In this document: piece after piece, positions 1 through 64,000 of the stretch | Numbering within the stretch: position 1 is the first letter of the stretch | Layout: the number at the start of each line of letters is the position of its first letter | Source of the DNA: Patescibacteria group bacterium UBA6241 | GTDB lineage: Bacteria; Patescibacteriota; Minisyncoccia; Phycocordibacterales; Phycocordibacteraceae | Direction of reading: 5' to 3' | Assembly (NCBI GenBank): GCA_002441425.1 | Contig: DJWB01000001.1 | Coordinates: 105,653-169,652, forward strand | DNA length: 64,000 bases | Notes under the pieces: model-generated | Told to the model about the DNA's origin: nothing | Seen by the model: only the letters and a program-made list of their open reading frames with translations | Database searches by the model: none | Position numbers and translations under genes: made by a program

Positions 1-311
1 GGTACGCTGTAGCAGAAGTGGAGCCCGGCTTCGTCTGAGCCGATGGCGAGCGTGCCGGCCTTGCCGAAGGCACAGGTGTTGTGCGTCCGGCTGAACATGG
101 GGCAGGAAGTGGCCTCCGAAGAGAACTGCCTGGCCGCTTGTCCGGGTCTCGGAGTTGGACGTGCGCCCGGGATGTTGTTGTCGGCGAAGAGCATGAACCC
201 CATCAGGAGCCACACCGCGAACCCTCCGACAAGAACTCCGAGCACGATCCACACCCAAGGGGCGTGTCCGTGATGGTGTTTGTCACCACCTTTTTTAGCA
301 TCTCCGCTCAT
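1..311 (-). CDS. hypothetical membrane-anchored protein (partial, runs off left edge)
   Basis: Manual translation from ATG at 311: MSGDAKKGGDKHHHGHAPWVWIVLGVLVGGFAVWLLMGF..., one TM segment, open to position 1; GC-rich. Confidence 0.6.
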   Translation of the reverse strand, partial: MSGDAKKGGDKHHHGHAPWVWIVLGVLVGGFAVWLLMGFMLFADNNIPGARPTPRPGQAARQFSSEATSCPMFSRTHNTCAFGKAGTLAIGSDEAGLHFCYSV

Positions 312-379
312 GGCGAAATACCCTCACAGTTAAAAGGAACGTGAGGATATTTTATAACTTAATCAAACAAAGTCAAGTG

Positions 380-461
380 TGCTGGGAAGAGGACTTGAAC
401 CTCCACTCCCGAGGGAACCTGCTCCTAAGGCAGGCGCGTCTACCAATTTCGCCATCCCAGC
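380..461 (-). tRNA. tRNA-Leu(TAG)
   Basis: Cloverleaf; anticodon arm cctgc-ctTAGga-gcagg, long variable arm, GGTTCAAGTCC T-loop. Confidence 0.95.
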
Positions 462-502
462 ATTATGGAAACACACGAGCCTGTGCTCGCATGAAATCCG
501 TG

Positions 503-575
503 TCCACCCACCAGGGCTCGAACCTGGGACCCACTGCTTAAGAGGCAGTTGCTCTACCAACTGAGCTATAGGTGG
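503..575 (-). tRNA. tRNA-Lys(CTT)
   Basis: TAGCTCAGTTGGTAGAGC D-arm, anticodon arm actgc-ctCTTaa-gcagt, GGTTCGAGCCC. Confidence 0.95.
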
Positions 576-613
576 AATATGCCAATACTATAAGAGAAGT
601 GCTTGGAATTCAA

Positions 614-1768
614 CTATTCCACAATGCGGAGAATGTGTGCGGGTAGATGTGCAAAGAGTACATAGGGAGTTGTGCCAATTTTCTTTGCCATACCCTTCAT
701 TGAATTGGGTGCGCTTGGGTTGTTACTTATAACAGTAACCATGTCTCCTCGCGCCACACCTCTGCAATCAGTTACATCAACTGATGCCATGTTCATAGAC
801 ACTCTACCTGCAAGAGGACACGCAGTGTCTTCAATACAAACAACACCAGTATTTGAAAGGGCACGGTCTAGACCCTCTGCATACCCAACAGGGATCGTTG
901 CAATAACGCTCGGGCGGGTTGCAGTGAACGTAGCGCCGTATCCTACAGATTCTCCGTGCTGAATAGTCCGCAGGGAAGTTATAGTAGTGCGCATAGAAAG
1001 TACTGGCAGCAAGGGAAGTTCGCTCTCAGGAGCTGTGTCGTAGCCAAATAGCCCCATACCTATGCGTACAGCATTCATGGGCGCGTGTGTGCTAAATCTC
1101 GCACCCTTGGTGGCTGAGATATGGGTGTAGGTAAGAGAGGGGAATGCACTATGGAGTTTTGATAAGCCGCGCTCCCAAATACCGAGCTGCGCTACAGAAA
1201 ACCTCGTGTCCGTATTGTCTGCGTCAGCTAAGTGCGAGCAGACTCCGTCTACATGAAGATTCTGGTTCCTTTGGAGTAGTTCAATACATTCTTCTAGATC
1301 AGTCTCCAGAATCCCGTTCCTGTGCATGCCGGTGTCCAGCTTTATATGCAAAAGACTTTCCTTGTCTGCAATTCTTGAAAGCGTACGGAGCTGTTCTAGG
1401 TCTGTAATAGCAAAGGAAACCCTGGATAGGTGATTATGTGCAATGTCTTCGGGTCGCACATATCCCATAACTACAATAGGAGAGCGAACTCCCCCTTCAC
1501 GAAGCTTTCTAGCTTCGTACAAAGAGTCTACGCAAAAGAAGGCAACGCCCTCCTTATCAAGCAGTCTTCCAATTACACAAAGCCCGTGCCCGTATGCATC
1601 GCTCTTAAGCATAGGGGCAATAGCGAGATGCGGGTATGCCTTTTTATATGTTGCAAGGTTATGCAGCAGGCGCTCCTTAGAAATGGAGATGGTTATGAGG
1701 GGTTCGTATCCGTACAGATGCGAATACACCTTAGAAAGTATTCTTCGTAGGTATCGCATGACGATCAT
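614..1768 (-). CDS. alr: alanine racemase
   Basis: PLP motif MLKSDAYGHG, KLDTGMHRNG, SHLADAD, GYAEG, GRVSMN. Confidence 0.95.
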   Translation of the reverse strand: MIVMRYLRRILSKVYSHLYGYEPLITISISKERLLHNLATYKKAYPHLAIAPMLKSDAYGHGLCVIGRLLDKEGVAFFCVDSLYEARKLREGGVRSPIVVMGYVRPEDIAHNHLSRVSFAITDLEQLRTLSRIADKESLLHIKLDTGMHRNGILETDLEECIELLQRNQNLHVDGVCSHLADADNTDTRFSVAQLGIWERGLSKLHSAFPSLTYTHISATKGARFSTHAPMNAVRIGMGLFGYDTAPESELPLLPVLSMRTTITSLRTIQHGESVGYGATFTATRPSVIATIPVGYAEGLDRALSNTGVVCIEDTACPLAGRVSMNMASVDVTDCRGVARGDMVTVISNNPSAPNSMKGMAKKIGTTPYVLFAHLPAHILRIVE

Positions 1769-1770
1769 AG

Positions 1771-1853
1771 TACCGGGGGCGGGACTCGAACCCGCACGGC
1801 ATTTCTGCCAGGGGATTTTAAGTCCCCGCTGTCTACCATTCCATCACCCCGGC
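1771..1853 (-). tRNA. tRNA-Leu(TAA)
   Basis: Anticodon arm gggga-ctTAAaa-tcccc, long variable arm, GGTTCGAGTCCC. Confidence 0.95.
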
Positions 1854-1870
1854 ATGGTTGTACGCACAGG

Positions 1871-1942
1871 AGGCCTGAGTGGGAATCGAACCCACGCATA
1901 ACGGTTTTGCAGACCGTCGTGTTACCACTTCACCATCAGGCC
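1871..1942 (-). tRNA. tRNA-Cys(GCA)
   Basis: Anticodon arm acggt-ctGCAaa-accgt; GGTTCGATTCCC. Confidence 0.95.
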
Positions 1943-1976
1943 GTATAGGGATAATACCGTGGAGGGCGTCCTGAGG

Positions 1977-2300
1977 CTACACGTCCTTTGAGATATCGTC
2001 TAGGTGCTGACGACTCTTCTCGCCCTGGTCTATTTCAAAGCGAATGAAGGGAAGTCGAGAGAAACGGGTTGTCTTCTTAAGCTCATTACGGAAAATATCC
2101 TTGTGGCGCATAAGGAAGTTAATCGCATGTCCTTCTTCAGCGTCTGGAAATACAGATACAAAAATAGTTGCGTTCTTGCGGTCCTTGGAGAAGTTCGCGC
2201 GTGTAGGGGTGATAAGGGTATCGCGGCCCGCTTCGCGAGAAATATAGCGCCCAGCGCTTTCCAAAAGTATTGATACTGCTCGTTCGTCTCGTGCGCTCAT
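1977..2300 (-). CDS. rbfA: ribosome-binding factor A
   Basis: SKDRKNATIFVS and RLPFIRFEID motifs; directly downstream of infB. Confidence 0.85.
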   Translation of the reverse strand: MSARDERAVSILLESAGRYISREAGRDTLITPTRANFSKDRKNATIFVSVFPDAEEGHAINFLMRHKDIFRNELKKTTRFSRLPFIRFEIDQGEKSRQHLDDISKDV

Positions 2301-2301
2301 A

Positions 2302-3783
2302 TTATTTTGTTTCCGTCATCTTAAAGGCGATGAGCGTGTCTCCTCCAGCAGCCTCATACCGTCCCTCAATCTGCATACCAAACTCTCCTTCCATTTTAAT
2401 TTCAGATACGTCTGCACGAGCCACCTGAAGGTTTATGAGTTTTGCATTTCCCACATGAATACCACGGCGGTCTATCTTTACGGTGTCTCCTACAGAGAGA
2501 ATTCCAGAGATCCAGCGGCCTCCAAGCACCTGCTTGTTGCCTGATGTGTTAAAAGCCTTAAGCACTTTAGCTTCTCCGAGGATCTCCTCAACGGTTACGC
2601 GAGGAGCGCGTGCCGCAACAAGTCTCTCTACATGTTCCTTAAGCTCATAGATAATTGAGAAAGTACCAATTTCAATTCCTGTGCGCTCTGCGAAGTCTCT
2701 TGCAGCACTGTCTGTGCCCACATTGAAGGCAATAACAGTTCCTCCTGCAGCCTGAGCTGTTTTCATGTCATTCTCTGAAACAGCACCGATACCTTCTTGG
2801 ATGATGCGGACAACTACACGCTCGTGCGTTATCTTCGCGAGCTCATGCTTAATAGCGAGTACACTTCCTGTTACATCTGTTTTAACTATGAGGGGGAGAA
2901 CAACAACGCCATTCTCTGTAGCTTCAACCTGTGCACGGATAGGAGCCTTTCCAGTTTCAGCAGCAAGCTTCTCTGCATCCTTCTTGTTCTTTGCAACACA
3001 GAAGGGAGTTCCTGCAGGAGGGAGTTCGCTCCATCCTGAAATACGGATTGGCTGCGAAGGAGTTGCCGTATCAATACGGCCTCCCGTGAAGTCCTCAATA
3101 AAGCGTACTGGTGCTATAGCATTGCCTGCAACAGCAAATGTGCCAGTAGCAAGACTTCCGTCCTTAACAATGAGTGTTGCAGACATACCCCGCTTTGGGT
3201 CCTGAGAAGACTCAAGAACGTAGCCTGTTGCAAGCTGTGAAGCATCAGCTGAAAGCTCTGCAAGGTCTGCAGTAAGGAGTACGAGATCAAGAAGCTCTGG
3301 AACACCCTCTCCAGATTTTGAAGAAACTCCTGTGTATGAAATAGAACCTCCGAGACCCTCAAGATAAATACCGTGCTCAAGTGCGGACACCTTTGCCTTT
3401 TCAACATCTGCTCCAGCCTTGTCTATCTTGGTGAAGGCAACAACAAACGGAGTACCAGCTTCAGTAATCGCCTCAAACGCCTCAAGCGTCTGTGGCTTCA
3501 CGCCTTCTTCAGCCGCAATAACAAGAATCGCAATATCAGCAGCCTGTGCACCGCGTGCACGAAGTGCTCTGAATGCCTCGTGTCCTGGAGTGTCTAGAAA
3601 GGTGATACGACGGGTCTCTCCCTCGTATTCATGTGCTGCTTCGTACGCAGATACGTGTTGCGTAATACCTCCCGCTTCGTCAGCAGTGACATTGGTTTTG
3701 CGGATATAATCAAGCAGGGAAGACTTTCCATGGTCGATGTGGCCCATAACGGCCACGATTGGTGGTCGGGTAGTTCGCTCCAT
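2302..3783 (-). CDS. infB: translation initiation factor IF-2 (short form)
   Basis: [34 protein letters not shown]. Confidence 0.97.
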
Positions 3784-3843
3784 AACTGGCCTCAGTAGAC
3801 CATTTTACTTGCATAAATGCAATGAAGACTGCACGCTGTACCT

Positions 3844-5004
3844 ATGTTTTCTAAAAGACGCACCTATTTAGACTGGGCAGCTAGTGCTCCCGTCTTGCCA
3901 GATGCACTCCGTGCGTTTAACGCAGCAGTGGTGCTTCCAGGCAATCCCTCTTCTCCTCATGAAGAGGGTCTCAAGGCGCATGAACTTCTGGAAGATGCAC
4001 GCACTCGCATCGCACGGCTCGCCTCAGTTAAAAGCACTGCCGTTATCTTTACGGCTGGTGCTACAGAGGCAAACGCTATTGCCATAGGAGGGTTTGTAGA
4101 GAAAAAGATTCAAGAAGGAGCAGATCCTTCTTCCTTGCACGTGTTGTATTTGCCAACAGCACACGCTTCAACGAGAGGCGCAATTGAATTGCTTCGCGTT
4201 CGCGGAGTTATGTGTGAGGCACTGCCCGTACAAGACTTCGCTCTAGATTTGAACGCAACTAAGAAACTCCTTAAGCCAGAGACAGTACTTATTGCAGTTG
4301 AGCTCGTGTGTGGAGAGACCGGAGTGCGGTTTCCGGTGCGCGATCTGAAGCGTCTCATTGATGCAGCAGGATTAAAGACGCAACTACATGTAGACGCAAG
4401 CCAAGCACCCTTGGAGGAATCAATAGAGCTAACTCGTCTGGGAGCGGACACGCTATCTCTAGACGCACAGAAAGTAGGGGGTGTTCGGGGTATTGGTGTA
4501 CTTATTGCTCCAAAGCTTTCTTCCCTTTCTCCGCTTATCCGAGGAGGAGGGCAGGAGCAGGGACTTCGTCCGGGAACTGAGTCCCCTGCGCTTGCGAGTA
4601 GTTTTGCAACAGCACTGGAAGCGTGCAACTGGAAAGAATTTTCAGAGCAGGCAACAAAGCAACGGAAGAATCTTCTTGCACTTATCTCTGCAGGTATTCC
4701 TGATGTTGTTGCTAACGAAGGAAAGGAAAATGCAGCACACATACTAAACATCTCTCTTCCTGGAGAAGATACTGATTATCTTGTTGCACTTATGAACGAA
4801 GCGGGGATTGCGCTCTCAACAAAGAGCGCGTGCGAGACAGACGAATTGGGATCACGTGTTGTTGAGACTTTTACGAAAGATAGTGCAAGAGCACTCGCAA
4901 CACTCCGTATTTCATGGGGCCCCACAACTAAAGAGAGCGAGCTACAGCGGTGCGCGAAGGAGCTTATTCGCGCAGTTAGATTCGTACGGGGGAACGGGGT
5001 ATAA
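3844..5004 (+). CDS. cysteine desulfurase family (class V PLP aminotransferase)
   Basis: YLDWAAS, GNPSSPH, FTAGATEAN, HVDASQ, AQKVGG, GGGQE, STKSAC. Confidence 0.9.
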   Translation: MFSKRRTYLDWAASAPVLPDALRAFNAAVVLPGNPSSPHEEGLKAHELLEDARTRIARLASVKSTAVIFTAGATEANAIAIGGFVEKKIQEGADPSSLHVLYLPTAHASTRGAIELLRVRGVMCEALPVQDFALDLNATKKLLKPETVLIAVELVCGETGVRFPVRDLKRLIDAAGLKTQLHVDASQAPLEESIELTRLGADTLSLDAQKVGGVRGIGVLIAPKLSSLSPLIRGGGQEQGLRPGTESPALASSFATALEACNWKEFSEQATKQRKNLLALISAGIPDVVANEGKENAAHILNISLPGEDTDYLVALMNEAGIALSTKSACETDELGSRVVETFTKDSARALATLRISWGPTTKESELQRCAKELIRAVRFVRGNGV

Positions 5005-5013
5005 TTTTCGTAT

Positions 5014-5760
5014 ATGAATATAGAGGATCTCTCAAAAACACAGCTGCTCCTACTTACCATTCTCGTTAACTTCATAACTGCTATTGCAACAGCAGTTATG
5101 ACGGTGTCCCTTTTGGACCAGGCACCTCCGACAGTTACGCAGACGGTTAACCGTATTGTTGAGAGAACGGTTGAGCAAGCAACTCAGGCGGCGCCTCTTC
5201 CGGGAATCGTAACTAAGGAGACTACAGTTGTTATTAAGAACGAGGATCTCCTTTCTGCAGCTATTGGAGCTGATGCAGCCCGCACGGTGTTGATCCGCAA
5301 AGGAGCAACCTCAACTCCTGTGCTTGCAGTTGGAACGTTCCTTCCGAAGTCACGCGCTGTTGTAACGGCAACCGTCGCAGGACTTCCTAAGGAAGCAACC
5401 ATCTCATTCCCAGACGGAACAAGTGTAGAAGCATCGCTCTCAAAGCCGGGAGCCACGCTAACCGTATACGGATTCTCTGATACTGAGGTTCTCCCAAATG
5501 CACCTGTGCCAGATCTCATTGCTGCAGCAGATCTTAAGCAAGGACAGACACTTATCTCTCTTACTCGCGACAACAGCGCAATAACCGGCATCATCTCTAA
5601 GGTAGACGCAGAGGGAATTCACTCAAATGTAACGGGAGTTCCTGCAGGAGCTGCAGCAGTTAACATCTCAGGAGACATTATCGGTATCGCAACCAGTGTT
5701 CCTGGACTCTTTGCACCAGCAGACAAGATCTCTATCTTGCTCACCTCAGAAGATCTGTAA
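5014..5760 (+). CDS. membrane-anchored trypsin/HtrA-like protein, catalytic residues not evident
   Basis: N-terminal TM helix; C-terminal GAAAVNISGDIIGI resembles S1C GGPLxNxxGEVIGI but lacks GNSGG. Confidence 0.5.
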   Translation: MNIEDLSKTQLLLLTILVNFITAIATAVMTVSLLDQAPPTVTQTVNRIVERTVEQATQAAPLPGIVTKETTVVIKNEDLLSAAIGADAARTVLIRKGATSTPVLAVGTFLPKSRAVVTATVAGLPKEATISFPDGTSVEASLSKPGATLTVYGFSDTEVLPNAPVPDLIAAADLKQGQTLISLTRDNSAITGIISKVDAEGIHSNVTGVPAGAAAVNISGDIIGIATSVPGLFAPADKISILLTSEDL

Positions 5761-5806
5761 TAAGATCCTCATCTGATCGTCATTATTAGTATCCTATACA
5801 GCACCT

Positions 5807-8482
5807 ATGCCACCATTCAAGAACTTCACCACCAAAGCAAAGGAAGCAATAAAGAAAGCACATGAGCTGGCTATTGAGCGTGGGCAAAACCATGTGAGTC
5901 CACTGCACCTGCTTACGGCACTCATACATCAGGAGGAGAGCCTCGTGTTCTCTGTGCTTGATCGCTTGGATATAGATACGATTCTGCTTGCAGATACGTT
6001 GCTTGAAGCGCTAGAAATGCCTGAGCCCTCTGCAACCCTTTCTCCTTCATACAATCTGTACCTCACTCCAGACTTGGCTCAAGCAATTGAAGCAGCTGCC
6101 AAGGTTGCTGCACGCATGAATGATTCATTTATTGGAACAGAGCACCTCTTTGTTGCAGTACTTGAGCATCCGGGATCTTCAGCTGACTTGCTTTCTCGTT
6201 TTCGCATTGATGCGGAGGTTGTGCTCGCTACGCTTAAAGAACTTAAGAATGCAAAGGATGGAGAAGTACAGGAGCCTAAGAAGTTCCGCGCACTTGCAAA
6301 GTACACGCGCAATCTTACGAAGCTCGCTTCAGACAATGCACTTGATCCAGTTATTGGAAGAGACCAAGAGATTAGCCGCGTTATTCAGATACTCTCTCGC
6401 CGCACCAAGAACAATCCAGTACTTATTGGAGAGCCCGGAACTGGAAAGACCACTATTGCAGAGGGCCTTGCGTGCCGCATTGCTGCCGGAGAAGTGCCGG
6501 AGTCTCTGAAGGGCAAGGAACTCCTCTCTCTTGATCTTGGTCTCATGATTGCAGGCACGAAGTATCGTGGAGAATTTGAGGAGCGTATGAAGGGCGTTAT
6601 GAAAGAAGTAGAGAAGTCTGACGGAAGAGTCATTCTCTTTGTAGACGAGCTGCATACCATCGTAGGAGCGGGAGCTGCTGAGGGTGCTATGGATGCAAGC
6701 AATATGCTGAAGCCAGCTCTGGCTCGTGGAGAGATTCGTATGATTGGTGCGACAACCATCAAGGAGTACCAGCAGCATATTGAGAAGGACGGTGCACTCA
6801 CCCGCCGCTTCCAGCCAGTATTTGTTGAAGAGCCTTCTATTGAAGACGCTGTTGCCATTTTGCGCGGGTTGCGTGACAAGTACGAGCTCTTCCATGGGGT
6901 GCGTATCACAGACGGGGCAGTTGTCTCTGCTGTTGAATTGTCTTCGCGCTACATAACGGATCGCTATCTTCCAGACAAAGCAGTTGATCTTATTGATGAG
7001 GCTGCATCAGGACTACGCATCGCGCTTGAGAACAAGCCGCCGCAGCTTGAAGAGGCAGATCGCAAGATCCGCCGTCTGGAGATTGAAAAGGAGGCGCTAA
7101 AGAAAGATGAGGAGACAGGACACGCCAAAGATGTGCGAGACCGCCTCAAGGCAATTGATTCAGAAATTGCAGACCTTAAGGAGAAGACTTCTGAACTAGA
7201 ACTTAAGTGGAAGAACGAGAAGGAGGTTCTTGAAGCTATCCGCAAGATTAAGAGCGAGCTAGACAAACTGCGCATGCAGGCTGATAGCGCAGAGGCTATG
7301 GCAGACCTCGGAACTGCTGCAGAGATTAGGTACGGACGTATCCCTGTCCTTGAGAAGGATTTGGAAGCTAAGTCTAAGCGCCTCAAGACACTTCAGAAAT
7401 CTCGTCGCATTCTGCACGAGGAAGTAACTGAGCAAGAGATTGCAGGTGTGGTTGCGCGCTGGACGGGCATCCCTGTATCTAAGATGTTGGAAGAGGAAGC
7501 TGCAAAGCTCTCACGTATGGAAGAAGCACTCAAGGGAGCAGTTATTGGGCAAGACAATGCCGTTAAGATTATCTCTGACGCGGTGAAGCGCTCCCGTGTG
7601 GGTATTTCTGATCCACATCGTCCTATTGGCTCATTCCTCTTCCTCGGACCGACTGGAGTTGGAAAGACAGAGCTCTCACGCAAGCTTGCTGAGTTTATGT
7701 TTAACGACAAGGACTCACTCGTGCGTGTTGATATGAGTGAGTTTATGGAGAAGCACTCTATAGCAAAGCTTATTGGAGCGCCTCCAGGATATGTGGGATA
7801 CGAGGAGGCTGGATCACTCACTGAGCGTATTCGTCATCGCCCGTATGCCGTTATTCTCTTTGACGAGATTGAGAAAGCACACCCAGAAGTGTTCAACATC
7901 CTTCTGCAGGTTCTTGATTCAGGACACCTTACTGATGGAAAGGGACGCAAGGTTAACTTCAAGAACACCATCATTGTGCTCACCTCAAACATTGGTGCTG
8001 AGTACATTGATCGCATGGCGAACATTGGATTCAACATTGATGGAGCTGATGATATTGCGCAGTACGCACAGGTTAAGGAGAAGGTTATGGGCGCTCTCAA
8101 GGACCACTTCCGTCCTGAGTTCCTCAACCGTCTTGATGACATTGTGATGTTTGATGTTCTTGGCAAAGACACGCTTGCCCAGATCATTGAGAATCAAGTG
8201 GCTGAGATTGTGGAGCGCCTTTCAACAAAGCGCATCACGCTTAAGATCGCTCCTGAGGTGCGCGCCTGGCTTGCCGAGAAGGGATATAACCCACAATACG
8301 GTGCACGTCCCCTGAAGCGCGCTATTCAGGACCACATTCTTACCCCTATCGCCACGCTTATGGTTGGCAAGGGCATTATGGAGGGTGGAGCAGTCTCTGT
8401 GACGCTTAAGAATGGGGAGCCTTCCTTTGAGGTAGCTAAAGCCCCGAAGCGGGCTAAGGCCAAAGCTAAGGCCGTTGCATAG
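5807..8482 (+). CDS. clpB: ATP-dependent chaperone ClpB
   Basis: Two AAA+ modules ([16 protein letters not shown]), coiled-coil middle domain, YGARPLKR. Confidence 0.95.
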
Positions 8483-8513
8483 CAGGACGTCTACTGCTAT
8501 AGTCCTCCTATCT

Positions 8514-8666
8514 ATGTCACAGGATCGCCTCATCATATTGCGCTCAGCGTCAGGACACGTCCGTCGCTCTCGCAAGAACAAGAAGAAAGTAGAGCGCAAG
8601 ATTGAACTTAAGAAGTTTGATCCAAACACTCGCACCCGCGAAATCTACAAGGAAGTTAAGAAATAA
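8514..8666 (+). CDS. rpmG: 50S ribosomal protein L33
   Basis: RKNKKKVERKIELKKFDP...YKE; ATG at 8514. Confidence 0.9.
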   Translation: MSQDRLIILRSASGHVRRSRKNKKKVERKIELKKFDPNTRTREIYKEVKK

Positions 8667-8667
8667 A

Positions 8668-8728
8668 GAAAGCCGCCCGTGAGGGCGGTTTTTCTAATGA
8701 ACAGCACCCATCAGTGACGGGTGCTGTT
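8668..8728. terminator. two adjacent intrinsic terminator hairpins between convergent genes
   Basis: agccgccc-gtga-gggcggtt+T run; acagcaccc...gggtgctgtt. Confidence 0.75.
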
Positions 8729-8930
8729 AGCGGGAGAGCTTCTTGATGCTCAGAATCTTTACGCCGCCGTGCATCATGGTTGAGATGCCGAGTTTGCTGC
8801 AGGCTTCAAGTCGAGCCTTTCTCTTGGCAGCAGGCTCGTCCTCGGCATAGACCTCAACGGTACATTTATCTCCGTGTTCCAACATAAACACGTTACCGAA
8901 CTGGCAGCTAACTTCCCAACGAGAAGTCAT
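8727..8930 (-). CDS. small hypothetical protein
   Basis: 67 aa ORF with GGAGGAG RBS and its own terminator hairpin. Confidence 0.6.
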   Translation of the reverse strand: MTSRWEVSCQFGNVFMLEHGDKCTVEVYAEDEPAAKRKARLEACSKLGISTMMHGGVKILSIKKLSR

Positions 8931-9050
8931 AGTCTCCTCCCAGGTGTTCTAAAGGTGCAGATGCACCCTACATTATTTAGGATTGTTTGTCAGCGACTTT
9001 GTGAGCTGGACACACAGTTAGACTTAATTAAGGAACTATTTTGAAGGCGG

Positions 9051-9080
9051 TTGACAGCTGTATAGCATATCCGCTATACT
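9051..9080 (+). promoter_or_regulatory. sigma70 promoter with overlapping palindromic operator
   Basis: TTGACA(9051)-N18-TATACT(9075); inverted repeat GTATAGC-N6-GCTATAC at 9060-9079. Confidence 0.75.
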
Positions 9081-9086
9081 TTGCTT

Positions 9087-9509
9087 ATGGGTGATTTATC
9101 CGATAGTTCCTTAGGCACAACGCTTCCCGATCTGTGGACCGTAGACTTTGCGTCTGGTCCTGATGGTATTTGTTATGCAGATAAGGAGTTTTTGGATGGT
9201 CTTCACTCACAGGATCACGTTACTTTTGAAAGAGTTTTTGACCGAATAAACAGGGTGACAGCGTGGGATATTGACTCAGTCTTCCGTTCACACTATTTAA
9301 AGCCAATTGATAATGGCCTTGTAGAACTTAGGCTGAGTGTTGGGAGTGAGGTACGGTTCCTGGGCTTTGTATCTTATGATGCTCCATCACCAATCCTCTA
9401 TATTGTTTGTGGCTTCCGAAAGAAGTCGCAAGCCATTCCTGACCGGCACATACGTCACGCACTGGAACGAAAACAATTGATTGAAAGTATTCGCGGCCCT
9501 ACTAAATAA
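9087..9509 (+). CDS. RelE/HigB (Gp49-like) toxin family protein
   Basis: LKPIDNGLVELR...VRFLGF...IVCGFRKKSQAIP...ALER pattern; upstream of HTH gene. Confidence 0.75.
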   Translation: MGDLSDSSLGTTLPDLWTVDFASGPDGICYADKEFLDGLHSQDHVTFERVFDRINRVTAWDIDSVFRSHYLKPIDNGLVELRLSVGSEVRFLGFVSYDAPSPILYIVCGFRKKSQAIPDRHIRHALERKQLIESIRGPTK

Positions 9510-9512
9510 CTT

Positions 9513-9965
9513 ATGGACTACAAAGACTACCTTCGGAAAAAAAAGATTAGCTTACCAAAATCAGACCTTTCGTTTGAGCTTAGCAGCCTTATTACCGAAG
9601 CACGTCTTTACGCGGGCCTTTCTCAGGCTGAACTTGCGAAAAAGATGGGGACTACACAGTCCAGTATTGCTAGAGCAGAAGGGGGAGAGATGCATCCAAG
9701 CATTGAATTTCTTGATCGGGTTGCAAAAGCAGTTGGCACTCATCTTGTTTACCCCAAGTTTGGTTTTATGATTGAACGAGAACAGAGAGGTACCCAGAAT
9801 ATGTTTGCTGAAGTTAGAAACAGCAGAATTTTCTCAAAACCCAGTATGAACTTGTGTGCAATTGTTGCGCCTCAACCAAGCTCAGCTGTAAAGTTTACTG
9901 CCTATGTTACGTCTACAGCATCAAAAAATCCGTCAGAATGCCTATTACTAGCAACCCAAAGATAA
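9513..9965 (+). CDS. XRE/HigA-like HTH antitoxin with C-terminal extension
   Basis: ARLYAGLSQAELAKKMGTTQSSIARAEGG...PSIEFLDRVAKAVG. Confidence 0.85.
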   Translation: MDYKDYLRKKKISLPKSDLSFELSSLITEARLYAGLSQAELAKKMGTTQSSIARAEGGEMHPSIEFLDRVAKAVGTHLVYPKFGFMIEREQRGTQNMFAEVRNSRIFSKPSMNLCAIVAPQPSSAVKFTAYVTSTASKNPSECLLLATQR

Positions 9966-9977
9966 TTTATGTAATTT

Positions 9978-10466
9978 ATGAAAAAGGAAAACCTCGGAGT
10001 TAGAGTAAATTGGGCAATGCTTTGTGAGAATGCATCTGTTGACCAGAATACAAACACAGTAAGTCTTTTTAACGTTCTAGAAGAGCTCACCTTGAGCCAG
10101 GGGCCACTTTCAGTGGATGATGTAAAAGCAGGCGGGGAGCTTATGGACTTCCCCGAAAAAACACAAGTAAACTCAAAACATGTCTTGGTTGTGCAAGTAG
10201 AAAGAGAGACAGGTGCAAACAAAGATTCAAAGATCCAGATGCAACTAGAGGTTGCTGATCCTAGTGGAGAGGTGTTGCTAAAAAACGAATTTCCAATACT
10301 TTTTGGGGTCAGTGATGTTAGTAGGACAAGAGCTATCATTAGCTTTGACGGTATGCTTGTCACCAAGTCTGGTAAATATACCTATACAATTTCTACTAAG
10401 TCAGTAGGAGCTAAGATTTATACAAAGCAATATTCAGTGATCTTGGATGTAAAGATTAGAAAGTAG
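9978..10466 (+). CDS. hypothetical beta-rich protein (DUF6941-like)
   Basis: WAMLCENASVDQNTNTVSLFNV N-terminus; GKYTYTI near C-terminus; family assignment from memory. Confidence 0.55.
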   Translation: MKKENLGVRVNWAMLCENASVDQNTNTVSLFNVLEELTLSQGPLSVDDVKAGGELMDFPEKTQVNSKHVLVVQVERETGANKDSKIQMQLEVADPSGEVLLKNEFPILFGVSDVSRTRAIISFDGMLVTKSGKYTYTISTKSVGAKIYTKQYSVILDVKIRK

Positions 10467-10524
10467 AAGAACCTACTTGCTGTCATCTGAAAGTCTTGAT
10501 GATCCAGATAGCGATTGTTTTATG

Positions 10525-10595
10525 CGGGCCCACGAGGAATCGAACCTCGACCGACGGTTTTGGAGACCGACGTTCTACCATTAAACTATAGGCCC
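10525..10595 (-). tRNA. tRNA-Trp(CCA)
   Basis: Anticodon arm tcggt-ctCCAaa-accgt; GGTTCGATTCC. Confidence 0.95.
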
Positions 10596-10671
10596 TTCGT
10601 TTGACACGATACCAGACTATAGGGTGTGGGAAAAGAAGCAGGAGGTACAACCCTTACGCTACAATGTTTCT

Positions 10672-11703
10672 ATGAACAGGCTGTGGGCCCCCGTGCTTCT
10701 CTTTGTACTCCTTTTGAGTTCAGTTCCTTTCTCTGTTGAGGCAGCAAACCTGCCTCTCTTGGATCCTAATTGGCACATAGTTCCAGACGCTTCAGAACTA
10801 GACCCTGCATGTAAAGAAGGAGCACCGCTTGGGTTTGCGGGAGCGTTGCAGCTTATACAGAACGTGATGAACGCAATGGTGTCTTTGGGCATCGTTGTGT
10901 TTGTGCTCGTGATCATGTTCTCTGGAGTACTTTGGATTCTTACCTCAGCTAATCCGGAAAACCATTCAAAGGCAAAACAAATGCTTACGAATGCTGTTAT
11001 TGGATTCCTGATTATGCTTTCTGGTTGGATTATCGTGGACTTCGTTATGAAGACACTCTATGACGGAGACACAGCAGGCTTCGGTCCTTGGAATACTATT
11101 CTCATTGGAGGAAACTACTGCATAACTGCGCCAGACGAAGCTCCTCCAGGTCTTGCAACAGGCATAACGCAAATACCTGGAAGTGGAGGCGGGTATGCAG
11201 GAGGACCAGCAAGCGTTGGATCAGGAAACTGCTCTCCCTCAACCATACTTTCAGCTGCTGCAGCGGGCGGATACCCAATAACGCAGGCACAAGCAAATAC
11301 TCTTTCTTGTATTGCAAAGCCAGAAAGTTCTTGCGGAACTAACATCTCGGGAGCACGTACTGTGGATGGCAGACCAACAACAGCACACGGTATGTTCCAG
11401 ATTGTTATGGGATACAGCGATACCTGTCACAGCCTTAATATTCCAGTCTGTACTGAAGCAGCGAAGCGTGCAGGGTGGACTGGAACAGGAAATCTCAATT
11501 GCTCAACTGCGTTCAGTGGCGGGCGAGTTAAGGCTGGAAAAGAGGATCTTGCACGTGTGTGTAGAGCTGCCGCAGCTAATCTAACCTGTAACGTGGCAGC
11601 TGCTGCGTGTCTTCTTAAAGAGCGTCCAAGCTTTAGCGACTGGACTGCAGACCCACGCAGCTTTGCGCAGAAAGCATGTGTGGCTCGCTTCTCAGGAGGG
11701 TAA
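10672..11703 (+). CDS. CPR pilin-like membrane protein with C-terminal lysozyme/SLT-like domain
   Basis: Signal peptide, two TM helices around ANPENHSKAKQMLTNA, Gly linker, IAKPESSCG and AHGMFQI motifs, many Cys. Confidence 0.65.
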   Translation: MNRLWAPVLLFVLLLSSVPFSVEAANLPLLDPNWHIVPDASELDPACKEGAPLGFAGALQLIQNVMNAMVSLGIVVFVLVIMFSGVLWILTSANPENHSKAKQMLTNAVIGFLIMLSGWIIVDFVMKTLYDGDTAGFGPWNTILIGGNYCITAPDEAPPGLATGITQIPGSGGGYAGGPASVGSGNCSPSTILSAAAAGGYPITQAQANTLSCIAKPESSCGTNISGARTVDGRPTTAHGMFQIVMGYSDTCHSLNIPVCTEAAKRAGWTGTGNLNCSTAFSGGRVKAGKEDLARVCRAAAANLTCNVAAAACLLKERPSFSDWTADPRSFAQKACVARFSGG

Positions 11704-11712
11704 TATGACTAT

Positions 11713-12285
11713 ATGAAAAACCGTACGCTCATCATCATCGCCTCAGTACTTCTCGCATTCACCGTGGTTATTGTGCTTGTGGTCTCTTTTGTACTTCTCA
11801 CTGGCTCTTCAAGCACAGAGTCTCCGGGAGACGATCAGCTCATTCCAACAACAGGACTCTTTCCCTCAGGCTTTGATACTACAGAGACTAGTACGCTCTC
11901 AACTGCAGAGGGGGAGTTGGTTGTTAATGATTTTGTCCATAATGGAGAGACTGTTGCAGACCCAGTGAATCCTGGAAATTATGTACTTGCGGGAGATGTT
12001 GGGTACTGTCTTGCAGACGGAACTTGCCCGCATGGAGCAGATAGTGAGCGGTACTCAATATCCTATGACGATCAGAAGCAGTTCTTCACCGTGATTCTAC
12101 TCAAAGAACCACTTAACGAGTCTAGGCTTGCTGCAGAGACTTTCCTTATTGAACGCCTTGGAATCTCAAGAGAGGAACTCTGTCTTCTTAATTCTTATGT
12201 TGGGATTCCGTACTGGGTGAATGATCGCTTTGCAGACGGAACAGTTGGCTTCAGTGCTTGCCCGCAATCAGTTAGACTTCCTTAA
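11713..12285 (+). CDS. membrane-anchored hypothetical protein
   Basis: N-terminal TM helix, Cys pairs; operonic between the two pilin-like genes. Confidence 0.75.
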   Translation: MKNRTLIIIASVLLAFTVVIVLVVSFVLLTGSSSTESPGDDQLIPTTGLFPSGFDTTETSTLSTAEGELVVNDFVHNGETVADPVNPGNYVLAGDVGYCLADGTCPHGADSERYSISYDDQKQFFTVILLKEPLNESRLAAETFLIERLGISREELCLLNSYVGIPYWVNDRFADGTVGFSACPQSVRLP

Positions 12286-12288
12286 TAC

Positions 12289-13197
12289 ATGAAATACTTC
12301 TTCCTTCCGCTTCTCGTACTCGCTTTCATAACCACGCCGCTCTCAGCATTTGCAGCACAAGCATCTTTCTTTGGCCCTATTGTTCCTGAGATTTGTAACG
12401 CGTGTCCCTGCGGATTCGGCGGAGTGATGCAGCTCATACAGAACGTGATGAATATCATGATCTCGTTCTCCATTATCTTCGCAACCATCATAATTGCGTG
12501 GGGTGGCGCATTGTACATCTTCTCCTCAGCAAACCCAGAGAGCAGAAGTACTGCAAACAAAATGCTCATAAATGCGGCCGTGGGCATCATGATTGTGCTC
12601 TCTGCATGGCTTATCGTGGACTTCGTTATGAAAACGCTCTACGGAGGTCAATTTGGGCCTTGGAACACTATCCTTACGGGCACCGGAGAGGACTGTATAA
12701 CCAAAAAGGAAACTCAACCTTTATTCGGAGGATCTATAACAACAGTTCCTGGAACAGGTGGCGGTGGAGGAGGCTCAGGAACTCCTGGAACTATGACACA
12801 CGCTGCCGCTGCAGCAATACTCCAAGCTGCAGGGATTAGTGTCTCTTCTTCAGGAAACTGTTCAGACAAAACTAATTCCAGTTGTACCTCGCTAGATGGA
12901 ATGCATGAGAGCACAATACGGCAGGTTGTTGCCGTTAAGGAGAATTGCAACTGTTCAGTTGTGGTAACCGGAGGAACTGAGACTGGACACTCCTCAGGAC
13001 ACTCAAATGGATACAAGATTGATATCCGCACCGGAAGCGACATAAATACTTTCCTTCAAGGATTGCGGTCTTTAGGTGCCTCAAGTCAGGGCTATCCTAG
13101 ATATGCGGACAAATGTGGAAACGTATATATGCACGAAAGCAACCCAGACCACTGGGACATCAATGTAACGCAGGGATTGTGTAGCCCGCTTAGGTAG
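12289..13197 (+). CDS. CPR pilin-like membrane protein with C-terminal putative Zn-peptidase (M15-like) domain
   Basis: Same N-domain as 10672 (QLIQNVMN...IVDFVMKTLY.G..FGPWNTIL); C-terminal TGGTETGH..GHSNGYKID...HWD. Confidence 0.6.
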   Translation: MKYFFLPLLVLAFITTPLSAFAAQASFFGPIVPEICNACPCGFGGVMQLIQNVMNIMISFSIIFATIIIAWGGALYIFSSANPESRSTANKMLINAAVGIMIVLSAWLIVDFVMKTLYGGQFGPWNTILTGTGEDCITKKETQPLFGGSITTVPGTGGGGGGSGTPGTMTHAAAAAILQAAGISVSSSGNCSDKTNSSCTSLDGMHESTIRQVVAVKENCNCSVVVTGGTETGHSSGHSNGYKIDIRTGSDINTFLQGLRSLGASSQGYPRYADKCGNVYMHESNPDHWDINVTQGLCSPLR

Positions 13198-14020
13198 CAA
13201 GTGTACGTAGCCAGTTTCTTTGGTGTCTTGCGTAGTGCCAAAGTTTTGAAGAGAGGCTTGGGAGGAGCGAAGTTTCGCTGCGCTCGTCTCGCAAGTATTC
13301 TCCTATAATCTTGTATTCAAGACCAAGCTCATTCAGTCGCTCGTCTCCAACGTGCGCACGCACGGTCCGTACCTCTTCAATGAGTCCACGATCAAATGCA
13401 GACTGGAGCCGTGCAACAATTCTCTCGCGCAATACATCACGTTCAGGATTGCAGATCTCCCATATAATCTCATGCTTAGGTTCCGTACGCTCTCGCTCAG
13501 GAACTGATCCTTTGTCATAAATAATCTCAAGTGCACGTACTATTCTTCTTTTGTTTTGTGGATCTAGACGACTCGCGCGACGAGGATCTAGACGTTCTAC
13601 TTCTTCCATAAGCTCAGGAAGGGAACGTGCTTCCAAATCCTTCCGAAGCTCTTCGTTTCGCGGAGTTCCTTCAGGGAGTCCATACAAAAGTGCATCAAAA
13701 TAAAAGTGTGTGCCACCTGCGAGTATGGGACGCTTTCCTCGCGCACGTATGTCTGCAATAAGCTTTTCCGCGTCACGCACTAAATCTCCTGCGCTGTATA
13801 CCTCGCGAGGATCCAGTACGTCTATAAGATGATGCGGGACACCCAGCATCTCTTCTTTTGAGATCTTCTCAGTCCCAATATCAAGCCCAATATATACTTG
13901 TCTGGAATCAACAGAGATAACCTCTCCATCAAGTTCCAGCGCAAGTTCTATTGCCTTGGTAGACTTTCCTGAGGCAGTTGGGCCTATAACACCTATGAGG
14001 GGCAGAGGGTCAGTGGTCAC
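13190..14020 (-). CDS. miaA: tRNA dimethylallyltransferase
   Basis: GPTASGKS, DSRQVY, GTEK, PHHLID, GGTHFY; probable GTG start at 14020. Confidence 0.95.
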   Translation of the reverse strand: MTTDPLPLIGVIGPTASGKSTKAIELALELDGEVISVDSRQVYIGLDIGTEKISKEEMLGVPHHLIDVLDPREVYSAGDLVRDAEKLIADIRARGKRPILAGGTHFYFDALLYGLPEGTPRNEELRKDLEARSLPELMEEVERLDPRRASRLDPQNKRRIVRALEIIYDKGSVPERERTEPKHEIIWEICNPERDVLRERIVARLQSAFDRGLIEEVRTVRAHVGDERLNELGLEYKIIGEYLRDERSETSLLPSLSSKLWHYARHQRNWLRTLAT

Positions 14021-14069
14021 GGTACGTAGGCGGATGGTATCATTACTGAAACGTAACGAAAAGATAAGT

Positions 14070-14732
14070 ATGGCTAAAGAACAAAAGAGCAACTATTGCG
14101 AATATTGTGGAGACTTTCATGATCCATTCCGGGAATATCATTCAAGTGTCCGTGTAGGCGAGACGGTCCCAGACTACGAGTTTGAGACATTCTACAGAAA
14201 CGATACACAGACCATGAAGTTCTCAGACTTCAGAGGGAAGTGGCTTGTGGTTATGTTTTACCCAGCAGACTTCACCTTTGTCTGTCCTACAGAGCTTGAG
14301 GAGATGGCACTCTTGTATCCAAAGCTTCAGAAGATTAATGCTGAGGTAGTCTCGTTCTCAACAGACACCGTATTCGTGCACAAGGCGTGGCACGACACCT
14401 CTGAAGCAATTAAGAAGATTGAGTTTCCTATGGGTGCTGATCCGTCAGGAAAGATTGCTGATGCGTTTGGTGTACTCGTTGAGGGAGGAGATCTTCCGTT
14501 TGTACCAGACGAGGGACTCGCCCTTCGCGGTACTTTCATCATTGATCCCTCTGGAACCCTGCGCTCAATGGAGGTTAATGACAACAGCATCGGCCGCGCT
14601 GCAAAGGAAACATTCCGCAAGCTTCAGGCAGCTCAGTTTGTTGAGAGCAACCATGGCCAAGTGTGTCCTGCTTCATGGGAACCGGGAGATGATACCTTGG
14701 AACCAGGCATGGATCTGGTCGGAAAGATTTAA
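14070..14732 (+). CDS. ahpC: 2-Cys peroxiredoxin AhpC with N-terminal extension
   Basis: FYPADFTFVCPTE and QVCPASW. Confidence 0.95.
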   Translation: MAKEQKSNYCEYCGDFHDPFREYHSSVRVGETVPDYEFETFYRNDTQTMKFSDFRGKWLVVMFYPADFTFVCPTELEEMALLYPKLQKINAEVVSFSTDTVFVHKAWHDTSEAIKKIEFPMGADPSGKIADAFGVLVEGGDLPFVPDEGLALRGTFIIDPSGTLRSMEVNDNSIGRAAKETFRKLQAAQFVESNHGQVCPASWEPGDDTLEPGMDLVGKI

Positions 14733-14791
14733 TGACAAAATAAAACAGACCGGAATACATTTCGGTCTGTTTTATTATTTCCACCCTAAAC

Positions 14792-15484
14792 TTAGCTCTT
14801 ATGAAGTCCGATTGTCTGCAGCAGGCGAGCTACTTCAACCGTTCGGGATACTTTTACCGTGTATTTAATTTTCCCAGATGATAGTTTAAGCAAGTTAAAC
14901 TTTGGACGGTAACCTAATTCACTAAGCATGTCTCGTGTGTCTTCAGCAAGAAGACGGGAATTATTTACAAAATTAACCATTTGGTACCCACGATCCTTGT
15001 ATATACATCCGTCAGTCTGAATAAGACCGCGCAAACATTCTTCCGTGTATAACTGATTCTTGCGTATCCATACTGGAACTCTAGCCTCCTGCTTTGCCTT
15101 TGACCCTTGTCCTACTTTCCAAGGCATCCATTCGTCTAAAGCTTTTGAATAAACACTTATATCAAAACAATTTTGGTGCTTTCGCCTAACAATTGAAACT
15201 TTATTATGAGGTAAGAGTTGCTTAAGAGCTGTAATAATTTCCTCGGCAATTGCTGGATAGCGCTCATCGCAAGAAATGCGTAAGCGGGTTACCCGCTTAT
15301 TAGGACTAGACAGGTTTCCATCTCCAAGAGCTATGCCAACAATGTAAGCAAGTACTTTCTTATCAATAGCTTTTATTTGTGCCGCAGGCGGGACTTGAAC
15401 CCGCACGCCGTTTCCGACAGGGGATTTTGAGACCCCTATGTCTACCAATTCCATCACCGCGGCATTGACGTTACTATATTTCAC
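14792..15484 (-). CDS. LAGLIDADG homing endonuclease-like protein (start uncertain, frame overlaps tRNA)
   Basis: Two motifs LAYIVGIALGDG and CLRGLIQTDG. Confidence 0.85.
   Translation of the reverse strand: MKYSNVNAAVMELVDIGVSKSPVGNGVRVQVPPAAQIKAIDKKVLAYIVGIALGDGNLSSPNKRVTRLRISCDERYPAIAEEIITALKQLLPHNKVSIVRRKHQNCFDISVYSKALDEWMPWKVGQGSKAKQEARVPVWIRKNQLYTEECLRGLIQTDGCIYKDRGYQMVNFVNNSRLLAEDTRDMLSELGYRPKFNLLKLSSGKIKYTVKVSRTVEVARLLQTIGLHKS
15380..15463 (-). tRNA. tRNA-Leu(CAA)
   Basis: Anticodon arm ggggt-ctCAAaa-tcccc, long variable arm, GGTTCAAGTCCC. Confidence 0.93.
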
Positions 15485-15565
15485 TAGGTAAATAATAACA
15501 AATATGAAGATACTGCACAGGCAATACTCTCGTAAAGGAGGGACGCGATGCTACAATAGCGTGTA

Positions 15566-16600
15566 ATGAGCATGTTTGGAAATGATTCAAAGGAGCCAGC
15601 AAAGTTTGCTGAGCCTACAAAGTACGACTCAGTATTCTGGGTTGAGGTTGATCGCATTCAACCAAACCCCTATCAGCCACGTCTTGAATTTGACGAAGAC
15701 AGACTCAAGGCACTCGCTGAGTCCATTCGCCAGTATGGCGTTCTGCAGCCGCTTGTTGTTACGAGAAGCGAAGTAGAGAAGGCAGGAGGAGGAATACAAG
15801 CCGCCTATGAACTTATCGCTGGAGAGCGTCGTTTGCGCGCATCTAAACTCATTGGTCTTAAAGAGATTCCCGTTGTTATTCGTGCGGGCGAGCAGTCCGA
15901 CAAAATGAAGTTGGAGCTCGCTATTATTGAAAACCTGCAACGAGAAGATTTAAATGCTATAGATCGTGCAAAGGCACTCGCGCAACTTGCTGAGACGTTC
16001 TCTCTTTCAATGGTTGAAATTGGTGCGAAGATCGGACGCAGTCGCGAGTACGTATCAAACTCAATACGTCTTCTGCAACTTCCTGAAGCAATTCAGCAAG
16101 CAGTGGTAAACAAAGAGCTTTCGGAAGGACACGCGCGTGCACTTCTCATGCTTAACGATAGACCTGACGAGCGAGACACGCTCTTTAAGGAGATTGTTTT
16201 AAAGAAGACCTCAGTGCGCATGGTTGAACAAATGGCGCGCAGACTCGCCCAAGACAAGATTCGCAAGCATGACAAAACTCCAGAGATTATGGCGCTTGAG
16301 AAGTCTCTCACCGAGACACTCGGTACCCGTGTGCTTATTGAGAACCGTCCGCAAGGAGGCAGACTCCTCATTGAATTCTTCTCTCCAGAAGATCTCTCAC
16401 ACATAACGGCAATGCTCGCGCTCCGCGAAGAAGGCCAGGAGCATGAGTTTACGCCAGTACCAGAGACTCCAGTTGCAGCTGAACCAACTCTGTATCCAAA
16501 CACAACCCAACTAGACGAACTTCCAAAGGTTGAAAAAAGAGAAGAACCAAAGCCGGAACCAGAAGAAAATCTCTATTCAATCAGCAACTTTACGGTTTAG
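15566..16600 (+). CDS. parB: ParB/Spo0J partition protein
   Basis: PNPYQPR, LQPLVV, YELIAGERRLRA, ENLQREDLN. Confidence 0.95.
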   Translation: MSMFGNDSKEPAKFAEPTKYDSVFWVEVDRIQPNPYQPRLEFDEDRLKALAESIRQYGVLQPLVVTRSEVEKAGGGIQAAYELIAGERRLRASKLIGLKEIPVVIRAGEQSDKMKLELAIIENLQREDLNAIDRAKALAQLAETFSLSMVEIGAKIGRSREYVSNSIRLLQLPEAIQQAVVNKELSEGHARALLMLNDRPDERDTLFKEIVLKKTSVRMVEQMARRLAQDKIRKHDKTPEIMALEKSLTETLGTRVLIENRPQGGRLLIEFFSPEDLSHITAMLALREEGQEHEFTPVPETPVAAEPTLYPNTTQLDELPKVEKREEPKPEPEENLYSISNFTV

Positions 16601-18185
16601 TTTTCTTTGCTTTCTTTTTAGCCTTTAAGTCTTGGGTACGCATTGATTTCTCTCTCGCTTCAAGCGCATTTCTAATGTGCCTGCGTGCCATTGAAGTACG
16701 TGCATACTCAATCCAACGAGCTGTTGGATGTGCAGATTTTGATTTAAGGATTTCTATAATGTCTCCGTTCCCAAGCTTTGAATCAAAAGAAACAAGCTTG
16801 CCGTTTACTTTTGCTCCTTGCATATGATTTCCAAGGTCAGAATGTATGGCGTACGCAAAATCAACGGGTGTTGATTGTGTAGGCAGGTCTATAACGTCTC
16901 CAATAGGAGTGAACACAAAGATTCTGTGAGAGAAGAAGTCGCTCTTAAGTCCCTCTACAAACTCGTCTGCACCAACTTCAATGTGTGCTTCTTTGAGCTC
17001 TGTGAGCCATAGCGGCACATCAGGAGAATTTGTTGCGCCCTTGAGGGGAACATGTACAGGAGCCTTCTTAAGATTAAGGAGGGCAGGCACAAGATCGCGA
17101 ATCCAGGGGAATGAAATTCTTTGGAATGCATTCTTTCCTGCAGTCTTTGCGAGTGCCTTGTATGACATGTGTGAAGCAATACCGAACTGTGCACGCTGGT
17201 GCATGTCTTTGGTGCGCACCTGCATCTCAACAATGCCTGCCTCCGCCGTTACAACCGTAGTGTGTAGAGACTGGTATCCGTTAGGCTTTGGAAACGATAT
17301 GTAGTCCTTAAACTCTCCCGGGAGCGGTTTCCAGAGCGCATGAATAACTCCGAGTGCGGTATAACAATCATCAACTGTAGGAACAACAACACGCAGTGCA
17401 GCAATGTCATGAATGCGCGTAATATCGTCTCCTTTGCGCTTTAGCTTTTGATGCAAACTCCAAAGACCCTTCATACGAATGGATGTAGAGAAGTCTTTCA
17501 CACCCTTGCGAACGAGGGCATGCTGCAATTCCTTTTGCACGCGTGCGAGACCAACCTCAGTCTCTTTGTTCTTTAATTTGCGAACTTCAATGGCATGCTG
17601 GTACGCGTCTGGATCAATAGCAGGGAACGCCAAGTCTTCCAGTTCCTTCTTCAGACTTCCCATACCAAGCCGGTCTGCAATAGGTGCAAAGATTTCAAGT
17701 GTCTCAAGTGCAATACGCTTTCGCTTTGCTTCAGGCACATGCTCAAGCGTAGTCATGTTGTGGTACCGATCTGCCAACTTGATGATAAGCACTCTAATAT
17801 CGGCAGACGTTGCAACCAGAAGGCGTCTCAGACTCTCTGCGTGGCGCTCTCCGCCCTGATATTTGTGCTTGCCGAGCTTCGTAACCCCTTCGACTAAAAA
17901 CAGCACCTCAGAGCCAAATAGAGTCTCAACCTCTTCAGGAGTTGCCATCGCATCTTCAATTGCGTCATGCAAAAGGGCAGCCGCAATAGTGCGTGAGTCC
18001 ATGCCAAGTTCTGCAAGATGCTTTGCAACTGCAGAGGGGTGTATGAAATAAGGCTCGCCCGAATATCGCGTATGTCCCTCGTGTGCCTTTTTAGCAAACT
18101 CGTATGCTTTCTCAATTAGGGCCGTATCTTCAGGAGACGGGTTCTGAACCTGAGCTAAAATTTCCTTAACCGTCGTCATAGGCAA
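16590..18185 (-). CDS. RelA/SpoT family (p)ppGpp synthetase/hydrolase (HD + synthetase + TGS)
   Basis: SGEPYFIHP, LLHDAIED, KDYISFPKPNGYQSLHT, VDFAYAIHS. Confidence 0.95.
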   Translation of the reverse strand: MPMTTVKEILAQVQNPSPEDTALIEKAYEFAKKAHEGHTRYSGEPYFIHPSAVAKHLAELGMDSRTIAAALLHDAIEDAMATPEEVETLFGSEVLFLVEGVTKLGKHKYQGGERHAESLRRLLVATSADIRVLIIKLADRYHNMTTLEHVPEAKRKRIALETLEIFAPIADRLGMGSLKKELEDLAFPAIDPDAYQHAIEVRKLKNKETEVGLARVQKELQHALVRKGVKDFSTSIRMKGLWSLHQKLKRKGDDITRIHDIAALRVVVPTVDDCYTALGVIHALWKPLPGEFKDYISFPKPNGYQSLHTTVVTAEAGIVEMQVRTKDMHQRAQFGIASHMSYKALAKTAGKNAFQRISFPWIRDLVPALLNLKKAPVHVPLKGATNSPDVPLWLTELKEAHIEVGADEFVEGLKSDFFSHRIFVFTPIGDVIDLPTQSTPVDFAYAIHSDLGNHMQGAKVNGKLVSFDSKLGNGDIIEILKSKSAHPTARWIEYARTSMARRHIRNALEAREKSMRTQDLKAKKKAKKTKP

Positions 18186-18217
18186 AGGATACTCGCTCGC
18201 AGGCTGCGTGGCAAAGC

Positions 18218-20593
18218 CTATTTCAGATACTCAGCAGCTTCAAGCGGAGTAAGCTCATCTGCCTTTTGGCTTTCAGGCAGGTATATACGACGCAATCCTT
18301 TCTTAAGGAAGAGTCCAGCTTTAGACTTGTACAACACTATTTGCTTCCCAGTCTTTGGGTGTTTGCCAACTTCGCGCACGATATCAACGCCCTTAGGAGG
18401 ACGCTTAGGTTCTGCGAGCACCTCAACTGCTCGGTCTAGCGTTACAGTGTATGGATCGTCAGCACCTTTAAGTGAACGGAACTCTCCATCATGTCCAACA
18501 TAGGGACCAAAGCGTCCGATATTAGCAACAACAGGCTTTCCAGTGCCTGGATGCATGCCGAGTTCACGTGGAAGAGAAAGATAATGTAGAGCATCAGCCA
18601 GAGAAACTGCTGAGAGGTCAGTACCTGCAGGAATGCTTGCACGCTTTAGTGCTTTCTTTGGGCGACCCTTCGCCTTCTTTGGTTTTCCAGCTTTCGTGAG
18701 TTCAACAGGTGCTTCAACTTCAGGAAGTTCCATCTCAACATATGGACCGTATCTCCCAGTCTTAACAAATATAGGAGCACCTGTTGCAGGGTCTGTTCCA
18801 ATGGGTTCGTCGCTTTTAAGTTCTGTCCCGTCTTCCTGGCGTGCTCCTTCACATTCAGGATAGCGAGTACAGCTCATAAAGATGCCGCCACGTCCAAGCT
18901 TAAACTCCATAACTGCTCCACAAAGAGGACAGACAAACTCTTCTGGTACAGGACCAAGAGATGTTGCTTTCGGAAGATCTTCCTTTGACAGCACTGCCTT
19001 TGAGAATGGTTTATAAAACTCTGAAAGAGTAGCCTCGTATCCACGCTCTCCGCGCGCAATCTCGTCTAGCTCGTCTTCCATCTCTGCCGTAAAGGAATCA
19101 GATACGTAGTGCGCAAAATGCTCTTCAAGCCATCCAGATACAACCATACCTGTTGCAGTTGGCATGAGGGTGCGTCCAGTCTTTTCAACATACCCACGAT
19201 CCTGAATGGTCTTCATGGTGCTTGCGTACGTAGATGGGCGTCCAATACCTCGCTTCTCAAGCTCTTTAATGAGGCCTGCTTCTGTGTAGCGGTTGGGCGG
19301 CTCTGTCTGCTTTTCTAGGGAACCGAGTGAAAGCAGGGTAAGGGACTCTCCTTCAGAAAGTTTTGGAAGTTCAACATCCTCTCCCCGCGCTTTCGTGTCG
19401 CAGGCGAGCCAGCCTGGGAAAATAAGACGGGAACCATTTGCAGAGAACAAAGGAATCTCTGCAGATGCCTTTGCTTTAACACTGGTACGCAGCATCTTTG
19501 CTGCTGACATCTGAGAAGAAAGTGTGCGGTTGCGTATGAGTTCGTACACTGCAGTCTCGTCTCCTGTTGCACCCGCTGTTTTTTTTGCCGGGTCTGTTGG
19601 ACGCACAGCCTCGTGTGCTTCCTGTGCATTCTTGCTCGTTGTCTTATAGGCACGTACTTCTACGTACTCCTTTCCGTATTCTTTCTCGGCAACAGCAGCA
19701 AGCTTTTCAACAGCCTCTTTTCCAAGGGATACGGAGTCCGTACGCATATAGGTTATGTGCCCAGCTTCATACAGTTTCTGTGCAGCACGCATCGTGCGTG
19801 AAGGAGAGAATCCAAGACGTGTAGACGCTGCCTGCTGCAACGTTGAAGTTGTAAACGGTGGTTTAGGATTTCTTTCCTCAGCGCGCTCTTTAACTTCTGC
19901 AACGGTCCATGATGCAACACGACCTTCTTCAACAATGCGAGAAGCTTCCTTTGGATCATTCGGCTCCTCAGTACACTTGGCAGGGAATTCGCCTCCAGTT
20001 GCTTTGAATTGAGCGTCTAGAGTGTAATAGGTTTCCGGAACAAACGCCTTAATCTCTCGCTCTCGTTCAGCAAGAATACGAAGCGCAGGGGATTGTACGC
20101 GTCCTGCAGAAAGTCCGTACCGTACCTTCTTCCAGATAAGTCCGGATAGGTCGTACCCAACAATGCGATCAAGTACACGCCTCGCTTCTTGTGCCTGGCG
20201 CAAGTTCTCATCAATAGCTCGCGGATGCTGGAGTGCTTCCTCTACGGCAGTCTTTGTAATCTCATGAAATACAACACGCTGAGGCTTCTTAAGCCCAACT
20301 GCCTCCTTTACGTGCCAGGCAATAGCCTCTCCTTCGCGGTCGGGGTCAGTTGCAAGGAAGACCTCCTCAGCTTTTGCAGCTGCAGTCTTAATTTTCTCAA
20401 TAACCTCTCGCTTATCTGGAGAAACTACATAACGAGGCACAAAGCCATCTTCAATATCAACAGCGTCCTTATTGGACTTAGGGAGGTCACGCACATGACC
20501 AACAGAGGCAAGCACCTCGTACTCTTTTCCGAGGTACTGCTGTATGGTGCGCGCCTTTGCAGGGGACTCAACAATTAAAAGTCTCTTTGCCAT
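18218..20593 (-). CDS. topA: DNA topoisomerase I
   Basis: LLIVESPAKA, ATDPDREGEAI, SAGRVQS, ITYMRTDS, Zn ribbon and C-terminal repeats. Confidence 0.97.
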   Translation of the reverse strand: MAKRLLIVESPAKARTIQQYLGKEYEVLASVGHVRDLPKSNKDAVDIEDGFVPRYVVSPDKREVIEKIKTAAAKAEEVFLATDPDREGEAIAWHVKEAVGLKKPQRVVFHEITKTAVEEALQHPRAIDENLRQAQEARRVLDRIVGYDLSGLIWKKVRYGLSAGRVQSPALRILAEREREIKAFVPETYYTLDAQFKATGGEFPAKCTEEPNDPKEASRIVEEGRVASWTVAEVKERAEERNPKPPFTTSTLQQAASTRLGFSPSRTMRAAQKLYEAGHITYMRTDSVSLGKEAVEKLAAVAEKEYGKEYVEVRAYKTTSKNAQEAHEAVRPTDPAKKTAGATGDETAVYELIRNRTLSSQMSAAKMLRTSVKAKASAEIPLFSANGSRLIFPGWLACDTKARGEDVELPKLSEGESLTLLSLGSLEKQTEPPNRYTEAGLIKELEKRGIGRPSTYASTMKTIQDRGYVEKTGRTLMPTATGMVVSGWLEEHFAHYVSDSFTAEMEDELDEIARGERGYEATLSEFYKPFSKAVLSKEDLPKATSLGPVPEEFVCPLCGAVMEFKLGRGGIFMSCTRYPECEGARQEDGTELKSDEPIGTDPATGAPIFVKTGRYGPYVEMELPEVEAPVELTKAGKPKKAKGRPKKALKRASIPAGTDLSAVSLADALHYLSLPRELGMHPGTGKPVVANIGRFGPYVGHDGEFRSLKGADDPYTVTLDRAVEVLAEPKRPPKGVDIVREVGKHPKTGKQIVLYKSKAGLFLKKGLRRIYLPESQKADELTPLEAAEYLK

Positions 20594-20703
20594 GTGTGCT
20601 AACACATACCGCGCATACCTATATATGGTCAAGTTTTGAAAGTGCGCGGGAAATGAAAAAGCCTACGAAAAACGCAGGCTTTGCCTGGAAGAAGGACGCG
20701 CCG

Positions 20704-20997
20704 CTAGGCGTGTCTCTCGTGATACCAGACGAAGAAAAGGGTGATGAGGCCGAACGTCGCGTAGAAGATGCAGGCGACGATGAGCGGCAGGGCATTGATC
20801 CAGTGCCACTTGAATTGGTCCATGGGATCAACCAGGAACCACGCACTGGCAATGACAGCCGCCTTGATCGCCGCCGCTAAAACGCCGACGAAAACCCCAG
20901 GCCAGATGATTCTGATCGCTGGCCAACACCCCGGGTGGACCCAGAAGTAATATGGCCACGCCAGCCACTTTAAGAAAAGACCAGAAGTCCCAGACAT
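20704..20997 (-). CDS. small integral membrane hypothetical protein
   Basis: 97 aa, hydrophobic segments, GGAGAG RBS, downstream hairpin. Confidence 0.55.
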   Translation of the reverse strand: MSGTSGLFLKWLAWPYYFWVHPGCWPAIRIIWPGVFVGVLAAAIKAAVIASAWFLVDPMDQFKWHWINALPLIVACIFYATFGLITLFFVWYHERHA

Positions 20998-21053
20998 GTG
21001 TTCTCTCCAGTTGCTACACAGTCAAAAGAACCCTACACCTATATTATAAAAAC

Positions 21054-21713
21054 TCAATCAAGCCCAAGTGCTTCAAGTATATGAAGGGGTTCAGTTACGA
21101 GTTCAGCGCCAAGCCGAATAAACTGATTCGCGCCAACACCATTAGGGTCTCCAATGCGGTGCGGGACACATAAAAGGTCTCTATCATATTCAGCAGTGAG
21201 TCTTGCTGTTATAAGTGTGCCTGAGCGCTCTCCCGCCTCAATAACAAGAACGGCATCAGACATGCCAACCATAAGACGATTGCGTGAAGGGAAGTCTGAG
21301 GGAAATGGAGTATGAAGAGGCTCTTGTTCTGAAAGAAGTCCCCCGCCCTGTGCAAGAATTTCTTGAGCGAGTCCTAGATTTGTTCTGGGAGCAATAACAG
21401 AATCATCAAGCCCTGACCCGGGTACGGCAAGTGTGTGAAGTCCTACGTTTAGTGCGGCCTCATGCGCACACGCGTCAGCACCAAGAGCAAGTCCGGAAAC
21501 TATGCTTATAGGGTACCCAGAAAGACCTTGTATAAGCATCTCGCAGATCTGCTTTCCATAGGGTGTGAGAGAGCGTGAACCTACTACTGCAAGAAGCTTG
21601 TGACCCTCTGGTGGCAGTGTTCCGCGAAGCCACAAGTGCTTTGGGGGATTGGGTATTTCGTTCAGAGACTTAGGGTAGTCCCGGGGAGTGAGTTGTCTCA
21701 TGTCCGTCGTCAT
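21054..21713 (-). CDS. dprA: DNA-processing protein DprA (core domain)
   Basis: AVVGSR, IVSGLALGAD, FPSRNR, SGTLITA. Confidence 0.95.
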   Translation of the reverse strand: MTTDMRQLTPRDYPKSLNEIPNPPKHLWLRGTLPPEGHKLLAVVGSRSLTPYGKQICEMLIQGLSGYPISIVSGLALGADACAHEAALNVGLHTLAVPGSGLDDSVIAPRTNLGLAQEILAQGGGLLSEQEPLHTPFPSDFPSRNRLMVGMSDAVLVIEAGERSGTLITARLTAEYDRDLLCVPHRIGDPNGVGANQFIRLGAELVTEPLHILEALGLD

Positions 21714-21738
21714 ACTATGCTTTCCTTATTATAGTCCT

Positions 21739-23010
21739 ATGTTAGACATACATTTCATTCGCGAGAACGCAGACCTGGTGAAAGCCGGAGCGGCAAAGAA
21801 GAATATCCAAGTAGATATTGATCGTCTGCTTGCGGTTGATGACGAGCGCAAACAACTGCGTCAGCAGCTAGACGATAAGAAAGCTGAGCAGAACCGCGCA
21901 AGCAAAACTATTGCACTCGCTAAAGATGAAGAGCGAGATCGTCTGCTTGAAGCAATGCGGTTCCTGAAGGAAGGAATGGGAGAGCTTGAGGAGAAGTACA
22001 AGGCTGCATTTGAAGAGTGGCAGAAGCTGATGCTGCTTGTGCCTAACTTGCCTGACATGACTGTGCCTGAAGGTGCAAGTGATGCAGATAACGTTGAGAC
22101 ACGTGTGTGGGGAGAGAAACCGTCTTTCCTATTTACACCAAAGACACACGTGGAGCTTATGGTGAATGCAGGGATGGCAGACTTTGAGCGGGGCGCTAAA
22201 GTTGCGGGATTCCGCGGATACTTCCTTAAGGGAGATGGTGCACTTCTTTCATACGCTATTTGGAGATTCCTTTCAGATCACTTTATACAAAAGGGAGGCT
22301 TCACTCCTATGATTGTGCCGTCTTTGGTGCGTCGTGAAGGATTCCTCGGTACGGGATATCTTCCACAAAGCGAAGAGGATCTATACAAAACACAAGATGG
22401 GGAATATCTCTCAGGAACTGCAGAGGTTGCAACCATGGCGTACCACCTGGACGAAGTGCTTGAGCGAAGTGCCTTCCCTATTAAGTATTTCTCTTTCTCC
22501 CCATGTTTTAGACGAGAAGTTGGTGCGCATGGAAAAGATACGAAAGGCCTCGTACGTGTGCATGAGTTTTATAAGTTTGAGCAAGTAGTACTCTGTGAAG
22601 CTTCACACGAGGAATCAGTGCGTCTGCATGAGGAACTTACCAAGAATGCAGAAGAAGCAATCCAGCTTCTCGGAATTCCATACCATGTCGTTATTAACTG
22701 CGGAGGAGACTTGGGTCTTGGACAGGTTAAGAAATACGATATTGAGTGCTGGATGCCTGGAGAGAATCAGTACCGCGAAACACATTCCTCTTCATACTTC
22801 CATGACTTCCAAACACGCAGACTAAACATTCGGTATCGTGACGAGGAAGGGAACATGCGTTTTGCACACTCTCTAAACAACACTGCGCTTGCAACTCCTC
22901 GCTTCCTTGCAGTTCTCGTAGAGAATTATCAGCAAGCTGATGGAACTATTCGTGTTCCAGAAGTACTCGTCCCGTATGTCGGCAAAGAAATCCTGGGACA
23001 TAGCGCCTAG
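21739..23010 (+). CDS. serS: seryl-tRNA synthetase
   Basis: MLDIHFIREN, GTAEV, CFRREVG, RVHEFYK, HSLNNT. Confidence 0.97.
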   Translation: MLDIHFIRENADLVKAGAAKKNIQVDIDRLLAVDDERKQLRQQLDDKKAEQNRASKTIALAKDEERDRLLEAMRFLKEGMGELEEKYKAAFEEWQKLMLLVPNLPDMTVPEGASDADNVETRVWGEKPSFLFTPKTHVELMVNAGMADFERGAKVAGFRGYFLKGDGALLSYAIWRFLSDHFIQKGGFTPMIVPSLVRREGFLGTGYLPQSEEDLYKTQDGEYLSGTAEVATMAYHLDEVLERSAFPIKYFSFSPCFRREVGAHGKDTKGLVRVHEFYKFEQVVLCEASHEESVRLHEELTKNAEEAIQLLGIPYHVVINCGGDLGLGQVKKYDIECWMPGENQYRETHSSSYFHDFQTRRLNIRYRDEEGNMRFAHSLNNTALATPRFLAVLVENYQQADGTIRVPEVLVPYVGKEILGHSA

Positions 23011-23941
23011 AGCACGTTCTGCGGCTGCAAAGCCTGCAGCTCGCTCTATGCACGATATTCAAGCGAAGCCTAAGGCTGCAACTATAGTTCCTGCCAGTAC
23101 ACGCAATGTAACTATCGCGCGTGGGAAGCAAGCAAAGAAAGAAAAGAGAACACCTTTAAAGAAGCAACGCAGCAAGAAGCGAAAGTTCTTTCTGATTGCG
23201 CTAGGGGTGCTGCTTGTTGTATTGCTTACCGTTGCTCTGTATGTCTTGTGGCTTCCTGTATTCCGCATGCATGAAGTGCGTGTAACTGGAGCACATCAGG
23301 AGGAGATTAAAGCAATCGCAGAACAGCAACTTGCAGGGAGTCACCTATTTATAGTGCCTCGCAACTCTCTATTCTTTATTCCTGAAAGCGAGATACGAAA
23401 TGCAGTTCTTAATGCGTATCCAGATATTGAAGCACTTTCTATTTCAGCAGACGGTCTCACCACACTTACCCTAAATGCAGTGAGTCGTGCGGAAGCATTT
23501 CTCTGGTGCGGAGAAACGCCAGACACGCCGAGCGATCCTTGCTACGAGGCAAATGCTGAGGGACTCATATTTGCAGCATCTGAAGCTCAAGCCTCAACCA
23601 CTCCTATACTTAAGGTATACGCAGCTCTTGAAGGAGTACAAGGAGAAACACCGCTCCGTGCACATGTTAGCTATGCTTCCCGAATTCCCGATGCGCTTAA
23701 GTTTGTAAAAGCCATGCAGCAGCTTCAGGCGAGTGTAGTTTCTGTTGCTATACGTAATGATGAAGCTGATTTGTACACTGCTTCAGGAACTCGCATAACG
23801 TATGTGCTTGGACATGAACAAGAAGCAGCTATAACTGCTGCAAGTATCTTCCCTCAACTAAATCTCAATGATGGAAGTGTTGAATACGTAGACCTTAGGT
23901 TCCCAGGGAAGGGATACTTTAAGAGAAGAGGAGACATATAA
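22976..23941 (+). CDS. ftsQ: cell division protein FtsQ/DivIB-like
   Basis: Basic N-tail, TM helix, POTRA-like segment, C-terminal EYVDLRF. Confidence 0.7.
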   Translation: MSAKKSWDIAPRARSAAAKPAARSMHDIQAKPKAATIVPASTRNVTIARGKQAKKEKRTPLKKQRSKKRKFFLIALGVLLVVLLTVALYVLWLPVFRMHEVRVTGAHQEEIKAIAEQQLAGSHLFIVPRNSLFFIPESEIRNAVLNAYPDIEALSISADGLTTLTLNAVSRAEAFLWCGETPDTPSDPCYEANAEGLIFAASEAQASTTPILKVYAALEGVQGETPLRAHVSYASRIPDALKFVKAMQQLQASVVSVAIRNDEADLYTASGTRITYVLGHEQEAAITAASIFPQLNLNDGSVEYVDLRFPGKGYFKRRGDI

Positions 23942-23958
23942 ATGAAAACACGCGGGGG

Positions 23959-24384
23959 TTAGACCGCGTGTCGTGCTGACTTGTAGAGATCAAGATCAAT
24001 GAGAGTCAGCATATCGTTTGTGTTGAAATCAATGCCTGTCATGTCGTCAAACCACACTTCCTTGAGCCTGCCCACCGCCTGAAGAGGCGGAGAAAGGTTC
24101 CCAACGATGTGTGTGTCTGAAAGACAAACGCGCGCCAAGACACTCAGTCTCTTTGGCTTGCGCTTTTTGTTGACGGACTTGCTTCTGACGACCTTGAGAT
24201 TGATGTGGTGTCCCGGGCGTGATGGAATGCCCGTGAACTTCTCTAGGCCCTCAGTAGCAATGTTCTTCCAGTCGCTTTCAGAAACTCCAGTCCCAGTGAA
24301 GTGCAAAAACCCCCAGAGACCATCATGTTCCTGAGCGAGGATTCCTCGCTGTGTGCCTACGATGAGGCGAACAGAAATCTTCAT
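23959..24384 (-). CDS. hypothetical protein
   Basis: ~141 aa ORF with GGAGG RBS before ATG at 24384; no recognisable motif. Confidence 0.55.
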   Translation of the reverse strand: MKISVRLIVGTQRGILAQEHDGLWGFLHFTGTGVSESDWKNIATEGLEKFTGIPSRPGHHINLKVVRSKSVNKKRKPKRLSVLARVCLSDTHIVGNLSPPLQAVGRLKEVWFDDMTGIDFNTNDMLTLIDLDLYKSARHAV

Positions 24385-24493
24385 CAGACGCCCCTCCAAT
24401 GCCTTGTCACAGGATTGTGACTAAAGCTCTGCAGGCACTCTACGTGAGCTCACCTGGATTGTCTAATTCAGAGGCTCCCAGTAGGATGGCCAC

Positions 24494-25465
24494 ATGGAAT
24501 CATTCTGGCAAAAGCTGAATAAACCCTTACTTGTACTCGCTCCCATGGCGGACGTAACTGATCCTGCGTACCGCAGGCTTATCGCTGAACACGCGGCCCC
24601 TTCAGTTATGTGGACAGAGTTTGTGTCAGCAGATGGTCTGTACCACACACGAGAGAAGGCAGGCATGAAAGACGAGGAGAATCCGCTTATGCGAGACTTG
24701 CAGTTTGGGGAGCGCGAGCGACCTATTGTTGCGCAGTTGTTTTCGTCCAAGCCCGAGATGATGTCATACGCTGCAAAGCTCTGTGTTGAACTTGGCTTTG
24801 ACGGAATTGATATCAATATGGGATGCCCAGATCGCTCCATTGAAAAGCAGGGATGTGGTGCGGCGATGATTAAGGACCCTGAGAATGCAAAGGCAATTAT
24901 TCGTGCAGCTCGTGAGTCAGGTCTCCCGGTTTCAGTGAAGACACGTATTGGCTACAATCAGGAGAGTATTGATACCTGGATTCCTGAATTACTCTCAGAA
25001 GCACCCGAAGCGCTTACGGTTCATTTGCGTACACGCAAAGAGATGTCAGCAGTCCCTGCGCACTGGGAGTTCATGGAGCGAGTTGTAGCGCTTAGGGATA
25101 CTCATAGTCCCGAAACACTGGTGCTTGGTAATGGAGATGTTAAGTCTCTGGAAGAAGCAAAGCAGAAGGTTAAGGAGACCGGATGCGACGGTGTTATGTT
25201 GGGACGTGCCATCTTCGGAAACCCCTGGCTTTTTACCGGCAGAGACTTCGCTGAAATTTCTCCCGAGGAACGCATTCAGGCACTTCGCACGCTGGCTGAA
25301 TACTTTAGCGAGCTAACGCCTGCAAAGCATTTTCATATTCTTAAAAAGCACTTTAAGGCTTTTATACAGGGCTGGCCTGGTGCTGCAGAGTTACGTTCTG
25401 AACTTATGCAAACAGGAAGCAGGGAAGAGTTGGAGGCAGTGTTGGAGCAACACGGCCTGGTATAA
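24494..25465 (+). CDS. tRNA-dihydrouridine synthase
   Basis: LAPMADVTD, DINMGCP, SVKTRIG, GNGDV, GVMLGR. Confidence 0.95.
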   Translation: MESFWQKLNKPLLVLAPMADVTDPAYRRLIAEHAAPSVMWTEFVSADGLYHTREKAGMKDEENPLMRDLQFGERERPIVAQLFSSKPEMMSYAAKLCVELGFDGIDINMGCPDRSIEKQGCGAAMIKDPENAKAIIRAARESGLPVSVKTRIGYNQESIDTWIPELLSEAPEALTVHLRTRKEMSAVPAHWEFMERVVALRDTHSPETLVLGNGDVKSLEEAKQKVKETGCDGVMLGRAIFGNPWLFTGRDFAEISPEERIQALRTLAEYFSELTPAKHFHILKKHFKAFIQGWPGAAELRSELMQTGSREELEAVLEQHGLV

Positions 25466-25473
25466 TCTTTGGC

Positions 25474-26508
25474 ATGAGACATCAATCTTTGTATAGAGCG
25501 TATAGGCCACAGGCCTTTAAGGAGGTGGTGGGACAGGACGAAGTCGTGCAGCCGCTCCTTACACAGATTGCAGGAAAGAAAGTAGGGCATGCCTATTTGT
25601 TTGCAGGATCACGAGGTCTTGGAAAGACATCTATCGCACGCATCTTTGCAAAGGAGCTTAACGTGCATGAACGAGATGTATATGAGCTTGATGCAGCTTC
25701 GCATAACGGAGTGGATGAGGTGCGTAGTTTGAATGACAGCATTTACACGCTGCCCTTTGCATCCGAATACAAGGTATACATTCTGGACGAGGCACACATG
25801 CTCTCTAAGGGTGCATGGAATGCGCTCCTAAAGACTCTTGAAGAGCCTCCCCAGCACGTCATTATTATTCTTGCTACTACGGAGCTAGAGAAAGTGCCTG
25901 AGACGGTACGTTCTCGCTGCCAGGTCTTTACGTTTAAGAAGCCTTCACGCTCTGGACTCGCAAAGCTCGTACAGGATGTTGCAAAGAAGGAGGGAGTTAA
26001 AATTGAACCTGCTGCAGCAGAGCTCATAGCACTTCTTGGAGACGGCTCATACAGAGACGCGCTTTCAGTGCTTGAGAAGGCACTGTCTGCAGGAGACGGA
26101 AAGGTGCTTTCAAGAGAGCAGACGGAGCAGGCAACAGGAGCTCCGCGACATGCGCTCGTACACGGACTTGCAGAAGCTGTCTCAACAGGAGATACAGGTA
26201 CTGCACTTAAGACTATTCATGCTGCGCAAGAGGGAAATATTGATATGCAGTTGTATCTAATGCTAGTGCTTGAATACTTCAGACAAATTCTGCTTATACG
26301 GCACGCACCAGAGCTTCAGAAAGAGATACAGGAGGAGTTGGGAGAAGACGCATACAAGGATGCAAAGGTGCTCTCTGATGCAAAAGATTCTTTACTTACA
26401 CATCAAGCTCTGGGCACTTTCCTAGACGCTGCATCTCGTATCAGGTTCTCCCCAGTACCTAGTCTTCCGCTAGAACTTGCAGTGCTCGCCATTTCCAGGC
26501 AGGATTAG
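25474..26508 (+). CDS. dnaX: DNA polymerase III subunit gamma/tau
   Basis: LYRAYRPQ, GSRGLGKTS, ELDAAS, LDEAHML, LLKTLEEPP, SRCQ. Confidence 0.96.
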   Translation: MRHQSLYRAYRPQAFKEVVGQDEVVQPLLTQIAGKKVGHAYLFAGSRGLGKTSIARIFAKELNVHERDVYELDAASHNGVDEVRSLNDSIYTLPFASEYKVYILDEAHMLSKGAWNALLKTLEEPPQHVIIILATTELEKVPETVRSRCQVFTFKKPSRSGLAKLVQDVAKKEGVKIEPAAAELIALLGDGSYRDALSVLEKALSAGDGKVLSREQTEQATGAPRHALVHGLAEAVSTGDTGTALKTIHAAQEGNIDMQLYLMLVLEYFRQILLIRHAPELQKEIQEELGEDAYKDAKVLSDAKDSLLTHQALGTFLDAASRIRFSPVPSLPLELAVLAISRQD

Positions 26509-26513
26509 GGAAT

Positions 26514-26584
26514 TGGGAGATCGTCTAATGGTAGGACAGCGGCCTTTGAAGCCGTGAATCTAGGTTCGATCCCTAGTCTCCCAG
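26514..26584 (+). tRNA. tRNA-Gln(TTG), anchor of the cassette array
   Basis: TGGGAGA/TCTCCCA acceptor stem, anticodon arm gcggc-ctTTGaa-gccgt, GGTTCGATCCC. Confidence 0.95.
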
Positions 26585-26683
26585 CAATAAGAAAGCTCAA
26601 ATAACAAAGCCCCACAACCGCATGATTGGGGGCTCCCGTGACGAAATCGGGCTACGTCTGCTTTTCTTACAGGGATTGAGGAC

Positions 26684-27169
26684 TCAGATGATCCCGTTGA
26701 GAATCTTTACGAGCTGGTCGATCGCTTCTCGCTGTTGGGCATCGTGAGTAACTTCGCAGAGGTCCAGCAAACTATCACAGCCTTCATCACATTGATGTGC
26801 TGAAAGGAACGCCTGACCGATGGCCTGCTTGCCACCGCTAATGCAAATCATGAAGTCACGAATCGGTTCGGAAACGTGGCTCATGACGTGAAGGCTGTAT
26901 CCGAAGGAATCCAGCAACTCTTCTGTGTTGATCGTGACCTCCGTGCCCATTTGCCTGCCAGCATTCTTAGCGGCTGCACCGATTGCATTCTTTACTCTGC
27001 CGACCACGTTCTGAATCAGTCTGGCTTGCTTATGTGCCAAACGTTCTTCATGTGACATCGAAAAAACCATTTCGAGATGAATATCAAGCAACATCGTAAC
27101 GTCCTTGGGAATGAGTTCAGCATCCCTACTGACTGCAGAAGTTGAACACTGCAGTTTGTCCGTGTGCAA
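26684..27169 (-). CDS. hypothetical protein (first cassette)
   Basis: 161 aa ORF; TTGACA promoter next to repeat R1; hairpin at 26608-26634. Confidence 0.65.
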   Translation of the reverse strand: MHTDKLQCSTSAVSRDAELIPKDVTMLLDIHLEMVFSMSHEERLAHKQARLIQNVVGRVKNAIGAAAKNAGRQMGTEVTINTEELLDSFGYSLHVMSHVSEPIRDFMICISGGKQAIGQAFLSAHQCDEGCDSLLDLCEVTHDAQQREAIDQLVKILNGII

Positions 27170-27204
27170 TATGCTTTATTTATATAGATATGTCAAGTAT
27201 AAAA

Positions 27205-27231
27205 GTTCCAACATCGTCCCATACCCCCAGC
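27205..27231 (+). repeat. cassette repeat R1
   Basis: gttccaacatcgtcccatacccccagc. Confidence 0.95.
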
Positions 27232-27248
27232 CAATGTATACTCGTGGT

Positions 27249-27578
27249 ATGCCAACAGCTAACATCTATTTCAGTGGTCAGGATAATGTTGAGGCACTTC
27301 AGGCTCTTATTCCTGACCTTAAGACGTATCTCGCACAGGAACTTTCTTGCAGCGACATTTCCCTCACATCAGAAGAGATTAGCATTCGATTTATTACAAA
27401 TACCGGCCCCAATATGATTGGCGATGTAGAGGTTCAGATATCGGCCCATTCATTCCCAGAACGCATTCAAAAGCAGGATCAAGTATGTCTCGACGTAATG
27501 AAATGGCTCCAAGATCGAACTGAGGTAAAGAACATTAAGGTCTGGCTTCAGCTCTCTAAGCTAGGACATAGTTGGTAG
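27249..27578 (+). CDS. hypothetical protein, possible tautomerase/MIF fold
   Basis: Met-Pro start, 109 aa; TATACT just upstream of ATG. Confidence 0.55.
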   Translation: MPTANIYFSGQDNVEALQALIPDLKTYLAQELSCSDISLTSEEISIRFITNTGPNMIGDVEVQISAHSFPERIQKQDQVCLDVMKWLQDRTEVKNIKVWLQLSKLGHSW

Positions 27579-27654
27579 GTTCGTTAATCTTAAGCAGTTT
27601 CGTGCAGATTTGACATAGTAAGTTTTAGTGATAAAAATCATTCGGAGGTGCGAA

Positions 27655-28020
27655 ATGGCAACAATCCTTATTGTCGAAGATACGCCGCTATACCAGCGAG
27701 GGTATCAAAGGGAGCTCGCAGAGCATACCTTGATCATCGCAGGGACTTCGGCTGTCGCCCGGGCTGAATTCGCCCGAATGCAGCATACGATCGATATCAT
27801 CATCCTCGATGGTGAGCTCGCTTCGATGGACCCCGAACGGGACACTGTCGATATGGCGAGCGACTTCCGTGCCGCAGGCTTTACGGGTCCGATGATCGCT
27901 GCGAGCAGCAACCCGTACATCATGAACCAGCTCATGGAGAAGAATCGGTGCTCGCACCGAGCCAGCCCCAAGTCTGATGTCCAAGACCTGGTCAACCAGA
28001 TCCTCGAGAACCGCCCTTAA
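27655..28020 (+). CDS. stand-alone response regulator receiver domain
   Basis: ILIVED...IIILDG...MIAASS...K; GGAGG RBS. Confidence 0.8.
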   Translation: MATILIVEDTPLYQRGYQRELAEHTLIIAGTSAVARAEFARMQHTIDIIILDGELASMDPERDTVDMASDFRAAGFTGPMIAASSNPYIMNQLMEKNRCSHRASPKSDVQDLVNQILENRP

Positions 28021-28056
28021 CCGAGCGGTTTTTCATTTACCGAAAGACTCAGAAGG

Positions 28057-28083
28057 GTTCCAACATCGTCCCAGACTGCCAGC
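28057..28083 (+). repeat. cassette repeat R2
   Basis: gttccaacatcgtcccagactgccagc. Confidence 0.95.
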
Positions 28084-28104
28084 AACTTTGGTACACTTAT
28101 TTGT

Positions 28105-28521
28105 ATGGAGAAAATAGACGAGCAAATTCTACTCACAGAGAGCTTTGATGTGCATCAGGATTGGGAAACCCCAATACCAGGATTTTATATAGTCGCATCG
28201 AGAGATCTCTCCAAAAAGTCTGTCGCAGATTTTACTGACGCTGAATCAGTTGAACTAGCGCTCCTTCTTAAGCGAGTAAGAAAAGCGATGAGTGAAGCTC
28301 TGGGTATAGAGGTTGTGTACTTTTTTGAGAACGAAGATACGGAGCATAGTTTTCATTTCTGGATGTTTCCACGACATGCATGGATGAATCAGTTTGGACC
28401 AAAGGTTCAGTCAATACGGCCAATTATTGAATTCGCTCGACAAACTATGGCAACTCAAGAAACTCTGGCTGAGGTTAAGGAGGCGGCAGAAAAGATGCGA
28501 CTTGTCCTAAAGGAGGGATAA
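28105..28521 (+). CDS. HIT-family hydrolase
   Basis: PIPGFYIV and HSFHFWMFPRH motif. Confidence 0.8.
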   Translation: MEKIDEQILLTESFDVHQDWETPIPGFYIVASRDLSKKSVADFTDAESVELALLLKRVRKAMSEALGIEVVYFFENEDTEHSFHFWMFPRHAWMNQFGPKVQSIRPIIEFARQTMATQETLAEVKEAAEKMRLVLKEG

Positions 28522-28526
28522 AATAG

Positions 28527-28553
28527 GTTCCAACATCGTCCCACACAGCCAGC
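28527..28553 (+). repeat. cassette repeat R3
   Basis: gttccaacatcgtcccacacagccagc. Confidence 0.95.
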
Positions 28554-28706
28554 ATTATTGACAAGCATGTTTATTGTTTGTATTGTACAAACTTAGTTCT
28601 TTGAACACGTTCGCCACAACGCAGGGCACCCTATTTTTAGGATTCTGTGCGCTGTGGCGAATCTGAGATCAGGTTTGTTTGAACGGCGCTGTAAAACCAC
28701 TCAGCA

Positions 28707-29165
28707 ATGGAGTTTCCTATGAGTGAACAACAGTCCTTCCGCGGTCAGGTGGATCGCATGCTGGGACAAATCGTCACCCACGGTCGCCATCTCGAAGGAT
28801 GGACGTCTGAGGATCGGCAGTGGGTGATCGAATATCCGGTTCCGGCCCTCATACTCTTCGCGAAGGCGGTCAGAGAGCGGGATTCAATTCGGGAACCAAA
28901 GCCCGGTGCGGTCGACCTCCTGATCAAGGACGTCTTCACTGTTGAGAAGGCGGGACAGATTGGATCCACGAGTAATGCCAACGCTCGGGTTCTCAATCTG
29001 ACGGAAGAACGTCCGCTCGGTGCCCTTGGGCCGATCAAGACACTCGGCGAGCTAGCCGGGTACCGAGAGAACGTTTTGAGACACGAGCCTAATATGGGAG
29101 ACCAGACCATCTCCTACATCAAGGCCGTCTTGGCAGAGCATGGTCTCAGTTTAAGTTCGCAATAA
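28707..29165 (+). CDS. protein with RNA polymerase alpha-CTD-like domain
   Basis: C-terminal IKTLGELAGYRENVLRHEPNMGDQTISYIKAVLAEHGLSL fits alpha-CTD pattern. Confidence 0.65.
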   Translation: MEFPMSEQQSFRGQVDRMLGQIVTHGRHLEGWTSEDRQWVIEYPVPALILFAKAVRERDSIREPKPGAVDLLIKDVFTVEKAGQIGSTSNANARVLNLTEERPLGALGPIKTLGELAGYRENVLRHEPNMGDQTISYIKAVLAEHGLSLSSQ

Positions 29166-29222
29166 GATCATCATGGGCTGTCTGTTTCCGAAAGGGAATG
29201 GCGGCCCTTTTACTTAATAAAA

Positions 29223-29249
29223 GTTCCAACATCGTCCCACACACCCAGC
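29223..29249 (+). repeat. cassette repeat R4
   Basis: gttccaacatcgtcccacacacccagc. Confidence 0.95.
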
Positions 29250-29284
29250 TATAAAAAAACCGCCCACGGCTCTTGAGGCGGTTG

Positions 29285-29626
29285 TTACGGCTTGGTCAGT
29301 TCTTCAAGAACGATATCGAGGACCGTTGTTCTCAGCCATTTCTCGAAAGTGGCTGGGTTAAAAAGGTAAGTCGGTTCTATATTGCCGGGCTCGATCTTCC
29401 TTGAAATGGTTGTTCGTGTCCAGATACCCATCATGCCGTTGGCAGGGAAGTAAACCAGAGATAAACAGAACCAAGGATGTCCTTCCCTTGTTCCCTCTAT
29501 GTCATACCGGAGGTAGTACTTTTCCTTTTCGTTACCGGACTCTATCTCAACATCGCAACATAGAGGCTCTGCGAAGTGAGACAAAATAGTCAGAAGCGAG
29601 TCAGGACCTTCAAGATCTGTCGTCAT
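29285..29626 (-). CDS. hypothetical protein
   Basis: AGGAG RBS before ATG 29626; terminator-like hairpin 29254-29283. Confidence 0.65.
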   Translation of the reverse strand: MTTDLEGPDSLLTILSHFAEPLCCDVEIESGNEKEKYYLRYDIEGTREGHPWFCLSLVYFPANGMMGIWTRTTISRKIEPGNIEPTYLFNPATFEKWLRTTVLDIVLEELTKP

Positions 29627-29677
29627 GTGCGACTCCTGTAGCGAATCTAGACAGAACCTACCACATGCTGAAGAAAG

Positions 29678-29704
29678 GTTCCAACATCGTCCCACACAGC
29701 CAGC
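29678..29704 (+). repeat. cassette repeat R5
   Basis: gttccaacatcgtcccacacagccagc (identical to R3, R6). Confidence 0.95.
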
Positions 29705-29724
29705 AGAGGTTGTATAATAGTTGC

Positions 29725-30120
29725 ATGAAGAATTCTTTTGGAATGAGGCCTCCTGCTAGGAACGAGCGCCCAGTTTCTGAAGCAAGAGAAATAACCCCAG
29801 CCCAGGTTCCTGATTTCGTTAAATCAGAGTTTAAGAGACTGAGAGATCAAATACTCCAAGAATCCGATGGCGCAGAACTGAAGGATAAGAAAGGATTGGT
29901 GGAGAATCTAGAAGATGGGGTCGAGCGTTATATTTTAGTTAATGAATTGCGAGACTCAGATACCCGGGCACATACTCAAGCCAGCCCATTTATGAATTTG
30001 ACTCCAAGCGGAACGTATAAGGAAATACACATGATTGTGGACGTAAAGAACGGAACTATAACTAAGTCCGAAATGAATAGAAACCCCGATCCCTCATGGT
30101 TCTCTATGAGGTATAGCTAA
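29725..30120 (+). CDS. hypothetical protein
   Basis: TATAAT just upstream of ATG; stop 4 nt before R6. Confidence 0.7.
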   Translation: MKNSFGMRPPARNERPVSEAREITPAQVPDFVKSEFKRLRDQILQESDGAELKDKKGLVENLEDGVERYILVNELRDSDTRAHTQASPFMNLTPSGTYKEIHMIVDVKNGTITKSEMNRNPDPSWFSMRYS

Positions 30121-30124
30121 GAAG

Positions 30125-30151
30125 GTTCCAACATCGTCCCACACAGCCAGC
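30125..30151 (+). repeat. cassette repeat R6
   Basis: gttccaacatcgtcccacacagccagc. Confidence 0.95.
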
Positions 30152-30172
30152 AACGAATGCTACACTTTTGTC

Positions 30173-30631
30173 ATGCGAACTGTTGAACGAGAGATCGCCT
30201 CTGCGCTCATCTTCTCAAAAGACGGGAAGCTCCTGCAGGTTAAGAATGCTGAACCTGTGCACGGAGTGTATGGAGAATGTTGGGTTATACCTGGCGGCGG
30301 TCTCGAAGAGGGAGAGACAGTGGAAGAGGCCGTGGTACGCGAAGTGATGGAGGAAGTCGGTCTAGATATCTCTTCTTCTCCGAAGGAATTAGTATGGACA
30401 GGCAACGGGGAATCGACCCGGATCCTCAAAGATACGGGCGAGGAGGTGCTCGTAAAGATGCGCTTCAACAACTTTAAAGTTCAGCTTGAAGAGAACGCAG
30501 AAGATATCCAGCTTACGTTTGGTGACGAACACCATGTGCATATATGGACCGATGTATCTGAGCTGAAGAACATGAGCCTCTCTCGACCATCTATAGAATG
30601 CCTGACTGAGCTTGGTTATTTACCGAGCTGA
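30173..30631 (+). CDS. NUDIX hydrolase
   Basis: Nudix box GGGLEEGETVEEAVVREVMEEVG. Confidence 0.92.
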   Translation: MRTVEREIASALIFSKDGKLLQVKNAEPVHGVYGECWVIPGGGLEEGETVEEAVVREVMEEVGLDISSSPKELVWTGNGESTRILKDTGEEVLVKMRFNNFKVQLEENAEDIQLTFGDEHHVHIWTDVSELKNMSLSRPSIECLTELGYLPS

Positions 30632-30636
30632 TTCTG

Positions 30637-30663
30637 GTTCCAACATCGTCCCAGACTGCCAGC
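30637..30663 (+). repeat. cassette repeat R7
   Basis: gttccaacatcgtcccagactgccagc (identical to R2). Confidence 0.95.
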
Positions 30664-30685
30664 CATCTATGTTAGGATTGGTTGA

Positions 30686-31018
30686 ATGAATAAGAATGGA
30701 TCGACTCGAGCTTGGTTCGTCATGTTTAGTCTGACAGCTATTGCTCTTGCAATCCCTCTCACAAATCTCAGCCTCTTACTTTCTGGAATATATAACGAGC
30801 CCGGGTATTCAGATGGAACTGTTTCGAGCCCAACCGAGATAGCATTCCTAACTGTTGCCATACTCGTGCCAATTGGAGTGACGGTTAGTGTGATTATGAC
30901 TCAGTGGAAGCGCTCTGTGGCATGGGGTGTGCTTGGTGTAATGATCTCATTTGCTCCTGTGCTTCTAGCAGCAATTATTGCGGCCGCTGCTATCATCTCT
31001 CGGGCTCTGTTCTCTTGA
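30686..31018 (+). CDS. three-TM membrane hypothetical protein
   Basis: Three hydrophobic segments; fills R7-R8 interval. Confidence 0.7.
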   Translation: MNKNGSTRAWFVMFSLTAIALAIPLTNLSLLLSGIYNEPGYSDGTVSSPTEIAFLTVAILVPIGVTVSVIMTQWKRSVAWGVLGVMISFAPVLLAAIIAAAAIISRALFS

Positions 31019-31026
31019 GTGTAAGG

Positions 31027-31053
31027 GTTTCAACATCGTCCCACACCCCCAGC
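31027..31053 (+). repeat. cassette repeat R8
   Basis: gtttcaacatcgtcccacacccccagc. Confidence 0.93.
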
Positions 31054-31119
31054 CTGTAAGAGAAAACCCGCCAACAACTAAGAGACGGGAATCTCATTGT
31101 TGCAGCGGGTCGCGTTTGT

Positions 31120-31503
31120 TTAGTAGATATGAGGTGCGACGAAATAGCGGATGGACACGCGGCCTTGCTCGCCCGGTTCGTCGATCGTGATGATGACGTT
31201 GTCTTTCCAGACAGAGCGCAGCACCTCAACTGCTGCCGCAACCTGTTTGTAGTTGCGGAGGCCAGGGAGGTTGTAGCCGTAGCGGTCTGAGTACTTTCCG
31301 TACATCAAAAGCACCTCGATGACCTGCTGCTCCCTGACGAATCGGCGCAGGCTGGTGTTCTCTGGAGGAATGGCCTCCAGAAGGGCAGTTGCGAGTCTCG
31401 CTTCAGCCTCAGCCTGATCTTGTCGTTGTCGCTCGAACTCAGAGAGAGTGCGGATTCGATCGCTCAGCGCTGACGCTAAACGAAAAGGATCGAGATTGTT
31501 CAC
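31120..31503 (-). CDS. hypothetical protein
   Basis: GGGAG RBS, GTG start, TTGACT promoter next to R9; hairpin near 31065-31111. Confidence 0.65.
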   Translation of the reverse strand: MNNLDPFRLASALSDRIRTLSEFERQRQDQAEAEARLATALLEAIPPENTSLRRFVREQQVIEVLLMYGKYSDRYGYNLPGLRNYKQVAAAVEVLRSVWKDNVIITIDEPGEQGRVSIRYFVAPHIY

Positions 31504-31575
31504 GGTTCTTCTCCCAATAACCTAGTGAGGAATATACTATTTAAATTCTATTTAGTCAACAGATCCTGCAGAAAG

Positions 31576-31602
31576 GTTCCAACATCGTCCCAGACAGCAA
31601 AC
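31576..31602 (+). repeat. cassette repeat R9
   Basis: gttccaacatcgtcccagacagcaaac. Confidence 0.93.
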
Positions 31603-31627
31603 ACTAAAGAATGCCATAATCAGTAAT

Positions 31628-32077
31628 ATGTATTACATATACAAAGAAATGCAGCCAGGCGAACAAGAAATAGTTCGTGGGATGATACATAGTTTTTACG
31701 CAACCGATCCAGATATGGGCGCAATAACAGACGAGAAGATTAATCGTACTTTTAGTGAGTTTTCAAAGCATCCAGAGAAAGGTTTTGTATATGTAATAAA
31801 GGACGACCAACAGATTGTTGGCTACAGCATACTTGTGAACTTTTGGAGCAATGAGGCGGGAGGAAATATCATTGATATTGACGAGTTGTTCGTAGAAGAG
31901 AGCGAGCGAGGAAAGGGAGTGGGAACAAATTTCATTAAGCACATTATAGAAAGTCGTCTGAACGAATGTGTCGCTGTTGAACTAGGGGTCATAGCAGGGA
32001 ATGACAGAGCACAAAGACTTTATGAGCGAATAGGGTTTAGGCTCTCCACTAACCGTCGCCTAATATATGATTTCTAA
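31628..32077 (+). CDS. GNAT acetyltransferase
   Basis: IDELFVEESERGKGVG, N..AQRLYERIGF. Confidence 0.9.
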   Translation: MYYIYKEMQPGEQEIVRGMIHSFYATDPDMGAITDEKINRTFSEFSKHPEKGFVYVIKDDQQIVGYSILVNFWSNEAGGNIIDIDELFVEESERGKGVGTNFIKHIIESRLNECVAVELGVIAGNDRAQRLYERIGFRLSTNRRLIYDF

Positions 32078-32087
32078 CCTGACTAGG

Positions 32088-32114
32088 TTTCTAACAACGT
32101 CTCAGACTGCCAGC
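32088..32114 (+). repeat. cassette repeat R10 (diverged)
   Basis: tttctaacaacgtctcagactgccagc. Confidence 0.85.
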
Positions 32115-32135
32115 TAATTTTGATACACTTCTTGC

Positions 32136-32810
32136 ATGAATTCTGTACTTATAACTGGAGCAGGCAGAGGAATAGGCAAAGAACTGTCTCTGAGATTTCT
32201 CGGTGCTGGGTATCGGGTGTGGGGAACTACAACATCGGGAGATGCTGATTTCTCGCACGAGAATCTTCAAATGCTACAGCTCGATCTCCGTTCACCAGAG
32301 AGCATAAAGACATGCGTGCAGGAATTAATTAGTTCCGGCGAACGATTCGATATTGCAGTTAACAATGCAGGGGCGCTCCTTGATGAGAACGAAAAGACCC
32401 TCAAGACAGATCTCCTACGCCAAACACTAGAGATAAACCTTATTGGAACTTCGGATTTTACAGAGCAAGTTTTACCTCTTGTGAATAAAGGAGGGCACAT
32501 TGTTATGGTGTCGTCTTCTGCTGGATCAGTTGGAAGGACTGGCAATGTAGTAAGCCGATATCCATCACAGTATCCCGCGTACAAGATCTCAAAGGCTGCA
32601 CTTAACATGTATATGCGTACACTTGCCGTTCGATTGAAGGATAAGGACATTACGGTGTCTTCTGTCCATCCTGGATGGGCCAGGACTGATATGGGAGGTG
32701 AAGAGGCATCAATCTCAGCGGAGGAAGCTGCCGACACTGTTTACAAGGTAGCCATATCTAGACCAGAGACTGGTCACTTCTGGTATTCAGAAGGAGAATT
32801 GCCTTGGTAG
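32136..32810 (+). CDS. short-chain dehydrogenase/reductase
   Basis: TGAGRGIG, NNAG, YKISK, VHPGW. Confidence 0.93.
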   Translation: MNSVLITGAGRGIGKELSLRFLGAGYRVWGTTTSGDADFSHENLQMLQLDLRSPESIKTCVQELISSGERFDIAVNNAGALLDENEKTLKTDLLRQTLEINLIGTSDFTEQVLPLVNKGGHIVMVSSSAGSVGRTGNVVSRYPSQYPAYKISKAALNMYMRTLAVRLKDKDITVSSVHPGWARTDMGGEEASISAEEAADTVYKVAISRPETGHFWYSEGELPW

Positions 32811-32813
32811 AAA

Positions 32814-32840
32814 GTTCCAACGTCGTTCTAGGCCGTCAGC
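32814..32840 (+). repeat. cassette repeat R11 (diverged)
   Basis: gttccaacgtcgttctaggccgtcagc. Confidence 0.8.
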
Positions 32841-32867
32841 TCATAAAATTCATGCTAAATTTCTCTC

Positions 32868-33413
32868 ATGATTAAAATCACTTACTTTGTCCACGGAACA
32901 ACTGTAGACAATCAGAATGAGATCTCCTCCGGCTGGTCTGACGCCCCTCTATCCGAGTTAGGTATTCAGCAGTCAAAAGATCTTAAGGAGCAAACTAAGG
33001 ATAAGCATTTTGATGTAGTGTTTTGTTCTGACCTGCAACGCGCTCGCATGTCTGCAGAACTTGCTTGGGGCAGTATGTACGAGATTATTCCCGATGCTCG
33101 TCTTCGTGAATGTAACTATGGCGAGCTGAATGGAAGAGCATCTGAAATTGTAGAGCCGCTGCAAGAGAAGGAAATGCATTTCAAGGCATTTCCGGGTGGG
33201 GAGAGTTATGAGGATGTGAAGAATCGTGTTGCTGACTTCCTTGATTTCCTCAAAGAAAATTATGATGGCAAGCACGTAGCGCTAGTGGGTCATAAGGCAC
33301 CCCAGCTTGCACTTGATGTCCTTATCAAAGGAGTAACCTGGGACGAGGCTCTCGCGAATGATTGGCGTAAGACTAAGTCTTGGAAACCAGGCTGGGAATA
33401 CCAACTAATCTAG
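32868..33413 (+). CDS. histidine phosphatase family protein
   Basis: FVHGTT, SDLQRA, RLRECNYG, GGES, LVGH. Confidence 0.88.
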   Translation: MIKITYFVHGTTVDNQNEISSGWSDAPLSELGIQQSKDLKEQTKDKHFDVVFCSDLQRARMSAELAWGSMYEIIPDARLRECNYGELNGRASEIVEPLQEKEMHFKAFPGGESYEDVKNRVADFLDFLKENYDGKHVALVGHKAPQLALDVLIKGVTWDEALANDWRKTKSWKPGWEYQLI

Positions 33414-33421
33414 TTAAACAG

Positions 33422-33448
33422 GTTCCAACATCGTCCCACACCCCCAGC
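33422..33448 (+). repeat. cassette repeat R12
   Basis: gttccaacatcgtcccacacccccagc. Confidence 0.95.
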
Positions 33449-33472
33449 CAATAAAATTGTTATAGTTTATGT

Positions 33473-34042
33473 ATGACTTATATTCTTCATGGAGGATTTG
33501 AACGGGAAGATAACGAGTTAAATAGAAGCTTCTATCAAGAAGTTCTGAAAGGCGTTTCTGATAATGGAACACTTCTTCTTGTTCACTTTGCTTCAACTCA
33601 CTCTCCAGAAGAGGTGAAAGAAACACACGAACTCCAGGAGAAAAGGATGCAAAGCCTTACGAACAAACATATAAATGTTGAGTTCGCGACCGAAGAAGAT
33701 TTCTTAAATCAAGTGGAGCACGCGGATGCAATTCACATGCGAGGAGGACATACACCGAAATTGCTTTCAGTCCTGAAAAACTATCCGGAACTTGCAGCTA
33801 TGTTCTCAAACAAAACTATTTCTGGATCTTCAGCCGGAGCTTATGCATTGGCAAAATATGGACCCGGGCATTCAGAAGAGGGAATACGTGAAGGTTTGGG
33901 TCTTGTTCCTATTAGATTGGCCTGTCATTACGAAAGTCTAGAGTTACCTCCTGATTCTGAGTCACTTACTGAACTTAAAGCTATGGCGACAGAACTGGAA
34001 CTTGTAACATTGAGAGATTTTGAGTGGCGCGTATTCAATTAA
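33473..34042 (+). CDS. peptidase E (S51) / class I glutamine amidotransferase-like
   Basis: HMRGGHT, GSSAGA, GLGLV, CHY. Confidence 0.8.
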   Translation: MTYILHGGFEREDNELNRSFYQEVLKGVSDNGTLLLVHFASTHSPEEVKETHELQEKRMQSLTNKHINVEFATEEDFLNQVEHADAIHMRGGHTPKLLSVLKNYPELAAMFSNKTISGSSAGAYALAKYGPGHSEEGIREGLGLVPIRLACHYESLELPPDSESLTELKAMATELELVTLRDFEWRVFN

Positions 34043-34043
34043 G

Positions 34044-34070
34044 GTTCCAACGTCATCTCACACCGCCAAC
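34044..34070 (+). repeat. cassette repeat R13 (diverged)
   Basis: gttccaacgtcatctcacaccgccaac. Confidence 0.85.
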
Positions 34071-34093
34071 AACTTCATGCTACGGTACTGAGT

Positions 34094-34546
34094 ATGAGAA
34101 GAGTTTCAGTAAGAGGTATCGCCCTACACGAAGGGAAACTTCTGTGCGTTAAATTGAAGCCGTATAACAAGATGGCTGCATCAGGAGGTGATTGGCGATG
34201 TCTTCCGGGAGGAACAGTTGAAGAAGGAGAATCATTGAATGTAGCTCTTATGCGGGAGATGTACGAGGAGACTGGCGTAAGTCCGGAAATAGGGAAACTA
34301 TTGTATGTTCATCAGTTTCTATTTGAGGAAAGTGACCAGCTTGAATTTTTCTTTCATATTGCTAATCCGGGTGACTATCTAGAAATAGACCTAGAGAACA
34401 CAACGCACGGATTACATGAGATCGAGAGTATTGATTTCGTAGACCCAAAAGAAACATTTATTCTCCCTATATTTCTTTCTCAGGAGACTTTAAAGAACCA
34501 AATCGAATCAAATGCACCGGTTAAAATATTTTCCTTTGCAAAGTAG
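34094..34546 (+). CDS. NUDIX hydrolase
   Basis: LPGGTVEEGESLNVALMREMYEETG. Confidence 0.92.
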   Translation: MRRVSVRGIALHEGKLLCVKLKPYNKMAASGGDWRCLPGGTVEEGESLNVALMREMYEETGVSPEIGKLLYVHQFLFEESDQLEFFFHIANPGDYLEIDLENTTHGLHEIESIDFVDPKETFILPIFLSQETLKNQIESNAPVKIFSFAK

Positions 34547-34568
34547 GTCAGAGGATGGTTAATAAAAA

Positions 34569-34595
34569 GTTCCAACATCGTCCCAGACTGGCAAC
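34569..34595 (+). repeat. cassette repeat R14
   Basis: gttccaacatcgtcccagactggcaac. Confidence 0.92.
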
Positions 34596-34641
34596 AAATA
34601 AAAACTGCCTAAAACCTTTCGGTCTTCGGCAGTTTGAGAGT

Positions 34642-34812
34642 TCATTCAGAATTGGCTGCGTCAGCTCTGCGTCGCTCGTCAGTCAATTCATCAAAATTTT
34701 TTGAGCTGAGTCGCCGATAGAGCGCATGCCGCTCATGTGGGTCTCTGTCTACATTGTTGGGGTGATCCAGAATTTCTTCAAGAGTTCTGAATCCTGAAGA
34801 TTGCTCGTGCAT
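34642..34812 (-). CDS. 56-aa small protein (not in ORF track)
   Basis: MHEQSSGFRTLEEILDHPNNVDRDPHERHALYRRLSSKNFDELTDERRRADAANSE; GGGAG RBS; hairpin aaactgcc...ggcagttt downstream. Confidence 0.55.
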   Translation of the reverse strand: MHEQSSGFRTLEEILDHPNNVDRDPHERHALYRRLSSKNFDELTDERRRADAANSE

Positions 34813-34859
34813 GAGATAGGTCTCCCTTCTGGACAGAACCTAACACGGACTGCATATAC

Positions 34860-34886
34860 GTTCGAGCGTCGCCCAATACTACTAGA
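34860..34886 (+). repeat. probable degenerate repeat R15
   Basis: gttcgagcgtcgcccaatactactaga; intergenic between divergent ORFs. Confidence 0.45.
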
Positions 34887-34958
34887 CATGAAAATGGACA
34901 AGGAGCTATTTTATTGTATGGTGCTAGCAGAGAGACAATTAGCCAGGAGGGCTAGCAG

Positions 34959-35708
34959 ATGTACCAACCAACACAGCCGCTACTGTTCTCCTGGATTCAT
35001 GAAGGTGAATACCCGGGAGGAGACTACACCTTTTTACACAGTAATGGCTCATATGTACGAATTGAGGACTGGAAGAAACGGTATAAGGACACAAAGGAGA
35101 AACCGGCTATCCCATTCAGATTCACCGTGCGTGACCGCACATTCATTGGCCACATAACCGACGAATGTCTGGTATCGCGCATAACTGAGTATCTGCAGGA
35201 TTACTACGGTAAGCGTTACACCAACTGCTCCGCGTTCGCTCACTTCCTGACTACCGGCACGTTTATAGAGTGCGACGAAGAACAGAGCCTCGTTGTGCTT
35301 ACGCAGGACATGGCTCAGTACCGAGGCGAGACTATTCGTGTCGGGGATATGCTTTGCGTAATCTATGCGAATGATCGCCTTTGGCGGTCTCGCAAGGTGT
35401 CGCACCGCAAAAGTTACTTGCGTGCCAAGAAGAAACGGAGAGGTACGCACGAGTTCACTCACGGGTTACCTCCAAGAAAGAGGATTCTCTCCGCGAAGGG
35501 TATCCGGGAACTCTGCGCGAGTGTTCTCGCTGATGATTATCACTTTCTTGTCTGCGTCGCTAAAGACGCCGCCGGGCCGGTATGGCTTGCTCAAGGTGGA
35601 CGCTACGCACCGGGTGACGAACCTAGTCCGCTGGTGTTCACGGTGGGGAACAATGATGGATACGATAATGTAGTACCTCTCCTTGCGCTCCTTAAAAGAC
35701 GTAGATGA
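34959..35708 (+). CDS. hypothetical protein
   Basis: 249 aa, AGGAGG RBS; TNCSAFAHF and DYHF may be a Cys/His pair; downstream hairpin. Confidence 0.65.
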   Translation: MYQPTQPLLFSWIHEGEYPGGDYTFLHSNGSYVRIEDWKKRYKDTKEKPAIPFRFTVRDRTFIGHITDECLVSRITEYLQDYYGKRYTNCSAFAHFLTTGTFIECDEEQSLVVLTQDMAQYRGETIRVGDMLCVIYANDRLWRSRKVSHRKSYLRAKKKRRGTHEFTHGLPPRKRILSAKGIRELCASVLADDYHFLVCVAKDAAGPVWLAQGGRYAPGDEPSPLVFTVGNNDGYDNVVPLLALLKRRR

Positions 35709-35763
35709 TCCCGGCTCTACACTTCAACGCCCGCGGCATTTATGTCGTGGGTGTTTCATTTTA

Positions 35764-35790
35764 AGTTCAGCATCGCTCCAGGCGGTCAGT
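35764..35790 (+). repeat. degenerate repeat R16
   Basis: agttcagcatcgctccaggcggtcagt; closest to R11; followed by TATACT and ATG like other cassettes. Confidence 0.6.
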
Positions 35791-35811
35791 TTATGGGTAT
35801 ATACTCTGCAT

Positions 35812-36816
35812 ATGTCAGCAATAGAACTTGTAAGAGTCTCTACTCCGGAAGATTGGGAGCAATATCACAGCATTAGAGAAAAAGTTTTATTTGAGAACAA
35901 GAACCGGTCTTATGATCGGACTCATGCTGATGAACACCGGCCTAACAATGTGCCATTTCTGCTAAAGAAGGACGGACTAGGTATAGCGACCACAAGACTA
36001 GATCTTCGTCCTGACACCCAAGCGGCTATTATCCGTCTAGTTGCTGTAGTTGAGTCTGAGCAACGAAAAGGGTATGGACGTGCTCTACAAGCAAAAATAG
36101 ATGAATATGCACGTTCTCAAGGCGTAAAAAGGCTTCTCGTTAATGCTGCCCCCGATGCTATTGGTTTCTATAAAAAGATCGGTTTTGTGCCGGAATCGTG
36201 GGACCCAGAAGAACTCACAGGAATATCTAAGGATTCCGTTCAGTTGTCTAAAGCATTGTTACCCATGACTGAAAAGGAAATACTTGAGCTAATCAAGAAC
36301 GACGAGTGGATGATGTCTATTCTTAGGGTAGCTCGTAGCCTTAATCTGCCGGATTGGATAATTGGTGCAGGATTCGTAAGAAACAAAGTTTGGGATCATC
36401 TACACGGGTATACGGAACGCACCCCTTTAGCTGATATAGATTTGATTTACTTTGATCCAGCTCATATAGATGAGTCACAAGAAAAAGAGTATGACCAAAG
36501 GCTACATCAATTAGTTGATGTTCAATGGTCTACAAAGAATCAAGCACGCATGCATGTAATAAATGGAAACGCACCATTTACCTCTGCAGAAGACGGATTG
36601 GCGCATTGGATTGAAACTCCAACATGTACTGGAGTAACGTTGCTAGACAACGACACTCTGCAATTAATTGCACCCTACGGGATAGAGGACCTTGTGCACT
36701 TGCGAGTGAGACCAGTTAACCCAGAGAAAGATATTACGCTTTATAGAGAGCGGGTAACAAAAAAGAAATGGAAGGAAACTTGGCCAAGACTAGAAATCTT
36801 AGAGACCAGAGCATAA
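35812..36816 (+). CDS. GNAT acetyltransferase fused to DUF925-type nucleotidyltransferase
   Basis: N-half RLVAV..QRKGYG..AIGFYKKIGF; C-half LPDWIIGAGFVRNKVWD, DIDLIYFD, KNQARMH, APYG. Confidence 0.85.
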   Translation: MSAIELVRVSTPEDWEQYHSIREKVLFENKNRSYDRTHADEHRPNNVPFLLKKDGLGIATTRLDLRPDTQAAIIRLVAVVESEQRKGYGRALQAKIDEYARSQGVKRLLVNAAPDAIGFYKKIGFVPESWDPEELTGISKDSVQLSKALLPMTEKEILELIKNDEWMMSILRVARSLNLPDWIIGAGFVRNKVWDHLHGYTERTPLADIDLIYFDPAHIDESQEKEYDQRLHQLVDVQWSTKNQARMHVINGNAPFTSAEDGLAHWIETPTCTGVTLLDNDTLQLIAPYGIEDLVHLRVRPVNPEKDITLYRERVTKKKWKETWPRLEILETRA

Positions 36817-36832
36817 TCAGCGAGAACAAACT

Positions 36833-37132
36833 CTACTGCATACTTACTAGTATGAGCATGCTGATTGTTAGCACAGCAAATACCCCTAGTGTCTTTAAAA
36901 AGTAGGACACGGCTTCAGCTCTCCTATTTTCTATAAGCAGTGCAACTGGTTGATAGAAAAACAGGAAGGCCATAACAGCTACAGAGAGCACCAGCAGAGA
37001 AATTACTCCCACGCCGTCTAGAAATGTGTCTGGTGTGTCGTGACGAAGTGATTCAATAAACTGCATAAACAGCGCTATGGCGCTTATATACAGGGCTGCT
37101 GCTACTGCATTCAATACGGGATTCCATTTCAT
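36833..37132 (-). CDS. small membrane protein
   Basis: Three TM segments, 99 aa. Confidence 0.7.
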   Translation of the reverse strand: MKWNPVLNAVAAALYISAIALFMQFIESLRHDTPDTFLDGVGVISLLVLSVAVMAFLFFYQPVALLIENRRAEAVSYFLKTLGVFAVLTISMLILVSMQ

Positions 37133-37198
37133 ATAACTAGTATAACGGCGCAGCGCCTACCTTAGTTGCTTGCTGCTTGGCCGCGATATACTACACGC

Positions 37199-37630
37199 AT
37201 GAAAAAGGGAGAGGATTATGTGGGCGTTACCCTAAGCTTCTTCTGCCATGATGGAAAAGGAAACTTTATACTATCTAAACGCAGTGCAAATTGTCGTGAC
37301 GAGCACGGACGATGGGATTTCGGAGGAGGGGGATTAGATCTGCACGAGACAGTAGAAAATCAGCTACGCAGGGAAATAAAGGAGGAACTCTGTACGGATG
37401 TACTTGAATACGAGTTTCTCGGATATCGGGATGTGCACCGAGAGCATGAAGGAAAGAAGACACACTGGGTATCTTTGGACTTTAAAGTACTGATAGATCC
37501 TTCTCAGGTTAAGAATGGAGAGCCACACAAGTTTGATGAAATAGCATGGTTTAGACTGGACGCTCTTCCTGAGCCACTACATTCTCAGGCTCCTTTGGAG
37601 GTCGCCCTGTATAAGGCACAGCTTTCATAA
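37199..37630 (+). CDS. NUDIX hydrolase
   Basis: GGGGLDLHETVENQLRREIKEE; GEPHKF. Confidence 0.88.
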   Translation: MKKGEDYVGVTLSFFCHDGKGNFILSKRSANCRDEHGRWDFGGGGLDLHETVENQLRREIKEELCTDVLEYEFLGYRDVHREHEGKKTHWVSLDFKVLIDPSQVKNGEPHKFDEIAWFRLDALPEPLHSQAPLEVALYKAQLS

Positions 37631-37706
37631 GAGAATCTTGCAGAAATTGACTTTAATTTCTGCATCTATATAGTCAAAAAACCTAAAACACCGAGTCGGA
37701 GGGTTA

Positions 37707-38030
37707 ATGGTAGATGCTCTTTTAGTACTGGTGTATCTGGGCTTTGCGACCTCTGCGATATCAGTAACGCTTACGAGATCGGATATTACTCGCGAGCCGC
37801 GTCAGTGGCTCAAAGAGAAAGTCCCGTCTCTCGCAGGCCTTATTCATTGCCCATACTGCACTAGCCACTGGGTCGCCATGGTGCTTGTCCTGTTCTACAA
37901 GCCCGTTGTGGTTGACCTGTTTCTCCCCATTGATCTCGCCGTCTCCGTTATGGGCGTCGTAGGGATTGCCGGGGTCGTCTCAGGGATCTTGATTACAAAG
38001 ATCCCCTCGCTTGGAAGGAAGGAAGACTGA
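37707..38030 (+). CDS. membrane protein (DUF1360-like)
   Basis: TM helices with CPYCTSHWVA; GGAGG RBS. Confidence 0.65.
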   Translation: MVDALLVLVYLGFATSAISVTLTRSDITREPRQWLKEKVPSLAGLIHCPYCTSHWVAMVLVLFYKPVVVDLFLPIDLAVSVMGVVGIAGVVSGILITKIPSLGRKED

Positions 38031-38232
38031 AATGCCGAAATGGGTTCCGAGATGCCCGATCTTTTGGATGCTGGTCATCATCATCGCCGTGAGCATCGGC
38101 GTGTGGCGGTGTAGTTCCGGATAAGGGATAACTTCCCACGAATACTTTTTAAGCCGCCGGAAGAATTGGCGGCTTTTTACTTTGTGAACACAAATAAATC
38201 TTGCCGTTTAGTATGCGATATACTTTATTCAT

Positions 38233-38571
38233 ATGAAATTCTTTGTAACCTACCAAATGCCCCATACGGGAATGGACGAGTGGATGAAAATCCCAGAAGA
38301 AGAGCGAAAAGTACAAGAACAGCAAATGCAGTCTGAATGGAATGCGTGGATGGGAGACCACAAGGACTCGCTAACTGAAAGTGCTGGTGTTGGAAAACCA
38401 AAGCGAATCACCGCAAAGGGAACTGAAGACGCTCGCAACGACATTATGATGTACTCATTTGTTGAGGCCACTACGCTTGAAGAGGCAGCAGAGATATTTA
38501 AAGATCATCCACACTTTGGCATTCCAGGTGCGTGGATAGAAGTGATGTCCGTAAATAAGAATATCGGCTAA
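38233..38571 (+). CDS. YCII-like hypothetical protein
   Basis: YSFVEATTLEEAAEIFKDHPHF...IEV. Confidence 0.65.
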   Translation: MKFFVTYQMPHTGMDEWMKIPEEERKVQEQQMQSEWNAWMGDHKDSLTESAGVGKPKRITAKGTEDARNDIMMYSFVEATTLEEAAEIFKDHPHFGIPGAWIEVMSVNKNIG

Positions 38572-38587
38572 GTAGTAGCAGATACGC

Positions 38588-38935
38588 ATGTCCTACAAGT
38601 TAACGAAGTCTGCGGATCTTCCAAAGAAGGAGAAGTACGAAATGGAGATCCGTATCTTGCCTGAGATTGGGAATTGCAATGTCATTACCGCTGAAACAGA
38701 AACCGGACACAATCAGGAGTTTTATGACACTGAATCAACCTTCCACTACATCATAGTGAGCGGGTCCGGAAGCTTTTTCCTTGATGATAAGGAAGTCCCT
38801 GTTTCTGAAGGCGACTATCTTTCGATAGAACCAAAGACAAGAATCTATTACAAAGGCCGTATGCGTCTTGTGCTAATAACAAATCCTCCCTGGCGGCAGG
38901 AGAATGAGGTTGAGACAAGATCCAAGATTTGGTAA
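38588..38935 (+). CDS. cupin domain protein
   Basis: GHNQEFY...YIIVSGSG...GDYLSIEP. Confidence 0.75.
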   Translation: MSYKLTKSADLPKKEKYEMEIRILPEIGNCNVITAETETGHNQEFYDTESTFHYIIVSGSGSFFLDDKEVPVSEGDYLSIEPKTRIYYKGRMRLVLITNPPWRQENEVETRSKIW

Positions 38936-38942
38936 ACGGCGT

Positions 38943-39347
38943 ATGCAAAAACTACCCACAGAACTCGCTGCTCTACTAAGAAAGAATAAAGAGACTCAAG
39001 CAAGCTGGAGTTCACTTACTCCTATTGCCCAAAGAGATTTCATTACATGGATTAATTCTGCAAAGCAGGAGACAACTAGGATAAAGAGAGCTGAACGAGT
39101 TCCTGATATGTTGCGCTCAGGAAAGCGCCGCCCCTGCTGCTACGCAGTGGTGCCCATGGATCTTTATAGAGAACTAGGAGCAAATCCCAAGGCGAAAGCT
39201 ACATGGAAGACTCTCTCAGCCACAGAACGCAGAGACTTTAGCGATTGGGTAAGTACAGCTAGCAGTAAAGAGGATACCGAGCAAAGAGTTGAAAAAGTGA
39301 AGAAGCTTCTTATGCAAGGCAAAAAGAGCCTTGGAAGCAAGAAGTAG
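38943..39347 (+). CDS. YdeI/OmdA-family protein (two tandem domains)
   Basis: LP.EL..W.SLTP..RDFITWINSAKQETTR, repeated twice. Confidence 0.8.
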   Translation: MQKLPTELAALLRKNKETQASWSSLTPIAQRDFITWINSAKQETTRIKRAERVPDMLRSGKRRPCCYAVVPMDLYRELGANPKAKATWKTLSATERRDFSDWVSTASSKEDTEQRVEKVKKLLMQGKKSLGSKK

Positions 39348-39398
39348 CGCCTCTCAACAGACTCCTCATACCCACTTCACAAGGCGCATGAGATAGTT

Positions 39399-40061
39399 AT
39401 GAGACGTATGCAAACAAACCAAAGAAACATCCTGATTATAGGCGCTGTAGTTGCTGCTCTCATCCTTATCGGAGGGGGATGGTATCTAATTTCTAATGTA
39501 AACCCTCCTCCTTCAACAGATACCTCAACATTTAAGAGTAAGGCATTCTGGTTTGACTACCCAAGAATATTTGATGTACGTGAGTTTGAAACAGGTGCAG
39601 TACTCGTAGGCTCTCAAGAACGAAAGGAATTTGTCCCGTTGGTTCAAGTTATGGAGTACAAGAGTGATCCTGATTCACCACTACCCGCAAGCTACGAGGA
39701 GTTTGTAACGCAGCAAGCACTTGAACTTTGTGGGTCAGACAACTCGGAAGAGAGTGTTGAGTGTAGTACTCCTGTAGTTGAGCCGTTCACAAGCCTTAAT
39801 GCATTTGAGGGACTTAAAGTTACGCTTACTCTCACACGGACTAATCTAGAGACACAGGAATCTGTCGCATCAACCTTTGGTCCAATCTATGCATTTGATG
39901 TAACGAAGCCTGCAACAGCAGAGGATCCATTAAGATACACATCAATATTTGTGAACCCAACTCTTCAGGCAACTCTCTCAGGCACTGAAGTAACAGAGTT
40001 GCTTGATGCTGTTGTTGCAAGACTTGTTATAAGTAATGAAGACTCACAACTTCCACTCTAA
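39399..40061 (+). CDS. membrane-anchored hypothetical protein
   Basis: N-terminal TM, FWFDYP motif. Confidence 0.7.
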   Translation: MRRMQTNQRNILIIGAVVAALILIGGGWYLISNVNPPPSTDTSTFKSKAFWFDYPRIFDVREFETGAVLVGSQERKEFVPLVQVMEYKSDPDSPLPASYEEFVTQQALELCGSDNSEESVECSTPVVEPFTSLNAFEGLKVTLTLTRTNLETQESVASTFGPIYAFDVTKPATAEDPLRYTSIFVNPTLQATLSGTEVTELLDAVVARLVISNEDSQLPL

Positions 40062-40063
40062 CT

Positions 40064-40474
40064 ATGAAAGGATTCGTAACTAATATTGAGCACGAGACAG
40101 AGGAGAATAATAACTTTAGAAAGGTGCTCTACACTGCGCAGCATTGCCAGCTCGTTGTGATGTCAATTCCAGTATCAGAAGATATTGGAGCAGAAATACA
40201 CGATGTAGATCAGTTCATTCGTATTGAAGAAGGGGAAGGTACGAGCATACTAGACGGTGTTGAACGATCTCTCACCAAGGGCTCTGCGGTAGTTATTCCT
40301 GCAGGTGTACAGCACAACATCATAAATACTTCAGACACCAATGCACTCAAGCTATATAGCGTATATGCTCCCGCACATCATGAAGATGGAGTGATCCACA
40401 AAACAAAAGCTGAGGCACTTAAAGATGATGAACACTTTGACGGACACACTACTGATGCGCTAGAACAAGAGTAA
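40064..40474 (+). CDS. cupin domain protein
   Basis: [19 protein letters not shown]...[11 protein letters not shown]. Confidence 0.88.
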
Positions 40475-40959
40475 TGACATCTAAAGCCATTCTTGCTGGA
40501 GGCTGTTTCTGGGGCCTTGAGGAGCTGTTTAGGAGCCGTACAGGGGTGCTTGCTACCGAAGCCGGCTATACCGGAGGAGAGAATGAGAACCCTACATATG
40601 AGAACCACCCAGGCCATGCAGAGGCTCTGGAAATTACGTATGACCCTGAGCAGACCTCTTTCATAGAACTTTTGGATTTCTTTTTCTGCGTACACAATCC
40701 AACGACACTAAATCAACAAGGAAATGACATGGGAACCTCATACCGGTCTGCTATTTTCTATCAGAACGAAAAGGAGAAGAGAGAGGCAGCTGAGTTTATA
40801 CAAAGAGTAGATAACTCAGGAAGATGGGAGGATCCTGTAGTTACTACATTGGAACCATTCACCAAGTTCTATCCTGCAGAAGAGCCTCACCAGGACTACC
40901 TACAAAAGAATCCAGGAGGCTATACCTGCCATGCAGTGTATTTTGATTCATACCTGTAA
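40474..40959 (+). CDS. msrA: peptide methionine sulfoxide reductase A
   Basis: [29 protein letters not shown]. Confidence 0.95.
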
Positions 40960-40962
40960 CGT

Positions 40963-42198
40963 ATGGCTATGTACGATGTAATTGTTATAGGAGGTGGAGC
41001 CTCAGGAATGATGGCTGCTGGACGCGCTGCTGAGCGCGGGAGGAAAGTACTTCTTATAGAGAAGCAGAGAAAGCTTGGAGAGAAGCTCCGTATAACAGGA
41101 GGAACCAGATGCAATATAACGAATGCTGAGGAGGACACAGGTGTACTTCTCAAAAAGTATGGAAGTGCTGCTGACTTCCTACACTCTCCTTTCTCCAAGT
41201 TCGGAGTGCAGGACACATTTAAATTCTTTGAAGAAAGAGGGCTTCCTTTAAAAGTAGAAGCGAACAAGCGTGCATTTCCAAAGACAGAGAAGGCAGAGGA
41301 TGTGTGTGCAGTACTGGAGAAATACTTGAAGGACACCTCCGTAGAAGTTAAGAGGGGTCTACCAGTTACCGCAATAGAAAAAACAAAGGAGGGAATCACG
41401 GGAGTTATTCTTGGAGGCACTACCTATACTGCTGAGTCATACATACTAGCAACGGGAGGAGTGTCTCATCCTGAAACTGGGTCAACGGGAGATGGGTTCG
41501 GGTGGTTAAAGCAGCTTGGACATACTGTGCAAGATCCAACACCAACTATTGTTCCTCTTCGCACAAAGGAGAAATGGTCCAAGCAACTCTCCGGAGTTTC
41601 TTTAAAGAACATAAAGATAACGTTCTTTGCTGGAGGGAAAAAAGGTTTCTCTAAAAAAGGAAACGTATTGCTTACGCACTTTGGAATTTCAGGACCACTC
41701 ATACTGAACAGTGCACACCAAGTAGCAGATTTGCTCCACGAGGAGCAAGTAACTGCAACGATTGATACGTATCCTGAAATGGACTTGGGAATTTTGGACA
41801 AACATATAAGTACTGTATTTGATGCACACAAAAACAAGCTCCTTAAGAACGTATTTAAGGAACTAGCACCAGAGGGAACTACAGACGTACTCCTCTCATT
41901 AGTGCCCTCCATTAGTCCTGAAACAAAAATTCATAGCGTTACGAAGGCAGAGCGAAGACAGCTCGCAGAACTATTAAAGGCTCTCCCTTTAACTATTACA
42001 GGTCTTATGGGGCTAGACCGAGCGGTTATTGCAGACGGCGGAGTTGATCTTGTTGAGATAGATACACGGACCATGAGATCACGCAGATGCAGTAATTTAT
42101 TTGTTACGGGGGACCTTCTCCATATCGTGCGCCCCTCAGGAGGATACTCACTGCAATTGTGCTGGACTACAGGGTATCTCGCAGGAAGCAGCGCGTAA
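40963..42198 (+). CDS. HI0933/BaiN family flavoprotein
   Basis: GGGASG, GGTRCNITN, ATGG.SHP.TGSTGDG, THFGISGP, GGYSLQ. Confidence 0.92.
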   Translation: MAMYDVIVIGGGASGMMAAGRAAERGRKVLLIEKQRKLGEKLRITGGTRCNITNAEEDTGVLLKKYGSAADFLHSPFSKFGVQDTFKFFEERGLPLKVEANKRAFPKTEKAEDVCAVLEKYLKDTSVEVKRGLPVTAIEKTKEGITGVILGGTTYTAESYILATGGVSHPETGSTGDGFGWLKQLGHTVQDPTPTIVPLRTKEKWSKQLSGVSLKNIKITFFAGGKKGFSKKGNVLLTHFGISGPLILNSAHQVADLLHEEQVTATIDTYPEMDLGILDKHISTVFDAHKNKLLKNVFKELAPEGTTDVLLSLVPSISPETKIHSVTKAERRQLAELLKALPLTITGLMGLDRAVIADGGVDLVEIDTRTMRSRRCSNLFVTGDLLHIVRPSGGYSLQLCWTTGYLAGSSA

Positions 42199-42230
42199 CT
42201 CTTATCAAGATGCCCTAAATGCGTTAGGGT

Positions 42231-43724
42231 ATGAGTGTGGCAAAGAACACCCCATCAGGAGGAGCCCCTCAAGGACCGCAGAATGCGGTTTTACGCTTTG
42301 AGGACCTCTCCTTTAATTACGGACATAATCACCCGATTCTGGACTCGGTAGACTTCTCTATACGCAGAGGAATGAAGATGACTCTCATGGGTCAAAACGG
42401 AGCGGGCAAAAGTACACTCTTTAAACTCATAACTGGAGCACTACAACCAGAGTCAGGAAAGATAGTAGCAGCACCAAAGCTAACCATCGCGCTTTCACAT
42501 CAAGTTGTTACCCCTGAAGAGAGGGAACTAACCGTGCGTGCTTTCTTTGAAAAGCGTTTTGCTGAAAAGGTGTACGACATAGATCCGCGCATTGAATCTA
42601 TTCTGGAGGTTGTAAATTTACATGCACCATTAGATCGCATCGTTAAATCTTTCTCAGGAGGACAGCAAGCTCGCTTGCTCCTTGCTTCAGCCCTCATTCA
42701 AGACCCAGACCTCCTGCTTTTAGACGAGCCAACCAACAACCTAGACACTGCTGGAATTGAACACCTTACGGAATTTCTCAAAGACTACAAAAAGACCTGT
42801 ATCGTTATTTCCCACGATGCAGAATTCCTGAACTCATTCACACAGGGAGTGTTGTACTTAGATGTACACACAAGAAAGCTTGAGCAGTACACAGGAAACT
42901 ACTTTGATCTCCTCAAGGAAATATCTGCTCGTATTGAGCGAGAGAATCGCAAGAATGCACAGCTTGCTAAGAAGATTCAGGACAACAAAGACAAAGCTAA
43001 CTTCTTTGCGCAAAAGGGAGGGAAAATGCGTGTAGTTGCAAAGAAGATGCGTACGGAAATTGAGGAGATGGAGGAAGAGAAAGTTGATGTGCGTAAGGAA
43101 GACAAAACAATTCGTCCGTTCGTTATCCCAGTACAAGATATTGGGGGAGAAATTCTCACGATCTCTTCGGTTTCAACAATGGATCCAAAGAAGCACACCC
43201 CAAAGATTAAGAAGGTGTCCATTGTTCTTAAGAAGAGAATGCATCTTCAGCTAAAGGGTCCAAACGGAATTGGCAAAACAACTCTTCTGGAGTCTCTCGC
43301 AAATGGCACTACTGAAGGAGCACAGATTGCAGCTGGAGTTCGTGTTGGATATTACCGACAGGACTTCTCAACACTTAACTTTGAACACACGGTACGCCAG
43401 TCTCTTATGGCCATCATGGATAAGCCAAATGAGGAGAAGATGCGTGCTACTGCCGCAAGCTTCCTTCTTACCTCCGAGCACATAGATAAGAAGATTGGAG
43501 GATTGTCTGAAGGGCAAAAAGGATTGGTTGCGTTTGCACGACTCGTTCTTATGCAGCCTGGTCTTCTTATTCTAGACGAGCCTACAAACCACATTAACTT
43601 CAGACACATCCCAGTTATTGCAAAAGCACTAGATAGTTATGAGGGAGCAATGGTGCTGGTGAGTCACGTGCCAGAGTTTGTTGAGCAGATACGCATTGAT
43701 GAGGTCTTAGACCTAGAGAAGTAG
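42231..43724 (+). CDS. ABC-F family ATPase
   Basis: Two NBDs (GQNGAGKS, GPNGIGKT), LDEPTN twice, no TM domain. Confidence 0.92.
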   Translation: MSVAKNTPSGGAPQGPQNAVLRFEDLSFNYGHNHPILDSVDFSIRRGMKMTLMGQNGAGKSTLFKLITGALQPESGKIVAAPKLTIALSHQVVTPEERELTVRAFFEKRFAEKVYDIDPRIESILEVVNLHAPLDRIVKSFSGGQQARLLLASALIQDPDLLLLDEPTNNLDTAGIEHLTEFLKDYKKTCIVISHDAEFLNSFTQGVLYLDVHTRKLEQYTGNYFDLLKEISARIERENRKNAQLAKKIQDNKDKANFFAQKGGKMRVVAKKMRTEIEEMEEEKVDVRKEDKTIRPFVIPVQDIGGEILTISSVSTMDPKKHTPKIKKVSIVLKKRMHLQLKGPNGIGKTTLLESLANGTTEGAQIAAGVRVGYYRQDFSTLNFEHTVRQSLMAIMDKPNEEKMRATAASFLLTSEHIDKKIGGLSEGQKGLVAFARLVLMQPGLLILDEPTNHINFRHIPVIAKALDSYEGAMVLVSHVPEFVEQIRIDEVLDLEK

Positions 43725-43730
43725 TCTCAT

Positions 43731-43973
43731 ATGAAATGGCACGTATACATGCTTACGTGCGCTGACGGGACTTTGTATACAGGTATCACTACTGATACAG
43801 ATCGCAGAATCAAAGAGCATAATCAGAGTCAAAAGGGAGCAAAGTATACGCATGCAAGGCGACCTGTTACGCTCACATACTCCGAATCATACGAAACTAG
43901 GAGCGAAGCATCCAAAAGGGAGGCTGCACTAAAAAAGCTGTCACGAGAGGAAAAACTGAAGCTTGCTGGTTAG
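43731..43973 (+). CDS. GIY-YIG nuclease family (UPF0213)
   Basis: VYML.C.DGTLYTGIT, GAKYT. Confidence 0.9.
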   Translation: MKWHVYMLTCADGTLYTGITTDTDRRIKEHNQSQKGAKYTHARRPVTLTYSESYETRSEASKREAALKKLSREEKLKLAG

Positions 43974-44053
43974 TATTGTGCACTGTACCCAGTTGTCAGC
44001 TTCATGAAGCGGGCTACTATTATCTATACGTTATTCATCACAAACGATTATCT

Positions 44054-44476
44054 ATGCGTTCATTCTTAATTGGTACATATCCTGCGCAGCTCCAGAGCTT
44101 CGCTCCTCTTGTACTGCGTGTTGTTGTTGGACTTGTGTTCGCGCTTCACGGGTACCAGAAGTTAGAGATGGGGATTCCTGGTGTTGCAGGATTCCTTACG
44201 GGTCTTGGCTTCCCAATGCCTGAGCTGTTCGCAGTACTCTTGATTGCAGCTGAACTGCTCGGAGGTATCTTGCTTATTCTTGGTCTGTTCACGTACTGGA
44301 ACACCCGTATCCTCGGTATCGTTGCAGTTGTAGCACTCCTAACCGTGCATGTAACAAAGGGATTCTTTCTTGCGAGCGGAGGGTATGAATATATTCTGCT
44401 CATCCTTGCCGCAACGATCTCTCTTATGATCACTGGTCCAGGAAAATGGTCTCTGGATAAAATGATGTGGAAGTAA
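44054..44476 (+). CDS. DoxX family membrane protein
   Basis: LRVVVG..F.LHGYQK, GGYEY, GPGKWSLD. Confidence 0.9.
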   Translation: MRSFLIGTYPAQLQSFAPLVLRVVVGLVFALHGYQKLEMGIPGVAGFLTGLGFPMPELFAVLLIAAELLGGILLILGLFTYWNTRILGIVAVVALLTVHVTKGFFLASGGYEYILLILAATISLMITGPGKWSLDKMMWK

Positions 44477-44490
44477 CACCATCATGACTT

Positions 44491-44525
44491 CATGAAGAAA
44501 GGACCGCACGGGTCCTTTCTTCATG
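44491..44525. terminator. intrinsic terminator hairpin
   Basis: catgaagaaaggacc-gcacg-ggtcctttcttcatg perfect 15-bp stem. Confidence 0.8.
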
Positions 44526-44606
44526 TAAGAGCGAACACACTCCATCGTCTACTTTTGTAACTGCCTGCTCAATTACATACGGCAGCACTCACACAAAACT
44601 ACACAC

Positions 44607-45308
44607 ATGAGTACATTCACACACCCGGCACGGGCGCTGGTTTTTCTAGCGCTCATTATGCTGCCACTTATACCGCTTCAAGCTGATGCGGCTACAAGAA
44701 CATATAGATTTAACAGAGAAGTTTCCTCACAAGAAGGAAGTACTTATTCACAGAGATATTCTTCAAGGGATCGTTATTCAAGTGCCATACAAAGAGAAAT
44801 TAAAAAACTTGATGACGATATAGTTGAGGATCTTCCGATTCCTATTGTGCTCGGGCTTTCACGAAACCAGATTAGTTCTGACTTTGGAGATGCTCGGGAC
44901 GGCGGAGCACGCTCACATGAAGGACAAGACCTTATTGCACCTCGTGGAGCATTTATCGCTTCGCCTACAGATGCTGTTGTAACTAAGACCGGAGAAGGAG
45001 GAAGTGCGGGTGTATACGTCTACACTGCAAATCCAGGCGGAGAAACCTTCGTATATATGCACCTGGATAGCATTGCAGACGGAGTTAAGGCAGGAACTGT
45101 GCTTGAGGCCGGAGACCTTATTGGATATGTAGGCGACTCAGGAAATGCAAAAGGGGGAGTCCCGCACCTTCACTTTGAGATTCGTGAAGGAAGAGAGGCA
45201 ATAGACCCGTATCCTCGTCTCACAGAAGAGTTCACGCTTGAACAAAAGATCAGCGTACTTAAGAAAATACTTGCAGAGCTACTAGATAGGCAAAAGAAAC
45301 TTAGTTAA
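44607..45308 (+). CDS. M23 family metallopeptidase
   Basis: HEGQD, YMHL, PHLHFEI; signal peptide. Confidence 0.9.
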   Translation: MSTFTHPARALVFLALIMLPLIPLQADAATRTYRFNREVSSQEGSTYSQRYSSRDRYSSAIQREIKKLDDDIVEDLPIPIVLGLSRNQISSDFGDARDGGARSHEGQDLIAPRGAFIASPTDAVVTKTGEGGSAGVYVYTANPGGETFVYMHLDSIADGVKAGTVLEAGDLIGYVGDSGNAKGGVPHLHFEIREGREAIDPYPRLTEEFTLEQKISVLKKILAELLDRQKKLS

Positions 45309-45735
45309 CTTTCTGAACCCGCCATGTCCCGGCGGGTTCTTTGATATAGAGCATATGCACAGGCTCATCCCACGTGTTACGCACGAGGGGTGTGCTTGTA
45401 TAGTTTTCTTCTTTGCACACACCTATACGCACCCACTCATCAGGGAGGACAGAGAGGAACCGATCGTACCACCCATGTCCGCGTCCATGTCTGGTTCCAA
45501 AAGCATCAAATGCTTGACCAGGCACAAGTACGCCTAACTTCTTTCCCTGAAATTTCTTTGCAAGGTCATGAGCGAAAGAAAAGGGATCAGTATTCTTATC
45601 CTTAGAAACAGTATCTAGTATAGAAAGAGCACGTAGCTCTGAAATCTCCTTCCAGTCTGCCTCAGAAGGGTATGGTTCGTATGCAACAAGTCCATCCAAG
45701 ATACTAAGCATGTTCCATGTGCATAAGTACTTCAC
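45301..45735 (-). CDS. 5-formyltetrahydrofolate cyclo-ligase-like (short)
   Basis: VPGQAFD..GTRHGRGHGWYDRFL, WDEPV. Confidence 0.75.
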   Translation of the reverse strand: MKYLCTWNMLSILDGLVAYEPYPSEADWKEISELRALSILDTVSKDKNTDPFSFAHDLAKKFQGKKLGVLVPGQAFDAFGTRHGRGHGWYDRFLSVLPDEWVRIGVCKEENYTSTPLVRNTWDEPVHMLYIKEPAGTWRVQKVN

Positions 45736-46708
45736 GGTATAGCGCTTCTACAATCTTCTCCTGAGCAGCTCCGCTCTTAACGTAGTGATCAAGACCAGGA
45801 GCTGAGTTAATCTCAAGCACCCAGTACTTTTTAGGCTCCTCTGAGATATTCCCTTCAATCATAAAATCTACTCCGCACAGACGCAGGCCCATATAGGAAG
45901 TGATGGTGCGCGCAATATCCTTGAATGCAGGATGCATTGAGTCAGTCACGTCCACTGAATCTCCTCCTGTTGAGAGATTTGCGTTATCACGCAGGAATAC
46001 CTGTTCGCCTTTAGCGAGGATAGATTCAAAATCGTACCCCTTCTTCTTAAGAGCACGTAGAAGCGCAGCATCTTCAAAATTAATACGCGTATCTCTTCCT
46101 GCGCGTATAAATAACTTTTGCTTTCTTGTGAGCAGAGTATGTATAGTGCTTCGTCCGTCCCCAGTAACATTTAGAGGAATACGTTCATACGCGGATATAA
46201 CGTTTCCGTCCAAAACAACAACACGATAATCCTTTCCAACGATTCTTTTCTGAACAAGCGCAACACGATCTACTTTGTAGATTTCTCGCATCGCTGCGTA
46301 AAACTCTTTCTTGGTATGCACTAGGGTAACGAGCATTCCCTGACTCCCTGAGTTTGGCTTAACAATTACAGGGAAGCCTAGAGAACACGCATATGCATAT
46401 GCCGCATCAATATTCTGTGTTGAACTAATCGCTTCGCTCCAAGAATTTGAAAAGAATGGCTTGCCTGCAGGAATAGGAAATCCTCCTTGCTTCAGGAAGA
46501 AAGCCGCAAAGTCTTTATCCTTAGAGATCTCTGAAGCTCCCAAGGTATTGATATCAAGCGTGTTGTATCTAAAATATCTCCGTCTGCCATTTTTGAAGGT
46601 TATCTGGCCTGCAAATCCCCATTTAGGTTCAAGAAGCACAGATGCTCCAATTTCAGGGGCAAGACGCAGCAGTAGCTGGCCAAGATACGGCTTTGGATGC
46701 TTCTTCAT
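45704..46708 (-). CDS. ATP-grasp ligase (cyanophycin synthetase N-domain-like)
   Basis: VIVKP, DYRVVV, GDG.STI, ANLSTGG, GVD, EINSAPG. Confidence 0.85.
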   Translation of the reverse strand: MKKHPKPYLGQLLLRLAPEIGASVLLEPKWGFAGQITFKNGRRRYFRYNTLDINTLGASEISKDKDFAAFFLKQGGFPIPAGKPFFSNSWSEAISSTQNIDAAYAYACSLGFPVIVKPNSGSQGMLVTLVHTKKEFYAAMREIYKVDRVALVQKRIVGKDYRVVVLDGNVISAYERIPLNVTGDGRSTIHTLLTRKQKLFIRAGRDTRINFEDAALLRALKKKGYDFESILAKGEQVFLRDNANLSTGGDSVDVTDSMHPAFKDIARTITSYMGLRLCGVDFMIEGNISEEPKKYWVLEINSAPGLDHYVKSGAAQEKIVEALYREVLMHMEHA

Positions 46709-46763
46709 GGGTGCATAGTATCTGGCTTTTACCCCTCAGGAAAGCAGGGTATCCTAAAGGTAT

Positions 46764-47072
46764 ATGGCGTCACCCTTCACAGAAACTGTATACAAAGCAA
46801 CGAGACAAATTCCAAAGGGTAAGGTTGCAACGTATGCGCAGCTTGCGCGCATGTGTGGGAACCCAAAGGCAGCAAGAGCTGTAGGTGCTGCAATGCGCAC
46901 TAATCCTGATATTCCTAAAACGCCCTGTCACAGAGTTGTTGCCTCGGATGGGTCGCTAACTGGGTACAGTGCAGGATTTGGAATTAAGACAAAGCGAGAG
47001 ATGCTGCTCGCTGAAGGAGTCTCCTTTAAGGGAACTAAGGTTAATTTGGCTGTATCTCAGTGGCAGAAGTAG
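46764..47072 (+). CDS. methylated-DNA-protein-cysteine methyltransferase (MGMT) domain
   Basis: IPKGKVATY, ARAVG, PCHRVV. Confidence 0.9.
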   Translation: MASPFTETVYKATRQIPKGKVATYAQLARMCGNPKAARAVGAAMRTNPDIPKTPCHRVVASDGSLTGYSAGFGIKTKREMLLAEGVSFKGTKVNLAVSQWQK

Positions 47073-47847
47073 TATCCGCTCCAAGTCCAAGCAATCGTAA
47101 GAAGGTAGTCAGCTCTTTTCCTTCAATCTGACGGTATCCGCCAGATTTAACCGGCCCCATCTTAATGTTCATAATGCCAATACGCTTTAGGTCTGTAACT
47201 TCGTTAAAGAGGGCAACAACCATTCGTCTAATCTGGTGCGTCTTTCCTTCAGTGAGTGTTATGCGGAAGCGATTCTCTCCCAGAACCTCAACGTTCGCAG
47301 GCTTAGTAACGTAGCCTTCAATTGAAACTCCTGCTTCCATTTTCTCCTTAAAGCTCGTGCGTAGAGGAAGCTTTGTGCGAACCTCATAGGTTTTTTCGTG
47401 CGCGTGTTTTGGGTTTAGGAGTCGGTCTGTAATTCTCCCATCATTCGTTATGAGGAGAAGTCCGTGCGAAGCCTTATCCAGTCTGCCAACAGGAAAAGGA
47501 GAGAGTCTCTTTAGGTCTGCAGGAAGACTGTCTAGAACATTCTTTTCTCCCGTTGCCTCGCGGTGTGTATCCATTCCCGCAGGTTTGTTAAAGGCCAAAT
47601 ATATATATGCCTTAGGTCTTCCGTGTCCGCGAACCTCAACGGTGTCCATCTCGCGCACTTTGTCTCCTAGCTGCGCTACCGTGCCGTTCACATACACTTT
47701 CTTCTTCTCAATAAGAAGATCTGCATCCCGCCTCGTTGCGTGCCCCTTGAGCGCGAGATACTTGTTCAGACGCATAGGGTACAGAGATCCTGTTGGTGCA
47801 GGAGTTGGAACTGGACGTGCACGCTTCTTTGGAGATGGTCTTTTCAT
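47041..47847 (-). CDS. rRNA pseudouridine synthase (RsuA/RluB/RluF family)
   Basis: S4 domain RLNKYLA; VGRLDK; EGKTHQIRRM. Confidence 0.92.
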   Translation of the reverse strand: MKRPSPKKRARPVPTPAPTGSLYPMRLNKYLALKGHATRRDADLLIEKKKVYVNGTVAQLGDKVREMDTVEVRGHGRPKAYIYLAFNKPAGMDTHREATGEKNVLDSLPADLKRLSPFPVGRLDKASHGLLLITNDGRITDRLLNPKHAHEKTYEVRTKLPLRTSFKEKMEAGVSIEGYVTKPANVEVLGENRFRITLTEGKTHQIRRMVVALFNEVTDLKRIGIMNIKMGPVKSGGYRQIEGKELTTFLRLLGLGADTTSATEIQPN

Positions 47848-47890
47848 GCGTATACGATAGCGCACATGAGAGAGTTGGTATACTTACCGT

Positions 47891-48130
47891 ATGGAACACA
47901 AGTCCTTAAAGGGAATCTACACACACTTCAAAGACTCCGCTAAAGAGTATGAAGTGCTCGGCACTGCACTTCATACAGAGACTGAGGAAATCATGGTGGT
48001 GTACAGGCCGCTCTATGAAGGAGCAATTGCGGAGCTATTTGTGCGACCAGTGTCCATGTTCCTGGAACAGGTTGAGAAACCCGAGCTCGGGTACTCTGGC
48101 CCTCGCTTCATACGCGTTCGTGACGCGTAA
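47891..48130 (+). CDS. DUF1653 family protein
   Basis: GIYTHFK, HTET.E.MVVY, FVRP..MF, RF. Confidence 0.85.
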   Translation: MEHKSLKGIYTHFKDSAKEYEVLGTALHTETEEIMVVYRPLYEGAIAELFVRPVSMFLEQVEKPELGYSGPRFIRVRDA

Positions 48131-48183
48131 ATCCCCATCCACAGGTGGCGCTTTTTGAGGGGCAGGCTACCATACACATACGG

Positions 48184-48474
48184 ATGGATGACTTCCTCAA
48201 GATGGATATCTTTTTTGTCGTAGCGACTGCTGCGGCTATTATTCTGTCTGTCCTCTTGGTGCTAGTGCTCATCCGGGTGTTGCGCGTTCTTAAGAACATA
48301 GAGGAAGTCACCGACATTGTTGTTGAGGAAAGCGAGCAAATCCGAGATGATATCCGGGAAGTGCGTGAGCGGGTTAAGAAAGAAGGTCATCGGTTTGGAC
48401 AGCTTCTGTCTCTTATTGGTGGCTTCGCAAAGCCTAAGCGTCGTACGAGAAAGGCAACATCTAACAAAGAGTAA
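48184..48474 (+). CDS. membrane-anchored hypothetical protein
   Basis: TM helix followed by coiled coil. Confidence 0.65.
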   Translation: MDDFLKMDIFFVVATAAAIILSVLLVLVLIRVLRVLKNIEEVTDIVVEESEQIRDDIREVRERVKKEGHRFGQLLSLIGGFAKPKRRTRKATSNKE

Positions 48475-48483
48475 TTTCACATC

Positions 48484-48930
48484 ATGGCAACGAAAAAAGC
48501 GGGAGCAAAGAAGGCAACAGGAAAAAAGAAGATGACACGGCTTGAGGCTGTAGAAATTGGAGCAGGAGTACTTGCTGCAGTAGCCGCAGCTGGTGCAGCA
48601 GGATATTACTTCTACGGAACTAAGAATGCCAAGAAGCATCGTCAGGCAACAGCAAAATGGGCAACAGGTCTAAAGAAAGATGTAATTAAGGAAGCAAAGA
48701 AAATTAAGAAGCTAGACGAGGCTGCGCTTGCATCAATCGTTGATAATGCAGCAAAGGCATACAAAGGAATGCAAGAGGTAACTCCTGCAGAGCTTAAAGC
48801 AGCAGTAGCTGAACTTAAGGGCAACTGGACAAAGCTTAAGAAAGAGATGGCGCCAAGTCCTGCAGCTAAAAAAGCTGTGAAGAAAGTGGTAAAGAAGACT
48901 GTTAAGAAGGCAACAAAGAAGTCTAAGTAA
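48484..48930 (+). CDS. Lys/Ala-rich hypothetical protein
   Basis: AAGAAGYYFYG hydrophobic segment, histone H1-like KKAVKK tail. Confidence 0.75.
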   Translation: MATKKAGAKKATGKKKMTRLEAVEIGAGVLAAVAAAGAAGYYFYGTKNAKKHRQATAKWATGLKKDVIKEAKKIKKLDEAALASIVDNAAKAYKGMQEVTPAELKAAVAELKGNWTKLKKEMAPSPAAKKAVKKVVKKTVKKATKKSK

Positions 48931-48940
48931 TAGACGAAAT

Positions 48941-48972
48941 GCTAAAACCGCACGATCTTCGTGCGGTTTTAG
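48941..48972 (+). terminator. intrinsic terminator
   Basis: ctaaaaccgcacg-atctt-cgtgcggttttag. Confidence 0.8.
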
Positions 48973-49061
48973 TATTTCTGCGTAGCTTCATGTCTACTTC
49001 CATGACATTATCTATGAACATGTGTGCTGATAAGAGTTAGCGCTCCAGTACGTCATTATCT

Positions 49062-49577
49062 ATGGACCAAGAAGATAGTAAGGCATATTTCCTGCAAATA
49101 TATGATGCATACGCTGACGATATATATCGTTTCTGCTTTTTGAAAGTAAGCTCTCGCGAACTTGCTGAAGATCTCACGCAGGAAGTGTTCACACGATTCT
49201 GGCAAGCAGTACGTGAAGGAACGCATATGCGAAGCGAGCGAGCGCTCCTCTATACCATTGCGCGGAATCTCGTTATTGATTGGTATCGCAAGAAGAAGGA
49301 ACAGTCTCTGGATGTACTCACCGAAAAAGGGATTGAATTCAAAGGAGAGGATCATCACGAAGTTGAACACACTGCGCAGATGCAAGAAACACTCTCAGTT
49401 ATCAACCAACTAGACGATGTCTCCAAGGAAGCTCTCCTTATGCGCTATGTTGAAGGACTTTCTCCTAGGGATATCGCAGGCATAACGGGAGACACAGCAA
49501 ATGCAGTATCAGTTAGAATAAACAGAGCACTCAAGAAAGTTCGTGCAATTATGCACACAGATGAAGTCCATGAATAA
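49062..49577 (+). CDS. ECF sigma-70 factor
   Basis: AEDLTQEVF, LYTIARNLVIDWYR, region 4 HTH. Confidence 0.92.
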   Translation: MDQEDSKAYFLQIYDAYADDIYRFCFLKVSSRELAEDLTQEVFTRFWQAVREGTHMRSERALLYTIARNLVIDWYRKKKEQSLDVLTEKGIEFKGEDHHEVEHTAQMQETLSVINQLDDVSKEALLMRYVEGLSPRDIAGITGDTANAVSVRINRALKKVRAIMHTDEVHE

Positions 49578-50478
49578 GCAAAAAAACATAAAAGAATACT
49601 TGCATACACTTTCCCGCATTACGCTCGGCGAGGGAGCTCGTACACGAATGCGTGTTGCTTTGTCTGAGTATGCAGAGCTCCATGAAGTGCGCGCAGACCA
49701 GAAAGCATCTTCAACCCCATTCCTTTCCTTTTTCTCATACTTCCGTACACGTACGGCAGCAATTTCTGCATTTGCATTTGTACTCGTTGTTGCAACAGGA
49801 ACTCAGGCAACGCTTGCATCAGAGAAGGCACTTCCTGGAGATTTGCTCTATCCAGTTAAAGTCTCCGTGCGCGAGCCTATTGAGCTTGCACTTGCAGCTG
49901 ATGGGGAAGAAAAGGCACAGGTAGCAACCAAGCTTGCGTCAAAACGTGTAGAAGAAATGTCTACGCTTGCAGCAAAAGGAACACTTGATCAGAAAACTGC
50001 CAAATCCCTTGCAAGTCGCTTTGATTCTCATGTGGCCGTTATTGATACAGAAGCAGATTCAATTGAAGCTACCGGAAAGGTGTCTACAGCACTCGCAGTA
50101 CGCACTCTTGCAGAGGCTGATCTAACAGTACGCACTGAAGAGCTTCTGGAAACCGAAGACGAAGAGTTTCGTGCACATGTAGTTGAAAAGACTCGTACGT
50201 TTGGCGCTGAACGCGCGCGTCTTGCGTCTGCGCTCTCAGTGTCTATTGCCTCAACTACAGACCTGAATGAGGTTGCTGATTCAGAGGAAGAGATTGATAT
50301 AGCTATGAGCTTGTCAGCTCACTCAAAGGAGCAGGCAACTACTTCAACGTCAACAGCAACAACGTCCAGTCCAAAGGATTCTGCAGGACAACGAATATTC
50401 AAGGCCTTCTTCTTTAAGGAAAGAGCAGGAACAGAGGATTCAACACAATTCATAAAGAACACAGAGGTCGGGTGGTAA
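49570..50478 (+). CDS. putative anti-sigma membrane protein (DUF5667-like)
   Basis: Overlaps sigma stop; TM then ALPGDLLYPVK. Confidence 0.7.
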   Translation: MNKQKNIKEYLHTLSRITLGEGARTRMRVALSEYAELHEVRADQKASSTPFLSFFSYFRTRTAAISAFAFVLVVATGTQATLASEKALPGDLLYPVKVSVREPIELALAADGEEKAQVATKLASKRVEEMSTLAAKGTLDQKTAKSLASRFDSHVAVIDTEADSIEATGKVSTALAVRTLAEADLTVRTEELLETEDEEFRAHVVEKTRTFGAERARLASALSVSIASTTDLNEVADSEEEIDIAMSLSAHSKEQATTSTSTATTSSPKDSAGQRIFKAFFFKERAGTEDSTQFIKNTEVGW

Positions 50479-50491
50479 GGTCCAAGTTCAT

Positions 50492-50932
50492 ATGGGAATT
50501 CTAATTAAACTGATTTCAGTAGTGCTTGTATTGGCTGCGGGCTATGTATGGATCACCGGACGAATTACAGAAAATCCTGCACCCGTAGTGGTTATACCGA
50601 GCTCCTCTCTTTCTGCGGGCGCCATGCTTTCGCTTGAGCCTGACACAGGTGTGTTTGATGAGCAGGGCACCGTGCTCATAGACACAAGTCAGGGGCTTCC
50701 TGGGAGACCCTTTCTTCTCTACACCACATACACTGAGGGAGGAAAGCCACAGGTTAAAACTAAGCGGCTTGTGTTTGAGAACCAAGACTCATGTGCACAA
50801 GAGAATCTCCCATGTTCAACTCAGCAACCAGCAGCCCCTGTTGTAGCTGAGGAAGAAATACGCGTAGTAGGTATTCGGGATGGAGATACCGTAAAGGTAG
50901 AGCGTATATATAGAAATCCCTCTTCTCAATAG
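50492..50932 (+). CDS. membrane-anchored hypothetical protein
   Basis: N-terminal TM, 146 aa. Confidence 0.7.
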   Translation: MGILIKLISVVLVLAAGYVWITGRITENPAPVVVIPSSSLSAGAMLSLEPDTGVFDEQGTVLIDTSQGLPGRPFLLYTTYTEGGKPQVKTKRLVFENQDSCAQENLPCSTQQPAAPVVAEEEIRVVGIRDGDTVKVERIYRNPSSQ

Positions 50933-50964
50933 AACCTTGAATCAGTATCGCGTATACTAGGCGT

Positions 50965-51645
50965 ATGAATAAGACGTCCTTCATAGTTTTTCTCATTCTC
51001 ATCTTGGGTATTGCAGGAGGAGTTGTATGGTATCTCGTTGATACAAGTTCAAAGTCTTTGGGCACCGAGAACACAGTAGTAGTCTCTGTACCAACTCTGA
51101 ATGAAAGTAAAGCCATTTATACAAATGGTATTTATGGATTTACACTCTTGTATCCAGAAGATTCTGTAGTTAACTACGAGTTTAGTACTTCCTATCACTT
51201 GCCTGCACAGTGGCGCGCAAACGCTGATCCTGCAGTTTCAGGAAAGCATATTGTTGAAGTAGTTCCCTATAGCACTGAAAGTGATCACTCATACCCGCGA
51301 CACTACACTGCATTAGTGCGCATTGGTGCAAGCAATGATCCTGAGACTGTAAAGACATGTCTCCAAGCTTCAAAGGATCAGGGAGAAGTTGAGCTCGCTG
51401 ATGTGGAGCTCAATGGAACTACCTTTAAAGCATTTTCATTCCAGAATGCTGGCATGATGCAGTATGTGGAGGGAGTTTCCTACAGAACAGTGCACGAAGA
51501 TCAGTGTATTGCTCTTGAGAAGATTCGTACGGGATCAAGCTATCGTGACGACGCAGAAAGTCCTGATGATGTACCACAGGAGACGCTAGATGCTATGTAT
51601 GCAAGCCTTGATGAGATAGTGCAGAGCTTCAGGTTTGCGCGGTAG
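50965..51645 (+). CDS. membrane-anchored hypothetical protein (PsbP-like ends)
   Basis: YTNGIYGFTLLYP ... IVQSFRF. Confidence 0.7.
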   Translation: MNKTSFIVFLILILGIAGGVVWYLVDTSSKSLGTENTVVVSVPTLNESKAIYTNGIYGFTLLYPEDSVVNYEFSTSYHLPAQWRANADPAVSGKHIVEVVPYSTESDHSYPRHYTALVRIGASNDPETVKTCLQASKDQGEVELADVELNGTTFKAFSFQNAGMMQYVEGVSYRTVHEDQCIALEKIRTGSSYRDDAESPDDVPQETLDAMYASLDEIVQSFRFAR

Positions 51646-51687
51646 GAGCCCCTTGACTTTTCCTGCATATAGTTATATTATATATAG

Positions 51688-52632
51688 GTGGAACGGATTC
51701 ATACAATTGTTCTGCCAACAAGACCGCAGCCAGACACATTGGTGGCGATTTTCCTGTTGCGTACCTTTGGAAAGGCTCAGTTTGAGGGTATTGAGACTGC
51801 AGCGCTTAAGATAGACCCTACGCCGCAAGCGCAGAGTTTTGAGGAGGCGCGCAACTCAGGACTTCTCCTTATTGATATCGGGGGAGGCCCTCTAGACCAT
51901 CACGGGTCTGATACGTGTGCTTCAGAGCTCGTTGCCAAGTTGCTTGCCATTGAAACAGATCCTTCTATCAAGAAGCTTCTTGCGTACGCAAAGCGAGATG
52001 ATTCAGAAGGAAAGGGAACTCTCTCAACTGATCCTCTAGATAGGGCTTTCGGCTTGTCTGGACTTATCTCTTCACTTAACAAGCAGTATCCAAAGGATGC
52101 TCAGAAGATTAGTGAAATAGTTATGCCACTCCTTGAGGCACACTATGTTGCTGCTCGTGAGCACCATGTTGAACTTCCACAGGATGTTGAGGAGAAAAAG
52201 AAGAAGGGAGAGTATACAGAGGAAACAATTCGCCAGGGAACAAAAAAGTTGAAGATTGTATTCGTTGTTTCAGATAAGCCTTCAATGCCAACATACCTGC
52301 GCTCATGGAATGGAGCTCGCGCTGACGTAGTTGTGCAGAAGGCAGAGAATTCGTCTCGCACCTGTGTCATTACAAAGCAGGATACTCATGTAGATCTGAC
52401 TGCTGTTGCTGCACTCGTGCGCATGCGTGAAGCAGAACTTCGTGGAATTACACTCACTGCTTCAGAGAATGATCTCTTCTCTACAGGAAGAGTAGATGAA
52501 CTTTCCAACTGGTATTTGGATCCTGCCACAAACTCACTCCTAAATACTGGGAATGAGCAGGACAATACCCACATTCAGTGGGGAGAGTTTATGCAGATTG
52601 TGCGCAAGGGTCTCGGACTACAGTTCTCGTAG
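51688..52632 (+). CDS. hypothetical protein, DHH-like motif
   Basis: PQPD, IDIGGGPLDHH. Confidence 0.65.
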   Translation: MERIHTIVLPTRPQPDTLVAIFLLRTFGKAQFEGIETAALKIDPTPQAQSFEEARNSGLLLIDIGGGPLDHHGSDTCASELVAKLLAIETDPSIKKLLAYAKRDDSEGKGTLSTDPLDRAFGLSGLISSLNKQYPKDAQKISEIVMPLLEAHYVAAREHHVELPQDVEEKKKKGEYTEETIRQGTKKLKIVFVVSDKPSMPTYLRSWNGARADVVVQKAENSSRTCVITKQDTHVDLTAVAALVRMREAELRGITLTASENDLFSTGRVDELSNWYLDPATNSLLNTGNEQDNTHIQWGEFMQIVRKGLGLQFS

Positions 52633-52745
52633 TGATTCGCCTATTGAACTTAACTTCGGTTGAGTTTGATAATTCGGACCACTGCTCTTTTCAGCAGCAT
52701 AGTTTAACTTAGGTGGGCCAAAAGCGCCCAAGAAGGAGACTGAAG

Positions 52746-53897
52746 ATGCGTGCTCAACAAAAAGTTGCCCTGTCGGACAACACCTATTCGCGTGTTTTCC
52801 CGACCAACTGCGGACTGGACCTGTGTTTTTCGGTTCAGATTCGCATCGGCGAGGAAGATGACGGCAGGAACTGGAAATCCTGCTCCATCAACAACGAGAC
52901 CGGCCTGATCAACATTCCCGCTGAACACCTCTGGGGTTCGGTGGAGAGCGTCGGCCAGGCCCATCGCCGAAAGGATCGTCTGGTGACTGCGCTGCGGGCG
53001 AGCGTTCGTTTCAAGCGTACGCCCGGCCGCCAGGTGCTCGTCACCCAACGACCCGGGAACAAGGAGTACAAGGTGATCCGCTACGAATCGTCGCGAGACG
53101 AATCGTTCCGCATCTGCAAGCTCCCTGCGACTGACGTTCGCTTCACGTCGCGGGGCAAGGGCATGCAGATCGCAGAACAGCGCGGACCCGTGGCGGTCAT
53201 GACGGCGAATAACCGTCATGAAGGCCTCGGAACCAACCGCACTGACATCTGGATCGCCGACAAGCACGGCAAACTGCAGCTGGTGCAACTGATCATCCTC
53301 ACTGATGACGACGGCAAGAGCTTCCGGCTCGTCGCTCTGAATCGGTGGGCCGGCCAGGTGCACCGCCTGCAAGAAGCTGCGCCGTACGAAGCGCAGATGT
53401 ACGAGGAAGTGTTCAAGCTTCCCGAAGTCATGGAGCTGGCGGAAAGGGTGACCTTTGTGCCGGCGGATAACCATCCGGGTTTTGACGTCAGAGCGCAAGC
53501 TCTGGAGCTCAGCACCCTCCGCAACTACCTGCGGGCCAATCTGGAGGAATTTCCTTCGGCCGACGGCAAGAAGCGCAACTATCCGGTTCGCCGGAATGTG
53601 GGCTTCGGCATGACGGGCGGCGGCGGCATCGTGGCTTTCTATGCTCCCGACATCGGGTGCGGAGGCTGGGGTCTCGTTGAACAACCGCAGGACGACGGAA
53701 CGGCGAAGAAGTTCCAGATTCGGCAGAGCTGCATTTCCAAGTTCGGAATCATCGACGGCCAGGAGAGCAGTCTCCTCACCGACGATGGAATCCTGGACAT
53801 CCAGATGGGTGACATCGTCACCTGGACGGACGTCAAGGATATGGGACCGGATCATCCGCCTCTCATTCTGGACGCCAAGATCGCCTACGCTGCCTAA
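52746..53897 (+). CDS. GC-rich hypothetical protein
   Basis: AAGGAG RBS, strong GC3 bias, downstream hairpin with T run. Confidence 0.7.
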   Translation: MRAQQKVALSDNTYSRVFPTNCGLDLCFSVQIRIGEEDDGRNWKSCSINNETGLINIPAEHLWGSVESVGQAHRRKDRLVTALRASVRFKRTPGRQVLVTQRPGNKEYKVIRYESSRDESFRICKLPATDVRFTSRGKGMQIAEQRGPVAVMTANNRHEGLGTNRTDIWIADKHGKLQLVQLIILTDDDGKSFRLVALNRWAGQVHRLQEAAPYEAQMYEEVFKLPEVMELAERVTFVPADNHPGFDVRAQALELSTLRNYLRANLEEFPSADGKKRNYPVRRNVGFGMTGGGGIVAFYAPDIGCGGWGLVEQPQDDGTAKKFQIRQSCISKFGIIDGQESSLLTDDGILDIQMGDIVTWTDVKDMGPDHPPLILDAKIAYAA

Positions 53898-54027
53898 GAA
53901 ACTATGCTCAAACTTGCCCCGCGTGACCTGTAACAAGGTTCCGCGGGGTATTTTTTTATGCACTGTATTCATGAACAGTTCATATAAAAGAGGTATGCTT
54001 AGAGTGTTACAGATAAGACCAAACCTC

Positions 54028-54360
54028 ATGACACTATTTCACTGGCTTATAACCGCACTTGCTATAGGAATTGCCGCCTACCTTATTCCTGGTATTCAGG
54101 TAACACCTATCGGTGCTCTCGTTCTCGCTATTGTGCTTGCAGTTATTAACATCTTCTTTAAGCCGATTATTGGTCTGCTTACGCTTCCAATTAACATCGT
54201 TACACTCGGTCTCTTCTCCCTTGTTGTAAACGCACTTCTCATCATGCTCGCAGGAGTAATTGTTCCTGGTTTTGTAGTCTCAGGATTCTGGGCTGCGTTC
54301 TTCTTCTCCATTGTTGTTTCGCTTGTCACCGCACTCTTTGGTTCATTAAAGAAAGATTAG
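54028..54360 (+). CDS. phage holin family 4-TM membrane protein (YvlD/DUF360-like)
   Basis: KPI..LLTLPINIVTLGLFSLVVNA. Confidence 0.85.
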   Translation: MTLFHWLITALAIGIAAYLIPGIQVTPIGALVLAIVLAVINIFFKPIIGLLTLPINIVTLGLFSLVVNALLIMLAGVIVPGFVVSGFWAAFFFSIVVSLVTALFGSLKKD

Positions 54361-54421
54361 TTCTTTCTTTATCCTCTATAAAATCAACAACACGTAGTGT
54401 AGTGCCGTATACTACTAAGTA

Positions 54422-57160
54422 ATGGAGGGTCCAATACGTCACGTAGCAAGTCCCGAGGACGAGCTGGAATATCTGCGTGCGCAAATCGCCGCAAAGGAGG
54501 CTGAACTGGAGTCTCTTAAAAAAGATCGTCCCCGAGAAGAAATTGCACATGAGCGAATCTTGCACCATCGCATGAGCGATGGTGAGCAGGTGCTTGCCCC
54601 GCACTACAAACTTAGTGAGAGCGAAGCACAAAAGCATGCGGAGGCTTTGGTGCTCAATCTAGATCCAGAAGAAAATGACGCAACTATTAGTGAGTTGCGA
54701 GGCGTAATGGAGGAAAAGGGAATCCATAATGCCTTTACAATCCTTTCAAAGCTCAACAATCCGCACCTGGACGACGATTTCCATAGATTCTTAGTGCAAT
54801 ACCTTGTTGCAGGCATGCAACCAAAAGGGCTCTCAGATAAGCAACCTGAGTGGAAAGCACTCAGAATGACACTGTATGAGGTAGCACTTCCAGAACCTGA
54901 GAAAGATACTGATTCTCGTGCTCGTTCACTCAAAGAGCTTATCTCCTCAATGGAGCAGTTTTATTCGGGAATGCTTGGCGTTGAACACGCGGGCATGGGA
55001 GAGCCTGCATACTTTACCGTTGAGCTTGCAGTCCCTGTTGATGCCTCGCACCTCATGTTTTATGCAGCAGTGCCAAACACACGCAAAGACCTGTTTGAAA
55101 AACAGCTCCTCGCTATTTTCCCTGATGCAGTTATCGCGACTCAGCCTAATGACTACAATGTCTTTACAGAAGGAGGCTCAGCTCTTGCAAGTGTCGCTAC
55201 CTTTAAAGATAAAGCGATGCTCCCACTCAAGGACTATCAGGACTTTGATTACGATCCATTGAATTCAATTTTGAATGCCTTTGCAAAGATTGCCCCAGAA
55301 GATGAAGGAGCAGCGATTCAGATAATCTTTAAACCAGAAGGAAACAAGTACGTTGAGCACTACAAGCGAATATTGCATGCTCTCAGACAAGGAGAACACC
55401 GCTCTCGCGCATTTACGCTTCCTGAAACATTTGTAGGGGATTTGGCACGCGAGGCTGCGGGACTCTTTATAACTCCAAAGAAGCAAGGAAAAACTGAACC
55501 TGTAGATCAGACTGCAGTTGAGATGGTTGAGAAGAAGATCAGTGCTTCTATAGTTGCTACCAATATACGAATTGCAGCATCTTCTCAAAGCGAAGCCAGA
55601 ACACAGCAGATATTGAGTGAGCTTGAAGCTGCATTTAATCAGTTTGACTTGCCTACAGGAAATAGGCTTGAGTTCTTGCGACCAAACCGAGCAGGACAAA
55701 AGCAGCTTTTGAGAGACTACTCTTTCAGGCTGTACAGAACGGCAACAACACTTCCTCTCTCTTTGCGAGAGCTAACTTCCCTGTATCACTTCCCGCCTCA
55801 AGGCATAGAATCTTCTCCGCACCTCAAGCAGTCTCGCTTTGCATCTGCTGCAGCGCCTGTGGGACTTCCTAAAGAGGGTATTTCTCTTGGTACTAATTCA
55901 TACAGAGGACAAGCAACAGACGTCCGCCTTTCAGACGAGGATAGATTGAGACACTTGTACGTTATTGGACAGACAGGAACAGGAAAGACTGGCTTCCTAA
56001 AGACCCTTATTGAGCAAGACATTCGTGATGGAAAGGGTGTGTGCTTTATTGATCCTCACGGAAACGACATTCTGGATGTACTCGCTATGATTCCTCCAGA
56101 GCGATACGAGGATGTTATTTACTTTGACCCGGCGTACATAGATCGTCCGGTTGGACTCAATCTTCTTGAGTACGATCCCGCACATCCTGAGCAAAAGACA
56201 TTTATCGTAAATGAGATTCTCGCTATCTTTAGACGTCTGTATGGAGATGTACCGGAGTCCATGGGCCCTGCCTTTGAGCAGTACTTTAGAAATGCAACGC
56301 TCCTTATTATGGAAGACCCTGCATCAGGCTCAACATTGCTTGATATTGCACGCGTGCTTTCTAACCAGGAGTTTAGAAACTTGAAGCTTGCGAGAAGCAA
56401 CAATCCTGTGGTGAATCAATTCTGGCAGGAGATTGCGACTAAGGCAGAGGGTGAAGCAAGTCTTCAGAATATTGTTCCGTATATCACTAACAAGTTTGAT
56501 GACTTCAGTGCAAATGACTTTATGCGCCCTATTGTAGGACAGCAGCATAGCTCCTTTAACTTTAGGGAGATCATGGATAATAAGAAGATCTTGCTTGTGA
56601 ATCTCTCAAAGGGACGACTTGGCGAGCGCAATGCAAACCTGCTTGGACTCATTATTATCGGGAAGCTCTTCATGGCAGCGCTTTCTCGTGCAGATGATCC
56701 GCGCGGAAACTTCCCTCCGTTCTATCTATATGTTGATGAGTTCCAGAACATCACCACCGATTCAATTCCAGGCATTCTCTCTGAAGCTCGCAAGTACAAA
56801 CTGTCTATGACTATGGCGCACCAGTTCCTCGCGCAGGTTGATGACAAGATACGAGATGCAGTGTTTGGAAACGTTGGATCTATGGCAGTATTCCGTGTTG
56901 GACAGGAAGATGGGGAATTCTTTGAGAAGTTATTTGACCCAACCTTCACAGCTCTTGATTTCACCAATATAGAAAACAGAAATGCGTATCTGAAACTCCT
57001 TGCGAATGGAGTCCCACAAAAGCCATTCAATATAAAAACTAGGAATCTTGAGGAGGGCAACCTCGCCCAGGTAGATGACTTACGAGAACTCTCGTATCTT
57101 ACCTATGGACGAGAGCGTGCTACAGTTGAAGATACTATTAGAGCCCGATACCTGTCATAA
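54422..57160 (+). CDS. VirD4/TraD/HerA-like ATPase
   Basis: RHLYVIGQTGTGKT, FIDPHG, LYVDEFQ, SEARKY, AHQ, FGNVGS. Confidence 0.88.
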   Translation: MEGPIRHVASPEDELEYLRAQIAAKEAELESLKKDRPREEIAHERILHHRMSDGEQVLAPHYKLSESEAQKHAEALVLNLDPEENDATISELRGVMEEKGIHNAFTILSKLNNPHLDDDFHRFLVQYLVAGMQPKGLSDKQPEWKALRMTLYEVALPEPEKDTDSRARSLKELISSMEQFYSGMLGVEHAGMGEPAYFTVELAVPVDASHLMFYAAVPNTRKDLFEKQLLAIFPDAVIATQPNDYNVFTEGGSALASVATFKDKAMLPLKDYQDFDYDPLNSILNAFAKIAPEDEGAAIQIIFKPEGNKYVEHYKRILHALRQGEHRSRAFTLPETFVGDLAREAAGLFITPKKQGKTEPVDQTAVEMVEKKISASIVATNIRIAASSQSEARTQQILSELEAAFNQFDLPTGNRLEFLRPNRAGQKQLLRDYSFRLYRTATTLPLSLRELTSLYHFPPQGIESSPHLKQSRFASAAAPVGLPKEGISLGTNSYRGQATDVRLSDEDRLRHLYVIGQTGTGKTGFLKTLIEQDIRDGKGVCFIDPHGNDILDVLAMIPPERYEDVIYFDPAYIDRPVGLNLLEYDPAHPEQKTFIVNEILAIFRRLYGDVPESMGPAFEQYFRNATLLIMEDPASGSTLLDIARVLSNQEFRNLKLARSNNPVVNQFWQEIATKAEGEASLQNIVPYITNKFDDFSANDFMRPIVGQQHSSFNFREIMDNKKILLVNLSKGRLGERNANLLGLIIIGKLFMAALSRADDPRGNFPPFYLYVDEFQNITTDSIPGILSEARKYKLSMTMAHQFLAQVDDKIRDAVFGNVGSMAVFRVGQEDGEFFEKLFDPTFTALDFTNIENRNAYLKLLANGVPQKPFNIKTRNLEEGNLAQVDDLRELSYLTYGRERATVEDTIRARYLS

Positions 57161-57171
57161 CTAACCTTTAT

Positions 57172-59760
57172 ATGACCGCTGAAAAACCGCCACGTTCAAG
57201 TGCTTCAAGTGAGGATAGAGAGAAGGAGCTTCGCTCTAAGCTGGATCGTCTTGAGGACGAAGGTCAGCGCTCTTCAGAGGGCTCATATCGCGGCGCAAGC
57301 AGAGAGCGAGGCGGCTTGGAGAATGAGGCGGTAGAGGCAGAACAAGAGCTCAGAGCACTTGAGACAACAAGGCATACAGAAGGAAGGAAACAAGAGATTA
57401 GGGCAAAGCTTGCACGTCTTGAAAACGAAGGGCAAAGATCTTCTGACTCTAAGTACCGTGGCGCAAGCAGAGAGCGTTCAGGTCTTGAAGGAGAAGTTCT
57501 GGAACTTGAGGATGAACTACGTACCCTTGAGGGAGGAAAGCCTCGTGCAGACAAAACTGCAGCTGAGCTCCGCGAAGAGCTAAAGGCTGGAGTTGAAGAG
57601 TTGAGTGCCATAAGCAGCGAGACGCCAGAGAAGACTGAAACTCCTAAGGAAGTTGAAAAGGCTCCAGAAGCTGCAGCTGCTCCGCAACCTGAAGCAACTA
57701 AATCTTCAATTGAAGATCAGCAGGCGCGTATTCGCGCTCTCGCGCTTGGAAACCGTGGTCCTGAGGCTATGGATAGAATGGAGAAAGAGCTTGGTGTAGG
57801 ACTTCGTACCAGCAAAGAATTTTATAAGCACAGTGCTCCTTTGGCTGAGAAGATGCTTACGAGCGAGAAGGCTTTCCTTGATGCGCTCCGCGCACAGCAA
57901 AAATCAAGAAATACGCTTGGCGTCATGGGAGATAATATTCTTGGACAAAGAAACCATCCTCCTGAGATTCAAGCACTTCGTGATGCATGGGTTAAGGATC
58001 GCGCAGATTACGCGAGATATCTAAATGCTTCAGCAGAAGTTCGTCACCACGATCGCGGCATTGATAACCCAAAGAGAAAGAAGTTTGATCGCGACGAGGT
58101 ACTCGCTCGCTATCAGCGACGCTTCACTGCACGAGAAGTTGTACTCGGTGCTGAAGAGGCAGAGGTACGCGCACGAAAAGAAGGATTGGATAGTAGGGAA
58201 AAGGGTTGGCTCGGCAAAGCATTTGATGGATACAAGAGTAAGGCACAGTGGGTTCGTGTACTTACTTCATCAGCGCTCCTTACAGGAAGCATCATTGCAG
58301 TTGCGGGAGGCGCAACAATAGGGCTTCCTCTTGTACTCGGTGCAGCATCAGTACTTACCGCAGCAGCAGCACTTAGAGCAAAGAGCGGCAGTAAGAGTGA
58401 AGCGTTCTTTGCAGGAGCTTCAATTGCCGGAGTATTCGGACTTGTTGGAGACAAGGCTGTTCGTGGAGCACACTGGCTCTTTGGTACGCAGAAGAAAGCA
58501 GACGCAAAGATTGCGCAAAGAGCAGGTCTCGGCAACCTTGGAGATGTCTCCAATCTTGGAGCTGTATCAGTAGGCCGAAGACATGCGCTAAACACACAGT
58601 CCCGCATTGATTTGCAGGCTCGCTATGCTCGTCTTGGTGCAGCAATAGTTGGAGGAATGGAGGCAGGACACATGCTCGCAGAGCATGGCCCGCAGCTTGG
58701 AGGACATGAGAATGCAGCTGTATCTGGAGTGGCACCTACTCCAGAAGTTAAGGATGTAACTCTTGCTGTAGGCGGAGACATCAATAATGCAGACCAGCTT
58801 GTTGGTCACTTTGGAAGGGATCTCTTGCAGGAGTATCCGGACGCTGATACTGCTCCTCCTGCAGTACAAACTTTATATCGCATGCTCGGAGAGAAAGACG
58901 GACACATTAATCTTATGACCGGAGAGGATCCTGCTACTCTTGAGTTTGGGTTCCAAGATCCTGATCAGTACAGCACGATTATGCATAATGGAAACGAGAT
59001 TAGATTTCATGATGGATTAATTCAATACAAAGAGTTCAATGAAAGTGAGTGGAGAACGCTAGTTCGTGAAGACGGTGAATTAAATGTAGGAGCGGTTGAT
59101 GATTTGGACAAGATGAATTTGCAAGGAGAAATCAGGGACGGTTCTCCGGTTGAGTCTGAACCTATTGTAAACGAGGAACCAGTACCTGCTCAGCCAACAG
59201 AAACAGTTAGAGCTGAAACTGAAACCGCGACCCAGGAACCACGTGCTGAGGTCCGCGCTGAGACACCACCTGCGGAATCTACACCAACAGAAAATGCTTC
59301 AACTCCTGAGCAGACTAACGTAAGAACTGTTGAGGAAGAGAATGAGATCACAAGGAATGCAAATCTCGCTCAAGCTGAGAGTGCTGCACAAGCAAATGCT
59401 GCAATTGCACATGAGCAGGCACTACGAGAAGCAGCTAACTCAACTCCTGCTGCGTCTGCTGTTGAAGCCTCTGCTTCAGCCCCAGACCTAGTTGAGGCCC
59501 ATGTATATGGAGTGCCAAATGAAAACTTCTATCAGGCATATGGAGGAACATTTGAGGAGTTACAGAAGACTGCACAGGATCTTGCTTTGGATTCAGGAAG
59601 AACCGTATTCATTGATGCGTCATACCAAGATTCACTTGGGGAGACAGTTGTGCGTTCTCTTGGCTTTGAACCAGATGGCACGGGAGGTGTACGTATGATT
59701 GTTACTGAAGACCCGAGGTTCGCAGTGCGTCCTGACAACTTTACAAGCGTCATTCGCTAA
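57172..59760 (+). CDS. large hypothetical membrane protein with N-terminal tandem repeat
   Basis: Two ~45-aa repeats (EGQRSS...YRGASRER), central hydrophobic helices, acidic Pro/Ala-rich C-half. Confidence 0.8.
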   Translation: MTAEKPPRSSASSEDREKELRSKLDRLEDEGQRSSEGSYRGASRERGGLENEAVEAEQELRALETTRHTEGRKQEIRAKLARLENEGQRSSDSKYRGASRERSGLEGEVLELEDELRTLEGGKPRADKTAAELREELKAGVEELSAISSETPEKTETPKEVEKAPEAAAAPQPEATKSSIEDQQARIRALALGNRGPEAMDRMEKELGVGLRTSKEFYKHSAPLAEKMLTSEKAFLDALRAQQKSRNTLGVMGDNILGQRNHPPEIQALRDAWVKDRADYARYLNASAEVRHHDRGIDNPKRKKFDRDEVLARYQRRFTAREVVLGAEEAEVRARKEGLDSREKGWLGKAFDGYKSKAQWVRVLTSSALLTGSIIAVAGGATIGLPLVLGAASVLTAAAALRAKSGSKSEAFFAGASIAGVFGLVGDKAVRGAHWLFGTQKKADAKIAQRAGLGNLGDVSNLGAVSVGRRHALNTQSRIDLQARYARLGAAIVGGMEAGHMLAEHGPQLGGHENAAVSGVAPTPEVKDVTLAVGGDINNADQLVGHFGRDLLQEYPDADTAPPAVQTLYRMLGEKDGHINLMTGEDPATLEFGFQDPDQYSTIMHNGNEIRFHDGLIQYKEFNESEWRTLVREDGELNVGAVDDLDKMNLQGEIRDGSPVESEPIVNEEPVPAQPTETVRAETETATQEPRAEVRAETPPAESTPTENASTPEQTNVRTVEEENEITRNANLAQAESAAQANAAIAHEQALREAANSTPAASAVEASASAPDLVEAHVYGVPNENFYQAYGGTFEELQKTAQDLALDSGRTVFIDASYQDSLGETVVRSLGFEPDGTGGVRMIVTEDPRFAVRPDNFTSVIR

Positions 59761-59769
59761 TCAGACTAT

Positions 59770-60084
59770 ATGGACACTACAATGACACCACTAGAAAAGA
59801 TTATTGACGCGCTTGAGCTAGATCAGCTTCCGGCTGCAGAACAAGAAGAGATCATGAGCGATGTTGGATCTATTATCTTTCAGTCGTACATGATTAAGCT
59901 TATGCAGGTAATGGATCCTGCAACGAAGGAGCAATTTGGAAAGCTTGTTGAGGGAGACGCTTCTGAGGAGGAAGTAAGCGAGTTTGTATCAAAGAATGTT
60001 CCAGAATCTGGTGCACTCATTCAATCCACAATTGATGAAATGGTGGATGATATACTGGCTGTAACTGGCTCAGCGGCTGCATAA
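59770..60084 (+). CDS. small acidic hypothetical protein (DUF5663-like)
   Basis: 104 aa helical acidic protein. Confidence 0.65.
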   Translation: MDTTMTPLEKIIDALELDQLPAAEQEEIMSDVGSIIFQSYMIKLMQVMDPATKEQFGKLVEGDASEEEVSEFVSKNVPESGALIQSTIDEMVDDILAVTGSAAA

Positions 60085-60086
60085 AT

Positions 60087-60581
60087 ATGAACATAACTGG
60101 AACTGGAGTAGCGATTGCATTAGCGGTAGCGCTTGCGCTCGCATTTCTGCTTTATGGATCACAGATATACCAACCATTTACGCAGAATGTGCCAGAAGGA
60201 GCTATGTTAGACGTTAATGCAGAAAATATAAATACTATGAATCCAGAAGAATTGCCGACCGAACTTACCGTTGCTGACCTTGTTGAAGGAACAGGACCCG
60301 AAGCAAAAGCAGGAGATACAGTCTCAGTTAACTACGTAGGAGCACTTCCTGACGGAACTGTTTTTGATGCTTCAGCAAACCACGGAGGACCCTTTAGCTT
60401 TACGCTTGGAGGAGGACAAGTTATTTCCGGATGGGACCAAGGACTTGTTGGTATGAAAGTAGGAGGAAAGCGAAGTCTTATTATCCCGCCAGATATGGCA
60501 TATGGAAATCAGGCAGTTGGAGATGTTATTCCAGCGAACGCAACTCTTATATTTGAGGTTGAGCTTGTAGGAATTCAGTAA
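60087..60581 (+). CDS. FKBP-type peptidyl-prolyl isomerase
   Basis: VNYVG, FDAS, VISGWDQG, IPANATLIFEVEL. Confidence 0.95.
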   Translation: MNITGTGVAIALAVALALAFLLYGSQIYQPFTQNVPEGAMLDVNAENINTMNPEELPTELTVADLVEGTGPEAKAGDTVSVNYVGALPDGTVFDASANHGGPFSFTLGGGQVISGWDQGLVGMKVGGKRSLIIPPDMAYGNQAVGDVIPANATLIFEVELVGIQ

Positions 60582-60600
60582 ACCAAACTTGTAAGTAAAT

Positions 60601-60636
60601 GAAATCCCCCGGAGCCTTTCGGTCCCGGGGGTTTTC
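60601..60636. terminator. bidirectional terminator hairpin
   Basis: gaaatcccccgg...cccgggggttttc between convergent genes. Confidence 0.7.
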
Positions 60637-60658
60637 AATCTATTGGCGGCTGTAGTAT

Positions 60659-61300
60659 TTAGCCGCCGGGCATCATGGGCGTCGGACGACGCGATCCATC
60701 CGTGTTGGGGTTCGCGCCCCGCGACATCGGATCGGTCGGCGAACTGGTCGGACTCGGGAGCGTGGTGCGCCCGGAGCCCGTCCACGGGATGATGGCGATG
60801 CCTTGCAGCGCGCCGTCCCGTTCGCTCGCCATCCACGCGAAGGTGGCCGTGCAGTACGCCTGGGCGTACCGTTCGGCGGTGCGGTGCCGATCGTTGCCGT
60901 AGAAGGCTCCGGACCCGGCGCCCGATCCGGCTCCGTAGGCGAGGTAGTCGAGGACTTCCACACCCGCGAAGCCGAGTTCGGCGCCGGTGGCGACACCGAT
61001 CGCGGTGAAGATGGCGTTCTCGCCGCCGTTCTGCAGGATGCTCTGCAGACGGCCGGGAAGTTGGCCCTTCAGCTGCGTGCGGCACGCCTGGTCCAGCTCC
61101 AGAACCTGGTTGATCTCGGTCTGCGAGAAGCGCGCGGGAGTGGATCCCACGACGTCAGACAGGCCGGGATAGTGGACGAGAGCGTAAGCTCCGGAGAATC
61201 CGGTGTCCGCCGCTTGGTTGCCGCCGCAGGCCGCGAGGCTCATGGCGATGGCGGAAGCGAGGGCGATTCCCCCGATCCGCCGCTTGATCATGGTCTTCAT
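60659..61300 (-). CDS. GC-rich putative lipoprotein with glycine-zipper-like segment
   Basis: Lipobox LAAC, GAGSGAGSGA; GGAGGG RBS. Confidence 0.7.
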   Translation of the reverse strand: MKTMIKRRIGGIALASAIAMSLAACGGNQAADTGFSGAYALVHYPGLSDVVGSTPARFSQTEINQVLELDQACRTQLKGQLPGRLQSILQNGGENAIFTAIGVATGAELGFAGVEVLDYLAYGAGSGAGSGAFYGNDRHRTAERYAQAYCTATFAWMASERDGALQGIAIIPWTGSGRTTLPSPTSSPTDPMSRGANPNTDGSRRPTPMMPGG

Positions 61301-61458
61301 AGGGGTTTCCCCTCCAGAGAGATTGATGGGCAGCCCTTGCCGTATAGATTGGAAAGAACTGTATTTATAGTATATACCTTAAGATTGTCTGTTGTCAAGG
61401 GCTATCTAAGCCCATATTGCTTGCTCAAATAGCCTCTGGCCCGTACCGTAAGAGGTAC

Positions 61459-62682
61459 ATGCGGCCAATTAGTTTCAAGAAGGATTCAAATGAAGGCTCG
61501 GCAAGAGCCGGTATTCTTTCAACACCTCACGGAGATATTCAAACTCCGGCTTTTGTACCTGTGGGAACTAAGGCTGGAGTAAAAGGAATACTCCCCGAGC
61601 AGCTACATACGGTAGGAGCGCAAGTAGTTCTTGCGAATACGTACCACCTATATCTGCAGCCAGGAGAAGAGACAGTGAAGCAGGGTGGTGGCCTTGGAAA
61701 ATTCATGGGCTGGGAGGGACCAACCATGACAGACTCTGGAGGGTTCCAGGTCTTCTCTCTGGGTGCAGCATTCGGCAGAACTATAACTAAAATAGCCAAG
61801 GGAGAAGAGAACACGGAAATACAGGGAGTGTCTGTGTATGACGAAGATGTGCAGAGCCAGCATGGACAACTTGCAGTTATAGACGATCAGGGAGTTACCT
61901 TCACATCTCATCTTGATGGTTCGCTTCACCGGTTTACGCCTGAGCGATCAATAGAGATCCAGCATGCACTGGGTGCAGATATGTTCTTTGCATTTGATGA
62001 ATGCACATCGCCCACAGAGCCGTATGAGTATCAAAAGGAAGCAATGGATAGGACGCATCGGTGGGCAGAGCGATCTCTGAGAGCTCACAGACAGAACTTG
62101 TCTGCCAATAAGGCACAAGGAATTTTTGGAATAGTGCAGGGCGGAAGATATGAGGACCTAAGAACAGAAAGTGCGAAAGAGATTGCATCAATGGACTTTG
62201 ATGGGTTTGGCATTGGCGGGTCCTTTAGCAAAGAGGACATGATGGGTGCTTTGCAGGCAGCGGTAAGACATCTCCCTGAGGACAAGCCGAGGCACTTTTT
62301 AGGTATTGGAGAGCCAGGAGACCTTTTGCTTGGAATTGCTGAGGGTATGGATACCTTTGATTGCGTTGCGGCAACACGTCTTGGAAGACACGGAACTATA
62401 TATACAAAACGGGGCCCCGTACATTTGAAATCCGAGAAGCACAGAAGCGAACACGAGCCACTAGATTCAGAAACTGTTGTGTCAGGAACTGAGCTATTTA
62501 CACGTGCGTATGTTTCTCATCTCCTTCGCTCTGGAGAGATGTTGGGACAGATAATTGCCTCACAGCATAACCTTGGCTTCATTATTCAATTGGTAGACCA
62601 GGCAAGAGAGGCTATACGGGCTGGTAATTTTGACGAGTATCGGAGAAACTTCATATACACCTACTATGGCAAGTCCATTTAA
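61459..62682 (+). CDS. tgt: tRNA-guanine transglycosylase
   Basis: TPAFVPVGT, LANTYHL, TDSGGFQVFSL, GIVQGG, DTFDCV. Confidence 0.95.
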   Translation: MRPISFKKDSNEGSARAGILSTPHGDIQTPAFVPVGTKAGVKGILPEQLHTVGAQVVLANTYHLYLQPGEETVKQGGGLGKFMGWEGPTMTDSGGFQVFSLGAAFGRTITKIAKGEENTEIQGVSVYDEDVQSQHGQLAVIDDQGVTFTSHLDGSLHRFTPERSIEIQHALGADMFFAFDECTSPTEPYEYQKEAMDRTHRWAERSLRAHRQNLSANKAQGIFGIVQGGRYEDLRTESAKEIASMDFDGFGIGGSFSKEDMMGALQAAVRHLPEDKPRHFLGIGEPGDLLLGIAEGMDTFDCVAATRLGRHGTIYTKRGPVHLKSEKHRSEHEPLDSETVVSGTELFTRAYVSHLLRSGEMLGQIIASQHNLGFIIQLVDQAREAIRAGNFDEYRRNFIYTYYGKSI

Positions 62683-64000
62683 GATGCACAGTCCATTTCC
62701 TCCGGCAGGCGATCAGCCGAAGGCTATTGCCATGCTTACTGAAGGAATTGAGAAGGGATTGCATCACCAAACTCTGCTTGGTGTTACAGGTTCAGGAAAG
62801 ACGTATAGCATCGCGAACGTTATTCAGAACGTAGGGAAGCCAACACTCGTGCTCGCACATAACAAAACACTTGCTGCGCAGCTCGCTCAAGAGTACAAAG
62901 AATTCTTTCCTGAAAATGCAGTTCACTATTTTGTTTCGTACTACGATTACTATCAGCCAGAAGCGTATATTGCACATTCTGATACGTACATTGAGAAGGA
63001 GGCCCAGATCAACGCAGAGATAGATAGACTGCGACACGCAGCTACTCAAGCACTCCTTACAAGGAAAGATGTAATTATTGTTGCGTCTGTTTCAGCTATT
63101 TATGGTCTTGGTTCCCCTGCTGAATATGAAAAGAAACATGTGAAGCTTCTCGTTGGTGGAGAGGAGAATCGTGCTGCACTCATTCGCAAATTCATAGGTA
63201 TATATTTTGAGCGAACCAATGCGGATCTGGAACCTGGAAAGTTACGAGCCGTAGGAAATACAGTTGAACTCATGCCTGTAAATGAGCGAGTTATTTATCG
63301 CATTCTTTTTGATGACAACGTGATTTCCAAGATTGAGTGTCTTGATCCTGTATCTCGCGCGAAGACTGGAGAGCCAGACTCTCTCTTCGTATTCCCTGCA
63401 AAGCACTTTGTAACGAGCGAAGATGATCGCGCACGAGCTATAGAGGACATACAGAGAGAGTTGGATGAGCGCCTTGCGCAGTTAAAGAGAGAAGAAAAGA
63501 TTCTGGAGCATGAGCGCTTAAAGCGCCGTACTCAGCATGATCTCGCACTTATCAGAGAGATTGGATATACCACTGGTATTGAGAACTATTCTCGGCACTT
63601 TGATGGACGAGCTCCGGGGGAAGCGCCACATACGCTCCTTTCCTATTTCCCAAAGAAGAAGGATGGAACTCCAGATTTTCTTACGGTTATTGATGAGTCA
63701 CACGTAACAGTGACGCAAATCGGAGGAATGTATGCAGGGGATCGCTCTCGCAAGGATGTACTTGTAGAGCATGGATTCCGTCTGCCTTCTGCAAGGGATA
63801 ACCGTCCATTGCAGTTCGCTGAATTTGAAGAGCGAGTTGGACAAGTAATCTACACATCAGCGACTCCAGGAAAGTACGAAAAGGAGAAATCTGTTCCTCC
63901 AGACGGACAAGTAGCTGAACAGATTATTCGTCCAACTGGTCTTATTGATCCAGAGCTTGTTATTAAGCCAATTGTTGAGACAGCCACTAACAAAGGACAA
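62666..64000 (+). CDS. uvrB: excinuclease ABC subunit B (partial, runs off right edge)
   Basis: Manual translation: PAGDQP, LLGVTGSGKT, AHNKTLAAQL, YYDYYQPEAY, DESH, SATPG. Confidence 0.96.
   Translation, partial: MASPFKMHSPFPPAGDQPKAIAMLTEGIEKGLHHQTLLGVTGSGKTYSIANVIQNVGKPTLVLAHNKTLAAQLAQEYKEFFPENAVHYFVSYYDYYQPEAYIAHSDTYIEKEAQINAEIDRLRHAATQALLTRKDVIIVASVSAIYGLGSPAEYEKKHVKLLVGGEENRAALIRKFIGIYFERTNADLEPGKLRAVGNTVELMPVNERVIYRILFDDNVISKIECLDPVSRAKTGEPDSLFVFPAKHFVTSEDDRARAIEDIQRELDERLAQLKREEKILEHERLKRRTQHDLALIREIGYTTGIENYSRHFDGRAPGEAPHTLLSYFPKKKDGTPDFLTVIDESHVTVTQIGGMYAGDRSRKDVLVEHGFRLPSARDNRPLQFAEFEERVGQVIYTSATPGKYEKEKSVPPDGQVAEQIIRPTGLIDPELVIKPIVETATNKGQ

Follow-up and report, generated by a model that had tools for sequence, protein, structure and literature searches.

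The locus behind tRNA-Gln of Patescibacteria group bacterium UBA6241 is likely an integron-like gene collector supplied by visiting elements rather than by a resident enzyme, since tRNA-targeting elements that carry one clade of large serine recombinases (LSRs) have a right end matching its 27-bp repeat. According to sequence comparison, the repeats probably represent the left arm of the attP site of this clade, and the cassettes between them would have entered as circles inserted by a visiting recombinase, with older cassettes being pushed outward.

Repeat array of UBA6241

The window, a stretch of 64,000 nucleotides, belongs to an ultra-small genome of 686 kb that is 98% complete (G000). Behind tRNA-Gln it contains 14 clear copies of the repeat, termed L, all of which are intergenic and located on the plus strand at the positions given by the first-pass annotation, as well as two degenerate copies starting at 34860 and at 35765 (previously given as 35764). 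The array comprises 14 to 16 self-contained cassettes, most with a single gene:

26514..26585, +, tRNA-Gln(TTG), directly after dnaX (ARAGORN; Rfam)
26564..26585, +, entry site S, 22 bp, putative attB-type left arm, equal to the tRNA 3' end (sequence comparison)
26582-26583, +, predicted crossover dinucleotide CA in S (geometry in the excerpt of PMC3783163)
26586..27204, -, cassette 1, presumably the newest; left-end hairpin, TTGACA promoter at right end
27058-26684, -, cassette 1 ORF, 124 aa, without Pfam match
27205..27231, +, repeat L1, 27 bp, putative attP-type left arm (PWM, as for L2 to L14)
27232..28056, +, cassette 2, two ORFs
27249-27578, +, cassette 2 ORF one, without Pfam match
27655-28020, +, cassette 2 ORF two, weak receiver domain
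28057..28083, +, repeat L2, consensus copy
28084..28526, +, cassette 3; ORF 28105-28521, -10 box just ahead of ATG
28527..28553, +, repeat L3
28554..29222, +, cassette 4; ORF end 29165, own -35/-10 promoter
29223..29249, +, repeat L4
29250..29677, -, cassette 5; reverse ORF 29626-29285, terminator-like hairpin at left end
29647..29677, -, conserved 31-bp promoter block abutting L5
29678..29704, +, repeat L5
29705..30124, +, cassette 6; ORF 29725-30120, without Pfam match
30125..30151, +, repeat L6
30152..30636, +, cassette 7; NUDIX hydrolase 30173-30631
30637..30663, +, repeat L7
30664..31026, +, cassette 8; hydrophobic ORF 30686-31018, without Pfam match
31027..31053, +, repeat L8
31054..31575, -, cassette 9; reverse ORF 31503-31120
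31576..31602, +, repeat L9
31603..32087, +, cassette 10; GNAT acetyltransferase 31628-32077
32088..32114, +, repeat L10, worn
32115..32813, +, cassette 11; short-chain dehydrogenase 32136-32810
32814..32840, +, repeat L11, worn
32841..33421, +, cassette 12; histidine phosphatase 32868-33413
33422..33448, +, repeat L12
33449..34043, +, cassette 13; peptidase S51 33473-34042
34044..34070, +, repeat L13, worn
34071..34568, +, cassette 14; NUDIX hydrolase 34094-34546
34569..34595, +, repeat L14
34596..34859, -, cassette 15; 56-aa reverse ORF 34812-34642, 31-bp promoter block 34829-34859
34860..34886, +, degenerate repeat L15 (alignment score and promoter block)
34887..35764, +, cassette 16; ORF 34959-35708
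35765..35790, +, degenerate repeat L16, marginal (alignment score)

The copies of L scored 26-52 bits in a PWM scan of the whole 686-kb genome, in which the next-best match reached 10 bits and three whole-genome shuffles yielded maxima of 10-13 bits; the earlier claim that no clear copy occurs elsewhere thus holds genome-wide. A transcription factor binding site or REP-like element was discarded, since all copies in G000 reside in one locus and are not scattered over the genome. The degenerate copies L15 and L16 attained alignment scores of 24 and 25 (control maximum of 23 in 2195 windows) and are marginal on score alone; L15 is independently supported because it is adjoined, at exact spacing, by the 31-bp promoter block found next to L in other cassettes. 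The repeat-to-repeat units measure 291-904 bp, almost exactly the 291-905 bp reported initially, the gene-holding sequence between repeats measures 264-878 bp, and the distances quoted between stop codons and following repeats were reproduced. Several repeats are spanned without differences by low-depth contigs of one sample that is possibly the source of the window (record 12, 27845-29685), which argues against misassembly.

The view that the array is neither a CRISPR locus nor a set of attC sites was borne out. The spacers are gene-sized, G000 contains no cas1 (PF01867), and an Rfam scan yielded no CRISPR RNA family. Likewise, no intI was found in G000, the single tyrosine recombinase being Xer-like and scoring 118 bits versus the integron integrase cut-off of 265, and no attC-like hairpin was detected when eight of the 14 repeats with their flanks were folded as DNA, bottom strand only (z -0.55 to +1.21).

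Polarity and shared cassettes among relatives

The repeat is present in 81 of 259 family genomes. The entry site S came first in 101 of the 113 arrays that could be judged and was not found in the other 12, a further 98 arrays with too little flank having been left out of this count; among the arrays with three or more repeats, 29 of 38 begin with the entry site and show decaying distal repeats. The entry sites comprise 33 tRNA-Gln genes and 68 stand-alone copies of S, which open arrays behind core genes in relatives, and extra copies of the tRNA-Gln end were detected behind core-gene stop codons at no fewer than 16 loci. Growth at the tRNA, as postulated at first, is thus supported, although tRNA genes make up only part of the entry sites.

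Comparison of the locus among relatives revealed different cassettes and a gene order that is not identical, and whole cassettes recur at other ranks and loci. Cassette 10 matches a G022 cassette with other neighbours at 81% identity across 474 of its 485 bp, the histidine phosphatase of cassette 12 has an 89% identical counterpart in another repeat-bearing locus (L162), and the ORF of cassette 16 is 86% identical to a gene in the G022 array. Moreover, a 389-bp unit (98.7% identical) follows S in locus L096 and an L in locus L362. At the DNA level, only 15 cassette pairs matched among 398 cassettes. Polarity, differing content and recurrence at other ranks support the proposed site-specific capture at the tRNA 3' end. 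In viral sequences, 34 matches to the 17-bp core had neither an array nor an entry site; among those listed, the core lay within a methyltransferase-like reading frame of GC-rich prophages, a coding coincidence.

Of 333 scored cassettes, 142 are in reverse orientation. Among 110 forward cassettes whose start lies 12-45 nt into the cassette, 94 have a TAnnnT box located 5-8 nt upstream of the ATG, versus 17 expected from shuffling. Plain promoter and terminator scans of the array did not rise above shuffles (11 versus 12.6 and 9 versus 8.1); only the positional -10 test exceeded them. Repeated promoter cassettes are known from phage variable regions, and the repeat could likewise be a regulatory or short-homology element, the cassettes being shuffled by homologous recombination after DNA uptake. 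The promoters indeed adjoin the repeat, 51 cassettes have the 31-bp block in fixed position next to L, and the conserved flanking genes would permit replacement of whole arrays; however, the spacing between repeat and -10 box varies in forward cassettes, and such shuffling leaves the first position of S, the 5-bp offset between the sites, the association with LSRs and the coded protein tail unexplained. As the origin of the array it is therefore highly improbable, although homologous recombination may contribute to array spread.

Probable cognate recombinases and site geometry

Capture by a visiting LSR is suggested by autonomous elements of 2-9 kb in relatives, which consist of a tRNA 3' end or S, an LSR gene facing the tRNA, cargo and L, the element of locus L112 also holding a Rep-type gene. 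The LSR gene lies between entry site and first L in the pattern-found loci L095, L112, L344, L384 and L387, and likewise before the first L in L391 and L410, but no S was seen there. In a test independent of the repeat, 20 LSR elements were chosen by protein similarity alone; the 16 elements with long flanks all end in an L-type site and the other four stop at contig ends, whereas none of 14 more distant LSRs is followed by such an end. Of the first batch, L509-L512 likewise have an L-type end, L513 is cut short, and L514, with a partial LSR, lacks one. Elements retargeted to tRNA-Ser, -Lys, -Trp or -Ile have kept the left part of L, the right part corresponding to their own tRNA end, and the clade LSRs of L548 and L543 are inserted in stand-alone S sites. 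The L112 recombinase and P0007 comprise the resolvase, recombinase and zinc-ribbon domains of LSRs (PF00239, PF07508, PF13408), and their best PDB matches are the SPbeta, Bxb1, phiC31 and LI integrases. A search of viral contigs yielded no relative of P0007.

A cognate LSR was found in 11 family genomes, and the clade is missing (E<=1e-100) from 71 of the 81 repeat-bearing ones, as it is from G020 despite more than 20 repeats. The two LSRs of G000, located at tRNA-Glu and tRNA-Asn, fall outside the clade in a quick tree with flagged long branches, and a 10-base motif search detected no right ends matching them. Since G000 contains no cognate LSR, its array would change only by a visiting element or DNA uptake from relatives. 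The PF07508 family at large was rejected as partner, as it occurs in 23 of 41 genomes and only the clade tracks the repeat; a tyrosine recombinase as the specific enzyme was dismissed for lack of co-occurrence.

Arrays devoid of the clade LSR would also be accounted for if the sites were LSR-derived and small cassettes were now moved by a resident enzyme, be it the one Xer-like tyrosine recombinase or a protein not recognised as such. A tyrosine recombinase is encoded in 39 of 41 relatives, but equally in repeat-less genomes; S and L are direct, unlike the palindromic layout of dif, and L keeps the LSR spacing, which makes this explanation very unlikely.

The missing recombinase, the decay of distal repeats and the failure to see circles are also compatible with an array of scars, in which full LSR elements lost their recombinase and replication genes and single-gene cassettes never existed, leaving a graveyard. 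Neither a circle nor a cassette-skipping junction was found for this strain in a weak test that covered contigs of one sample at depth 3-5, and apparent junctions with 24-33-base sides were attributable to the repeat or to other organisms. This graveyard is nevertheless unlikely, since LSR remnants between repeats in 194 loci amount to intact elements and one fragment only, 91% of the 398 cassettes are under 1 kb, and the recurrence of one short unit, with both of its ends unchanged, at different ranks and loci of different genomes would not be reproduced by independent erosion.

The geometry of the sites again points to the LSR clade. L corresponds to S but is 5 bp longer; with CA as centre, the GTTC(C/G)A box lies at positions 19-11 of S and 24-16 of L. 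The attP and attB arms of LSRs differ by a 5-bp shift of the outer motif, and the conserved ends of L and S coincide with the ZD positions of LI integrase, 16-24 in attP and 11-19 in attB, as far as the excerpt of PMC3783163 describes them; the outer (ZD) motif thus lies 5 bp further out in L than in S, as between the P and B arms of LSR sites. In one empty/filled pair, from locus L384, the sequence following the empty site is found again after L, which places the crossover inside CAGC, and the cassette ends narrow it to the same four bases; CA is the exact dinucleotide predicted from the geometry in the excerpt of PMC3783163. No mirrored ZD motif was present in the right arms, with only a weak AAT bias to the right of CAGC, and the two inverted half-sites of LSRs, each with a ZD motif, were not found; this speaks against the proposed mechanism, in which one-sided recognition by the enzyme is an assumption. 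L, which the first-pass annotation had considered a site of no known type, is most likely the attP left arm of one LSR clade.

A cassette would thus arrive as a small DNA circle and be inserted at the tRNA-Gln 3' end by a visiting LSR, with strand exchange inside CAGC, predictably at CA, and each new insertion would push older cassettes outward. If the enzyme mainly reads the left arm and accepts almost any AT-rich right arm, every insertion would rebuild a usable S and leave one L behind the cassette, and enzyme-less cassettes of ~0.5 kb with their own promoter could use the same sites in trans.

The left end of the elements encodes LSR residues, and in silico the LSR gene runs through the att site, its tail differing between circle and inserted form. 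The reverse reading of L specifies the last residues of the LSR, LAVWDDVGT, and joining the element ends yields an open frame into the conserved tail in 18 of 19 elements, the circle translation having failed for L511; the tail was found in two of 73 natural LSRs by strict pattern and in about nine by eye. In silico, the circle form ends in LAVWDDVGT and a short hydrophobic stretch read from L, and the tail of the inserted form is read backwards from the tRNA. In the tail frame, the 14 L copies of the window differ by 27 silent versus 15 non-silent changes (ratio 0.19) and two third positions are invariant, a pattern that may reflect positions unread by the enzyme. An AlphaFold helix at the tail had a pLDDT under 60 and hence provides no evidence. 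We infer that the tail exchange has a role in switching the enzyme, and the att-coded tail offers a simple hypothesis for direction control.

Comparison with known systems

A literature search revealed no description of such an array system; the suggestion of an undescribed system stands in this respect, but enzyme class and tandem-stack logic have published precedents. More tentatively, Patescibacteria might possess a serine-recombinase counterpart of the integron, with a lineage-wide cassette pool, a half-site-reading, target-rebuilding LSR clade and maintained S landing pads. If true, integron-like gene collection would have arisen a second time with different chemistry, the fusion of the 31-bp promoter block with the repeat would indicate how unrelated genes become cassettes, and accessory-gene gain in streamlined CPR genomes would have a testable mechanism. 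With enzyme clade, sites and crossover named, the system could be rebuilt in a laboratory strain, and an integrase with a 22-bp, one-sided, regenerating target that is naturally retargeted to several tRNAs would suit iterative gene stacking.

Integrons and CALINs are polar arrays of single-gene cassettes with a distinct entry site, stop codons near the repeat and an often absent enzyme. The present arrays share these features, including unrelated genes and distal decay, but their cassettes have their own promoters instead of being mostly promoterless and read from Pc, many are reversed, and the chemistry would be that of serine, not tyrosine, recombinases. The Mx8 integrase gene contains its own att site. 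The same applies to archaeal suicidal integrases, for which trans action by a related incoming element has been proposed (PMC8371274, in excerpt). The clade LSR gene is similarly split, but unlike in these tyrosine recombinases only the last 10-30 residues would be exchanged.

With the phage integrases LI/A118, SPbeta, Bxb1 and phiC31 the clade shares three domains and the 5-bp P/B shift, but it differs from phage LSRs, as described in the excerpt of PMC3783163, by the missing mirrored right-arm motif, an apparently reusable product site and an att site inside the integrase gene. Staphylococcal SCC elements (Ccr) likewise combine a serine recombinase, tandem units with the oldest outermost, internal att sites and recombinase-less units; their units at rlmH measure 1-200 kb and composites make up 5.9% of elements (PMC13739063, in excerpt). 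In contrast, one LSR gene instead of CcrAB, a target other than rlmH and up to 16 units are found here, and the clade LSR scores 90 bits versus a CcrB cut-off of 900, its CcrA/B/C scores being far under cut-off.

Dehalococcoides ssrA islands form tandem stacks at the 3' end of an RNA gene, with short direct repeats between neighbouring islands, and some lack an integration module; the DsiB LSR lies beside attL on the reverse strand, overlaps the att site and was suggested to be complete only on the circle (PMC3146451, in excerpt). The present system resembles them, as described there, in stacking units at a fixed gene's 3' end and in an LSR that overlaps attL. Unlike these islands, with DsiB compared by description, it uses tRNA-Gln and stand-alone mimics instead of ssrA, consists of ~0.5-kb single-gene units with own promoters in hosts that mostly lack the enzyme, and occurs as several arrays per genome whose internal repeat would be a P arm 5 bp longer, not a copy of the target. 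By analogy, the closest known systems are the Dehalococcoides ssrA islands together with the SCC stacks, here apparently shrunk to promoter-bearing units of ~0.5 kb.

The repeat array and its relatives

The 14 repeats listed in the first-pass annotation were recovered at the same positions, all of them intergenic and in one orientation, and the array starts directly behind a tRNA gene:

26514-26585, tRNA-Gln(TTG), with the array directly behind it

A weight-matrix scan with the 27-bp repeat (L) assigned 26-52 bits to the 14 copies and at most 10 bits to any other position of the 686-kb genome, with three shuffled genomes peaking at 10-13 bits. The repeat array is real. The two additional degenerate copies that had been proposed are both marginal by alignment, and the one at 34860 gains support from an adjoining promoter block that is otherwise found almost only beside L. 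The genes between the repeats had been described as unrelated, and a domain search returned different families and orphans, comprising two NUDIX proteins, a GNAT protein, an SDR protein, a histidine phosphatase, an S51 peptidase, a weak receiver domain and orphan products. Past the last repeat, positions 35812-40959 contain more small genes with -10 boxes near the ATG, encoding a GNAT-nucleotidyltransferase fusion, a NUDIX protein, cupins, OmdA and MsrA; several of them are common to relatives, and these genes are possibly old cassettes without their former repeats.

In the related loci, a 22-bp entry site (S) comes first and is followed by the copies of L. S takes one of two forms: the tRNA-Gln 3' end, reaching from the T-loop to one base past the discriminator, or a near-copy that stands alone. 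De-duplication yielded 211 arrays, 98 of them with too little upstream DNA to be judged; the 113 judged arrays start at tRNA-Gln (33) or at a stand-alone S (68), with no start found in 12. The stand-alone sites are located at or near gene ends, often abutting the stop codon, at at least 16 core loci, and the same loci are without S in the genome of the window. The first repeat outscores the last one in 29 of 38 arrays with at least three repeats (p ~1e-4, related arrays not being independent). Six loci (L067, L213, L217, L345, L384 and L387) carry, behind tRNA-Gln, small tandem units (about 70-300 bp) with S instead of L at their end, and such units may be the source of the stand-alone S sites.

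The 398 cassettes have a median length of 517 bp, and 91% are shorter than 1 kb. Among the 361 cassettes of 150-1000 bp, 191 carry a forward gene, 142 a reverse gene and 28 no ORF. The stop codon of forward genes lies within 12 nt of L in 58% of the cases. Since a -10 box is positioned 5-8 nt before the ATG in 94 of 110 testable forward genes (17 expected), these genes are predicted to be transcribed leaderless. Additionally, locus L133 contains a 4.4-kb unit between two L copies (1579-5999) with ORFs of 957 and 344 amino acids that by eye look like ribonucleotide reductase subunits, indicating that large cargo can travel too.

A conserved 31-bp block touches L on its left side in 51 of the 398 cassettes, with exact abutting spacing in 46 of these, and is present in the window at 29647-29677 and 34829-34859. 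Read on the minus strand, it resembles an extended -10 promoter with a sharp end about 7 nt past the box, and the genes behind it belong to 46 unrelated protein families. In 4 Mb of sequence, 61 of 71 matches to the block lie beside L and most of the others beside a worn L. The block may be a mark of how reverse cassettes are made.

With respect to its distribution, 81 of the 259 family genomes carry the repeat, and the reversed motif, scanned as a control, gave no match. A species collection contributed 117 stretches, titled Patescibacteria or unnamed bacterium except for a single contig labelled Gammaproteobacteria, and metagenomes contributed at least 145 further stretches. Matches in a viral collection were discarded as a coding coincidence. 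Among them, prophage methyltransferase-like genes (L031-L064) match the repeat core and encode the peptide WDDVGT, which also occurs in the recombinase tail described below.

Probable attachment sites and the recombinase clade

L corresponds to S with five extra bases between the outer box GTTC(C/G)A and the inner box ending in CCAGC. The inner bases of S are not handed to L, and the exchange therefore takes place in or after CCAGC; locus L384, where L is followed by the same sequence as the empty site, narrows this down to CAGC. If CA is taken as the centre, the conserved stretch of S starts at position 19 and that of L at position 24; the zinc-ribbon motif of the LI integrase occupies positions 11-19 in attB and 16-24 in attP (PMC3783163). 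That the repeat is the attachment arm of a large serine recombinase (LSR) is well supported. A mirrored motif was looked for on the right arm and none was found.

A LSR profile applied to 194 loci detected two intact LSRs, each between the S of tRNA-Gln and the first L, and five more were detected in 135 metagenome loci. To avoid circularity, elements were then picked by protein similarity to the LSR of locus L112, and the flanks were retrieved afterwards. Among 20 such elements, 16 had long flanks, and every one of these has an L-type site at its end, at a distance of 1.9-9.3 kb; the remaining four run to contig ends, and five earlier targets lie outside this set. A first batch added four further elements with an L-type end, a truncated one, and a partial LSR without such an end. 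An L-type end was found in none of 14 more distant LSRs, four of which had less than 8 kb of sequence. The clade proteins contain the three LSR domains and resemble the SPbeta, Bxb1, phiC31 and LI integrases; the L112 element additionally encodes a Rep-type protein and AbiEii-type cargo. At tRNA-Ser, -Lys, -Trp and -Ile, members of the clade retain the outer part of L, the inner part being supplied by the tRNA in question. Moreover, clade LSRs reside in stand-alone S sites in two loci (L543 and L548), so that these sites are real targets.

The LSR gene points toward the tRNA and reads through the site. When the two ends of an element are joined in silico, the frame continues into a tail that typically reads L(A/G/R)(V/L)WD(D/E)V(G/R)T and then hydrophobic residues; this was so for all 6 Gln-type elements and for 18 of the 19 picked by protein similarity. 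The copies of the window vary most at the third codon positions of this frame. The tail occurs in natural database proteins, two by a strict pattern (P0007 and P0010) and about 9 of 73 by eye, which suggests the existence of unintegrated forms. A similar overlap of gene and site has been described for DsiB (PMC3146451).

Clade LSRs are encoded in 11 of the 259 family genomes, 10 of which also carry the repeat, partly because the element itself brings one. No clade LSR was detected at the threshold used in 71 repeat-bearing family genomes, nor in the genome of the window (G000) or that of a relative (G020). G000 encodes two other LSRs, overlapping the ends of tRNA-Glu(CTC) and tRNA-Asn (C4:267872-269476 and C4:294797-296380), from which the L-ended elements group apart in a quick tree; in this order, tRNA ends commonly harbour LSRs (23 of 41 genomes). 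Furthermore, the boundary of its contig C3 (1-72) coincides exactly with the CAGC of tRNA-Gln(CTG), and contig C4 (1-3450) opens with CAGC, followed by an AT-rich gene block that is closed at 3428 by a different 22-bp site. These contig ends perhaps represent a second family of Gln-targeting ends that varies in the population. In loci L086, L117 and L097, copies of L occur behind tRNA-Ala and, in one case, just ahead of tRNA-Lys, with no S found; these arrays are possible retargeted variants.

Probable cassette mobility

Comparison of the dnaX-tRNA-Gln locus across relatives revealed differing cassette content, with dnaX upstream in 14 of 17 loci. Close homologues of window cassettes were found in only one of these relatives (G022), namely cassettes 10 and 16, with 82-86% identity and in changed order. 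Matching at the DNA level yielded 15 pairs among the 398 cassettes. In the six inspected pairs similarity extends from CAGC, or a few bases off, to L, and the neighbours are different. One 389-bp unit, 98.7% identical, is located behind S in locus L096 and behind the L of another cassette in locus L362, an arrangement that the entry of a newer unit in front of the L362 copy would produce. The search for junctions of circles or skipped cassettes, conducted on low-depth contigs of one sample, revealed none. Single-gene cassettes are likely to move independently, putatively by an LSR acting in trans. Because the clade LSR is mostly absent, the right arm unmirrored and circles unseen, we only infer that this enzyme serves the cassettes in trans and reads one side of the site.

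Comparison with known systems

As anticipated in the first-pass annotation, the array is neither a CRISPR locus, since it lacks the hallmarks of one, nor an integron, since intI, attC and promoterless cassettes all fail for it; the likeness to integrons and CALINs lies in its way of working. With regard to the proposal of a possibly undescribed system in CPR bacteria, no description of such patescibacterial arrays was found in the full-text literature searched, which mostly excludes subscription papers; serine-recombinase tandem stacks themselves are a known kind. Growth at tRNAs is also a feature of tycheposon islands, which mostly have tyrosine recombinases (10.1101/2020.12.28.424599). The array belongs to the class of serine-recombinase tandem stacks, such as the ssrA islands of Dehalococcoides and SCC composites; it differs from these in the size and number of its units, in the promoters that the units carry, in its additional entry sites and in that genomes with arrays usually lack the enzyme.

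Follow-up and report, generated by a model that had tools for sequence, protein, structure and literature searches.

The DNA analysed here, which we refer to as the window, is a stretch of 64,000 nucleotides from a 686-kb genome that is assembled in five contigs. A protein of another genome in the genus is labelled Candidatus Paceibacterota, which makes the organism a CPR bacterium. Pfam analysis gives the gene order dus (24494-25465) and dnaX (25474-26508), followed directly by a plus-strand tRNA-Gln(TTG) gene (26514..26585) that is recognized by both ARAGORN and Rfam. This tRNA gene is the anchor of an array of 14 repeats, each 27 bp long and all on the plus strand, that extends from 27205 to 34595 and is unique within the genome; a pattern search for the repeat yielded 13 matches versus 0.08 expected. 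The repeats end in CCAGC in 10 and in CAGC in 11 of the 14 copies, with CCCAGC present in R1, R4, R8 and R12, the four copies that the initial annotation of this locus had listed. Cassette units of 390-852 bp make up the array, each closed by one repeat and with the start of a gene close behind the core, as we call the short block in which the repeat ends.

R1 (27205..27231), a putative attP-type half-site, forms the distal end of cassette 1, which holds a minus-strand ORF (26684-27169). The unit ending with R2 (28057..28083) contains two ORFs (27249-27578 and 27628-28020), the latter weakly response-regulator-like. An ORF also precedes each of R3 (28527..28553; ORF 28105-28521), R4 (29223..29249; ORF 28707-29165), R5 (29678..29704; minus-strand ORF ending at 29285), R6 (30125..30151; ORF ending at 30120), R8 (31027..31053; ORF 30686-31018) and R9 (31576..31602; minus-strand ORF 31120-31503). 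The remaining units carry a NUDIX gene (30173-30631) before R7 (30637..30663), a GNAT gene (31628-32077) before the decayed R10 (32088..32114), a short-chain dehydrogenase gene (32136-32810) before the decayed R11 (32814..32840), a histidine phosphatase gene (32868-33413) before R12 (33422..33448), a peptidase S51 gene (33473-34042) before the decayed R13 (34044..34070) and a second NUDIX gene (34094-34546) before R14 (34569..34595), which is the last clear repeat. Pfam matches over the cut-off among the 15 cassette ORFs that were scanned comprise NUDIX (twice), GNAT, short-chain dehydrogenase and histidine phosphatase, the sixth being peptidase S51. A possible 15th repeat on the plus strand (34860..34886) is strongly decayed, with a profile score of 10.8 that is near background. 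Past the last clear repeat, small accessory genes go on without recognizable repeats (window positions 34959-40959) and include GNAT and nucleotidyltransferase in one ORF, NUDIX, cupins, an OmdA-like gene and MsrA; this region is possibly an older, eroded part of the array. By eye, extended -10-like boxes (TG-n-TA-n-n-n-T) occur 8-20 bases past most repeats, before plus-strand cassette genes, which suggests that each cassette may bring its own promoter.

The end of the tRNA gene, to which the initial annotation had drawn attention, does carry CCAGC at 26581-26585, and the minus strand from 26584 to 26573 does read L-G-D-stop. We interpret the 22-nt tRNA 3' arm from the T-loop GTTC to C74 (26564..26585, plus strand) as a putative attB-type half-site, with its last four bases CAGC (26582..26585, plus strand) being the core that would hold the crossover, most likely with CA (26582-26583) as central dinucleotide. 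The minus-strand L-G-D-stop (26573..26584) would be the tail of a convergent large serine recombinase (LSR) gene if one were integrated here; such a gene is absent from this genome. In the same minus-strand register 10 of the 14 repeats read xxVWDDVGT, in keeping with the L-G/A-V-W-D-D-V-G-T reading of the initial annotation, with WDDVET in one copy and a stop at W in three decayed ones. When tRNA ends are compared with the inner 11 nt of the repeat, tRNA-Gln(TTG) is equal at 9 of 11 positions and is the best of the 35 tRNAs with a GTTCRA loop that were scored out of 38 found. The runners-up are Gln(CTG) with 7 and Trp with 6, all others having 5 or fewer, and Gln(CTG) and Trp tRNAs are the other common targets of the close LSR clade. 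On these scores, the match between the tRNA and the repeat, which extends further than the initial annotation had noted, is not attributable to chance. Additionally, both arms start with GTTC, located at -22 in the tRNA and at -27 in the repeat, which amounts to a 5-bp shift. The zinc-domain motif of serine integrases occupies positions 16-24 in attP and 11-19 in attB as described by Rutherford et al. 2013 (PMC3783163), and setting the G of GTTC at 24 and 19 by that count would put the central dinucleotide on CA at -4/-3.

An exact 17-mer of the repeat occurs in 60 of 259 family genomes, 37 of which also have a PF07508 match, and a close relative of the cognate LSR (E below 1e-130) is present in 6 of 222 genus genomes. 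The LSR cognate to the repeats is absent from the genome studied here (G000) and rare in the genus, thus most arrays are orphans. The recombinase that had been predicted, convergent on tRNA-Gln and ending LGD*, is found in relatives (L193, L327). For example, the same locus in contig G150:C19 of the same genus has the order serS-ftsQ-(dus)-dnaX-tRNA-Gln(TTG) and, behind the tRNA, a 490-aa LSR that converges on it and ends TFSEMLGD*. The LSR has PF00239, PF07508 and PF13408 domains over the cut-off, a profile match to SPbeta SprA (E 1.8e-27, positions 6-458) and a long helix pair (coiled coil) that is present in both AlphaFold models. Among 33 LSR loci checked, 32 have a C-terminal match, and GTTC or a one-base variant stands at -22 in 30 of these 32, the anchors with this fixed register being tRNA-Gln, Trp, Ser and Ile as well as non-tRNA anchors. 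In 21 of the 23 loci with enough sequence, a same-strand repeat-like arm follows the element on its far side, where the initial annotation had expected it. The arm scores at least 17 in 18 loci, taking the real arm of L325 at 7.6 kb, and scores of just 10-11, close to background, were obtained for three of the 21; outside the array, 1.37 million G000 positions contain 2 matches scoring at least 15. No far-end arm was found in 13.8 kb at L195, which has a broken LSR, or in 4.7 kb at L430, and whole arrays of 10, 6, 4 and 13 repeats are present in L194, L214, L324 and L424, respectively.

The genes adjoining the LSR add to this picture of the elements. Fourteen proteins were scanned, of which one is an LSR, ten are rolling-circle Reps and three are element ORFs without a match or host proteins; a rolling-circle Rep adjoins the LSR in 11 of 11 such neighbour genes scanned from Rep-type elements. 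The Rep families are Viral_Rep with helicase, Phage_CRI and REP_ORF2-G2P, and no Rep adjoins the LSR in L216. In the closest LSR clade (L324, L194, L214, L325, L330, L404), the LSR is accompanied by a circovirus-like Rep that combines Viral_Rep with a helicase, and in sister clades by inovirus-like Reps. A conserved ORF of ~290 aa is present in L324, L214, L330 and L404, with no Pfam match in the three that were scanned. We also observe one conserved non-coding element start after the core in L198, L203, L194, L041 and L428, occurring at tRNA-Gln(TTG), tRNA-Gln(CTG) and several repeats. Larger prophage-like islands (L198, L199, L200, L203, L205, L207) have a different, 440-aa LSR that is located 1-5 kb from the tRNA and does not overlap it.

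Comparison of the two ends of the islands defines the core. When the tRNA end is set against the first far-end arm in 16 islands that are anchored on a tRNA, the two are equal at -4 and -3 in all 16, which are the two positions of the putative central dinucleotide, and at -2 and -1 in 15, while position -5 agrees in 7 islands and +1 in 8; the single exception at -2 and -1 is a spurious score-10 match in L325, the real arm of which ends in CAGC. The shared block is exactly 4 nt in 8 of the 16 islands, and the core follows the target tRNA, being CAGC for Gln, CCGC for Trp and Ser, and GCAC for Ile. This agreement would place the crossover in tRNA nucleotides 71-74, the only block that is always common to both ends. 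The initial annotation had located it in (C)CCAGC, and the crossover does fall inside that block, but the conserved core is the 4-nt CAGC, one base narrower. Across 165 internal repeats of relatives, conservation is 86-94% at -5 to -1, A is present in 73-76% at +1/+2 and conservation is ~50% or less beyond, which bears out the earlier observation that similarity between copies stops after the core. To the right of the core, no column exceeds ~50% beyond +3 in either these 165 repeats or the 57 tRNA-end look-alikes described below. As far as these alignments go, only one half-site is conserved, which is unusual among LSRs. Among 47 internal repeats from tRNA-anchored arrays, 98-100% have a base other than that of the tRNA at -12 and -9, and 68% do so at -6. 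The longest exact piece of the tRNA in 26591-45000 is 10 nt and derives from the anticodon region; there is thus no 3' duplication, as had been stated. An Islander-type island was considered and rejected on this finding and on the lack of a PF00589 gene near the array.

Three cassettes have homologs in arrays of other genomes, which are 82% identical for the GNAT gene of cassette 10 (G022 array), 92% for the histidine phosphatase of cassette 12 (between repeats of the G064 array) and 76% for the NUDIX gene of cassette 14 (G117 array). Cassette 12 and its G064 homolog have different neighbours on the upstream side, and their alignment begins just behind the upstream core and takes in the downstream repeat. 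Cassette 10 exhibits the same border behaviour; the borders of cassette 14 are less clear as the G117 arm is decayed. Consequently, each repeat belongs to the unit on its tRNA side, which upholds the proposal that a repeat is the distal junction of one unit. Repeat score declines away from the anchor (rho -0.33, n=155, with kin that are not independent).

Most arrays of relatives start not at tRNAs but at 22-nt look-alikes of the tRNA-Gln end that have a sharp left edge at GTTC. The fetched loci contain 57 look-alikes with 5 or fewer mismatches, and none is present in G000. At least two look-alike matches occur in 25 of 60 repeat-positive genomes versus 3 of 199 others, counts in which kin are not independent, and 32 of 52 look-alikes start -1 to +10 bases from a stop codon. 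LSR elements are located on look-alikes in L194, L214, L324 and L424. In many genomes look-alikes head arrays behind the stop codons of the same core genes (L024-L036, L254-L293, L424), which we take to be an M23 peptidase gene after gltX, alaS, ychF, a pilC-like gene, pgk and mraY. Look-alike variants tend to be shared within one genome, with up to 11 matches per genome. The idea that look-alikes are chimeras with the repeat of their own array was rejected, as agreement in the aggregate of 39 arrays is 3.90 of 6 positions versus 3.87 for shuffled pairs and 4.85 for the tRNA; a few LSR-adjacent look-alikes (L411, L424) seem repeat-like, unlike this aggregate.

An attachment site inside the LSR gene, with integration changing the C-terminus, is encountered in relatives and not in this genome. 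The tails of the best 120 of 2696 homologs fall into several groups: 59 continue into tRNA antisense, 29 end within four residues, 9 are repeat-type by rule and 13 are of other kinds, including one that is repeat-type by eye, which leaves 10 without a placement. A FastTree phylogeny was built from 108 bodies with tails removed, leaving out 12 rows (ten that lack the anchor motif and two shorter than 400 aa). It requires 9 changes to account for the 10 repeat-type tails versus a shuffled mean of 9.7, which indicates that the tail is a state rather than a lineage trait. For example, P0054 and P0121 have 16 differences over 489 residues (97% identical), none of which is among the last 80. Immediately behind the core codon the two part, with AVWDDVRTCLKN in one and tRNA antisense in the other, the repeat-type tail of the pair beginning AVWDDVRT. 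Similarly, L327 reads LGD* at the tRNA and LGVWYDVGTFM at the far-end arm in the same frame. LGD*, the integrated tail foreseen in the initial annotation, is only one among many integrated tails, so that the swap looks like the loss of a conserved tail and not like an exchange between two designed tails. One repeat-type protein, P0007, is encoded on a 347-kb contig, so that at least one such protein probably belongs to a displaced chromosomal copy; the repeat-type proteins, which are known as protein sequences, may represent circles, displaced copies or assembly chimeras. At the level of sequence, the tail swap is established.

The repeats themselves retain a coding signature. In the frame of the gene, all 21 far-end arms can be read for 12 codons or longer without a stop, with a fixed W that is partly imposed by the profile with which the arms were detected. 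Of the single changes among 226 repeats, 47% are synonymous in the LSR frame versus 25% expected, as compared to 19% and 26% in the other minus frames; the bias is also seen in one plus frame with the same wobble positions (40% versus 28%) and may reflect DNA contacts. The two codons beyond GT are hydrophobic in 83% and 90% of the 226 repeats. The swap is positioned after the last zinc-domain hairpin. AlphaFold gave the repeat-coded tail a pLDDT below 50 with a mixed-tail alignment, while an alignment without read-through tails (39 rows picked by the analyst, 10 repeat-type and 29 short) gave a single helix at 485-500 over the junction at 489/490 with a pLDDT of 85-87. In one of the two models, therefore, the repeat-coded tail is predicted to be the second half of the last helix, and as this helix follows the last zinc-domain hairpin, both forms would keep the canonical fold.

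The two LSRs that G000 does possess are 32% and 26% identical to the cognate enzyme and are located at tRNA-Glu and tRNA-Asn. The LSR at tRNA-Glu (L002) is flanked by a perfect inverted repeat (contig G000:C4, ~267713-267855 and 269325-269453) that consists of ~129 bp of its own 3' end, as counted by eye. The first copy runs into tRNA-Glu with the tail VSFCDLTGNRTPI*, and the other runs into an element-type arm, with GTTC shifted 6 bp and the tail VSFCEELLTLARTHFENT*. Read from its letters, this second copy is a spare inverted uncut site, and the contigs contain no inversion joints at the inverted repeat. The second LSR (G000:C4 294797-296380 and beyond) is convergent on tRNA-Asn, has the tail PVLLRGQDSNLRPID* and heads an island with ORFs that appear restriction-modification-like by eye; a look for the far-end arm of this island did not reveal one.

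Circle junctions and other hosts were also searched for. No circle junction was seen in four contig sets from one sample with a depth of ~3; two joints listed on window contigs have sides below 30 nt and derive from the repeats of other arrays. Among 401 genomes of the order there is no LSR gene joined to a repeat, the single match to the junction pattern being a plain repeat in an island. Viral contigs contain no repeat-core junction and one distant LSR only. Their 17-mer matches were rejected as relatives of the repeat, as 118 of 120 lie inside one long phage ORF family with the motif WDDVGTF[DN]G and constitute a coincidence. This widespread ORF (L043-L162), from a family that is presumably DNA-methylase-like, has WDDVGTF in mid-gene encoded by the same 17 bases as the repeat, and so forms a trap for pattern searches.

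We hold with high confidence that the sites, the enzyme family, the crossover and the tail swap, taken together, are as described above. The wider reading, that the tRNA-Gln arm and the repeats are half-sites of an LSR whose integration swaps half of the last helix and possibly acts as an activity switch, we consider probable. As the LSR gene ends across the 4-base core and two tails occur, integration likely replaces the second half of the predicted last helix. In the mechanism that we propose, a circle would recombine at CA within CAGC, leaving the tRNA intact with only ~2 bases from the incomer. The tRNA arm would remain a usable target, hence newcomers would push older units outward, and the far end of each newcomer would be marked by a single repeat. 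The majority of units in this array would be one-gene cassettes without an LSR that were moved by the enzyme in trans or are eroded elements. On the circle, the gene would encode a tail of the form x-x-x-W-D-D-V-G/R-T with two hydrophobic residues behind it, which would complete the last helix, while the integrated gene would stop (LGD*) or run into tRNA antisense. That the swap is a functional switch of activity has a slight edge in our judgement, and on balance we favour a circle form that would be competent for integration and an integrated form that would be weaker or altered. Such repeated use of an attL-type junction as a target would be non-canonical.

Each part of this mechanism has competing explanations. 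The tail swap could be a neutral by-product of an attachment site in the last codons, with both forms behaving alike. The change does lie beyond the last canonical zinc-domain strand, integrated tails range freely from 3 to more than 50 residues, the tail has a pLDDT below 50 in the first AlphaFold model, and the WDDV(G/R)T codons double as a DNA site so that their conservation needs no protein role. This account has more difficulty with the synonymous bias, with the hydrophobic nature of two codons that the tightly conserved DNA motif does not cover, with the uninterrupted frame of every one of the 21 far-end arms over 12 codons or longer, with the confident helix over the junction in the second AlphaFold model and with the precedent of Mx8, in which such a swap can alter integrase behaviour according to PMC6070905. 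We give it real but limited credence. Somewhat unlikely in our view, although compatible with the main junction mechanism, is that the cassettes are not mobile by themselves and instead represent eroded full LSR elements that accumulated at the tRNA and from which the recombinase and Rep were deleted. The same cassette is found with the same borders beside other neighbours in other species, the units are tight (390-852 bp, with a gene close behind the core) and only 1 of 226 repeats is followed by even a weak match to an LSR remnant; erosion would be consistent with LSR 3'-end remnants after few repeats (a weak profile match in L268, E 0.19, and L194 by eye), with the LSR-tail coding signature kept by every repeat and with the 15 islands without integration module that PMC3146451 describes in Dehalococcoides arrays.

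Different origins of the array as a whole are far less probable. A true integron or other tyrosine-recombinase array, with LSR islands merely sharing the tRNA hot spot, would explain the integron-like look of one-gene cassettes with NUDIX and GNAT cargo and the absence of the cognate LSR from most array-bearing genomes. We consider it extremely improbable, as the same repeat closes LSR islands and encodes the LSR tail in frame, and the core follows the target tRNA of the LSR. Additionally, an attC hairpin was rejected since 3 of the 14 repeats, folded on both strands, did no better than shuffles (z +0.95 to +1.78), and an IntI beside an attI was rejected since the sole PF00589 match in the genome lies on another contig (C2). 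We likewise attach next to no weight to a crossover at the T-loop GTTC in which the incoming DNA would supply the tRNA 3' end anew, as is described for Dehalococcoides ssrA islands and for tyrosine-integrase islands. GTTC does begin both the repeat and the tRNA arm, and the look-alikes do have their sharp left edge there; such a crossover, however, predicts ~20 nt of displaced tRNA end per far junction, whereas the repeats differ at -12, -9 and -6 and the block shared by the islands is 4 nt at the tip. A CRISPR array was also rejected, as the units are 390-852 bp with genes and Rfam matches the tRNA only.

Beyond this locus we tentatively propose a widespread LSR family of CPR bacteria that would use the universal T-loop motif of tRNA genes as outer site, cut within the last four bases, require one specific half-site and, without a separate directionality factor, regulate its direction or activity through a helix gained on the circle and lost upon integration; it would serve its hosts as a serine-recombinase integron. 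The same reading, which we offer as conjecture of similar standing, would give up to ~10 extra 22-nt landing pads per genome right after stop codons. The system would account for gain of accessory genes by ultra-small CPR genomes without integrons, in a form that tools seeking tRNA-fragment duplications or tyrosine integrases would miss. For gene stacking in genome engineering, it would also be useful to have an LSR family that switches between tRNAs by a short variable core, accepts any sequence on one side and can insert repeatedly at a single site. A targeted literature search on CPR returned no description of the system, and the supplements of TIGER-type and LSR-mining papers could list such elements.

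There are several known systems with which the array can be compared. Integrons contain ordered one-gene cassettes, with the newest nearest the anchor. The array here shares such ordered one-gene cassettes and similar cargo, but has no attC-like hairpin, no adjacent tyrosine integrase and the site geometry of an LSR. In the composite islands of the staphylococcal cassette chromosome (Ccr), LSRs have assembled cassettes in tandem at the 3' end of a single conserved gene, with a protein-coding target, two recombinases together in CcrAB and multi-kilobase units. The array is likewise built of LSR-type tandem cassettes at the 3' end of one gene, and differs in its tRNA target and units of 390-852 bp. 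Among phage LSRs, Listeria LI/A118 and SPbeta SprA have the same catalytic, recombinase and zinc-ribbon domains with a coiled coil, and an outer motif shifted 5 bp between site types, as set out in PMC3783163; in contrast, here one half-site is conserved, a product junction is seemingly reused and tRNA tips are targeted. The Islander paper (PMC4383910) states that serine integrases were not known to target tRNA genes. Tycheposons, 27 of 937 of which have a large serine recombinase, are similar in that new elements push older ones outward from the tRNA and replication genes are often present, but they mostly use tyrosine integrases and have partial tRNA copies between elements, and the excerpted text of the preprint describes no integrase tail swap (bioRxiv 10.1101/2020.12.28.424599).

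The closest parallels concern the enzyme. Phage Mx8 also has attP inside its integrase gene, and integration gives a new 3' end that changes specificity (PMC6070905); it differs in being a full temperate phage with an integrase listed among tyrosine integrases and with no cassette array in the accounts of PMC6070905 and PMC4383910, and the change here involves ~10-15 residues of a predicted terminal helix. The Dehalococcoides ssrA islands (McMurdie et al. 2011, PMC3146451) resemble the array in having a reverse-strand LSR overlapping a tRNA-like gene and tandem islands, many of which lack an integration module. As described there, these islands are inserted in the tmRNA T-loop with a 20-bp direct repeat of the 3' end, and their module consists of six genes, one of which encodes a second serine recombinase (DsiA). 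In contrast, the array here targets the last four bases of a tRNA without leaving a duplicate of the tRNA end, is associated with a module of LSR plus rolling-circle Rep, consists mostly of single-gene units and has an identified, conserved circle-side tail. Despite similar working, the array is not a member of the ssrA-island, Islander-type or integron classes. According to PMC3146451, the 3' end of the DsiB gene always overlaps attL, and its authors suggested that full function may be found only on the circle. With natural 97%-identical enzymes bearing either tail, and with sites resolved to four bases, that suggestion becomes a clean experiment.

Follow-up and report, generated by a model that had tools for sequence, protein, structure and literature searches.

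An array of gene cassettes behind tRNA-Gln in a Patescibacteria genome is bordered by a repeat matching the element-side end of large serine recombinase elements

Introduction

In integrons, the tyrosine recombinase IntI is encoded beside attI, and the attC sites fold as single-strand hairpins. A different arrangement is found in the Dehalococcoides ssrA islands and their serine recombinase DsiB, for which the sections of McMurdie et al. (2011, PMC3146451) used here describe a large serine recombinase (LSR) of ~540 aa that lies on the reverse strand and whose 3′ end overlaps attL. According to the same sections, the LSR gene is complete only in the circular form or when it lies behind another island, and 15 of 31 islands have no integration module (PMC3146451). 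For the LI/A118 integrase, the model as excerpted from Rutherford et al. (2013, PMC3783163) sets the distal motif of attP 5 bp farther from the crossover than that of attB and has attL × attR recombination blocked without a directionality factor. For the tycheposon-seeded islands of Prochlorococcus, the excerpted preprint states that tyrosine recombinases are used, with partial tRNAs left behind, in 910 of 937 cases (bioRxiv 10.1101/2020.12.28.424599).

Here we analyzed a window of 64,000 nt from the Patescibacteria group bacterium UBA6241 (GCA_002441425.1, contig DJWB01000001.1, 105,653 to 169,652), to which all positions below refer. A first-pass annotation of its sequence had described a repeat that reads as a conserved cryptic peptide on the minus strand and had proposed that each copy represents the 3′ tail of a protein-coding gene under selection in its donor, most plausibly a recombinase with the att site inside its own 3′ end.

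Results

Fourteen direct, same-strand copies of a 28-nt repeat (R1–R14) occupy 27204–34595, downstream of tRNA-Gln. The 18-nt core gave 12 matches with at most three mismatches, against 0.04 expected by chance, and no further copy was found anywhere in the 686-kb assembly, where the best outside score was 16 compared with 31–49 for the copies. A CRISPR array was ruled out, as the repeats are spaced 390–852 nt apart with whole genes in between, whereas CRISPR spacers span 20–70 nt. The copies mark the right-hand limits of gene cassettes, encoded on either strand, that form a stack behind tRNA-Gln. The view of each repeat as a gene tail is supported as to origin by the donor elements below, and the copies themselves are cassette borders rather than 14 scattered gene ends. 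Most units between repeats hold one gene, each with its own −10 box.

The head of the array is tRNA-Gln(TTG) (26514..26585, plus strand), whose last 23 nt (26563–26585, plus strand) constitute the inferred attB half-site (B arm). Cassette 1 (26586..27231, minus strand, 646 bp; 136-aa ORF at 26684–27094 with no Pfam match) is closed by R1 (27204..27231), a putative attP half-site (P arm) that, like all the repeats, lies on the plus strand and reads LGVWDDVGT on the minus strand. Cassette 2 (27232..28083, plus strand, 852 bp) has two genes, a 109-aa ORF without a match (27249–27578) and a receiver-domain-like gene (27655–28020, plus strand; PF00072 below the cut-off), and ends in R2 (28056..28083, LAVWDDVGT). 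Cassette 3 (28084..28553, plus strand, 470 bp) encodes a 138-aa protein without a confident family (28105–28521) and ends in R3 (28526..28553, LAVWDDVGT), and cassette 4 (28554..29249, plus strand, 696 bp) contains a hairpin at 28610–28661 and an unmatched 152-aa ORF (28707–29165) before R4 (29222..29249, LGVWDDVGT). Unmatched ORFs also fill cassette 5 (29250..29704, minus strand, 455 bp; 113 aa, 29285–29626), closed by R5 (29677..29704, LAVWDDVGT), and cassette 6 (29705..30151, plus strand, 447 bp; 131 aa, 29725–30120), closed by R6 (30124..30151, LAVWDDVGT). A NUDIX hydrolase (30173–30631, PF00293) occupies cassette 7 (30152..30663, plus strand, 512 bp), which ends in R7 (30636..30663, LAVWDDVGT). 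Cassette 8 (30664..31053, plus strand, 390 bp) carries a hydrophobic 110-aa ORF (30686–31018) and R8 (31026..31053, LGVWDDVET), and cassette 9 (31054..31602, minus strand, 549 bp) a 127-aa ORF (31120–31503) and R9 (31575..31602, FAVWDDVGT), neither ORF having a match.

The remaining cassettes, all on the plus strand, have assignable products: a GNAT acetyltransferase (31628–32077) in cassette 10 (31603..32114, 512 bp), a short-chain dehydrogenase (32136–32810, PF00106) in cassette 11 (32115..32840, 726 bp), a histidine phosphatase (32868–33413) in cassette 12 (32841..33448, 608 bp), a peptidase S51 (33473–34042) in cassette 13 (33449..34070, 622 bp), and a second NUDIX hydrolase (34094–34546, PF00293) in cassette 14 (34071..34595, 525 bp). 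They are closed, respectively, by the eroded R10 (32087..32114) and R11 (32813..32840), by R12 (33421..33448, LGVWDDVGT), by R13 (34043..34070), which begins directly after the peptidase stop codon, and by R14 (34568..34595, LPVWDDVGT). Beyond R14, a probable older cassette (34859..35790, plus strand) has a 249-aa ORF (34959–35708) between two tentative eroded sites (~34859–34886 and ~35764–35790), which were recognized by eye and by comparison with the congener G027, where this unit is a cassette with 84% DNA identity; the profile search for sites missed both.

All 11 translations and four stop positions quoted in the first-pass annotation were correct, and the variation it had placed at third codon positions was borne out by 28, 9, and 7 departures from the consensus at third, second, and first positions, respectively. 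Across the 14 copies, its frame L[AG]VWDDVGT had 29 synonymous and 15 non-synonymous changes, giving a pN/pS of 0.18 compared with 0.59–3.75 in the other five frames. In 161 copies elsewhere, namely those not chosen by the search pattern, this frame was again the lowest of the six (0.43). Open frames upstream of the repeats extend for just 5–61 codons; the annotation had noted that the frames generally have no upstream gene. The annotation left out the stop codons that replace the Trp codon in R10, R11, and R13 (3 of 14 copies), those immediately ahead of the Leu codon in R4 and R12, and the invariance of fourfold-degenerate sites: the third positions of the Gly and second Val codons are unchanged in 14/14 copies here and in 157/161 and 155/161 copies elsewhere. 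Because stops occur in 3 of the 14 copies and these synonymous sites are invariant, the sequences point to selection in the array acting on the DNA site, not on the peptide, which is probably produced in the donor element alone. What stands of the "conserved cryptic peptide" is therefore an inherited coding pattern that is not maintained in the array.

The low pN/pS values would also be consistent with a small peptide or RNA working at these loci, as would the fact that just 9 of 358 cores contain a stop. We consider this highly improbable and largely refuted already, given the stops in the cores here and directly upstream of 37 of the 358, the short upstream frames, the invariant synonymous sites, and the absence of a start codon common to the copies, of an Rfam match for the repeat, and of a fold. 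No hairpin was found at the sites on either strand: the cores fold at 0 to −1.3 kcal/mol, and cores with 30-nt flanks never gave a z-score below −1.6 on either strand. The missing hairpin, on both strands, also speaks against a true integron or another tyrosine-recombinase cassette array, to which the one-gene spacing, the typical cargo (GNAT, NUDIX, and SDR), and the polarity would be suited. Moreover, the only PF00589 gene of the genome lies on another contig (C2) and scores best as Xer-type, and the site forms the terminus of serine recombinase genes. The donor elements described next already contradict an integron, which we regard as scarcely credible.

These donor elements were found in relatives; they measure 4–7 kb and comprise an LSR of 480–510 aa and a rolling-circle Rep adjoining tRNA-Gln. 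The reading frame of the LSR continues into the tRNA; the part of the gene that it lacks lies at the far border of the element, which is the repeat. It was present at the far end in 6 of 9 Gln-headed elements, two of them exact; the far arm was unseen in the other three, whose contigs end within 1–4.7 kb. Within the donor clade as a whole, 10 of 17 elements had a far arm, and in elements at Ser, Ile, and Gly tRNAs the last bases of the arm match the respective tRNA. Examples include an intact 480-aa LSR at tRNA-Gln CTG with the far arm LAVWDDVGT at 4.3 kb (G529), a 502-aa LSR at tRNA-Gln TTG with LGVWDDVGT at 4.5 kb (G528), and a free B arm followed by a 511-aa LSR and then a dozen more repeats (G521:C1). 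The LSRs of G529 and G678, whose elements end in the repeat, carry resolvase, recombinase, and zinc-ribbon domains (PF00239, PF07508, and PF13408). A donor's first downstream arm could belong to a later cassette.

Natural LSRs also end in the motif, for which the annotation had proposed a search of protein C-termini, and tyrosine integrases were not involved: P0272 ends in LLAVWDEVGT, P0340 in LLAVWDEVRT, and P0376 in MRGVWFEVGT, the motif standing where integrated copies switch to tRNA-derived letters. In one LSR cluster (90% identity), tails are swapped at the same codon, and P0272 and P0340 could be such swapped tails rather than circles. As anticipated for selection in the donor, the displaced tail of a related element differed between two copies by 10 synonymous changes and 1 non-synonymous change in 25 codons. 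We observed no circle or excision junction. The repeat matches the element-side end of LSR elements at tRNA-Gln and is likely their attP half-site, and we hold it reasonably probable that the array consists of recombinase-less cassettes insertable by the LSR of a passing element at the tRNA-Gln 3′ end.

The repeat corresponds to the tRNA-Gln end plus 5 nt, with 14–18 of 23 matches when a 5-nt gap is allowed and 6–11 of 23 without it. Its recognition bases are fixed, and positions 19, 22, and 23 are free to vary. No conserved second arm was detected right of the cut, where there is only ~70% AA; over 277 copies, the information content is ~0.7 bit at the two A's and then at most 0.25 bit. In donor elements, the LSR coding sequence occupies the place of the second arm.

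Cassettes have a median length of 561 bp (n = 318; 178 plus, 122 minus, and 18 without an ORF). Arrays carry a B-type head upstream in 67 of 87 cases, compared with 0/86 and 2/69 in controls. Many arrays elsewhere begin at a free 23-nt tRNA-end mimic at the stop codon of a core gene, the same free heads recurring behind the same core genes. Cassette 10 recurs border to border in G027 (79% DNA identity, different order), cassette 12 has a twin in L101 (607 bp, 89% aa and 77% DNA identity including both sites, different neighbors), and cassette 13 has a homolog in L204 (625 bp, 49% aa identity) that is the first cassette there.

These comparisons bear on whether each unit, although of the same origin, instead arrived as a complete LSR element, integrated, and later decayed where it lay until its last gene and P arm were left, with dead sites and an array that merely records arrivals, much as proposed, in the accounts excerpted here, for integrase-less Dehalococcoides islands (PMC3146451) and Prochlorococcus islands (bioRxiv 10.1101/2020.12.28.424599). 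Such decay is illustrated by L223, an element within an array that has undergone internal deletion and whose LSR 3′ remnant (76% identity over 50 aa, E 1e-15) shares the reading frame of an exact repeat, and it would fit the 43% identity of the last cargo gene of G529 to two free cassettes, the missing second arm, and the failure to find a donor-clade LSR in this genome (best match 32%). Independent decay should, however, produce ragged left borders and LSR remnants, whereas cassette pairs above 60% identity in unrelated arrays have lengths within 9 bp in 10 of 12 cases, and L223 is the one remnant among the array loci. Two cassettes are in swapped order in G027 relative to here, copies near the head stay near-perfect across distant lineages, and free B arms have drifted toward the P-arm sequence at a position no longer held by tRNA pairing. 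In-place decay therefore seems to us unlikely, if still worth weighing.

A further alternative is that the sites are LSR-derived but that cassettes are now exchanged through the host's own homologous recombination when DNA is taken up, anchored by the 28-bp repeats and flanking core genes, with no site-specific enzyme. The arrays indeed persist in genomes without a donor LSR, the clade occurring in only 5 of 60 congeners and 2 of 10 repeat-bearing congeners; repeat variants resemble each other more closely inside one array (43%) than from array to array (22%), and the recurrent free heads fit as well. A stretch of 28 bp is short for RecA-type exchange, though, and this route would neither fix the recognition bases while positions 19, 22, and 23 vary nor explain why each array has a single B-type head and a polar age gradient, the copies becoming more eroded with distance from the head in 16 of 23 arrays (no gradient or a reversed one in 7). 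We judge it decidedly improbable.

Discussion

In the favored reading, that of insertable recombinase-less cassettes, the repeat would complete the LSR gene in the excised circle and be translated there, which would explain its codon pattern. Integration would cut the last bases of the tRNA (around G73–C74), exchanging the LSR tail for tRNA antisense, with the original tail remaining at the far border. If the LSR-Rep module were then lost, a minimal cassette would be left, the last cargo gene plus P arm with its own −10 box, in which selection would preserve the DNA site rather than the peptide. Least certain are the steps in which the LSR would still join B arm and P arm regardless of the sequence right of the cut, and in which cassettes would be cut out, pass from cell to cell, and join the array at its head (tRNA-Gln or a free 23-nt copy), pushing older ones outward. 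Points against this reading are the lack of a conserved second arm in cassettes, whereas characterized LSRs bind four half-sites in the excerpted account (PMC3783163), the failure to find the donor clade here and its rarity in congeners, the 7 of 23 arrays without an erosion gradient or with a reversed one, and the 20 of 87 without a B head.

More tentatively, and a little short of probable in our estimation, Patescibacteria may run an integron from serine-recombinase parts. The one-armed attP half-site would serve as attC. The role of attI would fall to the end of tRNA-Gln, or to a portable 23-nt copy of that end fused to the stop codon of a core gene; a visiting LSR-Rep element would capture, excise, and reorder one-gene cassettes with their own promoters at several places in each genome, and the C-terminal helix of the LSR, present only in the circle, would switch activity. 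If cassettes move, this would be a second, independently built integron-like gene-capture system, helping to explain small accessory-gene turnover in episymbiont genomes of 0.6–1 Mb, for which group few mobile elements have been described. An LSR working with one specific arm per site would run contrary to the four-half-site model and would matter for enzyme engineering. The donor enzymes, now named with their attP and attB, are a possible tRNA-preserving integration tool for Patescibacteria, and even on a conservative reading the 28-nt site and 23-nt head are a simple marker for variable islands across the group.

The principle is already published for the Dehalococcoides ssrA islands, as far as the excerpted account goes (PMC3146451); we found no literature description of such a system in Patescibacteria. 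Both systems have the LSR 3′ end over the att site and tandem units behind a tRNA-like gene, some without a module, and the Dehalococcoides islands, too, share an element-side motif next to the repeat (PMC3146451). They differ in target, the sections used here describing a cut in the tmRNA T-loop with a 20-bp host direct repeat, compared with the last bases of tRNA-Gln, and in the repeated piece, which is there the ssrA direct repeat (PMC3146451) and here the element's own P arm rather than a host-gene copy. The six-gene dsi module (DsiA, RecF, ParB, Mom, and others; PMC3146451), none of whose genes was found within the array, contrasts with the LSR and rolling-circle Rep that precede the cargo in our donors. 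Islands there hold several genes and extend over as much as 100 kb (PMC3146451), whereas the units here are mostly single genes of ~560 bp. Arrays of the present system also start at free tRNA-end copies, unlike those in the excerpted Dehalococcoides account.

With LI/A118 as presented in the excerpted model, our system shares a half-site of ~25–27 bp, the 5-bp attP/attB offset, and, in the donors, the resolvase, recombinase, and zinc-ribbon domains, whereas LI/A118 sites have two recognized arms (PMC3783163) and cassette junctions here one conserved arm. As in the tycheposon islands, transient tRNA-targeting elements would leave accreted material, with newcomers pushing older material outward; precise one-gene cassettes are not described in the excerpted account (bioRxiv 10.1101/2020.12.28.424599). 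Unlike integrons, the array has serine-recombinase sites, no hairpin, no resident integrase, a −10 box for each unit, and cassettes in both orientations. It is integron-like in layout and apparent logic: a single head site is followed by one-gene cassettes, every one of them ending in a site, with the newest at the head and with similar cargo.

Codon pattern of the repeat

Fourteen 28-nt copies of the repeat (R1–R14) lie on the plus strand within 27204–34595 of the window, where the 18-nt core was matched 12 times with up to three mismatches, against 0.04 matches expected. No further copy was detected in the rest of the 686-kb, 98%-complete assembly, and an Rfam search of the window returned tRNAs only. 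The first-pass annotation had read the repeat on the minus strand as a conserved cryptic peptide, L[AG]VWDDVGT; all 14 copies proved real and the quoted translations correct. When differences from the consensus were counted in all six frames, this frame displayed the lowest pN/pS (0.18; 29 synonymous versus 15 non-synonymous differences in the 14 copies), the remaining five ranging from 0.59 to 3.75. In other genomes, 161 copies outside the search pattern gave 0.43 in the peptide frame versus 0.78–0.99, a comparison in which selection bias remains because these copies were chosen by weight matrix.

Conversely, the Trp codon is replaced by a stop in R10, R11, and R13, a stop stands immediately ahead of the Leu in R4 and R12, and the open frames upstream of the copies span only 5–61 codons. 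At the fourfold-degenerate third positions of the Gly and the second Val, all 14 window copies agree, as do 157 and 155, respectively, of the 161 copies elsewhere; the Ala/Gly position, where changes are non-synonymous, varies freely. The stops, the short upstream frames, and the fixed synonymous sites count against a working peptide in the array. Thus, the codon pattern of the "conserved cryptic peptide" is real, but the peptide is without function in place.

The two hydrophobic codons following the motif might be reverse-complemented stop codons, an explanation that accounts for only part of them: of 89 copies that adjoin a stop codon, 79 have an A at −5, yet so do 218 of the 269 copies without such a stop, and the second residue past the motif was hydrophobic in 8/8 donor arms. 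Separately, a left flank recurs before repeats that adjoin minus-strand genes (R5, 29655–29676; R9, 31560–31574; and many other loci). Its minus strand reads FLQHMVG/FMQSMLG/LMQLC, but the flank appears to be a promoter element common to these loci and not a peptide.

Origin of the repeat in recombinase gene ends

Among 240 homologues of large serine recombinases (LSRs), the tails past a shared junction were of two types: tRNA-derived tails, and tails reading L-x-x-x-D-[DE]-V-R-T followed by hydrophobic residues; a loose pattern for the latter type matched 36 of the 240, one of them spuriously. In genome G001, an LSR is located at tRNA-Gln(CTG), and the far border of its element, 13 kb off, encodes LRGLDEVRTVLLAGK, which is the tail of P0137, a homologue 80% identical to the G001 LSR. 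Ten cassette-type repeats follow behind this border. Members of the 90% cluster of P0137 exchange tails at one and the same codon, and locus L223 retains a 191-bp remnant of a P0137-type LSR end that shares its reading frame with an exact repeat. Comparison of the two copies of the displaced tail over 25 codons gave 10 synonymous changes and 1 non-synonymous change, indicating that selection in the donors acts on the tail as protein. When the final 48 residues of another protein, P0211, served as query, only the self-match was recovered.

The LSR of genome G028 retrieved LSRs whose C-termini are of the motif type: P0272, ending in LLAVWDEVGTCVSI, P0340, ending in LLAVWDEVRT, and P0376, ending in MRGVWFEVGT. 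The earlier proposal that each repeat is the 3′ tail of a recombinase gene carrying the att site in its own end is therefore supported by the donor elements, by the L223 remnant, and by the tail exchanges, and we regard this origin as close to certain.

Cognate donor elements

Intact elements were reached via P0272. In G529, tRNA-Gln(CTG) is followed by a 480-aa LSR, a Rep gene, and two cargo genes, with the far arm (LAVWDDVGT) at 4.3 kb; the last cargo gene shares 43% identity with each of two free cassettes. G528 carries a 502-aa LSR at tRNA-Gln(TTG) and a far arm (LGVWDDVGT) at 4.5 kb that begins directly after the stop of the last cargo gene. On contig C1 of G521, a free head precedes a 511-aa LSR, with the first arm at 4.9 kb and then a dozen more repeats. 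A rolling-circle Rep (PF23343 or PF05144) adjoins the LSR in all three scanned elements of the donor clade.

The donor LSRs formed one clade (99/98), which as such is unsurprising because the tree rows were selected by similarity; the two LSRs of this genome fell outside it. These two, in elements at tRNA-Glu (G000:C4:267785-269476) and tRNA-Asn (G000:C4:294797-296395), have tRNA-derived C-termini, the reverse complements of tRNA-Glu and tRNA-Asn. They were rejected as cognate enzymes on account of these antisense tails and their position outside the donor clade.

A far arm was found 3.9–7.8 kb out in 10 of 17 donor-clade elements. With Gln-type heads it was present in 6 of 9, always of the repeat type, and the other three contigs end within 4.7 kb. 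Arms at Ser, Ile, and Gly tRNAs differ in sequence (RRVWDEVGT, RAVWFEVGT, CRCWDEVGT, and CGLFNDVRT), indicating that the first arm residues follow the target tRNA. The window copies matched the last 23 nt of the tRNA at 14–18 positions when 5 nt were skipped and at 6–11 otherwise; the accessible text of PMC3783163 reports an attP/attB offset of 5 nt, as seen here. We infer a crossover near G73–C74, since the sequence to the right of the shared end differs among junctions.

The 3′ end of tRNA-Gln(CTG), the second target of the system, is where contig C3 of this genome (G000:C3:1-72, L311:1-72) stops, exactly at the putative crossover. An element or a mixed population may lie past the contig end; contigs of one sample aligned on it contained nothing past the tRNA.

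Array heads

After de-duplication, 101 arrays remained, 14 of which had too little upstream DNA, and the other 87 were scored with B arms (putative attB half-sites) called by weight matrix. In 19 of them the head was tRNA-Gln, either the gene itself or its duplicated 3′ portion, and in 48 it was a free copy of the terminal 23 nt of tRNA-Gln (one of these, L006, was mis-called); 20 had neither type of head. As controls, 0/86 were found on the opposite strand and 2/69 behind the last repeat.

In 20 of the 48 free heads, the stop codon of the upstream gene ends −1 to +2 from the first base of the arm, and the same upstream gene ends recur; judging by eye, we take these to be ychF-, alaS-, dnaN-, and M23-like. 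Such a join could be seeded by the TAG that the tRNA T-stem has in common with the stop codon. At seven loci (L006, L031, L247, L251, L257, L266, and L270), a 43–101-nt unit directly follows tRNA-Gln and ends in a second tRNA-Gln 3′ end, a possible source of free heads. A free tRNA-Gln end heading an array was also observed 7–45 nt past tRNA-Pro (L010 and L047) or tRNA-Met (L013).

Cassette structure and order

In the window, the array is headed by tRNA-Gln(TTG) (26514–26585), with R1 beginning 618 nt behind it. From the tRNA to R14 there are 14 units of 390–852 bp, 13 with one main gene and one with two; Pfam named two NUDIX, a GNAT, an SDR, a histidine phosphatase, and a peptidase S51 among them. 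Across the fetched arrays, 318 units (median 561 bp) comprised 178 on the plus strand, 122 on the minus strand, and 18 without an ORF of 45 aa. For the 90 plus units with an ATG 14–45 nt from the junction, a TAnnnT box ended 4–9 nt before the ATG in 84 (shuffles: mean 21, maximum 34). This suggests that cassette transcripts may be leaderless and start from their own −10 box.

Twelve homologous cassette pairs exceeded 60% identity, and 10 of them matched in length within 9 bp, these near-equal pairs coming from arrays without any other common pair; the 608-bp phosphatase cassette of the window has a 607-bp twin in L101. The congener G027, 77% identical to the window in both flanks at the same locus, holds the GNAT unit and the 249-aa unit of the window in reversed order, and its other content is different. 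In 16 of 23 arrays, sites scored lower the farther they lay from the head (Wilcoxon p=0.012, overstated because arrays are related), and the window array displayed the same trend (rho −0.64).

Several further features were observed in and around the array. In the two-gene cassette, the first gene's stop codon overlaps GGTTCG (27578–27600), the letters with which a B arm begins, and the remainder does not match. The ORF at 28105–28521 contains the stretch H-F-H-F-W-M-F-P-R-H, which is reminiscent of HIT-family proteins; Pfam and NCBIfam named no family for it. Cassette 4 has an unusually long leader, and a hairpin with 24-bp arms (28610–28661) separates its gene from R3. Just past the array, the ORF at 35683–36816 encodes a GNAT domain fused with an NTP_transf_6 nucleotidyltransferase, and accessory genes continue to about 40900.

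Distribution and present activity

Scanning one genome per species for the exact pattern yielded 117 stretches, and 72 of the 80 listed were from bacteria named as Patescibacteria. The repeat was present in 10/36 congeners and 2/24 other genera of the order, and the reversed pattern gave no match in the same genomes. Together with the genome size, this distribution points to a host within Patescibacteria. A viral collection contained 34 matches of the 17-nt core (L121–L154), all internal codons of one protein family, which encodes VWDDVGTF and, from one fully printed frame judged by eye, looks like a DNA methyltransferase. The family is unrelated to the array, and we judged the likeness a coincidence.

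No conserved arm was detected to the right of the cut. The donor clade was not detected in this genome (best match 32%); it occurred in 5 of 60 congeners, and just 2 of the 10 repeat-bearing congeners had it. Family searches recovered no LSR in 3/5 and 2/5 array-bearing genomes, which are incomplete. Contigs from four DNA runs of one sample provided no usable cassette junction; two repeat–repeat joints, each having a side shorter than 30 letters, and loose ends at repeats could stem from other organisms present in that sample and were left out of account. The origin of the repeat is near certain; given the lack of a right arm, the rare or missing donor clade, and the lack of junctions, ongoing LSR-driven cassette traffic is only likely.

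Comparison with known systems

Within mostly non-subscription papers on Patescibacteria/CPR or tandem LSR arrays, no description of such a system was found. The array works like an integron but tested negative for IntI and attC. It has accretion in common with tycheposon islands, which, in the part of that report consulted (10.1101/2020.12.28.424599), mostly use tyrosine recombinases. In the accessible text of McMurdie et al. 2011 (PMC3146451), the 3′ end of a serine recombinase gene overlaps attL, islands stand in tandem behind ssrA, 15 of them without the module, and the recombinase gene is suggested to be whole only in the circle. As far as that text goes, the principle is the same, whereas the target, repeated piece, module, unit size, and free heads all differ here.
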